From an uncultured Oscillibacter sp. (GTDB taxonomy: Bacteria; Bacillota; Clostridia; Oscillospirales; Oscillospiraceae), in the NCBI GenBank assembly GCA_946183715.1, contig CAMHDB010000001.1, positions 1-40,640 on the forward strand: a stretch of 40,640 nucleotides of DNA, written 5' to 3'. The notes below the pieces were generated by a model. The model was not told where the DNA came from and ran no database searches. It saw nothing but the letters and a program-made list of their open reading frames with translations. This document shows, in pieces, positions 1 to 40,640 of the stretch. The translations under genes were made by a program, and so were the position numbers. Within the stretch, counting starts at the first letter, position 1, and every line of letters begins with the position of its first letter.

Positions 1-1165
1 CGAACTCCACCCGCTTCTGTACGGCGTTCATGACCTCTTTCAGGCCCATGCTGTACAGGCCGCTCTCCGCCGCGTCGCTCAACAGCGACACCAAGTCTTT
101 ACGCTCCAGCCGCTCCACGTCCGGACGCTCCGTGAACCGCAACCCGTCCGCGTCCCAATAGCACTGCCACACGAGTTTCCGGACTGCCTCGCTTGCGGCG
201 TCGGCATCGCCCAGCGCGCGCGCGTAGCGGTCGAGGCCCGCGAAAAAGTCCGGGAATCGTTCGGGGTCGAGTTTCAGCGCGGCGTAGGGCAGGTATCCGG
301 AACGCTCCAAACGCGCTATGCGCCGCCGTTCGACGTTGCGCGCGCCCGTCTCCAAGACTAAATAGCCGCCGTCCCCGGCCAGCCGCGTGACATCCTCCGT
401 CGTGAAAATCAGGTCTTTCGGGGTGTTGTCGAGGTCCGACCAGTTCGACGCGCGCAACTCCCGCCGCATCCAGTGCGGCAGGCCGTACAGGATACAGCAG
501 AGCAGTTCCCGGAGTAAACGGTCTTTCCGGTCAGGCTCCATATCCGGCGCGCCGTACTGGATGTAAAGCGGCGGCACCTGACGCCCGCTTTCGTGTTTGG
601 CGTCCATGTGCGCGTACACGCACTGCAAGAGCGTCTTGTAGAGTTCGCGGCTGACGGACAGGCCCGTACTGTCGAGCGCGCGCGGGAAGTCGAACCCGTC
701 GCCGCGCGGCGGCTCCCTGAGTACGCCTTCCGTCAGGCGCGACAACGCCTCGCGCGCCAGTTCCGCCGACTCCGCCTCCGGTTCGACGCCCGTCGCGGCC
801 TCCTGCGTGAAGCACCCCGGGCCGAGGCACAACAGCGTCTCCGGGCGTTCCAGACACCCGCCGTCCGTCGCGAAAATGTAGGCGTGGGAGAACGAGTTAT
901 TCCCGCGCCCCATGTGGTCGCGCATGCCGTAGCGCGTCCGGATGACGTAGGCGTACTCGCCCTGACAGATAAGCTCGTACAGGCGCAGGGCCTTTCCGAA
1001 CTCGTCGGTAGCGCGGTCGGACGTATCCGCGCGCTGGAAGTGTTCGCAGTCGCGCAGGACTTCCGGCGGGATGTCCCGCGAAAAGGCCGTGGCCGTCCAG
1101 CCGCCTACTTTGTATGGCCCGTCGTATCGAAGTAAGTTTGTGTAACAGCACTGGTAAACTCGCAT
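1..1165 (-). CDS. GAP1-N2/GAP1-M-like (GTPase-associated protein 1) protein, 3' end outside window
   Basis: Not in the ORF track. Manual translation from ATG at 1165 (GGAGGGG RBS at 1171-1177) is open for 388 codons to the window edge: MRVYQCCYTNLLRYDGPYKVGGW...GMRDHMGRGNNSFSHAYIF...ILYGLPHWMRRELRASN. The YQxxYT / GR-x-N-x-FSHAY and LPxxxRxxL motifs fit GAP1-N2/GAP1-M as I recall them. It lies directly after the GTPase gene. Confidence 0.75.
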   Translation of the reverse strand, partial: MRVYQCCYTNLLRYDGPYKVGGWTATAFSRDIPPEVLRDCEHFQRADTSDRATDEFGKALRLYELICQGEYAYVIRTRYGMRDHMGRGNNSFSHAYIFATDGGCLERPETLLCLGPGCFTQEAATGVEPEAESAELAREALSRLTEGVLREPPRGDGFDFPRALDSTGLSVSRELYKTLLQCVYAHMDAKHESGRQVPPLYIQYGAPDMEPDRKDRLLRELLCCILYGLPHWMRRELRASNWSDLDNTPKDLIFTTEDVTRLAGDGGYLVLETGARNVERRRIARLERSGYLPYAALKLDPERFPDFFAGLDRYARALGDADAASEAVRKLVWQCYWDADGLRFTERPDVERLERKDLVSLLSDAAESGLYSMGLKEVMNAVQKRVEF

Positions 1166-1186
1166 ACATGCCCCTCCGGTACGCCG

Positions 1187-3016
1187 TCACAGCGGATTGT
1201 CTCCCAGTTTTGCCCAGTCTTCCTCCAGCCTGATTCGCTCCTCTTCTAATTCGGCGCGTTCCTCGTCCTCCGTCCACGCGTCGGCCCAGCGATTCCCGCA
1301 ACGGTTACAGCCCCGGTTGACGTAAGTCCGCGTAAGGCGCAGGAACCCCGACCGGATTTCGCGCTCGCCCAGCGGTAAAATATAGTTGTCGGTACTCCCG
1401 CACTCCGGACAGTTCACGCGCTTGTAGGGGTAGTCGATTTTCTCGTTGGTGTCGATGTAGCCGAAGCAGTGGAACAGCCACAGTAACGGCTCCTCGACGC
1501 GGCGCGTGGTGAAGTGGTCGCCCTCGTGTACGGGCAGGCCCGTCTCCTTGTCCACGTCACAGCCCAGCGCCGTGAACGCGAAACAGGCGTAGTTCTTGAA
1601 ATTGCCGTCCATCAACAGCGACAAGGACTCGTCGTGGGTCTGGAAGAACGTGTAGAGGCCGTCCAGAATGGGGTTGTAGGCCTTGGCGTTGAACACGGCC
1701 TCGTAGTAGCCGCGGTTGTCCCGGATTCCCTCGACTTCCTCGCTCAGCCGCCGCCGCAAGTCCTCGGGGAATAGCTGCATAAGCTCGTCCATCTTGGACA
1801 GGCACACCGCCACGGGTTTCCGGCACTTGCGGCGCGTGTCGCCGTCGGTGACGATGTTGTGAATGTTGCGGAGCGCCTGCGTGGGCTTATAGCGGAGTTC
1901 GCGCCCGGCCTTGGCCCCGACATACGAAGGGAACTGCGCCGGGTCAATCAACAACATGATACCGTCGGCGTAGCGGATGAACGGCGCGAACTGCAAGGCG
2001 TCGCGGGCGCGGCGCGGGTCCTCGAATACCTCCCCCGTGACGTCGTAAATGACGAGCGTCTCGACGCGCTTGTCGTTGCCGTTGACCGAACGCGACAGGT
2101 CGAAGAACAGCGGTTGATGTAGGTAAACCGTCGTGGAACCCGGGAGGGGCTTCCCGTAGGCGACCTCGTTGTCGTACAGGAACTGCGTGACGCTCGGCGA
2201 GTCGAACGCGTTGAGGTGTACTTTCGCCATGTACTTGTCCATGCCCTCGAAGAGGCGGCACAGGTAGACCGTCTTGCCCGAACCCGTAATGCCAATCACG
2301 GCCAGACGCCGCACGGGATTCTTGCCGTAGTTCGGCGGTAACGGGTTGTGGCAGTGCGGGCACACCCGCCTGTCGCATTCCAGCCCGTCCTCTTTTAACT
2401 GGATTTTCGCCGCCATCCCGTCAACGTCCCGGATGAGGTAGCCGCCGTCGGGCTGTACTTGCAAGTAACTCTGGTGTACCTTGTTGTTGGGGTCGAGGAT
2501 TCGCCGCCGCCACGGTTCGCGGTCGTGTTCGGTGTCGGTCTCGGTGGTACGCCCCCCGGCGAATTTCGCCCAGAAGCGCTCGTAAACCGGGTCGTCCGAT
2601 AAGTCGAAAAACGTATCCGCCGCCGGGGCCGCCGTGCGCGCCGCCTCCTGTACGCTCCGGATATCCCGCAGACGCTCCGACAGTTTCGCGATACGCGTCT
2701 TTAGCACGCAGTCCGGGAAGCGGTTCTCGAAGTCGCGCCAGTTGTCGTACTCCTCCTCCGGGTACAAGTCCTCGCGCGTGATTTCCGCGCCGCTCTCCAG
2801 CAGTTCCAACAGCCGCCCGCGCACATACGACAATAACTCCCGTTCGTCGCCGGGTTCGGCGGGGGTATCGGCGGGGAGTAAGGTATCGACAATCGTCTGT
2901 GCGCCGCTGACCGCCGGGGCCGCCGCCCGCGCGGACGTTACTTTCTCCGAACGGAACAGCACCTCGTCGTCCCGCATGGGCCGGAAACAGTAGGGGCAGG
3001 TGAATTGATAAGCCAT
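1187..3016 (-). CDS. TRAFAC-clade GTPase (DO-GTPase2-like) with N- and C-terminal zinc ribbons
   Basis: G1 GITGSGKT, G3 DVTGE, G4 SKMD, G5-like FTALG. CPYC ... CPHC pairs precede the G domain; CPECGS ... CNRCG at the C-terminus. AAAGGAG RBS upstream. Confidence 0.8.
   Translation of the reverse strand: MAYQFTCPYCFRPMRDDEVLFRSEKVTSARAAAPAVSGAQTIVDTLLPADTPAEPGDERELLSYVRGRLLELLESGAEITREDLYPEEEYDNWRDFENRFPDCVLKTRIAKLSERLRDIRSVQEAARTAAPAADTFFDLSDDPVYERFWAKFAGGRTTETDTEHDREPWRRRILDPNNKVHQSYLQVQPDGGYLIRDVDGMAAKIQLKEDGLECDRRVCPHCHNPLPPNYGKNPVRRLAVIGITGSGKTVYLCRLFEGMDKYMAKVHLNAFDSPSVTQFLYDNEVAYGKPLPGSTTVYLHQPLFFDLSRSVNGNDKRVETLVIYDVTGEVFEDPRRARDALQFAPFIRYADGIMLLIDPAQFPSYVGAKAGRELRYKPTQALRNIHNIVTDGDTRRKCRKPVAVCLSKMDELMQLFPEDLRRRLSEEVEGIRDNRGYYEAVFNAKAYNPILDGLYTFFQTHDESLSLLMDGNFKNYACFAFTALGCDVDKETGLPVHEGDHFTTRRVEEPLLWLFHCFGYIDTNEKIDYPYKRVNCPECGSTDNYILPLGEREIRSGFLRLTRTYVNRGCNRCGNRWADAWTEDEERAELEEERIRLEEDWAKLGDNPL
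2620..2932. repeat. 22-bp imperfect direct repeat pair (2620-2641 and 2911-2932) inside the GTPase gene
   Basis: ccgccggggccgccgtgcgcgc vs ccgccggggccgccgcccgcgc. The copies are 291 bp (97 codons) apart and both encode AR(T/A)AAPA linkers. Confidence 0.6.
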
Positions 3017-3029
3017 ACGGAATCTCCTT

Positions 3030-3710
3030 TCAGCGTTCGCGGCGGGGTTCCGACAGCCGCACGCCCGCGTTACGCGCCTGTAGTATCGGCTTCCGGGCCG
3101 TGCGGACGTAAAATTCCCCGCGCTCTATCATCTGCCTCGTGACCGGAATCAGCCAGCGGTCGCCGACGCTGTATTCCAAATCGCCGTCGCGGTAGTTCTC
3201 CGGGCACTTCCCCGGGAACGCCACCCGGAAAAATTCGGTGGGCGTCTCGCGGCGGAACAGCCAATAGCCGCTATGCGTCCGCACGGGGCCGACTTCTACG
3301 AGAATATTCATGGGCACGTCACAGCGCGGCGACGACATCGAATCGCGCCCCCGCGCCACGTACACCCGGCAAAGGTCGTCCGTCACGCACGGGAACACCG
3401 TGTAAGTACAGGCTTCCCCGTTGGCGTCGCAGCCCTGATTCCGGGCCTTCTCCTCCGCGCCGACGTAGCGCACCGACAACGACGCGCTGAGCGTCTGGAA
3501 GCGTCCCTCGGGCAGTCGCAAGCCGCAAACACGGTCGAGCAAATCCTGTAAAGCCTCCGGGTCGCGGGCCGGGTCGACGCCGTAGGGCGTCTGTACCAGC
3601 AAGCTGTCCTGACCGGGGAGCACCGTCCACGAAAGGCGGTTCGACTGCGGGTCGAGCGTCAGCGACGTGGCGTAGTGGTCGCGGTCGGCGGGGCGGCACT
3701 CGTATTTCAT
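3030..3710 (-). CDS. Hypothetical beta-strand-rich protein (226 aa), component of the GTPase operon
   Basis: ATG at 3710 follows an AAGGAG RBS and overlaps the upstream TGA (ATGA coupling). Alternating hydrophobic pattern suggests beta-sandwich domains. No signal peptide. Confidence 0.7.
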   Translation of the reverse strand: MKYECRPADRDHYATSLTLDPQSNRLSWTVLPGQDSLLVQTPYGVDPARDPEALQDLLDRVCGLRLPEGRFQTLSASLSVRYVGAEEKARNQGCDANGEACTYTVFPCVTDDLCRVYVARGRDSMSSPRCDVPMNILVEVGPVRTHSGYWLFRRETPTEFFRVAFPGKCPENYRDGDLEYSVGDRWLIPVTRQMIERGEFYVRTARKPILQARNAGVRLSEPRRER

Positions 3711-5644
3711 GCGGTTTCTCCTTCCCCGCTCCAAAGGTGGAAGCGTTCCAGCCGGAAAATATTCAGCGATTCCGCCGCGCTCCCCCGTCCCGTCTGATAG
3801 AAACGCGTCTTTTCCGGGTCGGGCAGACTGTCGCGGAGGGTTCTATAGAGCGTGTCGGGGGCGCGCTCGTCGATGTTCAGCAGGACGAACGACAGAAACG
3901 GCGTGTCAAGCGAAAAGCCCGTACAGAAATAGACAGGCGCGCCCGTCAGCGTCGCGCGGGTCTGCTCAATCTGTATCGCGCCGACATCCTCGAACGTCGC
4001 CGCGAACACGCCCCGCAAAGTACGGTTCTCGAAAATGCTGTCCATGACTTCCCGGAAAAAGTCGGTCATGCCCTCCACGTCCGGGATGGTCTGGAATTTC
4101 TCGCGGAGTTCGGCCTGACGGCTGTCGAAGAACGCCCGGAGATTGCGCGCGTAGTAGTGGATAAAGGCCTCGTTGTCGCCGTGGGCCTCGGGAATCTGGG
4201 AACGCGTCCGCATGAGTTCGTCCCACGCGCGGAGAAATTCCGTGGCGCGCGTCCCGGCGTCCCTGATTTCCGCTAAAAGTCCCTCCCGGATTTCGGCGTC
4301 CGACGACAACAGATACTTTAGCCGTTGCGCGGCGGTCTCCCGGATGGACGTGTCCGCCGACAAATGGTTGACAGGTTCGGCCAGTTCCCGCACGCGCTCC
4401 GGGTGTTCCGACAGCTCCACGAGTTCCTTGGCGTGGAAACTCCGCCGTAAGAAGTCGGCGTAGGCGCGGCGCCAGTTGCGGATGTCGCTCACGCGGTCGC
4501 GCAGGCCGTCGCGGGCGTCGTCGACGGCGCGCTCTAAATAGCAGTTCCACGCCCCGAACGTCAGCGCGTCAATACGCGCCGAAGAGGTCTCCGTACACAG
4601 CGCGTCACTCTCGGCGGCGTCGGGCGCGCCCAGCGGGAACGCCCGCAACAGTTCGCGGAGTTCGTCGCCCCCGGGCACGAAACGCGGGAGATTGCGTTCG
4701 ATTTCGTCGTCGAGTACGAGAAACGTCCCGTCCTCCGACAGTCCAAGCCGTTCGCGTGTGCGCTCCCGGTCGTGCCCGAACAAGTCGCCCACACCCGACG
4801 GCGCGAAGCCGTTCAACTCGTCCAGTAGGTGGTCGACACAAATTCTACTGATATCGTCGACGGGCTTTTCGGCGCGCGCGTAGCCCGCCGTCATGACCGC
4901 GCCCGGGCGGAAAAGTTCCTGTACAACCTGCGCGTCCTGATTGTTCGAGACCGCTATCAACGCCGTGACAAGGCGTCGGCACAGCGCGCCGTCGCGGTCA
5001 ATCAGGGAATCGCTTCTCCGGTTGCTCACAAGCATTAGGGACGGCATTTCGGCGCGGGCGTCGAGGCACTCGCCCAGACGGGCGCGGATTTGTTCGGCCT
5101 GTTCGCGGGCGGTGCGGCTGTCCTCCCGGAACAGCACGGAAAGCATGGTCAGTACGGGCGTCACGTTGTCGATGGAGCGCCGGAAGGTGTCGAGGGCGTC
5201 GAGCCAGAAGCCGAGTTCGTCCGCCGACTGAAACTCCGCCGTATCGAGAAGGGCGTACAGCAGAATGCGGTTGGCGCGCGAGAAGTGCGTCCCGACCCGG
5301 AACAGTTCCGCCGTCATGCCGCCGAGTTCCGCCGCCGTCAGCGGTACGGCCTTCCCGGTGTCGGGGCCTGCCGGGGGGAGTTCGCCCGTATGGCGTCCGG
5401 GGTTCGTGAATACGGGGCCGTGCGGCGCGCGCTCGGTGTCGACAAAGGCGATGTCGTCGCAGTACGGCGGCCAGAGCTGGCGCAAGCCGTACTGAATCAC
5501 ATGGTTCAGGCGCCGGGTTCCGCCGCCCAGCGTGAGTACCATCATGGGGTAACAGGGCCCCGTGTGCGGGCCGTTCACCGCCGACTGGCTGTCCGCGCGG
5601 CGGAGACGCTCCGAAAATTGTCTGGTCAGTTCCTGTACGGTCAT
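3707..5644 (-). CDS. Hypothetical 645-aa protein, possibly a degenerate tubulin-like paralog
   Basis: Long ORF with GGAGG RBS. N-terminal YPMMVLTLGGGT resembles the T1 loop ILIGLGGTG of the upstream gene, but GAG and GGGTGSG motifs are absent. The middle is predicted helical. Confidence 0.65.
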   Translation of the reverse strand: MTVQELTRQFSERLRRADSQSAVNGPHTGPCYPMMVLTLGGGTRRLNHVIQYGLRQLWPPYCDDIAFVDTERAPHGPVFTNPGRHTGELPPAGPDTGKAVPLTAAELGGMTAELFRVGTHFSRANRILLYALLDTAEFQSADELGFWLDALDTFRRSIDNVTPVLTMLSVLFREDSRTAREQAEQIRARLGECLDARAEMPSLMLVSNRRSDSLIDRDGALCRRLVTALIAVSNNQDAQVVQELFRPGAVMTAGYARAEKPVDDISRICVDHLLDELNGFAPSGVGDLFGHDRERTRERLGLSEDGTFLVLDDEIERNLPRFVPGGDELRELLRAFPLGAPDAAESDALCTETSSARIDALTFGAWNCYLERAVDDARDGLRDRVSDIRNWRRAYADFLRRSFHAKELVELSEHPERVRELAEPVNHLSADTSIRETAAQRLKYLLSSDAEIREGLLAEIRDAGTRATEFLRAWDELMRTRSQIPEAHGDNEAFIHYYARNLRAFFDSRQAELREKFQTIPDVEGMTDFFREVMDSIFENRTLRGVFAATFEDVGAIQIEQTRATLTGAPVYFCTGFSLDTPFLSFVLLNIDERAPDTLYRTLRDSLPDPEKTRFYQTGRGSAAESLNIFRLERFHLWSGEGETA

Positions 5645-5662
5645 GGCGAATCCTCCGCGCGC

Positions 5663-8600
5663 TCAAAGCTCGTTGTCAAGGCAGAACATCCGGAAACGCT
5701 GGAAGAAGTCTTTCAAGAACGCCTGAATTTCCGCGCCGTTCTCCCAGTTCGACGCAAGCTCCATGAGAATCGACTGCCGGTTCTGCGGGAAAACTTCTTT
5801 TAACGCCGTCCCGGCGGCGCGTAGTTCGGGCGTATTCTCGCGGTAACGCTTCTGGTACTCCCGCCGAATGCGTCCCTGCGCTTCCGTACTCAGTTTGCGG
5901 TAGTTCAAGAAGGCCTGATAGGGCGGAATCCGCGCGTAGGGGTACTCCCCGCTAAAATCGCACAGCGTCACGGGCATTCCGTCGTTGTCGTACACGATGG
6001 AGCGCCCGTTCATCGTCAAAACGCCCGTGAACAGCGCCTCGCAATAGTCGTTCATAATCCGCTTGCGGGCCTCGGCCTCCTGCGCCTGCCGTTCGTTCAG
6101 ACGCTTCATTTCGGCGTCCTTCTCGTCCGTCGCGACGAGTACCGCTTCGGCCTGTTCGAGCGTGTCGAGCGCCCCGGCGATTCCGGCATGGTACGCCGGG
6201 GACGATACGAAATGGTCTTCCTGTACGCGCAATATGATTTCTTCCTCACTGCGGTCGCCGTCCTGCGGGAGACCGTCGCCCGTCGGGTACAGCGGCCGCC
6301 GTAGGCGTTCCCGCACGGCCTCCGCCGCGCTGTACAACGCCGGCATGGCGTCGGGGCTGTGCGTCTGGTCGACGAGCGTCCGGCACGCTTCCGCCGCTTC
6401 CCGTAAGCCGTCCACGTCGGGCACGGCGTAGAAATTGCTGTCGTTGTCCAGCAGATTCCGGGCGCGGGTACGCTTCCAAAGCGCGCGCGCGGAGAGAATC
6501 GGCTTTTGCAGGTCGGGCGGCAAGTCCGAACAGCTCTCGGAAAGCACGCTCTGCGGCATAATCGACGGCAGATTCCGCCAGTCGTTGAAGCGCATGCCGG
6601 GCACGGGCTTTCCCTCGTAGGAGTGCCGCCCCACGGAGCGCGACGAGTAGAACATCTGCTCGTAGTTCTGACAGTTGTTGTACGCGCTCAGGGGCAGTCC
6701 GCACGCGCTCGACATGACGAAAATTCGGTCGGTCAGGGCGCTGGTCTTCAGGCCCCACAGCGAATCCTCGGCGTTACGCCGCCGCGCCGCCGCCGCTATC
6801 GGGGCCGATTCCGCCGGGTACGACAGGAACGCGAGTTTAGAAGTCCCGCTCTCCTGCCAAATCGAATTGTTGAAGTAGAACAGCGGGCGCGCCTTCTCGG
6901 TCAAAGGCCGAATCCAGTCGTTGTAGATACAGTGCGCGAGCGCGTCGTCGTCCATACGGGAGCCCTCCTGCGCCTCGTACTTGTCGCGGAGGAAATTCGT
7001 AATCGTGCGGTTGGCGAAGTTCTCGAAGGCCGTGTTCAGGAAAAAGTCGGTGACAAGGCGCGTAATGCGCCCCTCGTCCTCCTGTAGCCACTCCTCGGAG
7101 TGCTGTAACATCAGGGTCATGAACGAGTTGAACATGTTCGCGGCGTCCAGACGCCTGATTTCGGCGTCCAGCGCGGGGCGGAGTTCCGATACGCTCATCA
7201 TCGGCGTCGCGAAGCCCTCCAAATTCTGGTGTATCGCGTGGGAGGCCAGCGCCTGCCGGTTGTCCTCGAAGGTGTCGGTCAGATTCTGCGTGACGCGGCT
7301 TAAACGAATGTAATAGTTGCTCGACGCGTCCATGACCTGCTCGCGGAAATCGTGTAAGATACGCTTCATGTGCTGACAGGTGACGAGTTCCAATTCGTGC
7401 TGTTCGTGGGCGCTCAGGTAGTATTCGTAGGCCTCGAAGCGCGCCTTGTTCCCGAACAGCCCCCGCGCGCGCGCCTCGAAATTCAGGCGGGCGTTGTCGT
7501 AGTCCTGCTGTCGCTCGGTCGTGCGCTGTGACGCCGTCTCGTAGCGTTCATCGTTACGGCGAATCCAGTCGTCAATCAGCGTAATGAGGTTGTGCTTCTC
7601 CGCCGTCGACACGATTCCGTAGGCGTACAACGGCCCCCGCGACACGTCGCGTATAACCGGCTCCAGCGCGTTCCGGATACGCTGTATCAGCGAATCCGGC
7701 TGGGCGTCGTCCGACATCCGTTTCGCGTTGGCCTGTAGACGCGCCTTTTTCGCGGCGGTCTGCTTGGCGTAGTGGTCAACCAAATCCTTGTTGCCGTAGT
7801 CGCGGACAAACTTCCAGTCGTCCGTATAGGGCAGGTATTCCTCCGGCGCGGCGTCCTTCTGTACCTCCCGGAATAACGCGTTGTAGACTTCCTCGGCAGT
7901 CCCGGCCCCCGGGGCCAGTGCGCGGAACGACAATTCCTCGACTTCCGCCTGTTCGGGGCGGTTGCGGCGTATTCCCGCGAAGCTGTGGAACAGTTCGGAG
8001 GCCAGATACGTGTTAATCTCCCGTAGCGGCACGCTCGCGCACGCCGCCCCGATAATGCAGTAGTCCATACAGGCCCCGGTCAACTTCTTCTGGTTCGCCT
8101 CGCCTATCATCGACTGGAAGTTTGACAAGTGCTGTTGCAGGTCGAAAGTCGCGTTGGAATCCGTCAGGAAGTCCATGAGGTATTCCGCCGTGACGTTCAT
8201 GGCGTAGTCGTAGGCCTGCGCGATAGAATTATTGTCTTGGTCGGTGGCGCAAATCAAATGGCACATGTCCACGGGCGCGGCAGTCCACGGCACGGGCGGG
8301 CGGTTCGCTTGGTACATCTGCGAAAATCCGCCGCCGTTGAATTGCAAGTTCATGCAGTAGTCTAACTCCTGCATGGAGGCGTAGCCGTTCTTGCAAATGT
8401 AGTCGCGGACGCTGGAATTGGCGCGGGGCACGGGCCACAAGTTGACATCCGGGAGGAAGAAGTAGCCGAAAATCGTCACGGCCCCGAGGCGGTCGGCGAT
8501 AGACCGGATTAAGTAGCACACGTCCAGAAAGCACCCGGAACCCGTGCCGCCGCTCAGTCCCGAAAATACGTGGATATTCACGCGCGGGTTATTCAGGCCG

Positions 8601-9148
8601 ATTTTGGCCTTCTCTATCTCCTGTTCGAGTTTGCCGATAAAGTTCCCGGCCCTGTCCATGAACATGAACCGCCCGACTTGCCGGATACCCCCCGCGCCCG
8701 CGTCGGTCAAGTCCGGGAGGCGGATGGTCTCGTATTCCAGCCACGACAACTCTTTCCGGTGGTGCAGGGCCTGTTTATTCTGGAAGGCGCGCTGTAGCTG
8801 GTTGTTGGCGATGGAGAAAAATTCGCTGTCGGAGAGGGGCATAATCTGGTCGGCGGCGGCGCTGTTGTCGGGGCGCTTGTTCGGGTCCTGACGCAGCGCG
8901 CCGCGACGGCTTGCCTCCGCGCTGTCGACGCCCAGAAAACGGATATGGGAGTAAGTCGGCACGGCGGCCCCGGGGATATCGGGCTTGAGGCGGTCGTAGA
9001 CCTGCGTTTTGATGGTTCGGATACAGTGTACGCCCGTACCGCCCAGCCCGATGAGGATACTGGCGGTATTGCGTGCTTGGTCGGCCTGCTGTCCGGCGGA
9101 GATGATGCCGCCTCCCGTACTCAACAGCAGTCTTGCGTAACTTGACAT
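5663..9148 (-). CDS. Large tubulin/FtsZ-like GTPase (Tubulin_2-type) with long helical/coiled-coil extension
   Basis: IGLGGTG (T1), GAGGIRQVGR (T3), SGLSGGTGSG (tubulin signature), NGYASMQELDY. Start at 9148 preferred because of the AAGGAGG RBS at 9154-9160. Confidence 0.88.
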   Translation of the reverse strand: MSSYARLLLSTGGGIISAGQQADQARNTASILIGLGGTGVHCIRTIKTQVYDRLKPDIPGAAVPTYSHIRFLGVDSAEASRRGALRQDPNKRPDNSAAADQIMPLSDSEFFSIANNQLQRAFQNKQALHHRKELSWLEYETIRLPDLTDAGAGGIRQVGRFMFMDRAGNFIGKLEQEIEKAKIGLNNPRVNIHVFSGLSGGTGSGCFLDVCYLIRSIADRLGAVTIFGYFFLPDVNLWPVPRANSSVRDYICKNGYASMQELDYCMNLQFNGGGFSQMYQANRPPVPWTAAPVDMCHLICATDQDNNSIAQAYDYAMNVTAEYLMDFLTDSNATFDLQQHLSNFQSMIGEANQKKLTGACMDYCIIGAACASVPLREINTYLASELFHSFAGIRRNRPEQAEVEELSFRALAPGAGTAEEVYNALFREVQKDAAPEEYLPYTDDWKFVRDYGNKDLVDHYAKQTAAKKARLQANAKRMSDDAQPDSLIQRIRNALEPVIRDVSRGPLYAYGIVSTAEKHNLITLIDDWIRRNDERYETASQRTTERQQDYDNARLNFEARARGLFGNKARFEAYEYYLSAHEQHELELVTCQHMKRILHDFREQVMDASSNYYIRLSRVTQNLTDTFEDNRQALASHAIHQNLEGFATPMMSVSELRPALDAEIRRLDAANMFNSFMTLMLQHSEEWLQEDEGRITRLVTDFFLNTAFENFANRTITNFLRDKYEAQEGSRMDDDALAHCIYNDWIRPLTEKARPLFYFNNSIWQESGTSKLAFLSYPAESAPIAAAARRRNAEDSLWGLKTSALTDRIFVMSSACGLPLSAYNNCQNYEQMFYSSRSVGRHSYEGKPVPGMRFNDWRNLPSIMPQSVLSESCSDLPPDLQKPILSARALWKRTRARNLLDNDSNFYAVPDVDGLREAAEACRTLVDQTHSPDAMPALYSAAEAVRERLRRPLYPTGDGLPQDGDRSEEEIILRVQEDHFVSSPAYHAGIAGALDTLEQAEAVLVATDEKDAEMKRLNERQAQEAEARKRIMNDYCEALFTGVLTMNGRSIVYDNDGMPVTLCDFSGEYPYARIPPYQAFLNYRKLSTEAQGRIRREYQKRYRENTPELRAAGTALKEVFPQNRQSILMELASNWENGAEIQAFLKDFFQRFRMFCLDNEL

Positions 9149-9215
9149 GGGTTCCTCCTTCATGCTTTCCGCCGCCTCTTCCGTCCTTGTGCGGGCGGGG
9201 CGGTTCCATGACAGG

Positions 9216-9255
9216 GAAACCCGTCCGGCGCGGTCGAGAGGCCCGGACGGGTTTC
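9216..9255 (-). other. 13-bp perfect stem-loop in the vWA-tubulin intergenic region
   Basis: gaaacccgtccgg (9216-9228) / ccggacgggtttc (9243-9255), 14-nt loop, no clear U-tract. Confidence 0.6.
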
Positions 9256-9261
9256 ATACTT

Positions 9262-11451
9262 TTACGGCCTCGGCGGTTTTGGGACTTTGCGTTTCGGGGG
9301 GCGCGGGGGTTTCGGGGGCCGGGGCGGACGCGCCGCACGCGCCGGGGCCTTACTCGTGAACTGTACCACAAGGCGGTTGCCGGGGTGGTCGGGCGTCAGA
9401 ATGCTGACGGCGCTCCCGCTCCGTACAGTCACCTTTCGCGTACCGCCCGCCGGAATGCCCGGTACCGACGCCCGTACAGGCTTATGGAGACGTAACACGA
9501 CCGCGCCCTTGCCGCCCGGGTAGAACGCGCAGCGGCCCGGAATCAGGCCGAAGGCGCTCTCGAGGTTGTCGACGCCGAAGCGCGAGAGCGGGAAGCGTCC
9601 GCGAATCGGGGACTGGACGAACGTCCGGGGGGAGACCGCCCCGCCGATTTCGGTACTGATTTCAATCGTGCCGTGATAGGGGGCGTTCAGGCGGGCGAAT
9701 GTAGCCGCGATAAACAGCGCGGCGAGGACAAACAGGACAATCAGGAACGGAATCAGGGGGTTCGGGCGCTCCACGGCGGAGACTTCCACGTATAATTCGG
9801 CGCTCTGTCCGGCGGCGTCGGCCACGGAGACAATGAAACTGCCTGTGGGAAGCGTGTAGTTCTCCGCCGACAGCACCCCGCCGGACAGCGCCGCCGTCGC
9901 GCCGTCGGGGGCGCGGAGCAGACTGTAGGACAATGTTTCGGGGCTCTCGTCCGTCACGTACTCCCGCAGGTCTACCGACAGCGTGTCGCCGAGGTACAGC
10001 TTGACTTTCACGGGGTCTTGCAGGATTTGCGGGGGATTGTCGACGGGCGGCGGCGCGGAGAACGTCCGCTCCGTCCAGTCGGAGACGAATTGACACGGCT
10101 CTATCGGGAATGACCGCACGTTTTCCGCGTTTTCGGCGACGGTCAGCTCTCCGGGCGCCGACACACGTACCGCGAAACGATACGTCCCCATGTCCGGCGG
10201 CTCGAACTCCGTCGTAAAGCCGTTGCCGTCGGGGGCCGCCTTCATCGTCTCCCGATACGGTTCCGTCGTCGCGGCGGCGTCCGATACGACCATCAACTCC
10301 GCCTGAAACCCTTGGTACTGCTCCGGACTGTCCGCGACGACGCCGGCGGCCTCCAATGTCGCGCGGATTTCGCACGGGTTCCCCTCCGATACTGTCACGT
10401 TTACCTGCAAGTCGGCGTTGTAGAGTAAGCGTAGCCGCACGGTGTCGCCCTGACGCCCCTCAAGGCGCAGTGTCCAGTTGCCGGGGCGGTCTACCGGGAC
10501 ATTCAAGAGCGCGTCGCCGTCGCTGAGAAGTTCGGCTCGTGTGAGCGTCAGCCCGTCGGGGCCTGTCAGACGCACGTCGTCGAGTTCGGCGAACGTCCGG
10601 CCTACTAACATAATCTGTACGGAATCCAGTCCGAACCCCGGAATCACGAACGGGACTTCCAGCGCGCCGTCGCGGAGTACCAGCGGCGTGTCGCCGGGTT
10701 CGGGGATATAGACCGTGTCCGTGCCGATGGACTCCGTCAACAGCGCGAAGAGTTCCTCGGACAGGTAGCGGTTGGAGTTCAATTCGCGGAAGTAGCGCGT
10801 ATCGGAGGCGATTTCGCGCATTTCCGACAAGTCCGCCGCGCCGTTCATGTTCAGGCACAGCGTGAGAATCGGAATCCCCTGTTCTTTCGCGGTGCGGGTT
10901 GCGTCGGCCTGCAAGGTTTCCGAACGCTCCTGCGCGGCGGTATCGCGGCCCAAGTCCGTCAGGCCGTCGCTGACGAGCAGTATCGCCGCGCGCGCGTCCG
11001 GACTGCCCCTCCCGGCCAGCCGCACGGCCTCCCAAAGCGCCGCGCCCGTGTTCGTGTACTGCCCTTTCGCCTGTCTTGTCGCCGTTTCCAGCGCGCTCCG
11101 GCTCAAATCCGACGCTTCCAGCGGCTCGGGGTCGCGGGAGGCGTCGATGTCGTTCGAGAAAATCACGTAGCCGACTTCATAGTGTTCCCGGCTACCCGTG
11201 GCGGTGTCGCGGCGGAGATAGTCCAGAAATTCCTCGATAGCGTCGAACCGGTAGCCGTCGGGGTCAGTCCCGGCAACGCGCTGTCCGGTACCCCGGTCGG
11301 TGTAGCCCGACAGCGACAAACTCGCGTCGAGGACGAGAATCAGCTTCCGCCCCGCGCGCGTACTCTCCGCCGCCCCCGCGCAAAGGTTCGGCAGACAGAG
11401 CAGTACACAGAATAGAAGCAGAATCCGCTTGCACAGTCGCGGCGTTGTCAT
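9262..11451 (-). CDS. Secreted, single-pass membrane vWA-domain protein with Ig-like stalk and cytoplasmic tail
   Basis: Signal peptide (KRILLLFCVLLCLPNLCAGA), MIDAS DASLS...TNTG...LLVSDG, beta-rich repeats, TM helix LIPFLIVLFVLAALFIAATFA, Pro/Arg/Lys-rich C-terminus. Alternative start at 11469. Confidence 0.85.
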   Translation of the reverse strand: MTTPRLCKRILLLFCVLLCLPNLCAGAAESTRAGRKLILVLDASLSLSGYTDRGTGQRVAGTDPDGYRFDAIEEFLDYLRRDTATGSREHYEVGYVIFSNDIDASRDPEPLEASDLSRSALETATRQAKGQYTNTGAALWEAVRLAGRGSPDARAAILLVSDGLTDLGRDTAAQERSETLQADATRTAKEQGIPILTLCLNMNGAADLSEMREIASDTRYFRELNSNRYLSEELFALLTESIGTDTVYIPEPGDTPLVLRDGALEVPFVIPGFGLDSVQIMLVGRTFAELDDVRLTGPDGLTLTRAELLSDGDALLNVPVDRPGNWTLRLEGRQGDTVRLRLLYNADLQVNVTVSEGNPCEIRATLEAAGVVADSPEQYQGFQAELMVVSDAAATTEPYRETMKAAPDGNGFTTEFEPPDMGTYRFAVRVSAPGELTVAENAENVRSFPIEPCQFVSDWTERTFSAPPPVDNPPQILQDPVKVKLYLGDTLSVDLREYVTDESPETLSYSLLRAPDGATAALSGGVLSAENYTLPTGSFIVSVADAAGQSAELYVEVSAVERPNPLIPFLIVLFVLAALFIAATFARLNAPYHGTIEISTEIGGAVSPRTFVQSPIRGRFPLSRFGVDNLESAFGLIPGRCAFYPGGKGAVVLRLHKPVRASVPGIPAGGTRKVTVRSGSAVSILTPDHPGNRLVVQFTSKAPARAARPPRPPKPPRPPKRKVPKPPRP

Positions 11452-11465
11452 GTTCACTCCCCCCG

Positions 11466-13019
11466 TCATTGGACGCGCAGTCTTAACAGCCGCGCGCCTT
11501 CATCGTAGTTGTAGAGCTCCTCTACATCGTACCCCGCTTCCCGAAATTCATGCAACATCGTGTTCAAATCGTCGTTGTTGTGGTCGGAGACAATGTAGAG
11601 CGTGTCGGGCCAGTCGGGGCCGTAGAGGCCGTCGAAATAGGCGCGGTACTCCTCCCCGCTCCGTGCCTCGTACCAGTCCATGTACGTGACGCGGTTCTCG
11701 GTGTCGGCGGTGTAGCCGGGCGTCATGCGGACGTAGTAGGCGAAACCGCCGTTAGCGGCGTAGTAGACAAGCGTCGTTTCGTCGGGGCCCCCGGCGTCGT
11801 ACCAGCGGTAGACAGCCTCCCGGATGTCGTCCTTTATCCAGTTTTTCGACAGGCGCGTGTTCCACGACAGCACGCACGAACAGGCGACAAAACACAGTGC
11901 CGCGCCGAGTACGAGTACGGGCACGCCGCGCTTGTCCAAGAACGGCTCCTCCGCGAGAATCCGCACGCACTCCCAAAGCAGTACGGCCCCGAGGGGAACC
12001 CACAGCGGGATAAAGAACAGGTTGTAGCGGTTGCCGAAGCCGCCGTAGGACATATCGGCGTAGACACCCGCCTTGACCGCGAAGTAGTAGAAAAGCCAAG
12101 TGAGGGCGTTGGCGAGGACGAACGCCCGCGCCGGACGCCGCCCCCAAACAAGTACGGCCACGGACGCCAGCAATACTACGCCCAGCAACAGCCGCGCCGA
12201 CATGCCGGAGTAGTCCGGGGCCATATTCCAGCGGAATACGGTCATGAGATTGCGGAGGGAATCGCGGAAAAATCCGTCGTGGAAGGTAATCGAAGTCCCG
12301 GCGAAGCTCCCGCCGCGCTGCATGGGCAACTGTTTTTTGAGGAACAGGAACCACAGCGGCAGTCCGGCGCAAATGAGCGCGGCGGCGTATCCGGCGCACA
12401 GTTCGAGGGTACGCCGCGCGCCGCGCATGGCGAAGAACGCCGTCAGGGCCAGCGCCGCGACCGGGAAGGCCGCGCCGTACTGACTGTATACGGGCACAAT
12501 CGCCGAGAGCAGGAACAGGGCAATATTCTTTCGCGACGGCTCCTCAAAGAGGCGGAACCACGCGCAGACAGTCCAGAAGAGGCTCGCCAGCAGTAAGCAG
12601 TATTCGGCGGCCTCCTGCCAGTAGAAGGACATGCGATACACGAACGCCGCGCCGCAGACGACCGCCGCCGCGAACCAAGTCTGCCCGGTGTAGCGCCGGA
12701 CGGTACGGTGAAGCGCGGCCATTCCCACAAGTCCGGCGCAGACGCCGAAGAAGCGGAACCACCATTCGGTGTCGCTGACGCGCAGCCAGAACCAGAGGAG
12801 GACGTTGTAGAGGGGCGGCTGTAGGGTCGTGACAATCCGCTCGTACATGTTCGCGGTCTGCGAGAAGGGGAGCGGGCCTGTCAGGACTTTGGAATACCAG
12901 TATTCAATCGCCTCGTCGAACCACAGCGCCGACATCGTGAGGCGGTGACAGGACACAAGGAAAAACAGCGCGAATGCCGCGCCTGTCAGCAGGAAATCCC
13001 GTTGCTTTGACTGTTTCAT
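11466..13019 (-). CDS. GT-C fold (GT39/GT83, PMT_2-like) integral membrane glycosyltransferase, GtrC-like role
   Basis: LWFDEA acidic motif after TM1, QPPLY motif, many TM segments, soluble C-terminal domain. Confidence 0.8.
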   Translation of the reverse strand: MKQSKQRDFLLTGAAFALFFLVSCHRLTMSALWFDEAIEYWYSKVLTGPLPFSQTANMYERIVTTLQPPLYNVLLWFWLRVSDTEWWFRFFGVCAGLVGMAALHRTVRRYTGQTWFAAAVVCGAAFVYRMSFYWQEAAEYCLLLASLFWTVCAWFRLFEEPSRKNIALFLLSAIVPVYSQYGAAFPVAALALTAFFAMRGARRTLELCAGYAAALICAGLPLWFLFLKKQLPMQRGGSFAGTSITFHDGFFRDSLRNLMTVFRWNMAPDYSGMSARLLLGVVLLASVAVLVWGRRPARAFVLANALTWLFYYFAVKAGVYADMSYGGFGNRYNLFFIPLWVPLGAVLLWECVRILAEEPFLDKRGVPVLVLGAALCFVACSCVLSWNTRLSKNWIKDDIREAVYRWYDAGGPDETTLVYYAANGGFAYYVRMTPGYTADTENRVTYMDWYEARSGEEYRAYFDGLYGPDWPDTLYIVSDHNNDDLNTMLHEFREAGYDVEELYNYDEGARLLRLRVQ

Positions 13020-13039
13020 GGGTACTTGTTTCTCCGTTT

Positions 13040-13486
13040 TCAGGATTTGTCGGGCGCGGAAGGCGTCCGGAAAATCAGTAACTTGCTTGCGACGTAATTC
13101 AGTACGACGACCAGCACGTTGTCGAGGGCTTTTATCAGGATATCATTCCAGCCGAGCACGTCCACGAACAGGAACATACAGCCCAAATCAAGTAAGCCCG
13201 TCGCGAGGCGGCACGAAAAGAACGAGGCCATTTCCCGCGCGATTTCCGCCGCCGTCCGCGCCGAACTCCGGAACACCCACCGCCGATTTGTCACGTAGGC
13301 GAACAGTACGGCGAGAATCCACGCGATAACCGTCGAGGCCGCCACGCTCAGCCCCAGCGGGTACGCCGAGGCCCAGTACGCTGCCATATTGACCAGCGTC
13401 GTACACACGCCGAAAAACAGGTACGGTATCACATCCCGGTAGCGCGTGTAAAGGGCTTTGACTTTCTCAAGATTCACGGCTTTCAC
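13040..13486 (-). CDS. GtrA family flippase
   Basis: YLFFGVCTTLVN, FAYVTNRRWVF, NYVASKLLIF motifs; about 4 TM segments; 148 aa. Confidence 0.9.
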   Translation of the reverse strand: MKAVNLEKVKALYTRYRDVIPYLFFGVCTTLVNMAAYWASAYPLGLSVAASTVIAWILAVLFAYVTNRRWVFRSSARTAAEIAREMASFFSCRLATGLLDLGCMFLFVDVLGWNDILIKALDNVLVVVLNYVASKLLIFRTPSAPDKS

Positions 13487-14204
13487 CCTTTCCGTCGCGC
13501 TTCATCTCCCTGCGGAAGGCGTGGAAATCGCCGAGAGCCTTCCAGCCGATTCCCACGATTTTCCGCACGTTCACGGAGTTGACCCCGGCCTGTCGCGGGC
13601 GGAACGTGATTTTCCGGAAGCGAATCGGCTCGCCGTAGTAGGCGAAGAACGTCGTCATCATGATGTTGGGGAGGTTGTAGTCGGGGGCCATGCGGGGGAG
13701 GTACTTGGCGACGGTCGCGGCGCGCATGAGGCGGAAGGGCGCGTTGGCGTCCGGGACGCTCACGCGGAAGTAGAGGCCCAGCAACAGGCATACGACGCGC
13801 TCCACGAACGCGCGGATTTTCCCGTCGCCGCGCTCCTTGCGGAACCCGAAGATTCCGGCGTAGCGTTCGCGCAGATTCCAGAACGCGCCGAACTCCGCCG
13901 GGTCGGTCTGCCCGTCGGAATCCGTCTGAAAGATGTAGTCGGCCCCCCGCTTGATGGCGTAGTCGTAAAGGGCAATTACTTTCGGGCCGTGCTGTTTGCC
14001 CGTGTCGGAGAGGATTTCGAGTTTCGGATACTCCTCCCGCAAGGCCTCCAGAATGCCGTGCGTCCCGTCGGTACTCCCGCTGTCGGCAATCACGAGGCGC
14101 GACGCCTCGTCTTTGCCGTCGAGTACCGGGTACCACGCCCGCACGACTTCCTCAATGTTTTCTTCCTCATTATAGGCGGGCATGACAAGATATAAACTGT
14201 CCAT
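13467..14204 (-). CDS. GT2 polyprenyl-phosphate glycosyltransferase (GtrB/DPM1-like)
   Basis: VMPAYNEE, DSGSTDGT, QTDSDGQ (DxD), DANAPFRLMR motifs. Confidence 0.9.
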   Translation of the reverse strand: MDSLYLVMPAYNEEENIEEVVRAWYPVLDGKDEASRLVIADSGSTDGTHGILEALREEYPKLEILSDTGKQHGPKVIALYDYAIKRGADYIFQTDSDGQTDPAEFGAFWNLRERYAGIFGFRKERGDGKIRAFVERVVCLLLGLYFRVSVPDANAPFRLMRAATVAKYLPRMAPDYNLPNIMMTTFFAYYGEPIRFRKITFRPRQAGVNSVNVRKIVGIGWKALGDFHAFRREMKRDGKGESRES

Positions 14205-14245
14205 GCGTTTGTCCCTGCCTTTCTTTTCCCGGTAAGGTGGAAAGT

Positions 14246-14274
14246 ATTATATACGCTGTCAGATAGTTTTGCAA
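14246..14274 (-). promoter_or_regulatory. Sigma-A-type promoter for the glycosylation/vWA/tubulin/GTPase operon
   Basis: Minus strand TTGCAA-N17-TATAAT, about 40 bp upstream of the GT2 start. Confidence 0.7.
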
Positions 14275-14361
14275 GCGTCAATTTGCGGGGGCAAAAAAAG
14301 CATGGACAACGGGCGGCAAGTGTTGTAAACTGTCGGTAAGCGAAAGAGGGGAGGCGGGAGC

Positions 14362-15348
14362 GTGTCCTACAATCCACAGGATTTCGGGAGCGTGATGGAG
14401 TATCTGTACGGGCGGTTCGGGGCGGAGGTGTTCCGGGACGCGCCGCGGATGTACGCGATATTCTGCGACCTCTCGCCGAGGCTGAAGCCCTACGGAAATA
14501 TTATGCGGCAGTTGGCCGAGCGGGGCCTGCCGACGGCGCTGGGGGAGGCCGTGCGCGACGGCGACGATATCGCACAGGCGCGCGTGATGATGAGGGCGCG
14601 CGACTGCCTCGAAAACGAACTGCTTCTCGCGCCGGAGCGGGCGTCGTACTTCCTGCGGGTACTGGGCGGGCTCTACGGCGTCGCGCCGCCGCCGCTTCCG
14701 GAACCCGCACAACCGCCGATTCCGCAAGCCGTGCCGCAACCTGTACAGCCGCCCCCGATTCCGCAAGCGGTGCCGACGCCGATGTCGGGGCGTTCGGGGG
14801 CGCTGTCGTGGGAGTTGGACAGCGCCGGAACCCTCACGATTTCCGGGCGCGGCGACATGGACGACTTTACAAGACAGGGCTACCACCAGTCCGGCGCGCC
14901 GTGGTGTACGCGGCAAGCGGAATTGTCGGCGGTCGTGCTCCGGGACGGCGTGACCGGAATCGGGGAGAACGCGTTCTACTACTGCGCCAACCTCCGCCGC
15001 GCGGAGATTCCCGACACCGTGCGGCGTATTGGCTGCATGGCCTTCCGGGGCTGTGCGGGCCTGAAACGCGTGACGATTCCGAACGGCGTCGCGGAAATCG
15101 GCGTGTCGGCGTTTGAAGGCTGTACGGCCCTGACGGGTATCAGGATTCCGCGCGGCGTAACGGCCATTCAGCCCCACGCCTTCGCGGAGTGTAAGAGCCT
15201 GACCAGCGTCACGATTCCCGACAGCGTGCGGAGTATCGGCTACCGCGCCTTCCGCGACTGCTCCAGCCTGTCCCGCGCCTACGTCCCCGCCGCCGCCAAA
15301 ATCGACGCCGACGCTTTCGCCTCCAATACCGCCGTCATACGCCGCTAG
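14362..15348 (+). CDS. BspA/LRR_5 leucine-rich repeat protein with N-terminal helical domain and Pro-rich linker
   Basis: Repeats IPxxVxxIGxxAFxxCxxL preceded by the LSWELDSAGTLTISGRGDM cap. No signal peptide. GTG start with GGAGG upstream. Confidence 0.85.
   Translation: MSYNPQDFGSVMEYLYGRFGAEVFRDAPRMYAIFCDLSPRLKPYGNIMRQLAERGLPTALGEAVRDGDDIAQARVMMRARDCLENELLLAPERASYFLRVLGGLYGVAPPPLPEPAQPPIPQAVPQPVQPPPIPQAVPTPMSGRSGALSWELDSAGTLTISGRGDMDDFTRQGYHQSGAPWCTRQAELSAVVLRDGVTGIGENAFYYCANLRRAEIPDTVRRIGCMAFRGCAGLKRVTIPNGVAEIGVSAFEGCTALTGIRIPRGVTAIQPHAFAECKSLTSVTIPDSVRSIGYRAFRDCSSLSRAYVPAAAKIDADAFASNTAVIRR
14716..14775 (+). repeat. Duplicated 21-bp unit encoding PIPQAVP in the LRR protein linker
   Basis: ccgattccgcaagccgtgccg (14716) / ccgattccgcaagcggtgccg (14755). 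Confidence 0.7.
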
Positions 15349-15362
15349 CGCAACGCGAAAAT

Positions 15363-15968
15363 TTACGCCGTCGCCCCCGGAATCACCAGTTTCATGTGAC
15401 AGCACAGGTCGTCCAAATCCCGGTCGGTGGCGGCGGGAATCCGGAGGCGTCCGCCGCATTCGGCACAAATTAAGTCCACCGACGCGCGCCGGATTTGCAT
15501 TTTCCACTCCCGGCCCCCGCAACGGCATGTTATCCCGTCCGGACGCCCCGCGATGTCCTTCAACTCCGACAGTACCTCGTACATGATGACGTTATCCAGA
15601 AACGCGGTCTCCCCGCCGTCCTGCCGCTCCTTCTCCGCGAGAATCGACAGTTCTTTCATTTTCTGTTCGACTGTCCCGGGAGGCCCGATAAAACAACTGA
15701 ACTGTCCGGTTTTCACACACGCCAGCGCAATTGCGCCGTGTAACATCTGTTCGGGCGTACAAACCGCCGTGTGGCTCCCGCCGCACAGCCCGCACGGCAC
15801 CGAAATCTCGTAGCGCCGCCCGTCGTAGTACGTGCGGAGTACGGCCCCGCCGCACTCACAGGCAATCGCGGCGTCCGACGCGGCGAGCGTGAAGGCGTCG
15901 CGGCTTGCGATGACCGCCTTGCCGCACTCGGGGCACAGGTACCCGAACGCGCGCGCTTCTTCGTTCAT
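15363..15968 (-). CDS. Hypothetical multi-Cys (zinc-ribbon) protein
   Basis: CPECG, CECGG, CGLCGGSH, CRCGG, CAECG motifs. Start at 15968 (MNEEAR) follows GGAAGGA. Confidence 0.75.
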   Translation of the reverse strand: MNEEARAFGYLCPECGKAVIASRDAFTLAASDAAIACECGGAVLRTYYDGRRYEISVPCGLCGGSHTAVCTPEQMLHGAIALACVKTGQFSCFIGPPGTVEQKMKELSILAEKERQDGGETAFLDNVIMYEVLSELKDIAGRPDGITCRCGGREWKMQIRRASVDLICAECGGRLRIPAATDRDLDDLCCHMKLVIPGATA

Positions 15969-16050
15969 AGTATCACTCCTTCCGCACGGGGGAGGATACC
16001 ACAAAACCGCGCGTTTGTACAGAGACGAATTTCAGAAAGGAAGTCAGGAT

Positions 16051-16827
16051 ATGATTAGGCTTGTGGCGACGGACATGGACGGGACATTACTCAACAGCCG
16101 GAAAGAACTACCGCCCGATTTCGAGGCGTGGGTCGTGGCACACCCCGGAATCCGGGTGGCAATCGCGAGCGGACGGCAATACCACACCCTCTGCGACAAC
16201 TTCGGCCCCGCCCGCGAACACCTGCTCTATATCGCCGAAAACGGGGCGCTAGTCTTTGAGCGCGGCGCGGCGGTGTACAAGAATGTCATGGCCCCCGCCG
16301 ACGCGCTGGAATGTCTGCGCGTGGCGTCGGGCATGCCGGGCGTACACCCGATTCTCTGCGGCGTCCGTTCGGCGTGGATGCTGCACGCCCCGGAGGCCGT
16401 CGAACGCGAGGCGAACATGTACTATCACCGTCTGGCGTTCCCGGAGACGCTGGAAAGCGCCGTCGACGGCGACGAAATCGTGAAAGTCGCGCTCTACATC
16501 GAGGGCTTCCGCGCGGCGGAGACGGTTTCGGGTTTCCAGTCGCTTTCGCCGCGCCTGTCGCCCGTCGTGTCGGGCCCCGACTGGATTGACCTTGCCAACG
16601 CGTCAGTAAGCAAGGGCGCGGCTCTGCGGGATATCCAGACGCGCTACGGAATCGCCCCCGCGGACTGCATGGGCTTCGGGGACTATATGAACGACTACAC
16701 CCTCTTACAAGCCTGCGGGGAGAGTTACGCGATGGCGAACGCCTGCGAGGGTATCCGGAGCGTCGCGAAACACCTGACCGCGTCCAACGACGAGGACGGG
16801 GTCATGGCCGTACTGCGGACACTGTGA
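16051..16827 (+). CDS. Cof-type HAD-IIB hydrolase
   Basis: ATDMDGTLL, ASGR, SKG, GFGDYMND motifs. True start is MIRLVA at 16051. Confidence 0.92.
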   Translation: MIRLVATDMDGTLLNSRKELPPDFEAWVVAHPGIRVAIASGRQYHTLCDNFGPAREHLLYIAENGALVFERGAAVYKNVMAPADALECLRVASGMPGVHPILCGVRSAWMLHAPEAVEREANMYYHRLAFPETLESAVDGDEIVKVALYIEGFRAAETVSGFQSLSPRLSPVVSGPDWIDLANASVSKGAALRDIQTRYGIAPADCMGFGDYMNDYTLLQACGESYAMANACEGIRSVAKHLTASNDEDGVMAVLRTL

Positions 16828-16828
16828 C

Positions 16829-17773
16829 ATGACGACCGGACGTTTTGCGCCGTCGCCGAGCGGGCGCATGCACATCGGGAATTTGTTTACAAGTCTGCTG
16901 GCGTGGCTGAGCGCGAGGAAACAGGGCGGGCGCGTCGTACTGCGTATCGAGGATTTGGACACGCGCCGCTGTACCGCCGAGTACGCCCGACAGCTACAGG
17001 ACGATTTACAGTGGCTGGGCCTGACGTGGGACGAGGGGCCGCTTACCGGAGGCCCCCACGCGCCGTATGAACAGAGTAGGCGTACCGCGCTTTACGCGGA
17101 CGCTATGGAGCGCTTACGCGCGCGGGGGGTGGTGTACCCGTGTTTCTGTACGCGCGCCGAACTCCACGCCGCGAGCGCGCCGCACCGCTCCGACGGACAG
17201 ACCGTCTACGCGGGCACCTGTCGGAACCTGACGGCGGCGGAAGTCGAGGCGCGCGCACAAGTACGCCCCCCGGCGTACCGGTTGCGCGTCCCCGACGAGG
17301 AAATCGCCGTACAAGACGGGCATATGGGCCTGTACGCGGAACATCTGCAACGCGACTGCGGCGACTTCCTGCTGTGCCGTTCCGATGGGCTGTACGCCTA
17401 CCAGTTGGCGGTCGTCGTCGACGACGCCGACATGGGCGTGACGGAAGTCGTGCGCGGGTCTGACCTGCTGTCGTCCACGCCCCGGCAACTACTGCTTTAC
17501 CGCCTGTTAGGCCTCACGCCGCCGACGTTCTGCCACGTCCCGTTACTGCTCTCCGGCGACGGGCGGCGGCTGAGTAAGCGCGACCGCGACTTGAATCTGT
17601 CCGCGTTGCGGGGGCGCTGTACGGCGGAAACCGTTGTCGGGCGACTGGCCTTTCTGGCGGGCTTCCACCCCACGGCGGAACCTGTGCGCGCCGCCGACCT
17701 GCTCCCCGTATTCGACTGGGCCGCCGTGCCCGTGCAAGATATTACTGTGCCGGAAAACCTGTTCCGGATATGA
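16829..17773 (+). CDS. gluQ: Glutamyl-Q tRNA(Asp) synthetase
   Basis: RFAPSPSG, HIGN, CFCTR, YQLAVVVDD, LSKR. At 314 aa it lacks the GluRS anticodon-binding domain. Confidence 0.9.
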   Translation: MTTGRFAPSPSGRMHIGNLFTSLLAWLSARKQGGRVVLRIEDLDTRRCTAEYARQLQDDLQWLGLTWDEGPLTGGPHAPYEQSRRTALYADAMERLRARGVVYPCFCTRAELHAASAPHRSDGQTVYAGTCRNLTAAEVEARAQVRPPAYRLRVPDEEIAVQDGHMGLYAEHLQRDCGDFLLCRSDGLYAYQLAVVVDDADMGVTEVVRGSDLLSSTPRQLLLYRLLGLTPPTFCHVPLLLSGDGRRLSKRDRDLNLSALRGRCTAETVVGRLAFLAGFHPTAEPVRAADLLPVFDWAAVPVQDITVPENLFRI

Positions 17774-17789
17774 CAGGGAGGAATGCAAC

Positions 17790-19154
17790 TTGAATATTAT
17801 CATCGTGGGCGCGGGCAAAATCGGCCTCACCCTCACGCGACAGCTCATCAGTCAGCACCGGATTACCGTCATTGACCAGAACGCGCAACTCATTGACAAC
17901 ATCGTCAACATTTACGACGTTATGGCCGTGTGCGGTAACGGCGCGAGCTACGAAGTACAGACCGAGGCCGAGGCCGCCAAGGCCGATTTGCTTATCGCCA
18001 CGGCCACGAGCGACGAAATCAACATCCTTGCCTGTCTGGTGGCGAAAAAGCTGGGCGTCCGCCACACGATAGCGCGTATCCGGAACCCGGAGTACGAAAA
18101 ACAACTCCGTTTCATGCGCGGGGAACTGGGACTGTCAATGGCAATCAACCCCGAGAAAGTCGCGGCGCGGGAAATCGCCCGGATTCTGCGCTTTCCCGCC
18201 GCCATGAAAATCGAATCATTCTCGAAAGGGCGTCTGGAACTCGTGGAGTACCGCCTGCCGGAACACTCCGCACTCGACGGAATCAGCCTGCTGGAACTCT
18301 ACCGCAGTACGCGTATTCGCGTGTTAGTCTGCGCCGTGGCCCGCAAAGACCAGACCATCATTCCGTCCGGCGACTTCATCCTGAGAACCGGAGACAAAAT
18401 CTACCTGACCTCCCAGCCCGACCAACTGGCGAAATTCTTCCAGCACTTGGGCGTATTCCGCAAGAAGGCCTCCTCCGTGATGATTGTCGGCGCGAGTAAG
18501 ATGTGCTACTATCTGGCGGAAGAGCTTCTCCGCATGGGCATGAGCGTCAAGATAATCGACCAGAGCGAGGCGCGCTGTATGCAAATCAGCGAACTTCTCC
18601 CGAAAGCGCTCGTCATCGTCGGCGACGGCACCGACAACGAACTCCTGCGGGAAGAGGGCCTCTTGGAGACCGACGCCTTTGTGGCGATAACGGGCGTGGA
18701 CGAGGCGAATATCTTAATGTCGATGAGCGCGGCGCGGCAAAGCCGGGGGGCCTGTAAGGTTATCGCGAAAATCAACCGCCGTTCGTTAGTCGAATTGGTC
18801 TCCGAGGAGCATAATATCGACAGCATCATATCGGCGCGGGGCGTGACGGCGGAACTGATTGTACAGTATATACGCGCCATGGAGAGCGCGTCGGGCATGA
18901 CTATCAAGACCTTACACCACCTTGTGGACGGCGCGGTGGAGGCGCTGGAATTTAGTATCCCGCCGGAAGCGCCGCTCGTGGGCGTGCCGCTGAAAGACCT
19001 CAAGATGAAAAGCGGCGTACTGCTGGCGGGAATCGTCCGGGCAAACGGGCAGATTGTCATTCCGTCGGGCGGCGACGCGATTCAGCCCGGCGACGATGTA
19101 ATCGCCGTCACGAGCGGCTTACACCTACAGGAAATCCAAGACCTTTTGAAGTAA
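17790..19154 (+). CDS. trkA: Trk potassium transporter NAD-binding subunit
   Basis: TTG start after GGAGG. IIIVGAGKIG; duplicated RCK_N/RCK_C architecture. Confidence 0.92.
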   Translation: MNIIIVGAGKIGLTLTRQLISQHRITVIDQNAQLIDNIVNIYDVMAVCGNGASYEVQTEAEAAKADLLIATATSDEINILACLVAKKLGVRHTIARIRNPEYEKQLRFMRGELGLSMAINPEKVAAREIARILRFPAAMKIESFSKGRLELVEYRLPEHSALDGISLLELYRSTRIRVLVCAVARKDQTIIPSGDFILRTGDKIYLTSQPDQLAKFFQHLGVFRKKASSVMIVGASKMCYYLAEELLRMGMSVKIIDQSEARCMQISELLPKALVIVGDGTDNELLREEGLLETDAFVAITGVDEANILMSMSAARQSRGACKVIAKINRRSLVELVSEEHNIDSIISARGVTAELIVQYIRAMESASGMTIKTLHHLVDGAVEALEFSIPPEAPLVGVPLKDLKMKSGVLLAGIVRANGQIVIPSGGDAIQPGDDVIAVTSGLHLQEIQDLLK

Positions 19155-19166
19155 GCGAGGCGGAAT

Positions 19167-20630
19167 ATGAATTACCGCATGATAGCCTGTGTAACGTCGC
19201 GAATCCTGCTGGCGGAGGCGTCGCTGATGTCGCTGTCGCTGCTGGCTGCGCTGGCGTACGGCGAAAGCCCGTGGCCGTTCGTCCTGACGATGTTCCTGCT
19301 GGCGCTGTCCGGACTGCCGCTGGGCCTGCGTACCCCGAAAGATACCGCCCTGTACGCCCGCGACGGCTTCGCGGTCGTCGCCTCCGCGTGGGTACTCCTG
19401 TCGGCATTCGGGGCGCTGCCGTTCGTCTTCTCCGGCGACATTCCGAACTTCGTCGACGCCTTCTTTGAAACCGTCTCCGGATTTACAACCACCGGGGCCA
19501 CGATTCTGACGGAAGTCGAACCGCTTCACAGGGGCGTGTTATTCTGGCGGAGCTTCACGCACTGGGTCGGCGGTATGGGCGTGCTCGTCTTCGTCATGGC
19601 CGTACTGCCCATGTCGGACGGCCACGGCATGCACCTCATGCGCGCGGAAGTCCCGGGGCCGTCCGTGGGCAAACTCGTCAGCCGCATGAGCGAGAGCGCC
19701 AAAATACTCTACGGAATCTACACCGCCCTGACTGTAATCGAAATCGTGATTTTACTTCTCGGCGGCATGCCCTTCTTTGATTCCTGCGTCCACGCCTTCG
19801 GGAGCGCCGGGACGGGCGGCTTCAGCAACCGGAATTTAAGCGTGGGGGCCTACAACAACCCTTTTTTCGATGTCGTTATCGGTACGTTTATGCTCCTGTT
19901 CAGTATCAACTTTAACCTGTACTACTACCTGCTCATGCGCCGTTTCGCGGAGGTGTGGAAGTCGGAAACGCTCTGGACCTTTCTGGGAATCGTGGCGCTG
20001 TCGGTACTGGCTATCGCGGGGAATATTACGTCCATGTACGGGTCGTTCTTTACGGCCCTGCGGCACGCCTACTTTCAGGTGGCCTCGATTATTTCCACGT
20101 CCGGCTTTTCGACCGTCGACTTTAACCTCTGGCCCGCCTTTTCCCGCGCGATTCTGACCGTACTCATGTTTATTGGCGCCTGCGCGGGTTCTACGGGCGG
20201 CGGCGTCAAAGTAGACCGCCTGATTATCCTCGTCAAGGCCTCCGTGCGCGACATGCGGAAAATGTTGCACCCCAACGCGGTCGCCTCCGTGCGCTTCGAG
20301 GGAAAGCCCCTCCCCGAACGCAATATTCAGGGCGTGCATACCTATATCGCCGTGTACCTGATGATTTTCGTTGTCTCGTACCTGCTTCTCTCGCTGGAGG
20401 GCTTCGACCTGATTTCGACGTTCACGGCGCTGAGCGCGTGTATCAACAATATCGGACCCGGACTGGAAATGGTAGGCCCTTCGGGCAATTTCGCGGCGTT
20501 CTCGCGGGCGTCGAAACTGCTGTTGTCCTTCGACATGCTCGTCGGGCGGCTGGAAATTTTCCCGATGTTGCTCCTGTTCGCGCCGTCGATGTGGAGACGA
20601 CGCCGCCTGATTCGCCGCAACCCGTTCTGA
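19167..20630 (+). CDS. trkH: Trk potassium uptake membrane protein
   Basis: FFETVSGFTTTG, GTGGF, GSTGGG, NNIGPG, GRLEIFP motifs. Confidence 0.95.
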   Translation: MNYRMIACVTSRILLAEASLMSLSLLAALAYGESPWPFVLTMFLLALSGLPLGLRTPKDTALYARDGFAVVASAWVLLSAFGALPFVFSGDIPNFVDAFFETVSGFTTTGATILTEVEPLHRGVLFWRSFTHWVGGMGVLVFVMAVLPMSDGHGMHLMRAEVPGPSVGKLVSRMSESAKILYGIYTALTVIEIVILLLGGMPFFDSCVHAFGSAGTGGFSNRNLSVGAYNNPFFDVVIGTFMLLFSINFNLYYYLLMRRFAEVWKSETLWTFLGIVALSVLAIAGNITSMYGSFFTALRHAYFQVASIISTSGFSTVDFNLWPAFSRAILTVLMFIGACAGSTGGGVKVDRLIILVKASVRDMRKMLHPNAVASVRFEGKPLPERNIQGVHTYIAVYLMIFVVSYLLLSLEGFDLISTFTALSACINNIGPGLEMVGPSGNFAAFSRASKLLLSFDMLVGRLEIFPMLLLFAPSMWRRRRLIRRNPF

Positions 20631-20700
20631 CGTTCGGCGAAAGAGACAGTTTTCTAATTTGCGCGCCGGATTTTCTGTGCATTCCGACAAACGCCAAGAG

Positions 20701-20729
20701 TTGACTTTCCACGGGGAAAACGATAAAAT
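20701..20729 (+). promoter_or_regulatory. Sigma-A-type promoter upstream of the SLH gene and liv operon
   Basis: TTGACT-N17-TAAAAT. Confidence 0.6.
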
Positions 20730-20818
20730 AAAATCGGTTTTTATAGAATCCGCGGGCTTGTTTTCCCCAAAAGATTACCAAATGCCGGGAAAAATCCATC
20801 TACACAGGAGGGGGTCAT

Positions 20819-21448
20819 ATGCCCAAGAAACTGATTATCGGAATCGTCGCGGGCGTGGTGCTGGCGGCGGGAATCGCCGTCGGCGTATTCTTCTTTCTGC
20901 GGCGGGGCGGCCCCCCGGCATTTCAGGATGTCCCGAAAGACAACTTCTACTTTAAGCCCATCCAGTGGGCCGAACAGAACGGAATCATAAGCGGGATGTA
21001 CGGCGACTTCTTCGCCCCCGACGAGGCCTGTACGCGCGCGCAAGCCATGACGTTCCTCTGGCGCGCGTCCGGCTCCCCGACGCCCTCCGCCGAGTTCCGG
21101 AACCCCTTCCCGGACGTGTCGCCCGATATGTACTACTATGAACCCGTACTCTGGGCGGCGGAGCGCCGGATTACGCGCGGAACCGACGAGGGCGGCTTCT
21201 GGCCCGACGGCCCCATCACCCGCGGACAGGCAATGGTTTTCCTGTACCGGGCGGTCGGTTCTCCGGAAGTCGACGACTCCAAGGAACTCCCGTTTCAGGA
21301 TGTCACGTCCAGCGACTACTACGAGACCGCCGTCCGCTGGGCCGTGCAGGAGAAAATCACGAACGGCCTCGCCGACAACGCCTTTCTCGCCCACGACCCG
21401 TGTACGAGGGCGCAAATGGTGACATTCCTGTACCGCTGTTTCAAATAG
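20819..21448 (+). CDS. SLH-domain protein (three SLH repeats) with N-terminal membrane anchor
   Basis: Hydrophobic N-terminus, then FQDV...WA...G...F.P...TRAQ repeats. Confidence 0.9.
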   Translation: MPKKLIIGIVAGVVLAAGIAVGVFFFLRRGGPPAFQDVPKDNFYFKPIQWAEQNGIISGMYGDFFAPDEACTRAQAMTFLWRASGSPTPSAEFRNPFPDVSPDMYYYEPVLWAAERRITRGTDEGGFWPDGPITRGQAMVFLYRAVGSPEVDDSKELPFQDVTSSDYYETAVRWAVQEKITNGLADNAFLAHDPCTRAQMVTFLYRCFK

Positions 21449-21502
21449 AATACGGCGGGGCGGTTCGCGCCGTCCCGTTGAATTAAGGAGGATGTAAGAA
21501 CG

Positions 21503-22864
21503 ATGAAGAAGAAGTTACTCTGTGTCTTGCTTGCGCTGTCCATGCTGTTCGTACTGGCGGCCTGTAACGGCGGCGGCGCGCCCGAACCCGCCGACGACGG
21601 CACCGATACCGAGGCGAATACCCCCGGCAATTCCGCCGAACCCGCCACCCCGGACGATTCCGCGACCCCCGCGACGCCCGACGATTCCGCCGCGCCCGAG
21701 GACGGGCAGGCCGAGTTGAGCGGCGAGACCACCCCCGAACCCGACACCACCCACGCCCCCACCCCGACGAATAACACGACCCCGGCCCCCGTCGAAGACG
21801 CGTTCAAGCTGGGCGGGACCGGCCCCCTGACCGGCGGCGCGGCCATCTACGGCAACGCCGCCAAGAACGGCGCGCAGATTGCCGTTGACGAAATCAACGC
21901 CTCCGACAGCGCGGTCAAGTTCGAGCTCCGCTACGAGGACGACGCCCACGACGCCGAAAAGGCCGTCAACGCCTACAACTCCCTCAAGGACTGGGGCATG
22001 CAAATCTCTCTGGGCTCCGTGACATCCAAGCCCGCCGAGGCCACGTCCGCCGAATCGTTTGCCGACAGCATTTTCTCCCTGACGCCGTCGGCGTCCTCCC
22101 CCGCCACGATTGCCGGGAAGGACAACGTATTCCAGATGTGCTTCACCGACCCCAATCAGGGCACCGCTTCCGCCGAGTATATCGGCACGCAGAATCTGGG
22201 CAGTAGAATCGCCGTGATTTGGAAGAGCGACGACGTTTACTCCAAGGGTATCCGCGACACGTTCCTTGAAGAGGCCGACGCGCAGGGACTGCAAGTCGTC
22301 AGCGACACCACGTTCTCCGACGGCAACGCCACCGACTTCTCCGTACAGCTCAACGACGCCAAAAACAACGAAGCCGACCTCGTATTCCTCCCGATGTACT
22401 ACGAGCCCGCCTCGCTGATTCTCGCGCAGGCCAGCGCTATGGGCTACGCGCCCAAGTGGTTCGGCGTCGACGGCATGGACGGCATTCTCACCATGCAGGG
22501 CTTTGACGCCTCCCTCGCCGAGGGCGTCATGCTCCTGACCCCGTTCAACGCCGACTCCACCGACGAAAAGACCGCGGCGTTTGTTGCCGAGTACGAGAAG
22601 CGTTTCGGCGAAAAGCCGAACCAGTTCGCCGCCGACGCCTACGACTGCGTCTACGCCTACTGTCAGGCGCTCACCGCCGCCAACGCGACTTCCGACATGG
22701 ACGCCGCCACGATTAACGGCCTCATGAAAGAGCAGTTCACCACCATGACGTTCTACGGCCTGACGGGCACCGAGAGCGGCCTGACGTGGGACGCCTCCGG
22801 CGCGGTATCGAAATCGCCGAAGGGCATGGTCATCACCAACGGCGCTTACGTCGGCATGGACTGA
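21503..22864 (+). CDS. livK: Branched-chain amino acid ABC substrate-binding lipoprotein
   Basis: Lipobox LAAC, P/T/D-rich linker, GPLTGGAAIYG, AADAYD; first gene of the liv operon. Confidence 0.88.
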   Translation: MKKKLLCVLLALSMLFVLAACNGGGAPEPADDGTDTEANTPGNSAEPATPDDSATPATPDDSAAPEDGQAELSGETTPEPDTTHAPTPTNNTTPAPVEDAFKLGGTGPLTGGAAIYGNAAKNGAQIAVDEINASDSAVKFELRYEDDAHDAEKAVNAYNSLKDWGMQISLGSVTSKPAEATSAESFADSIFSLTPSASSPATIAGKDNVFQMCFTDPNQGTASAEYIGTQNLGSRIAVIWKSDDVYSKGIRDTFLEEADAQGLQVVSDTTFSDGNATDFSVQLNDAKNNEADLVFLPMYYEPASLILAQASAMGYAPKWFGVDGMDGILTMQGFDASLAEGVMLLTPFNADSTDEKTAAFVAEYEKRFGEKPNQFAADAYDCVYAYCQALTAANATSDMDAATINGLMKEQFTTMTFYGLTGTESGLTWDASGAVSKSPKGMVITNGAYVGMD

Positions 22865-22878
22865 CATTCCCCCGTAAC

Positions 22879-22902
22879 CGGGACGGCCTCCGGGCCGTCC
22901 CG
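22879..22902 (+). other. Stem-loop after the SBP gene (mRNA stabiliser or partial terminator)
   Basis: cgggacggcc-tccg-ggccgtcccg, followed by a second imperfect hairpin. Confidence 0.55.
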
Positions 22903-22987
22903 CGGCGCATATCGGAGAAAGCATCCCGGCGACGCTTTTTCGGATATGCACCGATTTATCATTTTTGCGTGACAAGAGGTGGTTCGC

Positions 22988-23971
22988 GTGAACTTTATCA
23001 TTCAGTTCGTCAACAGCCTGACTTCCGGCGGCGGGGCGTACCAGTTACTCAACCATATTATTAACGGTATCAGTCTGGGGAGCGTGTACGCCATTATCGC
23101 CTTAGGCTATACGATGGTCTACGGCATTGCGAAAATGCTCAACTTCGCCCACGGCGACGTGATTATGGTCGGGGCCTATATCTGCTTCTACACGTTCGGG
23201 GCCATGAAACTCCCCGGGCCCCTCGCCGTATGCGCCCCCTTACTCGCGATTTGCGCCGCCGTGGTCGTCTGTACGCTTCTGGGCGTGACCATCGAGAAAC
23301 TCGCCTACAAACCCCTCCGCGCCGCGCCTTCCCTCGCCGTTCTGATTACCGCCATCGGCGTCAGCTACTTCCTGCAAAACGCCGCGCTGTTGCTGTGGTC
23401 GTCCAGCCCGAAAGTATTCCCGAGTTTCTTCGTGTTCCGCAGTGTCAACGAGGCCGGGGAGACCGTCACGTTGCGCAGTGTACAGCTCGGCTCCCTGTCG
23501 ATATCCTTCGTGACGATTGTCACCATTGTGACGTGCGTCGTCATCATGCTGTGGCTGACGTGGTTCACGGGCCGCACCAAAATGGGAAAGGCCATGCGGG
23601 CGTGTTCGGAGGACAAGGCCGCCGCGCAGTTAATGGGAATCGACGTGAACGCGACGATTTCCCTGACGTTCGCTATCGGCTCCGGACTGGCCGCCATTGC
23701 CGGGGCGCTGTTGTGCTCGGCCTACCCGAACCTCGTCCCGACTACGGGCTCTATGCCCGGAATCAAAGCCTTCACCGCCGCCGTATTCGGCGGAATCGGC
23801 TCCATCCCGGGCGCGTTCCTCGGCGGACTGCTCCTCGGCGTGCTCGAAATCTTCGCAAAAGCCTATATCTCGGTACAGCTCTCCGACGCGGTCGTGTTCG
23901 CCGTGCTGATAGTCGTGTTACTCGTCAAGCCGACCGGGCTTCTGGGCCGGACTGTCCGCGAAAAAGTGTGA
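22988..23971 (+). CDS. livH: Branched-chain amino acid ABC permease
   Basis: GSVYAIIALGYTMVYG, NFAHG, GKAMRA. GTG at 22988 follows GAGGTG (track start 22979). Confidence 0.93.
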   Translation: MNFIIQFVNSLTSGGGAYQLLNHIINGISLGSVYAIIALGYTMVYGIAKMLNFAHGDVIMVGAYICFYTFGAMKLPGPLAVCAPLLAICAAVVVCTLLGVTIEKLAYKPLRAAPSLAVLITAIGVSYFLQNAALLLWSSSPKVFPSFFVFRSVNEAGETVTLRSVQLGSLSISFVTIVTIVTCVVIMLWLTWFTGRTKMGKAMRACSEDKAAAQLMGIDVNATISLTFAIGSGLAAIAGALLCSAYPNLVPTTGSMPGIKAFTAAVFGGIGSIPGAFLGGLLLGVLEIFAKAYISVQLSDAVVFAVLIVVLLVKPTGLLGRTVREKV

Positions 23972-23980
23972 GGTGACACC

Positions 23981-25045
23981 ATGAGAAAGTCCAGTTCCGC
24001 CCCGTTCCACTTCCTGACGTACTTCCTTGTTATCGGCGCTTACGCCGCCCTGCAAGTCCTGCAGGCGCGCGGCGAACTCAGCGCCACCATGCGCGGAATG
24101 CTCGTGCCGATTTGCGCCTATGTCGTCATGGCCGTGTCGCTGAATCTGACGGTTGGCGTACTCGGCGAACTGTCCCTCGGGCACGCCGGATTCATGAGCG
24201 TGGGCGCGTTCCTCGGCACGTCGACCGCTATCGCCCTACAGGACGCCGTGCCGGTTCCGGGTGTACGCCTCGCCATTGCGCTCGTCGTCGCGGCATTGTG
24301 CGCCGCCGTCGCCGGATTCCTGATTGGTATCCCCGTGCTCCGCCTCAACGGCGACTACCTCGCAATCGTGACCCTCGCCTTCGGCGAAATCATCAAGGCC
24401 ATTTTCAACAACCTCTACTTGGGCGTCGACGCGAAAGGCGTACACGTCAGCCTGTTGGAGGACACCACCAACACCGCCGCCGACGGGCGTCTGATTATTC
24501 AGGGCCCCATGGGAATCGGCGGTATCCAGAAAATTTCGACGTTCACAGCCGGGTTTATCCTGATTCTGATTTCCCTGATTGTGATATTCAACCTCGTGGG
24601 CAGTCGCGCCGGACGCGCCATTATGGCTATCCGCGACAATCCGATTGCCGCGCAGAGCGTCGGCGTGAACCTCATCAAGTACAAAATGATGGCCTTCGTC
24701 GTATCGGCGGCGCTGGCGGGTTCGGCGGGGGCGCTGTTCGCGATGAACTACTCGACCGTCGTCGCGAACAAGTTCGACTTCAACACGTCCATTCTGATAC
24801 TCGTCTTTGTCGTGCTCGGCGGACTTGGGAATATGTTCGGCTCGATAGTCGCCGCCGCCGTCCTGACGATTCTCCCGGAGGCGCTCCGGCCTATCGCCGA
24901 ATACAGAATGTTGCTCTATGCCGTGCTCCTGATAGTCATGATGCTGACGGCGAACCACCCCCTTGTAAAGGCAATCTTCAACCGTTTCCGTCAGACGGGG
25001 CAAATACAGTTGGAGACGGACGACGAGGAAAAGGAGGCGGCGTAA
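23981..25045 (+). CDS. livM: Branched-chain amino acid ABC permease
   Basis: LSLGHAGF, LRLNGDYLAIVTLAFGEI, VVLGGLG. Confidence 0.93.
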   Translation: MRKSSSAPFHFLTYFLVIGAYAALQVLQARGELSATMRGMLVPICAYVVMAVSLNLTVGVLGELSLGHAGFMSVGAFLGTSTAIALQDAVPVPGVRLAIALVVAALCAAVAGFLIGIPVLRLNGDYLAIVTLAFGEIIKAIFNNLYLGVDAKGVHVSLLEDTTNTAADGRLIIQGPMGIGGIQKISTFTAGFILILISLIVIFNLVGSRAGRAIMAIRDNPIAAQSVGVNLIKYKMMAFVVSAALAGSAGALFAMNYSTVVANKFDFNTSILILVFVVLGGLGNMFGSIVAAAVLTILPEALRPIAEYRMLLYAVLLIVMMLTANHPLVKAIFNRFRQTGQIQLETDDEEKEAA

Positions 25046-25867
25046 GTGGCGAAACTGGTACCCGTCCCGTCGGGAAGCATGGTGCCCGACCGGGACATCA
25101 ATAAAAAACCGGTGTTGGAGTGCGTAGACCTCGGGATTTCGTTCGGGGGTCTCCGCGCCGTACAGGATTTCAATATCATCATCGGCCCGACGGAGATTTC
25201 CGGGCTTATCGGCCCGAACGGCGCCGGGAAAACGACGGTATTCAACCTACTGACGAAAGTGTACCAGCCGACGCAGGGGACGATTCTGTTGAACGGCAAG
25301 GACACCCACGGCATGAATACCATGCAGGTCAACCGGGCCGGAATCGCGCGGACGTTCCAGAATATCCGCCTGTTCGACAACCTCTCCGTCGAGGACAACG
25401 TCAAGGTGGCCATGGACGCGAACATGCACTACAGCATGTGGAGCGGGATATTCCGTCTCCCGTCCTACTGGCGCGAGGAGAAGGCCGCGCACGAGAAGGC
25501 CTTGGAGCTGTTGTCGCTGTTCTCTATGGAAAAGCTGGCGCACATTCAGGCGGGGGCGCTCCCCTACGGCGCGCAACGCCGTTTGGAAATCGTGCGCGCG
25601 CTGGCTACGAATCCCTCGTTGCTGTTGCTCGACGAGCCCGCCGCCGGAATGAACCCCTCGGAGACGGCGGAGCTTATGGAGAATATCCGCAAAGTCCGCG
25701 ACACGTTACAAATCGCCGTACTGCTCATCGAACACGACATGAATCTTGTCATGAACATCTGCGAGGGAATCTGCGTGCTGAACTTCGGGCGGATTATCGC
25801 GAAAGGCACCCCGGAGGACATCCAGTCCAACCCGGCGGTCATTGAGGCCTATTTGGGCAAAAAGTAA
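25046..25867 (+). CDS. livG: Branched-chain amino acid ABC ATPase
   Basis: GPNGAGKTT, RTFQNIRLF, LPYG, LLLDEPAAG, EAYLG. Confidence 0.93.
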   Translation: MAKLVPVPSGSMVPDRDINKKPVLECVDLGISFGGLRAVQDFNIIIGPTEISGLIGPNGAGKTTVFNLLTKVYQPTQGTILLNGKDTHGMNTMQVNRAGIARTFQNIRLFDNLSVEDNVKVAMDANMHYSMWSGIFRLPSYWREEKAAHEKALELLSLFSMEKLAHIQAGALPYGAQRRLEIVRALATNPSLLLLDEPAAGMNPSETAELMENIRKVRDTLQIAVLLIEHDMNLVMNICEGICVLNFGRIIAKGTPEDIQSNPAVIEAYLGKK

Positions 25868-25879
25868 GGGGGCGCGGGC

Positions 25880-26065
25880 GTGAAGAACTCCTTTCTTGCC
25901 TTGGAGCTTGCGAATATGAAACTTGCCGTGAACGCGTCCCGACAGCGCTGCCGGGCGGCGGCGGTGAGGGACGACGGGCAAATCGACCCGGAGGAGGCGC
26001 GGATTTTGAAGAAAATCGACGCCGTAACCGACAAATTCCTCAAAGAGCTGAATAAAATCGACTAA
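25880..26065 (+). CDS. Small hypothetical helical protein (61 aa)
   Basis: Fills the gap between livG and livF exactly. Protein-like composition with a DDGQIDPEE motif. Confidence 0.6.
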   Translation: MKNSFLALELANMKLAVNASRQRCRAAAVRDDGQIDPEEARILKKIDAVTDKFLKELNKID

Positions 26066-26077
26066 GGAGGCGCTAGC

Positions 26078-26794
26078 GTGAGTAACGAACCTGTCTTGAA
26101 GGCGGAGGATTTGAACGTTTACTATGGCAGTATCCACGCCATAAAGGGCGTCTCCTTCGAGGTCTACGAGGGCGAAATCGTGACGCTTATCGGGGCCAAC
26201 GGCGCGGGGAAGTCCACGACGCTGAACACGGTCTCGGGGATTCTGCGGAGCCGTACCGGGGCGGTGACGTTCCTCGGGGAGAATCTGCGGCGGGTGCCCT
26301 GTCACAAAATCGTAGAGCGCGGGCTTGCGCTCGTCCCGGAGGGGCGGCGGATTTTCCTGCAAATGACCGTGGAAGAGAATCTCGAAATGGGCGCGTTCAC
26401 ACAGCCCCCGGCGGGCGTGGCGGCGGATTTGGAGCAGGTCTATACGTTGTTCCCGCGCCTGAAAGAGCGCCGGAAGCAAATCGGCGGGACGCTCTCCGGC
26501 GGCGAACAGCAAATGCTTGCAATGGGCCGCGCGCTGATGAGCCACCCGAAATTACTCATGCTCGACGAGCCGTCGATGGGGCTGGCCCCGATTCTCGTCG
26601 AGCAGATATTCCGGATTATCCGGAACCTGCACGGCGCGGGTTCGACGATTCTGCTAGTAGAGCAGAACGCGCAGGCGGCGCTGTCGATTGCCAACCGGGG
26701 CTACGTACTGGAGACGGGGAAAGTCGTCACGACCGGAACCGGGAAGGAACTGCTGGAAAGCCCGGAAATCAAGAAGGCCTATCTCGGCGGATAA
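26078..26794 (+). CDS. livF: Branched-chain amino acid ABC ATPase
   Basis: GANGAGKST, VPEGRRIF, LSGGEQQM, LDEPSMGLAP. Confidence 0.93.
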   Translation: MSNEPVLKAEDLNVYYGSIHAIKGVSFEVYEGEIVTLIGANGAGKSTTLNTVSGILRSRTGAVTFLGENLRRVPCHKIVERGLALVPEGRRIFLQMTVEENLEMGAFTQPPAGVAADLEQVYTLFPRLKERRKQIGGTLSGGEQQMLAMGRALMSHPKLLMLDEPSMGLAPILVEQIFRIIRNLHGAGSTILLVEQNAQAALSIANRGYVLETGKVVTTGTGKELLESPEIKKAYLGG

Positions 26795-26818
26795 GGCGGG
26801 GCATACAAATCGGGAGGG

Positions 26819-27337
26819 GTGCGCGTGGGCGCGGAGGAACGGAGAAAAGCGATACTCGAATCTTTGCGGGCGGCGGACAAACCGCTCAGCGCGTCCAGAC
26901 TTGCGACGCGCTTCCACGTCAGCCGGCAGATTATCGTCGGGGACGTTGCGCTGTTGCGGGCGGGGGGCGCGGACATCTCCGCCACGCCGCGCGGCTACGT
27001 CGTCCGCCAGCCCGCCCCCGGACTGCTCCGGCGCGTCGCATGCCGCCACGGGGCCGACGAAATCGGCGTCGAACTGGACGCCGTGGTCGACCAAGGCTGT
27101 ACGGTGCTGGACGTGATTGTGGAACACCCGCTCTACGGGCAGTTGACGGGCGCGTTGCAGATTGCGAGCCGCTACGACGTGGGGCAGTTCCTGAAGCGCT
27201 GTCGGCACACGGACGCCCACCCGCTCTCGGACCTGACGGGCGGGATACACCTGCACACGCTGTCCTGTCCGGACGAGGCCGCCTACGAGCGCGTGCGGCA
27301 GTCCCTGCGGGACTTGCGCATTTTACTGGAAAACTGA
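26819..27337 (+). CDS. niaR: NiaR/YrxA-type transcription repressor (HTH_11 + 3H domain)
   Basis: VSRQIIVGDVALLR, ATPRGY, VEHPLYG, LTGGIHLH. Confidence 0.88.
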   Translation: MRVGAEERRKAILESLRAADKPLSASRLATRFHVSRQIIVGDVALLRAGGADISATPRGYVVRQPAPGLLRRVACRHGADEIGVELDAVVDQGCTVLDVIVEHPLYGQLTGALQIASRYDVGQFLKRCRHTDAHPLSDLTGGIHLHTLSCPDEAAYERVRQSLRDLRILLEN

Positions 27338-27467
27338 CAGTCCCCCTCCCCGGAGGGGGCTTTCGTGATTTTGACGGATTCCCGCGAAAGAGCGGGAATC
27401 TTTTGTCCTTTTATTCCAAATTCAGGAAAAAGATTTGAACTGCCTGTAAATTTTTGACAGAAATCTA

Positions 27468-27496
27468 TTGCCTAGTCTGGAAAAATATGTTATAGT
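27468..27496 (+). promoter_or_regulatory. Putative sigma-A promoter (extended -10) of the surface-protein cluster
   Basis: TTGCCT-N17-TATAGT with TG just upstream of -10, in an AT-rich intergenic region. Confidence 0.5.
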
Positions 27497-27561
27497 TCGG
27501 AGTGATAAAAGTCCCTTTTTACCCTTTTTGATACTCTGTCCGCGAAAGGAGCTGTGGAACT

Positions 27562-28842
27562 ATGGAAGAAGACCATCAGGTCAGAGAGAAAATCGACCCC
27601 AAAATCATCGTGGCCCTGATTTCGGGCCTTGTCTCGATTGTCAGCGCCGCCGTTCCACTGCTCAGCGCCACCGAACGGAATCTGGTTCTCGTCTCCCTCG
27701 GCTTCCTGCTCGCCCTCGTCCTGATGGGAATCTGTGTGTTCATCCTCTTCCGGCGGCGGCTCTACGTCGGAATCGCCGCGCTGGTACTCCTCGCCGGGTC
27801 GCTAATCTCCGGACTGCTGGCGACACACGTCGTCGCGGAGCCCGTCGCCCTCAACTATGCCAATGCGACCGTTTCCGTATACGCCGGAACCGGGGAGCGC
27901 GAATTTCGCGACGGCGCGTTCGACGAATGCGCGTTTGTCTCCCCGGCCTGCCTGAGCGCGTGGGGCGAGCGACTGTACGTCACCGACAGCGACAGAATAC
28001 GCCTGCTTGAAAACGGCGCGGTCTCCACGGAGGCATTCCCCGCAAGCCACTATAACGCCCTCATGATTCGGAATCTCGAGTCCGACTTGTACGTACTCGC
28101 CGAAAACCGCCAGATGGAAAACGGCAAATACTACAACTTCTTTCTGCGAATCCGCAACGGGGAGGCGGAAGTCGTGTCGGGGCGGCTGGACGTGGGCGCC
28201 TTCAAGGCGACTGTGCCCGACTTCGCCTTTTCGCGCGGCGGCGTACTGTGGTTTATCCGCCTCTACGACGCCCCCGGCGGCTCGAATGCCACCCTGCAGC
28301 GCCTGACCTACGACCGCGACGCCGACCGCTACGGCCCGCCGGAATGGGCCAAGGACATCCCCTACGAGGCCGACGACATGAAGGAATCCCGGATAGCCTT
28401 CGACGCCGACGACAACCTCTATATTACTATCCCCGGGCAGGGAATCATTCTCCGGCTGGGCGCGGACGAACAGGAGTTCCGGGTCTTCGCCGGGAAGGAG
28501 GGCGAACACGGCTTCAACGACCGGGGGGAAATCACGTTCGACCACCCGACGGCCATACTGCCCATTTACGGGCGGCTGTACGTACTCGACAACGGCGTTG
28601 TGCGGCGTCTGGGCGTCGACGGCGGGCGCGTCACGGCGTGCGAGACTTTGGCGGGCGTCCCGCCGGAAGTCCTGAACTCCGGGAAGGTCAATATCTGGAC
28701 TGCCGAGAAGGACGCGAGCGTCCCGGGGGAGGAGTTCGCCGTACAGGCGCACGACAAGGCCTCTCTGGCCTTGGACAGTCGCGGGCGGCTCCTGCTCAGC
28801 GACCCCGAGAACAGCTACATCTACCAAATCACGGAAGAGTGA
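27562..28842 (+). CDS. Membrane protein with three N-terminal TM helices and an NHL-like beta-propeller
   Basis: Hydrophobic N-terminus; repeats such as LYVTDS, IAFDADDNLYI, FDHPTAI, LALDSRGRLLLSD. Confidence 0.75.
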   Translation: MEEDHQVREKIDPKIIVALISGLVSIVSAAVPLLSATERNLVLVSLGFLLALVLMGICVFILFRRRLYVGIAALVLLAGSLISGLLATHVVAEPVALNYANATVSVYAGTGEREFRDGAFDECAFVSPACLSAWGERLYVTDSDRIRLLENGAVSTEAFPASHYNALMIRNLESDLYVLAENRQMENGKYYNFFLRIRNGEAEVVSGRLDVGAFKATVPDFAFSRGGVLWFIRLYDAPGGSNATLQRLTYDRDADRYGPPEWAKDIPYEADDMKESRIAFDADDNLYITIPGQGIILRLGADEQEFRVFAGKEGEHGFNDRGEITFDHPTAILPIYGRLYVLDNGVVRRLGVDGGRVTACETLAGVPPEVLNSGKVNIWTAEKDASVPGEEFAVQAHDKASLALDSRGRLLLSDPENSYIYQITEE

Positions 28843-28855
28843 CATTTGCGGGAGG

Positions 28856-30277
28856 GTGGTTATCATTAAACGTATCTGGAAGCACGGGCTATGCGCGCTT
28901 TTGTCGGCCTGCGTGGCCGTGGGTATCCTGCAAACACGGGACATGGCGTTCGGCCCGGGTATCAGCGTCTACGACGCGGTGTCGGTCGACGGGAGCGCCG
29001 TACTGCACACGGAGTACCTGACCGCCGTCGACGGCCCCGAGAGCGCCTTCGAGGCCGTCAGCCGTCAGGCCAATTCCATGAGCGATGAGCAGAAGCGCAA
29101 CCCCGCCGACGTGAATCAGGCCGTACTATTCGCCGAGACCGCCGTCGCGGCGGCGGTGCGCAAGACCGACAACGCCCCGGTGATTCATATCAGCAAGGAC
29201 ACGCTGTCGGCGCTGACGGAGACGGCAAAGGAAGTCCGCGACCGGGCCGCGCAAGTCCTTTCGGACGGCGGCGTAGCCGTCACGCGCACGCTCTCCGCCA
29301 CGGCCACCGTCGAAACGTCCGCGAGCGCGTTCACACTCGTCATCCATTCGGATATACTGGATACGGCGGCGGATAAAATCCGGGTGGACGCGCCGGAGTT
29401 CTCGATAACCTTCCGGCCCGACGATTTCCGTGCCGAACTCCGCCCCGCCCCGCGTACACTCTCTATCGCCGTCGCAATGACGCCCGGGGAGTACGAGCCG
29501 GGAACGACCGTGCCGATTCCGCGTGTCAAGATTGAAGTCCCCGACGGGCAGTTGTCCGCGCCGCTGACGCTCTCGCTGAATCCGGGCAGTAACGAGCCGT
29601 CGACGCTGTCGGTCTACGGGGCCGCCGGGAAGAGCGCCGCGAGCAAGTACAATCCGGCCTCCCGCACGCTGGACGCCTGTCTCAACGCCAGCGACGTGTA
29701 TACCTTCGGCAAGCGCAACGTATACTTCACCGACCTGACCGAGAAAGACCGCAAAGTCCGCACGGCTGTGGAGACCCTCGCGCGCGTGAACGTCGTCTAC
29801 GGCTACCCCGACCACACGTTCCACCCCGAGCGCGCCGTGACCCGTTCGGAGTTCGTCGCGTTCGTCATGCGCACGCTGGGACGCGTCAACAACTCCCTGA
29901 AGTCGCCGTTCGTCGACGTGACCGAGGAGAACGGCTGTTACCACGAAGTCGCCTCCGCCTACTACTACGGCATCATCAAGGGCTACGACGAGGAGCACTT
30001 CTGCGGCGACAAGCTCATCAGCAAGACGCAAATCTACACGATTCTGGGCCGGATTCTCGAAAACGAGATGGGCTACTGGCCCCCCGAAAATCCGGCGGAG
30101 TACCTGAAAGAGGAGTTCACCGACACCGTCGACGAGTGGGCGCAATCCGAGATTGCGCTGGCGGTTCGCGAGGGGCTTGTCATCCGGCAGAGCGACGGCG
30201 CGTTCGCCGGACTGCAAATGATGGACAGGGGCGACGTGGCTTTGATTATCTACGGCCTCTACCAGAGACTGTACTGA
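28856..30277 (+). CDS. Secreted SLH-domain protein
   Basis: Signal-like N-terminus; C-terminal GYPDHTFHPERAVTRSEF and two more degenerate SLH repeats. Confidence 0.85.
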   Translation: MVIIKRIWKHGLCALLSACVAVGILQTRDMAFGPGISVYDAVSVDGSAVLHTEYLTAVDGPESAFEAVSRQANSMSDEQKRNPADVNQAVLFAETAVAAAVRKTDNAPVIHISKDTLSALTETAKEVRDRAAQVLSDGGVAVTRTLSATATVETSASAFTLVIHSDILDTAADKIRVDAPEFSITFRPDDFRAELRPAPRTLSIAVAMTPGEYEPGTTVPIPRVKIEVPDGQLSAPLTLSLNPGSNEPSTLSVYGAAGKSAASKYNPASRTLDACLNASDVYTFGKRNVYFTDLTEKDRKVRTAVETLARVNVVYGYPDHTFHPERAVTRSEFVAFVMRTLGRVNNSLKSPFVDVTEENGCYHEVASAYYYGIIKGYDEEHFCGDKLISKTQIYTILGRILENEMGYWPPENPAEYLKEEFTDTVDEWAQSEIALAVREGLVIRQSDGAFAGLQMMDRGDVALIIYGLYQRLY

Positions 30278-30282
30278 CGGAA

Positions 30283-30314
30283 CGCTTCCCCATTCCGCCC
30301 GGGATGGGGAAGCG
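30283..30314 (+). terminator. GC-rich hairpin after the SLH gene
   Basis: cgcttccccat...atggggaagcg stem; no strong U-tract. Confidence 0.4.
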
Positions 30315-30393
30315 ATAAGAAATCTTATTAGGAAAGTATCGCACGGGCGGGATTCCGTCCCGTCCGGAAGAAAAAATTCAAAGGGGGTAGGTC

Positions 30394-32439
30394 GTGGTGG
30401 CAAGGCGAACATTGTACGCGATTCTGGCGTGGCTCCTTCTGGTCGCGCAGGCGGCACCGGACGCAATGGCGGGGACGGTTCCCGGAATCGAAGCGTATGT
30501 ACGAGAAGCGGCTGCCGCGGAAACAGAGGTCACTTGGGAGGATTTGGCGTTTCCGTTCGTCAACTCCGACAAGGAAGTCACCGCAAAGAATATGCCCGGA
30601 ATCGGCTACGAGGCTTGTACCAGCGCCGACGGCAAGCCCTACAAGATTCCCTACGAGCGCTACACCGAGATTTTCAACGAGACCGCGCAGGCCATCGCCT
30701 ACTACAACAGCGCCCAGCAGTGGAAGGGCAGTTGTTACGGCATGGCGGTCGTCGCGGCGTTGCTCTACCAGCACCAGAGACAGGTCAACCAGACCGGAAT
30801 GCTTCCCGTGTCGGGCAAGCCCGGGGAACTCATGGTCGATTTCGACAACCTCGAAAACGACGAGCTTGTGAAGTTCATCGAGGCGATTCAGGTCAGCCAG
30901 CAGGATTCCATCATCCAGCACGACTACGCGAAGAATAAGGACCGCTACGACGACCTCGTGTCGGAAGTACGGGCCTTCCAGCGGAGCAAGGACCACCCGG
31001 TTTTGATTGCAATCGGCATGACCGGACAGGCGCACGCCCTGATTGGCTACAAAGTCGTGGAGTACAGCGAGACCGAGACGCGTATCATGGTCTACGACTG
31101 CAACCTCCCCGGGCCTGACCGCTGGATTACGCTCGAAAAAGACCGTCAGGGCCACTATTTCCGCTGGTACTACCGCATGAACGACAATCAGGACTGGGGC
31201 CCGCGCTACGACGAGAAGGGGAGCTGGATTTCCTACGTCCCCTACAGCGACTTCTACCAAACATGGATTAACCGCCCGGACGTGAACGGCAACAGTAAAG
31301 AGCAACTCCTGACGATTAACGTCGCCAACGCGTTCGTCACGGACGAGTACGGCGAAAACAAGGTGGAAATCAAGGACGGCGTGGTCTACACGTCGGAGAC
31401 GGACGTGTACCCCATGGTCGAACTCGCCGTGACGGCGGACGCGCCGCTCGTGCCGCAGGTCGAAAGTACGGGCGTCTACGTGTGGCTGCCCACCGGGCAC
31501 CAGTACACGGTCGTCAACCGCGACGAGGAGGCCACGCTGGAGGCCACGATGGTACACGTCAAGCAGTACGCGACGGTCACGACCGCCGCGCGGAGCGTGA
31601 CGTTCTACGTCGACGACGCGCACAACCTCAACGCCGTGGAACTCGGCGAACCCGGCGCGCGCTACGAAATCGAGCTCTATTCGACGCTTCCGAATACCGA
31701 ACGCGTCGCGCAGCTACGCGGCACGACCACGCTCATGGTCTCGTCCGACAGCAATCCCCTCTCGTTTGTGCAGTCCGACGGCGTCCTCTACGGCGACAAC
31801 GTCAACAACGCCTCCCTCGTCGTCGGGGAGAACGAAATCTCCTCCAGCTCCCTCAAAGAGGGCGCGCACGAGAAAGTAGACAATTACCTCCCCTTTACGG
31901 ATGTCGCGCAGGGCTCGGCCTACTACGACGCCATTTCATGGGCCGTCGAGCAGAATATCACGAAGGGCACTTCCTACAACCCGAAGCAGTTCTCGCCGAA
32001 CAACCCGTGCAAGCACAGCCATATTCTTACGTTCCTGTGGCGCGCGAACCGCTCCCCGATTTACGAGGGAAGCAACCCCTTCAAGGACCTGAACGCGCAG
32101 TCGGATTTCGGCAAGGCGGCGCTGTGGGCCTACGGCAAGGAGATGATTACCCCGGAGAAATACGACGCCTCCCGGCCCTGTACGCGTTCCGAGGCGGTGA
32201 CGTACCTCTGGAAACTCGCCAAAAGTCCGGCGATTCGCGGCAGTGCCCTCACGGATGTGTTAGATAACTTTACGGATGTTTCCACGGACAGTGAATACGC
32301 GCAGGCGGTCGCGTGGGCCGTCAACCTTGGCATTACCAAGGGCACCACGGAGACTACCTTCTCCCCGGACAAAACCTGTACCCGTGGACAGATTGTAACA
32401 TTCCTCTACCGCTGTTACGGAGAGACCGACGCCGCGTAA
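30394..32439 (+). CDS. Secreted SLH-anchored protein with putative papain-like cysteine peptidase domain
   Basis: Signal peptide; GSCYGMA ... AHALIGY ... VYDCN (Cys-His-Asp order); three C-terminal SLH repeats. Confidence 0.75.
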   Translation: MVARRTLYAILAWLLLVAQAAPDAMAGTVPGIEAYVREAAAAETEVTWEDLAFPFVNSDKEVTAKNMPGIGYEACTSADGKPYKIPYERYTEIFNETAQAIAYYNSAQQWKGSCYGMAVVAALLYQHQRQVNQTGMLPVSGKPGELMVDFDNLENDELVKFIEAIQVSQQDSIIQHDYAKNKDRYDDLVSEVRAFQRSKDHPVLIAIGMTGQAHALIGYKVVEYSETETRIMVYDCNLPGPDRWITLEKDRQGHYFRWYYRMNDNQDWGPRYDEKGSWISYVPYSDFYQTWINRPDVNGNSKEQLLTINVANAFVTDEYGENKVEIKDGVVYTSETDVYPMVELAVTADAPLVPQVESTGVYVWLPTGHQYTVVNRDEEATLEATMVHVKQYATVTTAARSVTFYVDDAHNLNAVELGEPGARYEIELYSTLPNTERVAQLRGTTTLMVSSDSNPLSFVQSDGVLYGDNVNNASLVVGENEISSSSLKEGAHEKVDNYLPFTDVAQGSAYYDAISWAVEQNITKGTSYNPKQFSPNNPCKHSHILTFLWRANRSPIYEGSNPFKDLNAQSDFGKAALWAYGKEMITPEKYDASRPCTRSEAVTYLWKLAKSPAIRGSALTDVLDNFTDVSTDSEYAQAVAWAVNLGITKGTTETTFSPDKTCTRGQIVTFLYRCYGETDAA

Positions 32440-32501
32440 GTGCGCGGCGGTCGCGGGGCGGGTTCGGCGAATGTGAAATTTGTATCATGGGAGGAGTTTC
32501 T

Positions 32502-33704
32502 GTGAAAAGACGTATTTATAGCGTGATACTCTTGCTTCTTTGGCTGACAGCGTTCCCGTTTGCCGCGGGGGCGGAAGGGCGCATTTTTCAGGGGCATATC
32601 GTCGACGGCGCGCTGACCGACGAGAACAAGGACTCGAAAATCTATCAGGGGCACATCGTCGACGGCGTAACCGCCGACGACGGCAACGGCGCTCCCGGCG
32701 CGCAAGTCCCGGATAACGCCCAAACCTTTACTGTCACATTTTATCCGAACGGGGCCGGGGCGTCTGTTCCGTGGAACACGAAGCAGGTCACGAACGGGAG
32801 AGCCTACGGAGAACTGCCCGTGCCGGAGCGGAATAATTATGTGTTTCAGGGCTGGTACACGGTCACGGGCACGAAAATCACAGCCAACAACGTGGTCAGC
32901 CTCAGCGCCAACCTGAACCTTTACGCGCAGTGGGCCGTTGTGACGTATGAGGTCAGGCTGGACGCCAACGGCGGAACGCTCCGCGAACTTTCGATTGACA
33001 TCCCGAAGGGCGGCGACTACGGCGAACTCCCGCGCCCCGCCCGCACGGGCTACACGTTCGAGGGCTGGTACACGCTTCCGCACGGCGGGGAGCGCGTGTC
33101 GAACTACGGGCCGCTCTACCGGCAGGAGAACCACACCCTCTACGCACACTGGGCCGTCATGCCCGTGCTGGCCGATACGGAGGACTACGCCGGGCCCGGG
33201 TTTCAGGACGTGTCGACGAGTTCGAGCTACTACCCGGCGGTGTGCTGGGCGGTTCGCCGGGGGATTACGAGCGGGACTTCCGCCGAGACGTTTTCGCCGA
33301 ACGACCCCTGCAAGCGCCGCCATATTCTCACGTTCCTGTGGCGCGCCAACGGCTGTCCGGAAACGCAACTCGCGTTGAGCGCGGTCAGCCCGGGGACGCT
33401 GTGGGCCTACGAGAACACGCTGATTCCCGCCGAAGTCCTCTACAACGACGAGGAGGCGTCCACGCGCTCCGACGCCGTGACGTATCTATGGAAACTGGCG
33501 GGCTGCCCGACGGAGGAGGCGTCTTTGCAATCGGTTCTGGAGCGCTTCACGGACGTTTCGCCGGACAGCGACTACGCGTCGGCGGTGGCGTGGGCCCTAG
33601 ACGCCGGAATCACGAACGGCACCACGGACACCACGTTTTCCCCGGAGCGTATCTGCACGCGCGGGCAGATTGTGACGTTCCTGTACCGCTGTTACACCAA
33701 CTGA
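32502..33704 (+). CDS. Secreted protein with two Listeria-Bacteroides (InlB B) repeats and SLH domains
   Basis: GTG start after GGAGGAG; signal peptide; YGELP..P.R..Y.F.GWYT...LYA.W twice; SLH C-terminus. Confidence 0.88.
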   Translation: MKRRIYSVILLLLWLTAFPFAAGAEGRIFQGHIVDGALTDENKDSKIYQGHIVDGVTADDGNGAPGAQVPDNAQTFTVTFYPNGAGASVPWNTKQVTNGRAYGELPVPERNNYVFQGWYTVTGTKITANNVVSLSANLNLYAQWAVVTYEVRLDANGGTLRELSIDIPKGGDYGELPRPARTGYTFEGWYTLPHGGERVSNYGPLYRQENHTLYAHWAVMPVLADTEDYAGPGFQDVSTSSSYYPAVCWAVRRGITSGTSAETFSPNDPCKRRHILTFLWRANGCPETQLALSAVSPGTLWAYENTLIPAEVLYNDEEASTRSDAVTYLWKLAGCPTEEASLQSVLERFTDVSPDSDYASAVAWALDAGITNGTTDTTFSPERICTRGQIVTFLYRCYTN

Positions 33705-33711
33705 ACAAACG

Positions 33712-33737
33712 ACACCCCCGCCGGAAAGCGGGGGTGT
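33712..33737. terminator. Terminator hairpin between convergent genes
   Basis: acacccccgc-cggaaa-gcgggggtgt, flanked by A/T-rich runs. Confidence 0.7.
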
Positions 33738-33748
33738 ATTCTTTACGC

Positions 33749-34729
33749 TCACAGCTTTTTCGTATAGTTCAGGCTAATCCAGCGTTCGGCGGCGAAGCGT
33801 CCCCAGCCGTTACGCTCCTCCAGAATCGTGACGACCGTCCCCGTGGACAAGTTCCCCTGCGCGGGGTGTTCGACGCCGGGGCCGCTCCGGACGCGTAAGG
33901 ACGGGCACGCGGTAATCTCGACGCGGAACCCGGTTTGCAGACGCGCGCGGGTTTCGGCGCGTTTCTGTTCCGGGGCGGAGAGCTTCACGTCGCTGAAGTC
34001 GGCCCAGCCCTCGATTCCGGTCCCGGCGAGGTGGTACGGGTGCGCCGTGCCGCGCGAATACGCCACGACTTCCGCCGCGCAGGGCGTCGCCGGGACGGCC
34101 TCCGCGTCGTCGTAGGGCCCCGAAAACTGCGAGTGTCCCTTGAACGACACGCTGTCGCCCGTTTCCGCCTCCGGCGTCCCGTACAGGTACTCGTCGGCGT
34201 CGGGGTTCGCGTCCTCCGGTACGGGTATCTCCACCGGCTCCGGCTCCGGAATCCCGGCCTTCTCGGCCTCGTAGGACGGACGGAACGCCCCCGCAATCAG
34301 GGAACGCTTCCGCTTGCGCCGCATGACCGTGCCCCCGTCGGACTGGTTGCTCGTGCTCGTGTTGCCCTCAATCGTGAACACGTACTCCTCCTCGTCGGCG
34401 AGTTCCTCGACAATCCCGACGTGCTCCGCCGTGGACAGATTCCCCGGAAAATCGAAAATCACCACGTCGCCGGGCTTCAGATTCGTGCGCTTGTACCAGT
34501 TCTTGGCCTTCTTGGCCGCCTTCATGAACTCCGCACAGGACGCCGTGCGCGTCGGCAGCAGCGCCAGCGCGTCCGCCTCATTGAAAACCCACATGACGAA
34601 CATCATGCACCATGGATTCCCGTCCAGCTTGTACCACTTTCCGTATTTCGTAAGGTTGCTGTTGGCCGGAGATTCCCGGTAGCCTAATTCCTTCCGCGCA
34701 AGGTTCAGAATTTCCTCTACGGTCGCCAT
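33749..34729 (-). CDS. CHAP-domain peptidoglycan hydrolase with two SH3-like cell-wall-binding domains
   Basis: WCMMFV, HVGIV, IEGNT (CHAP); HPYHL..GW and LRVRSGPG...GWG..WI (SH3b). Start MATVEE at 34729 with GGAGG RBS; no signal peptide. Confidence 0.85.
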   Translation of the reverse strand: MATVEEILNLARKELGYRESPANSNLTKYGKWYKLDGNPWCMMFVMWVFNEADALALLPTRTASCAEFMKAAKKAKNWYKRTNLKPGDVVIFDFPGNLSTAEHVGIVEELADEEEYVFTIEGNTSTSNQSDGGTVMRRKRKRSLIAGAFRPSYEAEKAGIPEPEPVEIPVPEDANPDADEYLYGTPEAETGDSVSFKGHSQFSGPYDDAEAVPATPCAAEVVAYSRGTAHPYHLAGTGIEGWADFSDVKLSAPEQKRAETRARLQTGFRVEITACPSLRVRSGPGVEHPAQGNLSTGTVVTILEERNGWGRFAAERWISLNYTKKL

Positions 34730-34781
34730 AATCGTACCTCCGCAACGCTGACTTCGACGGAAAAACCGCCGATTCGCGCCT

Positions 34782-34810
34782 ATTATACCTTCCACAATCT
34801 GGAAATGCAA
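34782..34810 (-). promoter_or_regulatory. Sigma-A promoter for the CHAP gene
   Basis: Minus strand TTGCAT-N17-TATAAT. Confidence 0.65.
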
Positions 34811-34830
34811 GAGGAATTTTCGGCGCTGTC

Positions 34831-34859
34831 TTGACAGCGTTTCCGGGGACACGTATAAT
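34831..34859 (+). promoter_or_regulatory. Perfect-consensus sigma-A promoter for the NERD gene
   Basis: TTGACA-N17-TATAAT followed by an AAGGAGG RBS. Confidence 0.8.
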
Positions 34860-34885
34860 GTCGGAGAGAGAAAGGAGGCCTCTTT

Positions 34886-35794
34886 ATGGGACTGTTCGAC
34901 AGACAAAAAGAGCCGGTTTTCCTGAAAACCGACAGCGAAGCGGAAAAACAGCTCGCCGCCTTACGGAAATTGCGCGGCCCGGACGGCGGGGAAAGTACGT
35001 CCCGGCTTGCGCAGGAAATCCGAATCGTAGAGGCGGGAATCGCCGGAGAGGAACGCATTCTCTTTGAACTCAAAAACAGCCATATGCCGATGTACATTCT
35101 GCACGACCTGTTCCTCGAACGGGAGGGACTGACCGCGCAAATTGATTACCTGATTGTCACGCCCTACGACCACTTTGTGTTAGAGTGCAAGAATCTGTTC
35201 GGCAACATCGAAGTCAACGACCGGGGCGAATTTATCCGGACTTTCAATTTCGGACGCGAAACCAGAAAAGAGGGCATTTACTCCCCGATTACGCAGAATC
35301 GGCGGCATTTGGAACTCATCCGGCAGATTCGCGCCGACACCAAGGGATTTATCGGAAAGGCCCTCTTTGAGAAAAATTTCTACGACACATACCGTTCTCT
35401 GATTGTGCTTGCCAATCCGAAAACCGTCGTGAACATGGGCCGCGCCCCGAAGGACGTACAGGCGCAAATACTCCGCGCCGACCAGCTCGTCGCGCATATC
35501 CGGGAGCGGAGCGAAAAGCGCTCCGACCGCATGAGCGACAAGGCCACCGAAGAATTGGCCCGCTTTTTCCTCGACGCCCACCGCCCGCAGAATATCGACT
35601 ATCTCGCGAAGTACCGCAAGCAGTTCGCGTCCGACCTCCCGAAAGCGGCGAAGCCGGAAAGCGTCGTATGCCCGAAGTGCGGCGCGCCGATGGTGAAACG
35701 CAAGGCACAGAAGGGCAAAAACGCCGGGCAGGAGTTCTATGGCTGTTCGCGGTATCCGAAATGCCGGGGCATTCTCAATATCAAGCCGACATAA
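34886..35794 (+). CDS. NERD nuclease-related domain protein with C-terminal topoisomerase-type C4 zinc finger
   Basis: GIAGE, QIDYLIV, LECKN, SPITQN; CPKCG...FYGCSRYPKC. Confidence 0.9.
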   Translation: MGLFDRQKEPVFLKTDSEAEKQLAALRKLRGPDGGESTSRLAQEIRIVEAGIAGEERILFELKNSHMPMYILHDLFLEREGLTAQIDYLIVTPYDHFVLECKNLFGNIEVNDRGEFIRTFNFGRETRKEGIYSPITQNRRHLELIRQIRADTKGFIGKALFEKNFYDTYRSLIVLANPKTVVNMGRAPKDVQAQILRADQLVAHIRERSEKRSDRMSDKATEELARFFLDAHRPQNIDYLAKYRKQFASDLPKAAKPESVVCPKCGAPMVKRKAQKGKNAGQEFYGCSRYPKCRGILNIKPT

Positions 35795-35812
35795 TTTGCC
35801 ACGCTTGCGGGC

Positions 35813-35839
35813 GGAACCTTTTTTCGCGGCGAACGTCTA
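35813..35839 (+). promoter_or_regulatory. Putative ECF sigma factor promoter upstream of the serpin
   Basis: GGAAC-N16-CGTCTA, matching the AAC-N16-CGT ECF pattern, about 30 bp before the start codon. Confidence 0.5.
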
Positions 35840-35870
35840 AAGGACAGGAACATTTCAAGGAGGCGTATTT

Positions 35871-37385
35871 ATGAGAATCAAGCGTTTCTGTTCGTTACTG
35901 ATGGCGGCGGTGATGGGGCTTACGATGATGGGCTGTGGGGCTACGCCGGGGGCGTCGGACAACGCGCTGTCCGGACTGAAAGCGAGTGTCGACCCGGGCG
36001 ACGTGCCCGAACTCGACCCCGACGAGGAACCCGAGGCCCATTGGGCGAGGCCCGCGCCGCCCGCGGACGACGAGGAACCCGAGGCCCACGCCGCCGCTTC
36101 CTATGCCCCGGCGGTGATTGCCGGGGAAATCGCCCGGGCGACGTACCCGGAGACAGTGCCCTACCCGCTGGAATCGGACTATACCGAGGAAAACGGCAGA
36201 CTTAAGGAGGCGTATTTCGACGCCTACGAAGCGTGGAGGGACGCCGACAGAAGCCGTCCGCAGTTGACCGCCGGGGAAGTCCGGCCCCTCTACCCGTTCT
36301 TCAAGAACGGCGTCAGGCAATTCCTGAACGGCACGGAAAACCGCGTCTGCTCGCCTCTCAATATCTATATGGCGCTTGCAATGCTGTCCGGACTGACTGC
36401 CGGGGAAAGTCAGAAGCAGATTCTTGACTTGCTCTCCGCCGAAACCCCGGAGGCCCTCTCCGCGCAGGCGAACCGAATCTGGAACGCCCTGTACACGGAC
36501 GACGGGGTTTCGAGTACGCTGTTGGGTAGCTCGCTCTGGCTCAGTGAAGGACTCCGCTTCAACGCCGACACGCTGAAAGAAATCGCGCGGAACTTCTACG
36601 CGTCCTCCTACTCCGGGCGCATGGGCTCGCCGGCGTTCGACGCCGCCTTGCAGGCGTGGCTCAACGAGCAGACGCGCGGACTGCTCTCCGAACAGGCCGG
36701 AGGCGTGGCAATGGCGCCGGAGACCGTCCTTGCACTCGCGACGACGATTTACTTTAAGGCCAACTGGGACGACGAGTTTTCGGACTACGCGACGAAAACC
36801 GGGACGTTCCACGCCGTGGGCGGCGACCGCGACGCGCCCTTTATGCACCAGACGTTCCGGGGCGCGGTCTACGACGGCGACGGCTTCACCGCCGTCTACA
36901 AGGAACTCCGCGACAGCGGAATGTGGCTTATCCTCCCGGACGAGGGCGCGACGCCCGCCGGACTTCTCGACAGCGGCGCGGCCATGGATTTCCTGTCCGA
37001 CCCGGAGAAGTACGCGACGAGCGCCGCCGCCGACGTTGCTTTGTCGCTGCCGAAATTCGACGTTACGTCCGATATTGACCTTATCGGCGGACTGCAGGCG
37101 CTGGGCATTACGGACGTATTCGACGCGAATGTGTCGGACTTCTCTCCCATGACCGCCGAGCGTAACGATATCGCAATCGGGCAGGCCAAGCACGCCGCGC
37201 GCGTCAAGATTGACGAGGAAGGCTGTGAGGCCGCCGCGTTCACGGTCATGATGGCTATGGCGACCGGAATGCCGGAGCCGCTCCCGCTTGTGGAGTTCAC
37301 GTTAGACCGCCCGTTTGTATTCGCCGTGACCGCTTCCGGACTGCCGCTGTTCGTCGGCGCGGTACAGACGCCCGTCAGCGCGTAA
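35871..37385 (+). CDS. Serpin family lipoprotein
   Basis: Lipobox-like MMGC, SPLNIYMAL, IYFKANW, LPKF, hinge DEEGCEAAA, LDRPFVF. Confidence 0.92.
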   Translation: MRIKRFCSLLMAAVMGLTMMGCGATPGASDNALSGLKASVDPGDVPELDPDEEPEAHWARPAPPADDEEPEAHAAASYAPAVIAGEIARATYPETVPYPLESDYTEENGRLKEAYFDAYEAWRDADRSRPQLTAGEVRPLYPFFKNGVRQFLNGTENRVCSPLNIYMALAMLSGLTAGESQKQILDLLSAETPEALSAQANRIWNALYTDDGVSSTLLGSSLWLSEGLRFNADTLKEIARNFYASSYSGRMGSPAFDAALQAWLNEQTRGLLSEQAGGVAMAPETVLALATTIYFKANWDDEFSDYATKTGTFHAVGGDRDAPFMHQTFRGAVYDGDGFTAVYKELRDSGMWLILPDEGATPAGLLDSGAAMDFLSDPEKYATSAAADVALSLPKFDVTSDIDLIGGLQALGITDVFDANVSDFSPMTAERNDIAIGQAKHAARVKIDEEGCEAAAFTVMMAMATGMPEPLPLVEFTLDRPFVFAVTASGLPLFVGAVQTPVSA

Positions 37386-37389
37386 AATG

Positions 37390-37424
37390 AAAAAGCCTCT
37401 CCCGCTATGCGGGGGAGACTTTTT
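37390..37424. terminator. Bidirectional intrinsic terminator
   Basis: aaaaagcctctcccgc-tat-gcgggggagacttttt between convergent genes. Confidence 0.75.
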
Positions 37425-37986
37425 ATGTCAGGGGCACGATTTGCGCGTCGAGGGCTACGGCGTCGTGCGTGGCGAGGAGTACGACGCGCCCCGCGCCGAG
37501 GCGCCGCAGGGCGTCCAGACAGCGTCCGCGCGCGTCGGCGTCGACGCCCGTAAACGGTTCGTCGAGGATGAGTACGTCCGACGGCGTAAGCAGTGCCCGC
37601 GCCAGCGCCAGACGCCGCCGCATACCGCCGGAGTAGTCGCGGACGGGCATGGCCCCGGCGTCGGCGAGGCCGAGTTCGTCCAGCAGGGCCGCCGCCGCCG
37701 CTTCGTCGTAGGCCCCGCCGAGTACGAACCGCAGATTACAGCGGGCGTCGCGGCTTAGTAGAAGCCTGTCCTCCTGAAAGACCACCGACCACCGACAGCG
37801 TTCCGGGAGTACGACGCGCCCGGCGTCCGGGGATTCCAGCCCCAGCAGGATTCGGAACAGCGTCGTTTTGCCGCCGCCCGACGGCGCGGAAAGACACGTC
37901 ACCTGTCCGCGCGCGGCCCGGAAAGACACGTCACGCAGTACGGCGCGCCCCCGGTACGACTTCCGCAGGTGTTCCACGCTGACCAT
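37423..37986 (-). CDS. NitT/TauT-family ABC ATP-binding protein
   Basis: APSGGGKTT, VFQEDRL, YSGGMRRR, LDEPF, THD. Start at 37986 after GGAGG. Confidence 0.88.
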   Translation of the reverse strand: MVSVEHLRKSYRGRAVLRDVSFRAARGQVTCLSAPSGGGKTTLFRILLGLESPDAGRVVLPERCRWSVVFQEDRLLLSRDARCNLRFVLGGAYDEAAAAALLDELGLADAGAMPVRDYSGGMRRRLALARALLTPSDVLILDEPFTGVDADARGRCLDALRRLGAGRVVLLATHDAVALDAQIVPLT

Positions 37987-38005
37987 AGTTTGCCCCTCCC
38001 GTGTA

Positions 38006-38737
38006 TCACGCGCCGACGTTCCTTGCAAGCCAGTCGAGTACGCCCAGCGCCGCACGCTCAAAGCATACCGACAGTAAGATAACAACCACTGTCCACGCGA
38101 ACAGGTCCGCCGTCAAAAAGTAGACTTTCGCGTTGTAGAGGCGTTCGCCGAGGGTGCCGCGCGGCAGGCCGATGACTTCGGCGGCAATCCCGGCCTTCCA
38201 GCACAGCCCCAGCGACAACGCGACGGCAGTACGGAACGAGGGAAGCGCCGCCGGAAGGTAAATCGCCGCGACCTGTCGCCGGAGCGGGACGCCGTACACG
38301 CGCGCGAGTTCGAGTAACTGCGCGTCGGCGCGCCCGATTCCCTCCAGCGTGCCCAGATAGACGGGCGGGAGCGTCATCAGGAACGCGATGAACGTCGAGA
38401 GGGCGCGCGACGGGAGCCAGACGAGCGCGAGAATCACGAACGACGCGACGGGAATCGCCTTGACCGTCGCGACAGCCGGGTACAGGAGCGCGCGTACAGG
38501 CGGGCTAGCGTGGGCCGGGACGGCGAGGAGTACGCCGGACGCCGCGCCGAGCGTAAAGCCGCGGAGTACGCGCCACGACGAGCGCGCCACGGATTCCCAG
38601 AAGGCCGCCGTCCGTACCAGCGCACACAGCCGCGCGGCCACCGACACTGGGGAAGGCAGTAACAGCGGCTGACCGAAAAGCAGGCTGACCCCTTCCCAGA
38701 GGGCCAGCCAGAAAAGCGCGGTCACAATTCGTTTCAC
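38006..38737 (-). CDS. NitT/TauT-family ABC permease
   Basis: LLPSP, IPVASF, WKAGIAAEVIG motifs. Confidence 0.88.
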   Translation of the reverse strand: MKRIVTALFWLALWEGVSLLFGQPLLLPSPVSVAARLCALVRTAAFWESVARSSWRVLRGFTLGAASGVLLAVPAHASPPVRALLYPAVATVKAIPVASFVILALVWLPSRALSTFIAFLMTLPPVYLGTLEGIGRADAQLLELARVYGVPLRRQVAAIYLPAALPSFRTAVALSLGLCWKAGIAAEVIGLPRGTLGERLYNAKVYFLTADLFAWTVVVILLSVCFERAALGVLDWLARNVGA

Positions 38738-39840
38738 GCGCCGTAGTAGAAATCGGATTCCGGGAGCGCGCCGCCGACGGATTCGGGCGCGGCGTCGTAG
38801 AGCACCGACAGGTAGCCGGGGAGTATCGCGGCGAGTTCGGGGCCGCGCACGCAGACAATATTACAGTACGGCAGGGCCTTCTCGGCGACGGGGGCCGGGA
38901 CGATATCCGCCGCGCCGATGAGCGCCGCCGCGTCGGCAGGATTCGCGTTGACCCACGCCACGGAATCGGCGTAGGCGTCGAGGAATTGCGCCACGGCGGC
39001 GGGGTGTTCGTCGACGAACGCACGACGCGCCGCCGCAACGCCTGTAATGAGCGTCGAACCGTTGCCGAGGGCGTCCCATTCGCGGGTCAGGTCGAGCGCG
39101 ACGCGCAAATCTTCCAACTGGTTTTGCGCGACGGTCACGAACGGCTGAGGCAACAGCGCTACCGTCGCGTTGCCCGTCGCGAGGGCGGTCACGCATTCGC
39201 TGTGTTCGCTCTTCCAGTCGATGGTCACGTCGATATCGGGTTCTAACCCGTTCTGCCGCAGGAGGTAATAGAGCGCGTATTCGGGCGTGGAGCCTTTGCC
39301 CGACGCCGCAATCGTCATGCCGCGCAAGTCCTCCATAGACTGTATCGCGTTGCCGTTCTCTACGATATAGAGCACGCCCAGCGTATTGACGGCCAGCGTG
39401 ACGATTTCGCCGCCCGTGCGGTTGTAGAGTACCGCCGCGAGATTCGCCGGGATACACGCAATGTCCAATTCGCCTTGAATGAGGCGCGGCGCGACTTCGT
39501 CCGGCGACGCCGCAAGCGTAAATTCACAGCCGTCGTCGGTCTCCGACATCAGCTTGACAAGTCCCATTGCGGTGGGGCCTTTGAGCGCCGCGACGCGTAC
39601 AGTCACCGGGTCGGCGTCCAGTAATTGCGCTTCTCCGTCGTCGGGCGCGGCGTCGCTGGTCTCGACGGGTTCGGCGTCACTTCCGGCGGGTTTGGCGGTG
39701 TCCTCGACGCCGCTTTCCGGCGCGGACTTCTCCGGCGTCTCGACGGGCGCTCCGCCGCAACCGCTCAGGAATACCAACAGTAACGCCGCCAGAAACAAGG
39801 CCGCGTTCCGCTCAATCATCTGCATGTCCAGAAATTTCAT
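38734..39840 (-). CDS. NitT/TauT-family ABC substrate-binding lipoprotein
   Basis: Lipobox LSGC, ALKGPTAMG, GKGSTPEY, LPQPF. Confidence 0.88.
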   Translation of the reverse strand: MKFLDMQMIERNAALFLAALLLVFLSGCGGAPVETPEKSAPESGVEDTAKPAGSDAEPVETSDAAPDDGEAQLLDADPVTVRVAALKGPTAMGLVKLMSETDDGCEFTLAASPDEVAPRLIQGELDIACIPANLAAVLYNRTGGEIVTLAVNTLGVLYIVENGNAIQSMEDLRGMTIAASGKGSTPEYALYYLLRQNGLEPDIDVTIDWKSEHSECVTALATGNATVALLPQPFVTVAQNQLEDLRVALDLTREWDALGNGSTLITGVAAARRAFVDEHPAAVAQFLDAYADSVAWVNANPADAAALIGAADIVPAPVAEKALPYCNIVCVRGPELAAILPGYLSVLYDAAPESVGGALPESDFYYGA

Positions 39841-39867
39841 GCTTGTATCTGACCTTTCCGCAAGTCG

Positions 39868-39897
39868 GCGGGAAAAGGACGACAGCCCTTTTCCCGC
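39868..39897 (-). terminator. Hairpin downstream of pnp
   Basis: gcgggaaaagg...ccttttcccgc inverted repeat. Confidence 0.45.
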
Positions 39898-39944
39898 GTT
39901 CCTGTTATTTCATCCGGGGCCGCCGCGCCGGGGAATTGTGCCGC

Positions 39945-40640
39945 TTACTTCATGCGGGGGCCGCCGCGCTTCTCACGGTTCTGGATTTCGCGCATGGCGT
40001 CCCGGTGCGACAGGTTCACGCGCCCCTTTTCGTCGATGTCCATGACCTTGACCCACATCATGTCCCCGATTCGGCAGGCGTCCTCCACGCGGTCAATGCG
40101 GTGGTCGGCGAGGCGCGAGATATGCACCAGTCCGTCCTTGCCGGGGGCCAGTTCCACGAACGCGCCGAAAGCCATAATCCGCACGACGCGCCCGTAGTAA
40201 AGCTGTCCGACTTCCGGGACAAACACGATGTCGTCGATATACTTCTTGGCGGCGTCGCACCCGGCGGCCTCGGGACAGGCAATGAAAATCGTGCCGTCGT
40301 CGTTGATGTCGATTTTCGCCCCGGTGTCGGCGATAATCTTCTGAATGACGCTCCCGCCCTTGCCGATAACGTCCCGGATTTTGTCGGGGTCGATGTGCAT
40401 GGTAATCATTTTCGGGGCGTAGCGCGAGACCTCTTTACGCGGCGCGCCGATAGCCGGGAGCATAATTTGGTCGAGAATCTCACAGCGGGCGTCGTAGGTG
40501 ATATCGAGCGCGTTTTGAATGATTTCCATGGACAGCCCGTCGTTTTTCAAGTCCATCTGAATGGCGGTAATGCCCTTCTTGGTTCCGGCTACTTTGAAGT
40601 CCATTTCGCCGTGGAAGTCCTCCACGCCCTGAATGTCGAT
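39945..40640 (-). CDS. pnp: Polynucleotide phosphorylase, C-terminal part (5' end outside window)
   Basis: EDFHGEMDFKVAGT, ITAIQMD, KH (IGKGG) and S1 (FGAFVE...GLVHIS) domains. The frame stays open to the window edge. Confidence 0.96.
   Translation of the reverse strand: MDIQGVEDFHGEMDFKVAGTKKGITAIQMDLKNDGLSMEIIQNALDITYDARCEILDQIMLPAIGAPRKEVSRYAPKMITMHIDPDKIRDVIGKGGSVIQKIIADTGAKIDINDDGTIFIACPEAAGCDAAKKYIDDIVFVPEVGQLYYGRVVRIMAFGAFVELAPGKDGLVHISRLADHRIDRVEDACRIGDMMWVKVMDIDEKGRVNLSHRDAMREIQNREKRGGPRMK

What the first reader, a model, noticed from the sequence alone, without database searches (positions are those of the whole stretch)
1..11451. Six-gene vWA receptor / tubulin-like / GTPase / GAP1 operon: candidate membrane-sensing conflict or signalling system
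Seen: six tightly spaced co-oriented genes encoding an extracellular MIDAS-vWA single-pass protein, a 1161-aa protein with complete tubulin/FtsZ GTP motifs, a 645-aa protein, a 226-aa beta protein, a zinc-finger TRAFAC GTPase and a GAP1-N2-like protein. Established: DO-GTPase/GAP1 families were defined by comparative genomics of NTP-dependent 'ternary' conflict systems (Aravind group) and, to my knowledge, have not been characterised experimentally. Inference: a surface vWA sensor signals to a polymerising tubulin-like scaffold gated by a second GTPase and its GAP1 partner, acting in anti-phage defence, cell-contact sensing or membrane remodelling. Two unrelated GTPase folds and a receptor-like protein in one operon is the strongest signal in the window. 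Any effector would lie beyond position 1.
Basis: partly seen in the sequence, partly recalled or inferred. Interest (0 to 1): 0.88.

Follow-up and report, generated by a model that had tools for sequence, protein, structure and literature searches.

The report
Split-tubulin operon with dead twin
Six tightly linked genes of a gut bacterium encode a surface adhesion-type receptor, a giant tubulin-like protein, a predicted GTP-less twin of it, a small unknown protein and a GTPase switch with its partner; this kind of operon was described by computation in 2010 and 2020, no experiment on it was found, and it likely builds a receptor-controlled scaffold under the membrane.

Summary
The six genes are real and as described. 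The order is conserved in 25 of 35 related loci, and all six genes are under purifying selection. The kind of system is known: the FtsZl1-vWA operon (Makarova & Koonin 2010) and the GAP1-N2/DO-GTPase tubulin theme (Kaur 2020). This scan also found it before on other DNA.

Added here, from predicted models: (1) The 1161-aa protein has a complete two-domain tubulin fold, split by a ~380-residue helical arm (Z 22-26). The 2010 paper could not find that C-terminal domain. (2) The 645-aa protein has the same split fold (top 16 of 48,161 chains are all tubulin family) but no GTP motifs in 26 of 26 homologues. (3) The two may bind: weak support, 0.57 vs best control 0.15. (4) Neither keeps the catalytic T7 acid.

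No toxic effector follows GAP1 in close relatives, and neighbours are not defence islands. Best reading: a receptor-gated membrane scaffold; anti-phage defence is the close rival. Function untested.

The parts
9262..11451 (-). Surface receptor (729 aa): signal-like N-terminus, MIDAS vWA domain (~35-225), stalk, one TM (~562-590), ~110-aa cytoplasmic domain, Pro/Lys-rich tail
   Evidence: Pfam VWA; MIDAS invariant in 23 homologues; vWA structures are the best PDB hits; hydropathy
9216..9255 (.). Perfect 13-bp inverted repeat in the only long intergenic gap, between the vWA and tubulin genes; role unknown
   Evidence: read from the sequence printed; overlaps a + strand terminator-like site
5663..9148 (-). 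TubA, FtsZl1/Tubulin_2 protein (1161 aa): GTPase domain 33-333, S7 367-377, helical arm ~380-757, rest of the tubulin C-domain 775-870, helical tail to 1166 (numbering of the 1166-aa ORF)
   Evidence: Pfam; AlphaFold2 pLDDT 88, pTM 0.74; VIA to FtsZ, CetZ and tubulin, Z 22-26
3707..5644 (-). TubB, predicted pseudo-tubulin (645 aa): same split fold, shorter arm (~262-570), no T3/T4 GTP loops
   Evidence: AlphaFold2 pLDDT 85, pTM 0.75; Foldseek best hit CetZ2 E 5e-4; VIA wide search; motif scan 0 of 26; dN/dS 0.08-0.19
3030..3710 (-). 226-aa stand-alone protein of a fast-diverging family; sits where an FNIII-repeat component would be expected; fold undetermined
   Evidence: 294 clusters at 50% identity; no consistent Pfam or PDB match; Atlas model too poor
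1187..3016 (-). DO-GTPase2 (609 aa): split N-terminal zinc ribbon (C7/C10 + C219/C222), G1 GITGSGKT, Walker B DVTGE, G4 SKMD, C-terminal zinc ribbon
   Evidence: Pfam PF19993; invariant columns
2..1165 (-). GAP1 with GAP1-N2 domain, cut by the contig end after 388 aa (1007 aa in the nearest relative L002)
   Evidence: Pfam PF20013

Best explanation
The operon likely encodes a receptor-gated scaffold under the cell membrane: a metal-dependent vWA receptor would sense a surface or envelope ligand, a giant tubulin-fold GTPase (TubA) would assemble in response, its predicted GTP-less twin (TubB) would cap or template it, and the zinc-ribbon GTPase with GAP1 would set the on/off threshold. Shown: genes, motifs, synteny, selection. 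Predicted by models: both tubulin genes carry the full two-domain fold, interrupted after strand S7 (the M-loop position, where tubulins make lateral contacts; position inferred from the order of elements) by a long helical arm. Inferred: TubB sits on TubA's GTP-bearing face. Since neither keeps the T7 catalytic acid, assembly would not be timed by FtsZ-type polymerisation-coupled hydrolysis and would need an outside switch, the likely job of DO-GTPase/GAP1. The output is likely the assembly itself (organising or repairing a membrane site), not a toxin.
For: Six-gene order intact in 25 of 35 loci; 6 more are cut by contig ends. All 26 loci that hold the GTPase also hold TubB and the 226-aa gene. 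dN/dS 0.03-0.30 in 23 of 23 comparisons. Split fold: model 32..824 aligns to B. subtilis FtsZ 11..316 (Z 22.6, 281 aligned, rmsd 3.5) and 32..869 to tubulin 1..426 (Z 23.0, 347 aligned, rmsd 3.5). TubB: ranks 1-16 of 48,161 are all tubulin superfamily (best Z 15.0, 276 aligned, rmsd 4.7; first unrelated Z 8.5). TubA(8-335)+TubB(1-638): weak support, 0.57 vs best control 0.15, runs agree in at least 90% of contacts, partner pLDDT at least 80; the mark was reached by 116 of 157 solved and 2 of 215 mismatched pairs, but at 0.60 or under by only 18 of 157 and by both mismatches. The vWA domain is the most conserved part of the receptor (46% vs 35%), as for a fixed ligand. No PADLOC match for 8 window proteins. 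9 of 81 neighbour proteins hit PADLOC, all through generic ATPase, amylase or WYL domains. [quoted passage not shown]
Against: No experiment on any step. The complex score is weak, gave no interface and may come from likeness to solved tubulin dimers. Profile-profile comparison of TubA and TubB failed (probability 0.2%), so the kinship rests on predicted models. No evidence links the receptor's tail to TubA. Patchy spread (5 of 36 same-genus genomes), different flanks in different lineages, extra and often degenerate or broken TubA copies in 8 loci and a fast-diverging 226-aa family fit a conflict system at least as well.
Confidence: 0.45

Rival explanations
1. Anti-invader conflict system (Kaur et al. 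2020): the receptor or the 226-aa protein senses a phage or rival cell, the GTPase/GAP1 pair sets the threshold, and tubulin assembly is itself the effector (containment, decoy or growth arrest).
For: Patchy, mobile spread: Tubulin_2 in 7 of 61 genomes, 3 of 38 high-quality ones. Repeated TubA duplication and decay. Apparently inactive enzyme copies: TubB, and a kinase-fold gene with an altered catalytic loop after GAP1 in 18 of 24 loci. 294 clusters for a 226-aa family. The authors' argument (PMC7159879, sections 27-29 and passages of 35).
Against: No toxin, nuclease or pore domain found after GAP1 in any locus examined. Neighbours are mostly housekeeping genes. The receptor domain is conserved, not hypervariable, and no gene shows dN/dS near 1 as a whole. 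Same chromosomal place in four close relatives, three of them measured at dS 0.55-0.97.
Confidence: 0.35
2. Accessory scaffold that positions a secretion or DNA-transfer machine, like the mycobacterial Sae proteins for ESX-1.
For: MSMEG_0044-46 belong to these neighbourhoods; SaeC label. TraG/VirD4-like ATPases lie beside the system in L015, L030 and L046. An FtsK-like ATPase lies near another FtsZl1 subtype in G005.
Against: EssC over the cut-off in only 1 of the 7 Tubulin_2 genomes; not found in G000 (84% complete) or G023 (95%). No such neighbour in the window or its four closest loci. The Sae paper itself could not be read.
Confidence: 0.12
3. Housekeeping cytoskeleton for cell division or shape.
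For: Complete tubulin fold and GTP-binding loops.
Against: The genome has a separate canonical FtsZ; no match in 31 of 36 same-genus genomes searched.
Confidence: 0.03

Closest known systems
FtsZl1-vWA operons (Makarova & Koonin 2010, PMC2875224; Pfam Tubulin_2 PF13809)
   Same: vWA gene with intact MIDAS, large FtsZ-like protein with long helical region, zinc-binding GTPase. Additional file 5 lists 'Bacteroides capillosus' BACCAP_01027-01022 as vWA 786 / FtsZl1 1103 / hypothetical 555 / hypothetical 183 / GTPase 547: the same order and size class (homology of the two hypotheticals not tested).
   Different: The paper found no T6-H7 elements and no tubulin C-terminal domain and left filament formation open. 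The model here has both, split by the helical arm. The gene after FtsZl1 was unassigned there.
GAP1-N2-type DO-GTPase ('GTPase-centric') systems, Firmicute tubulin theme (Kaur, Burroughs, Iyer & Aravind 2020, PMC7159879)
   Same: DO-GTPase with Walker-B Glu and zinc ribbons, GAP1-N2 directly downstream, two tubulin-domain genes with helical C-terminal parts, a membrane-bound vWA protein.
   Different: One vWA gene here, not two (a second, multi-TM vWA follows further downstream in G001). No FNIII match for the 226-aa gene. One of the two tubulin genes lacks GTP motifs, which the sections read do not state. One zinc ribbon is C-terminal.
alpha/beta-tubulin, BtubA/B, CetZ, FtsZ, TubZ (solved structures)
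   Same: Two-domain fold (Z 22-26 for TubA, 9-15 for TubB); adjacent paired paralogues as in BtubA/B (recalled).
   Different: A 310-380-residue arm inside the C-domain; no conserved T7 acid; a partner with no GTP loops at all; 4-19% identity.

Membership tests
FtsZl1-vWA operon (Makarova & Koonin 2010) | N-terminal FtsZ-like domain with GGGTG(S/T)G-type loop | tested here: met
   PF13809 192.5 bits; SGGTGSG at 204-210
FtsZl1-vWA operon (Makarova & Koonin 2010) | Extended helical/coiled-coil middle and helical C-terminal part | tested here: met
   helices 380-757 including one of 68 residues, helical tail to 1163
FtsZl1-vWA operon (Makarova & Koonin 2010) | Adjacent vWA gene with intact MIDAS | tested here: met
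FtsZl1-vWA operon (Makarova & Koonin 2010) | Diverged P-loop GTPase with xKxD motif, often zinc-binding | tested here: met
GAP1-N2 DO-GTPase system (Kaur 2020) | DO-GTPase with conserved Glu in Walker B | tested here: met
   PF19993 over cut-off; D325, G328, E329 invariant in 19 sequences
GAP1-N2 DO-GTPase system (Kaur 2020) | GAP1 with N2-type domain downstream of the GTPase | tested here: met
   PF20013 35.3 bits over 24; same order in 26 of 26 loci holding the GTPase
GAP1-N2 DO-GTPase system (Kaur 2020) | GAP1-M and GAP1-C domains | tested here: inconclusive
   no such Pfam hit in the cut window protein or in three full-length homologues; profiles may miss diverged forms
GAP1-N2 DO-GTPase system (Kaur 2020) | FNIII-repeat component | tested here: inconclusive
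   226-aa family: no FN3 family among the Pfam families shown for 115 members (25 of 40 shown, each matched by one member) or in PDB; no usable model
Firmicute tubulin theme of GAP1-N2 systems | Two tubulin-domain genes | tested here: met
   TubA by Pfam; TubB by predicted fold only
Firmicute tubulin theme of GAP1-N2 systems | Two vWA genes | tested here: not met
   one in the window and in the close loci L002-L004 and L006; second present in G001. So this is a reduced form, not the full textbook theme
Canonical FtsZ/tubulin polymerising GTPases | T7 loop acid that completes the neighbour's GTPase site | tested here: not met
   no conserved acidic column in TubA 334-348 (best D 7 of 26, E 5 of 26); TubB keeps only a partial N-x-D; register set by eye
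Canonical FtsZ/tubulin polymerising GTPases | GTP-dependent filament formation | not testable with these tools
   needs purified protein
Known anti-phage defence systems (PADLOC) | Profile match and defence-island context | tested here: not met
   0 of 8 window proteins; no recognisable system among 81 neighbours. The library dates from 2023

The most novel reading that the evidence does not exclude
FtsZl1 proteins are true two-domain tubulins whose M-loop has become a 300-400-residue arm, and this operon encodes an obligate active/dead tubulin heterodimer with no built-in GTPase timer, switched by a separate GTPase and by an integrin-like surface receptor: an outside-in signalling path to a bacterial tubulin cytoskeleton.
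Probability: 0.25. Interest if true: 0.8.

Novelty: new member of a known kind. Interest (0 to 1): 0.42.

Why it matters
FtsZl1 was described in 2010 in many bacteria and archaea. Whether it can form filaments was left open then because the C-terminal domain seemed missing, and a 2023 phylogeny still excluded the family for lacking it (PMC9871819). The split-fold model answers the structural half of that question and names the constructs and mutants to test. This compact six-gene form is a tractable version for the first experiment. The operon type itself is not new, which caps the interest.

Tried and rejected
Profile-profile comparison TubB vs TubA: not significant. Sequence searches of PDB with the TubA, TubB, 226-aa and GTPase alignments gave no close solved relative. 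NCBIfam: nothing over cut-off. An Atlas check of TubB did not complete. Expression: two RNA-labelled runs held only short contigs (listed pieces 150-280 bp) and DNA carry-over is not excluded, so nothing is claimed on transcription or co-transcription. Promoter and terminator scan: counts at chance level. Rfam: nothing. The rest of GAP1 and the ~313-aa downstream gene were not found in the assembly. The kinase-like gene was not found in G000, G004, G023, G061 or G062; only partial matches to other kinases. The upstream glycosyltransferase gene (11466-13019, 14-bp gap) was rejected as a core part: beside vWA only in L001, L003, L004, L006. My TubB and 226-aa profiles did not match the similar-sized genes of the distant G043 operon. 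Literature: ten full-text searches found no experimental study of FtsZl1/DO-GTPase/GAP1 and no report of the split fold; subscription papers are not covered. Kaur's Figure 1-source data PDF was too large to read and may already assign the 645-aa and 226-aa families.
Full report
Observation. The window is the start of contig C1 of a 1.79-Mb, 84% complete assembly. Its closest public relatives are Oscillibacter MAGs, several titled from goat and sheep foregut samples. Six minus-strand genes fill 2-11451, each behind a plausible ribosome-binding site. Pfam gives VWA, Tubulin_2, none, none, DO-GTPase2 and GAP1-N2, the four hits all over their cut-offs. GC matches the rest of the window. GAP1 is cut by the contig end and its remainder is not in the assembly.

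Conservation. A scan with the tubulin-like protein returned 35 loci from Oscillospiraceae, Lachnospiraceae, other Clostridia, a Streptococcus, Atopobiaceae and a Bifidobacterium. With profiles built from these loci, the order vWA-TubA-645-226-GTPase-GAP1 is complete in 25 of 35. Six more are cut by contig ends. Four differ: three near-identical orphan TubA copies (L025, L027, L028) and L031 with three TubA and one vWA. The loci are not all independent. All six genes are under purifying selection against four close relatives (dN/dS 0.03-0.30, 23 comparisons). The system is patchy: Tubulin_2 in 7 of 61 genomes, 5 of 36 in the genus, two of the seven being distant subtypes. The genome has a separate FtsZ.

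Beyond position 1. The nearest relative L002 (95% nucleotide identity over 10.7 kb) has a 1007-aa GAP1, then a 313-aa protein with a signal-like N-terminus and no family match, then an SLH protein. That 313-aa gene follows GAP1 in L002-L004 and was found in only 2 of 61 genomes, both operon carriers. In 18 of the 24 loci with sequence past GAP1, a kinase-fold gene follows instead, usually with a Sel1-repeat/3-TM protein and a polytopic membrane protein. Its profile hits MELK-type kinases (E 2e-8), but its catalytic loop reads YxDFHxSR, so it is probably inactive (inference). G001 adds a second vWA and a second GAP1-like gene. No toxin or nuclease domain was seen.

TubA. AlphaFold2 with 26 sequences gave pLDDT 88, pTM 0.74. 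VIA aligned residues 32 to 824 to the whole of FtsZ (2vxy 11-316, Z 22.6, 281 aligned, rmsd 3.5), 33 to 843 to CetZ1 (Z 24.7, 308, 3.6) and 32 to 869 to tubulin 1-426 (Z 23.0, 347, 3.5). The secondary structure explains the range: GTPase domain to 333, a helix, strand 367-377, about 380 residues of helices, then strand-helix-strand-strand-helix at 775-839. So the C-terminal domain is present but split after S7, the M-loop position (inferred from element order; the tool gives only range ends). The second half is better conserved than the arm (39% vs 33%) and is detectable in a distant FtsZl1 (G043, E 5e-5). The GTP-binding loops are near-invariant, but the stretch that matches FtsZ's GFINLDFAD loop has no conserved acid (by eye).

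TubB. Sequence methods found nothing. Its model (pLDDT 85, pTM 0.75) repeats TubA's order of elements with a ~310-residue arm and no tail. Foldseek's best hit is CetZ2 (E 5e-4). Against 48,161 chains the top 16 are all tubulin, CetZ, TubZ, FtsZ or PhuZ, aligned over about 31-641 (Z 15.0 to 9.4; next 8.5). None of 26 homologues carries a T1, T3 or T4 motif, yet the gene is kept in all 26 GTPase-bearing loci and is under selection. A complex of TubA 8-335 with TubB 1-638 scored 0.57 against a best control of 0.15, runs agreeing in at least 90% of contacts, partner pLDDT at least 80. This is weak: 116 of 157 solved and 2 of 215 mismatched pairs reached the mark, but only 18 of 157 did so at 0.60 or under, as did both mismatches; solved tubulin dimers may be remembered; no interface was given.

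Other parts. The receptor has an intact MIDAS and its vWA domain is its most conserved region. The GTPase has the DO-type Walker-B glutamate and two zinc ribbons. The 226-aa family is stand-alone, has 294 clusters at 50% identity, and its fold is undetermined.

Function. Against defence: no PADLOC match in the window, only generic hits in 9 of 81 filtered neighbour ORFs drawn from 22 loci, housekeeping flanks, no effector, a conserved receptor. For defence: patchiness, changing flanks, extra TubA copies in 8 loci with several degenerate or broken, dead-enzyme copies. A type VII secretion link, suggested by the mycobacterial Sae genes (lead from note e1-3360739), is not obligate: EssC in 1 of 7 carrier genomes. 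I put a receptor-gated membrane scaffold at 0.45, defence at 0.35 and a secretion scaffold at 0.12.

What is known. Makarova & Koonin 2010 (PMC2875224; read parts 1-3 of 5, supplement 5 parts 2-3, supplement 6) defined FtsZl1 with vWA and GTPase neighbours, proposed membrane remodelling, found no tubulin C-domain, and listed an operon of the same order and size class. Kaur et al. 2020 (PMC7159879; read passages and sections 27-29) defined DO-GTPase/GAP1 and a Firmicute theme with two tubulin genes and two vWA genes; its source-data PDF could not be read. PMC9871819 (passages) excludes the family as lacking FtsZ_C and Tubulin_C domains. PMC8525676 (one table passage) gives the SaeC label. PMC3701619, PMC13104609 and bioRxiv 2021.10.17.464699 (passages) added only the citation. 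Wirth 2012 was not held; its content is recalled. Earlier notes of this scan describe the same system in other genomes, one with a 'dead twin'; I had noted that idea before reading them and tested it here.

Verdict. A real, conserved, already described but apparently untested operon type. The worthwhile additions are the predicted split tubulin fold, the GTP-less twin and the missing catalytic acid, which make the 2010 filament question testable. New member of a known kind; interest 0.42.

Noticed in passing
L002:12593-13534, L003:20896-21840, L004:20855-21790: ~313-aa secreted protein directly after GAP1 in the closest clade, with conserved SFCSEACY and GHMV motifs (papain-like Cys/His pair suspected by eye); found in only 2 of 61 genomes, both operon carriers. 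Candidate seventh gene.
   Followed up: partly
L007-L011, L013, L014, L017-L023, L030, L032-L034, downstream of GAP1: Conserved module: probable pseudokinase, Sel1-repeat protein with three C-terminal TM helices, polytopic membrane protein. Not mentioned for the Firmicute theme in the sections of Kaur 2020 that I read.
   Followed up: partly
L010, L017, L020, L021, L030, L031, L034, L035; G012:C3:22952: Extra TubA copies, often truncated, split or with altered T4 loops (for example SDETGSG, PETGAG); L020 has a 98-aa copy of the N-terminus only.
   Followed up: partly
window 9148-9070 (TubA residues 8-32): The short segment before the GTPase domain (YxxLLLSxGGGII) is the most conserved part of TubA (63% mean identity); possible docking peptide.
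   Followed up: no
L015:13394-14779, L030:123-1451, L046:11852-14464: TraG/VirD4-like coupling ATPase beside the system in three lineages; in L046 followed by a 416-aa gene with no Pfam match that resembles it by eye.
   Followed up: partly
L048 (G005:C4): A different FtsZl1-vWA subtype followed by a 1408-aa membrane protein, an FtsK-like ATPase and a 100-aa helical protein resembling WXG100 by eye.
   Followed up: no
L009:4191-7586 (- strand): A second, divergently oriented DO-GTPase2 gene and a 772-aa gene upstream of the vWA gene.
   Followed up: no
L016: System flanked by TerD genes on both sides and followed by TadZ-like and secretion ATPase genes.
   Followed up: no
window 11466-15528 (- strand): PMT_2 glycosyltransferase, GT2 and a 416-aa unknown gene co-oriented directly upstream (14-bp gap to vWA); PMT and GT2 shared with L001, L003, L004, L006 only.
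   Followed up: partly
window 27562-37385 (+ strand): Cluster of SLH-domain and Listeria-Bacteroides repeat surface proteins, a NERD/zinc-ribbon gene and a serpin; a CHAP-SH3 gene on the - strand at 33749-34906.
   Followed up: no
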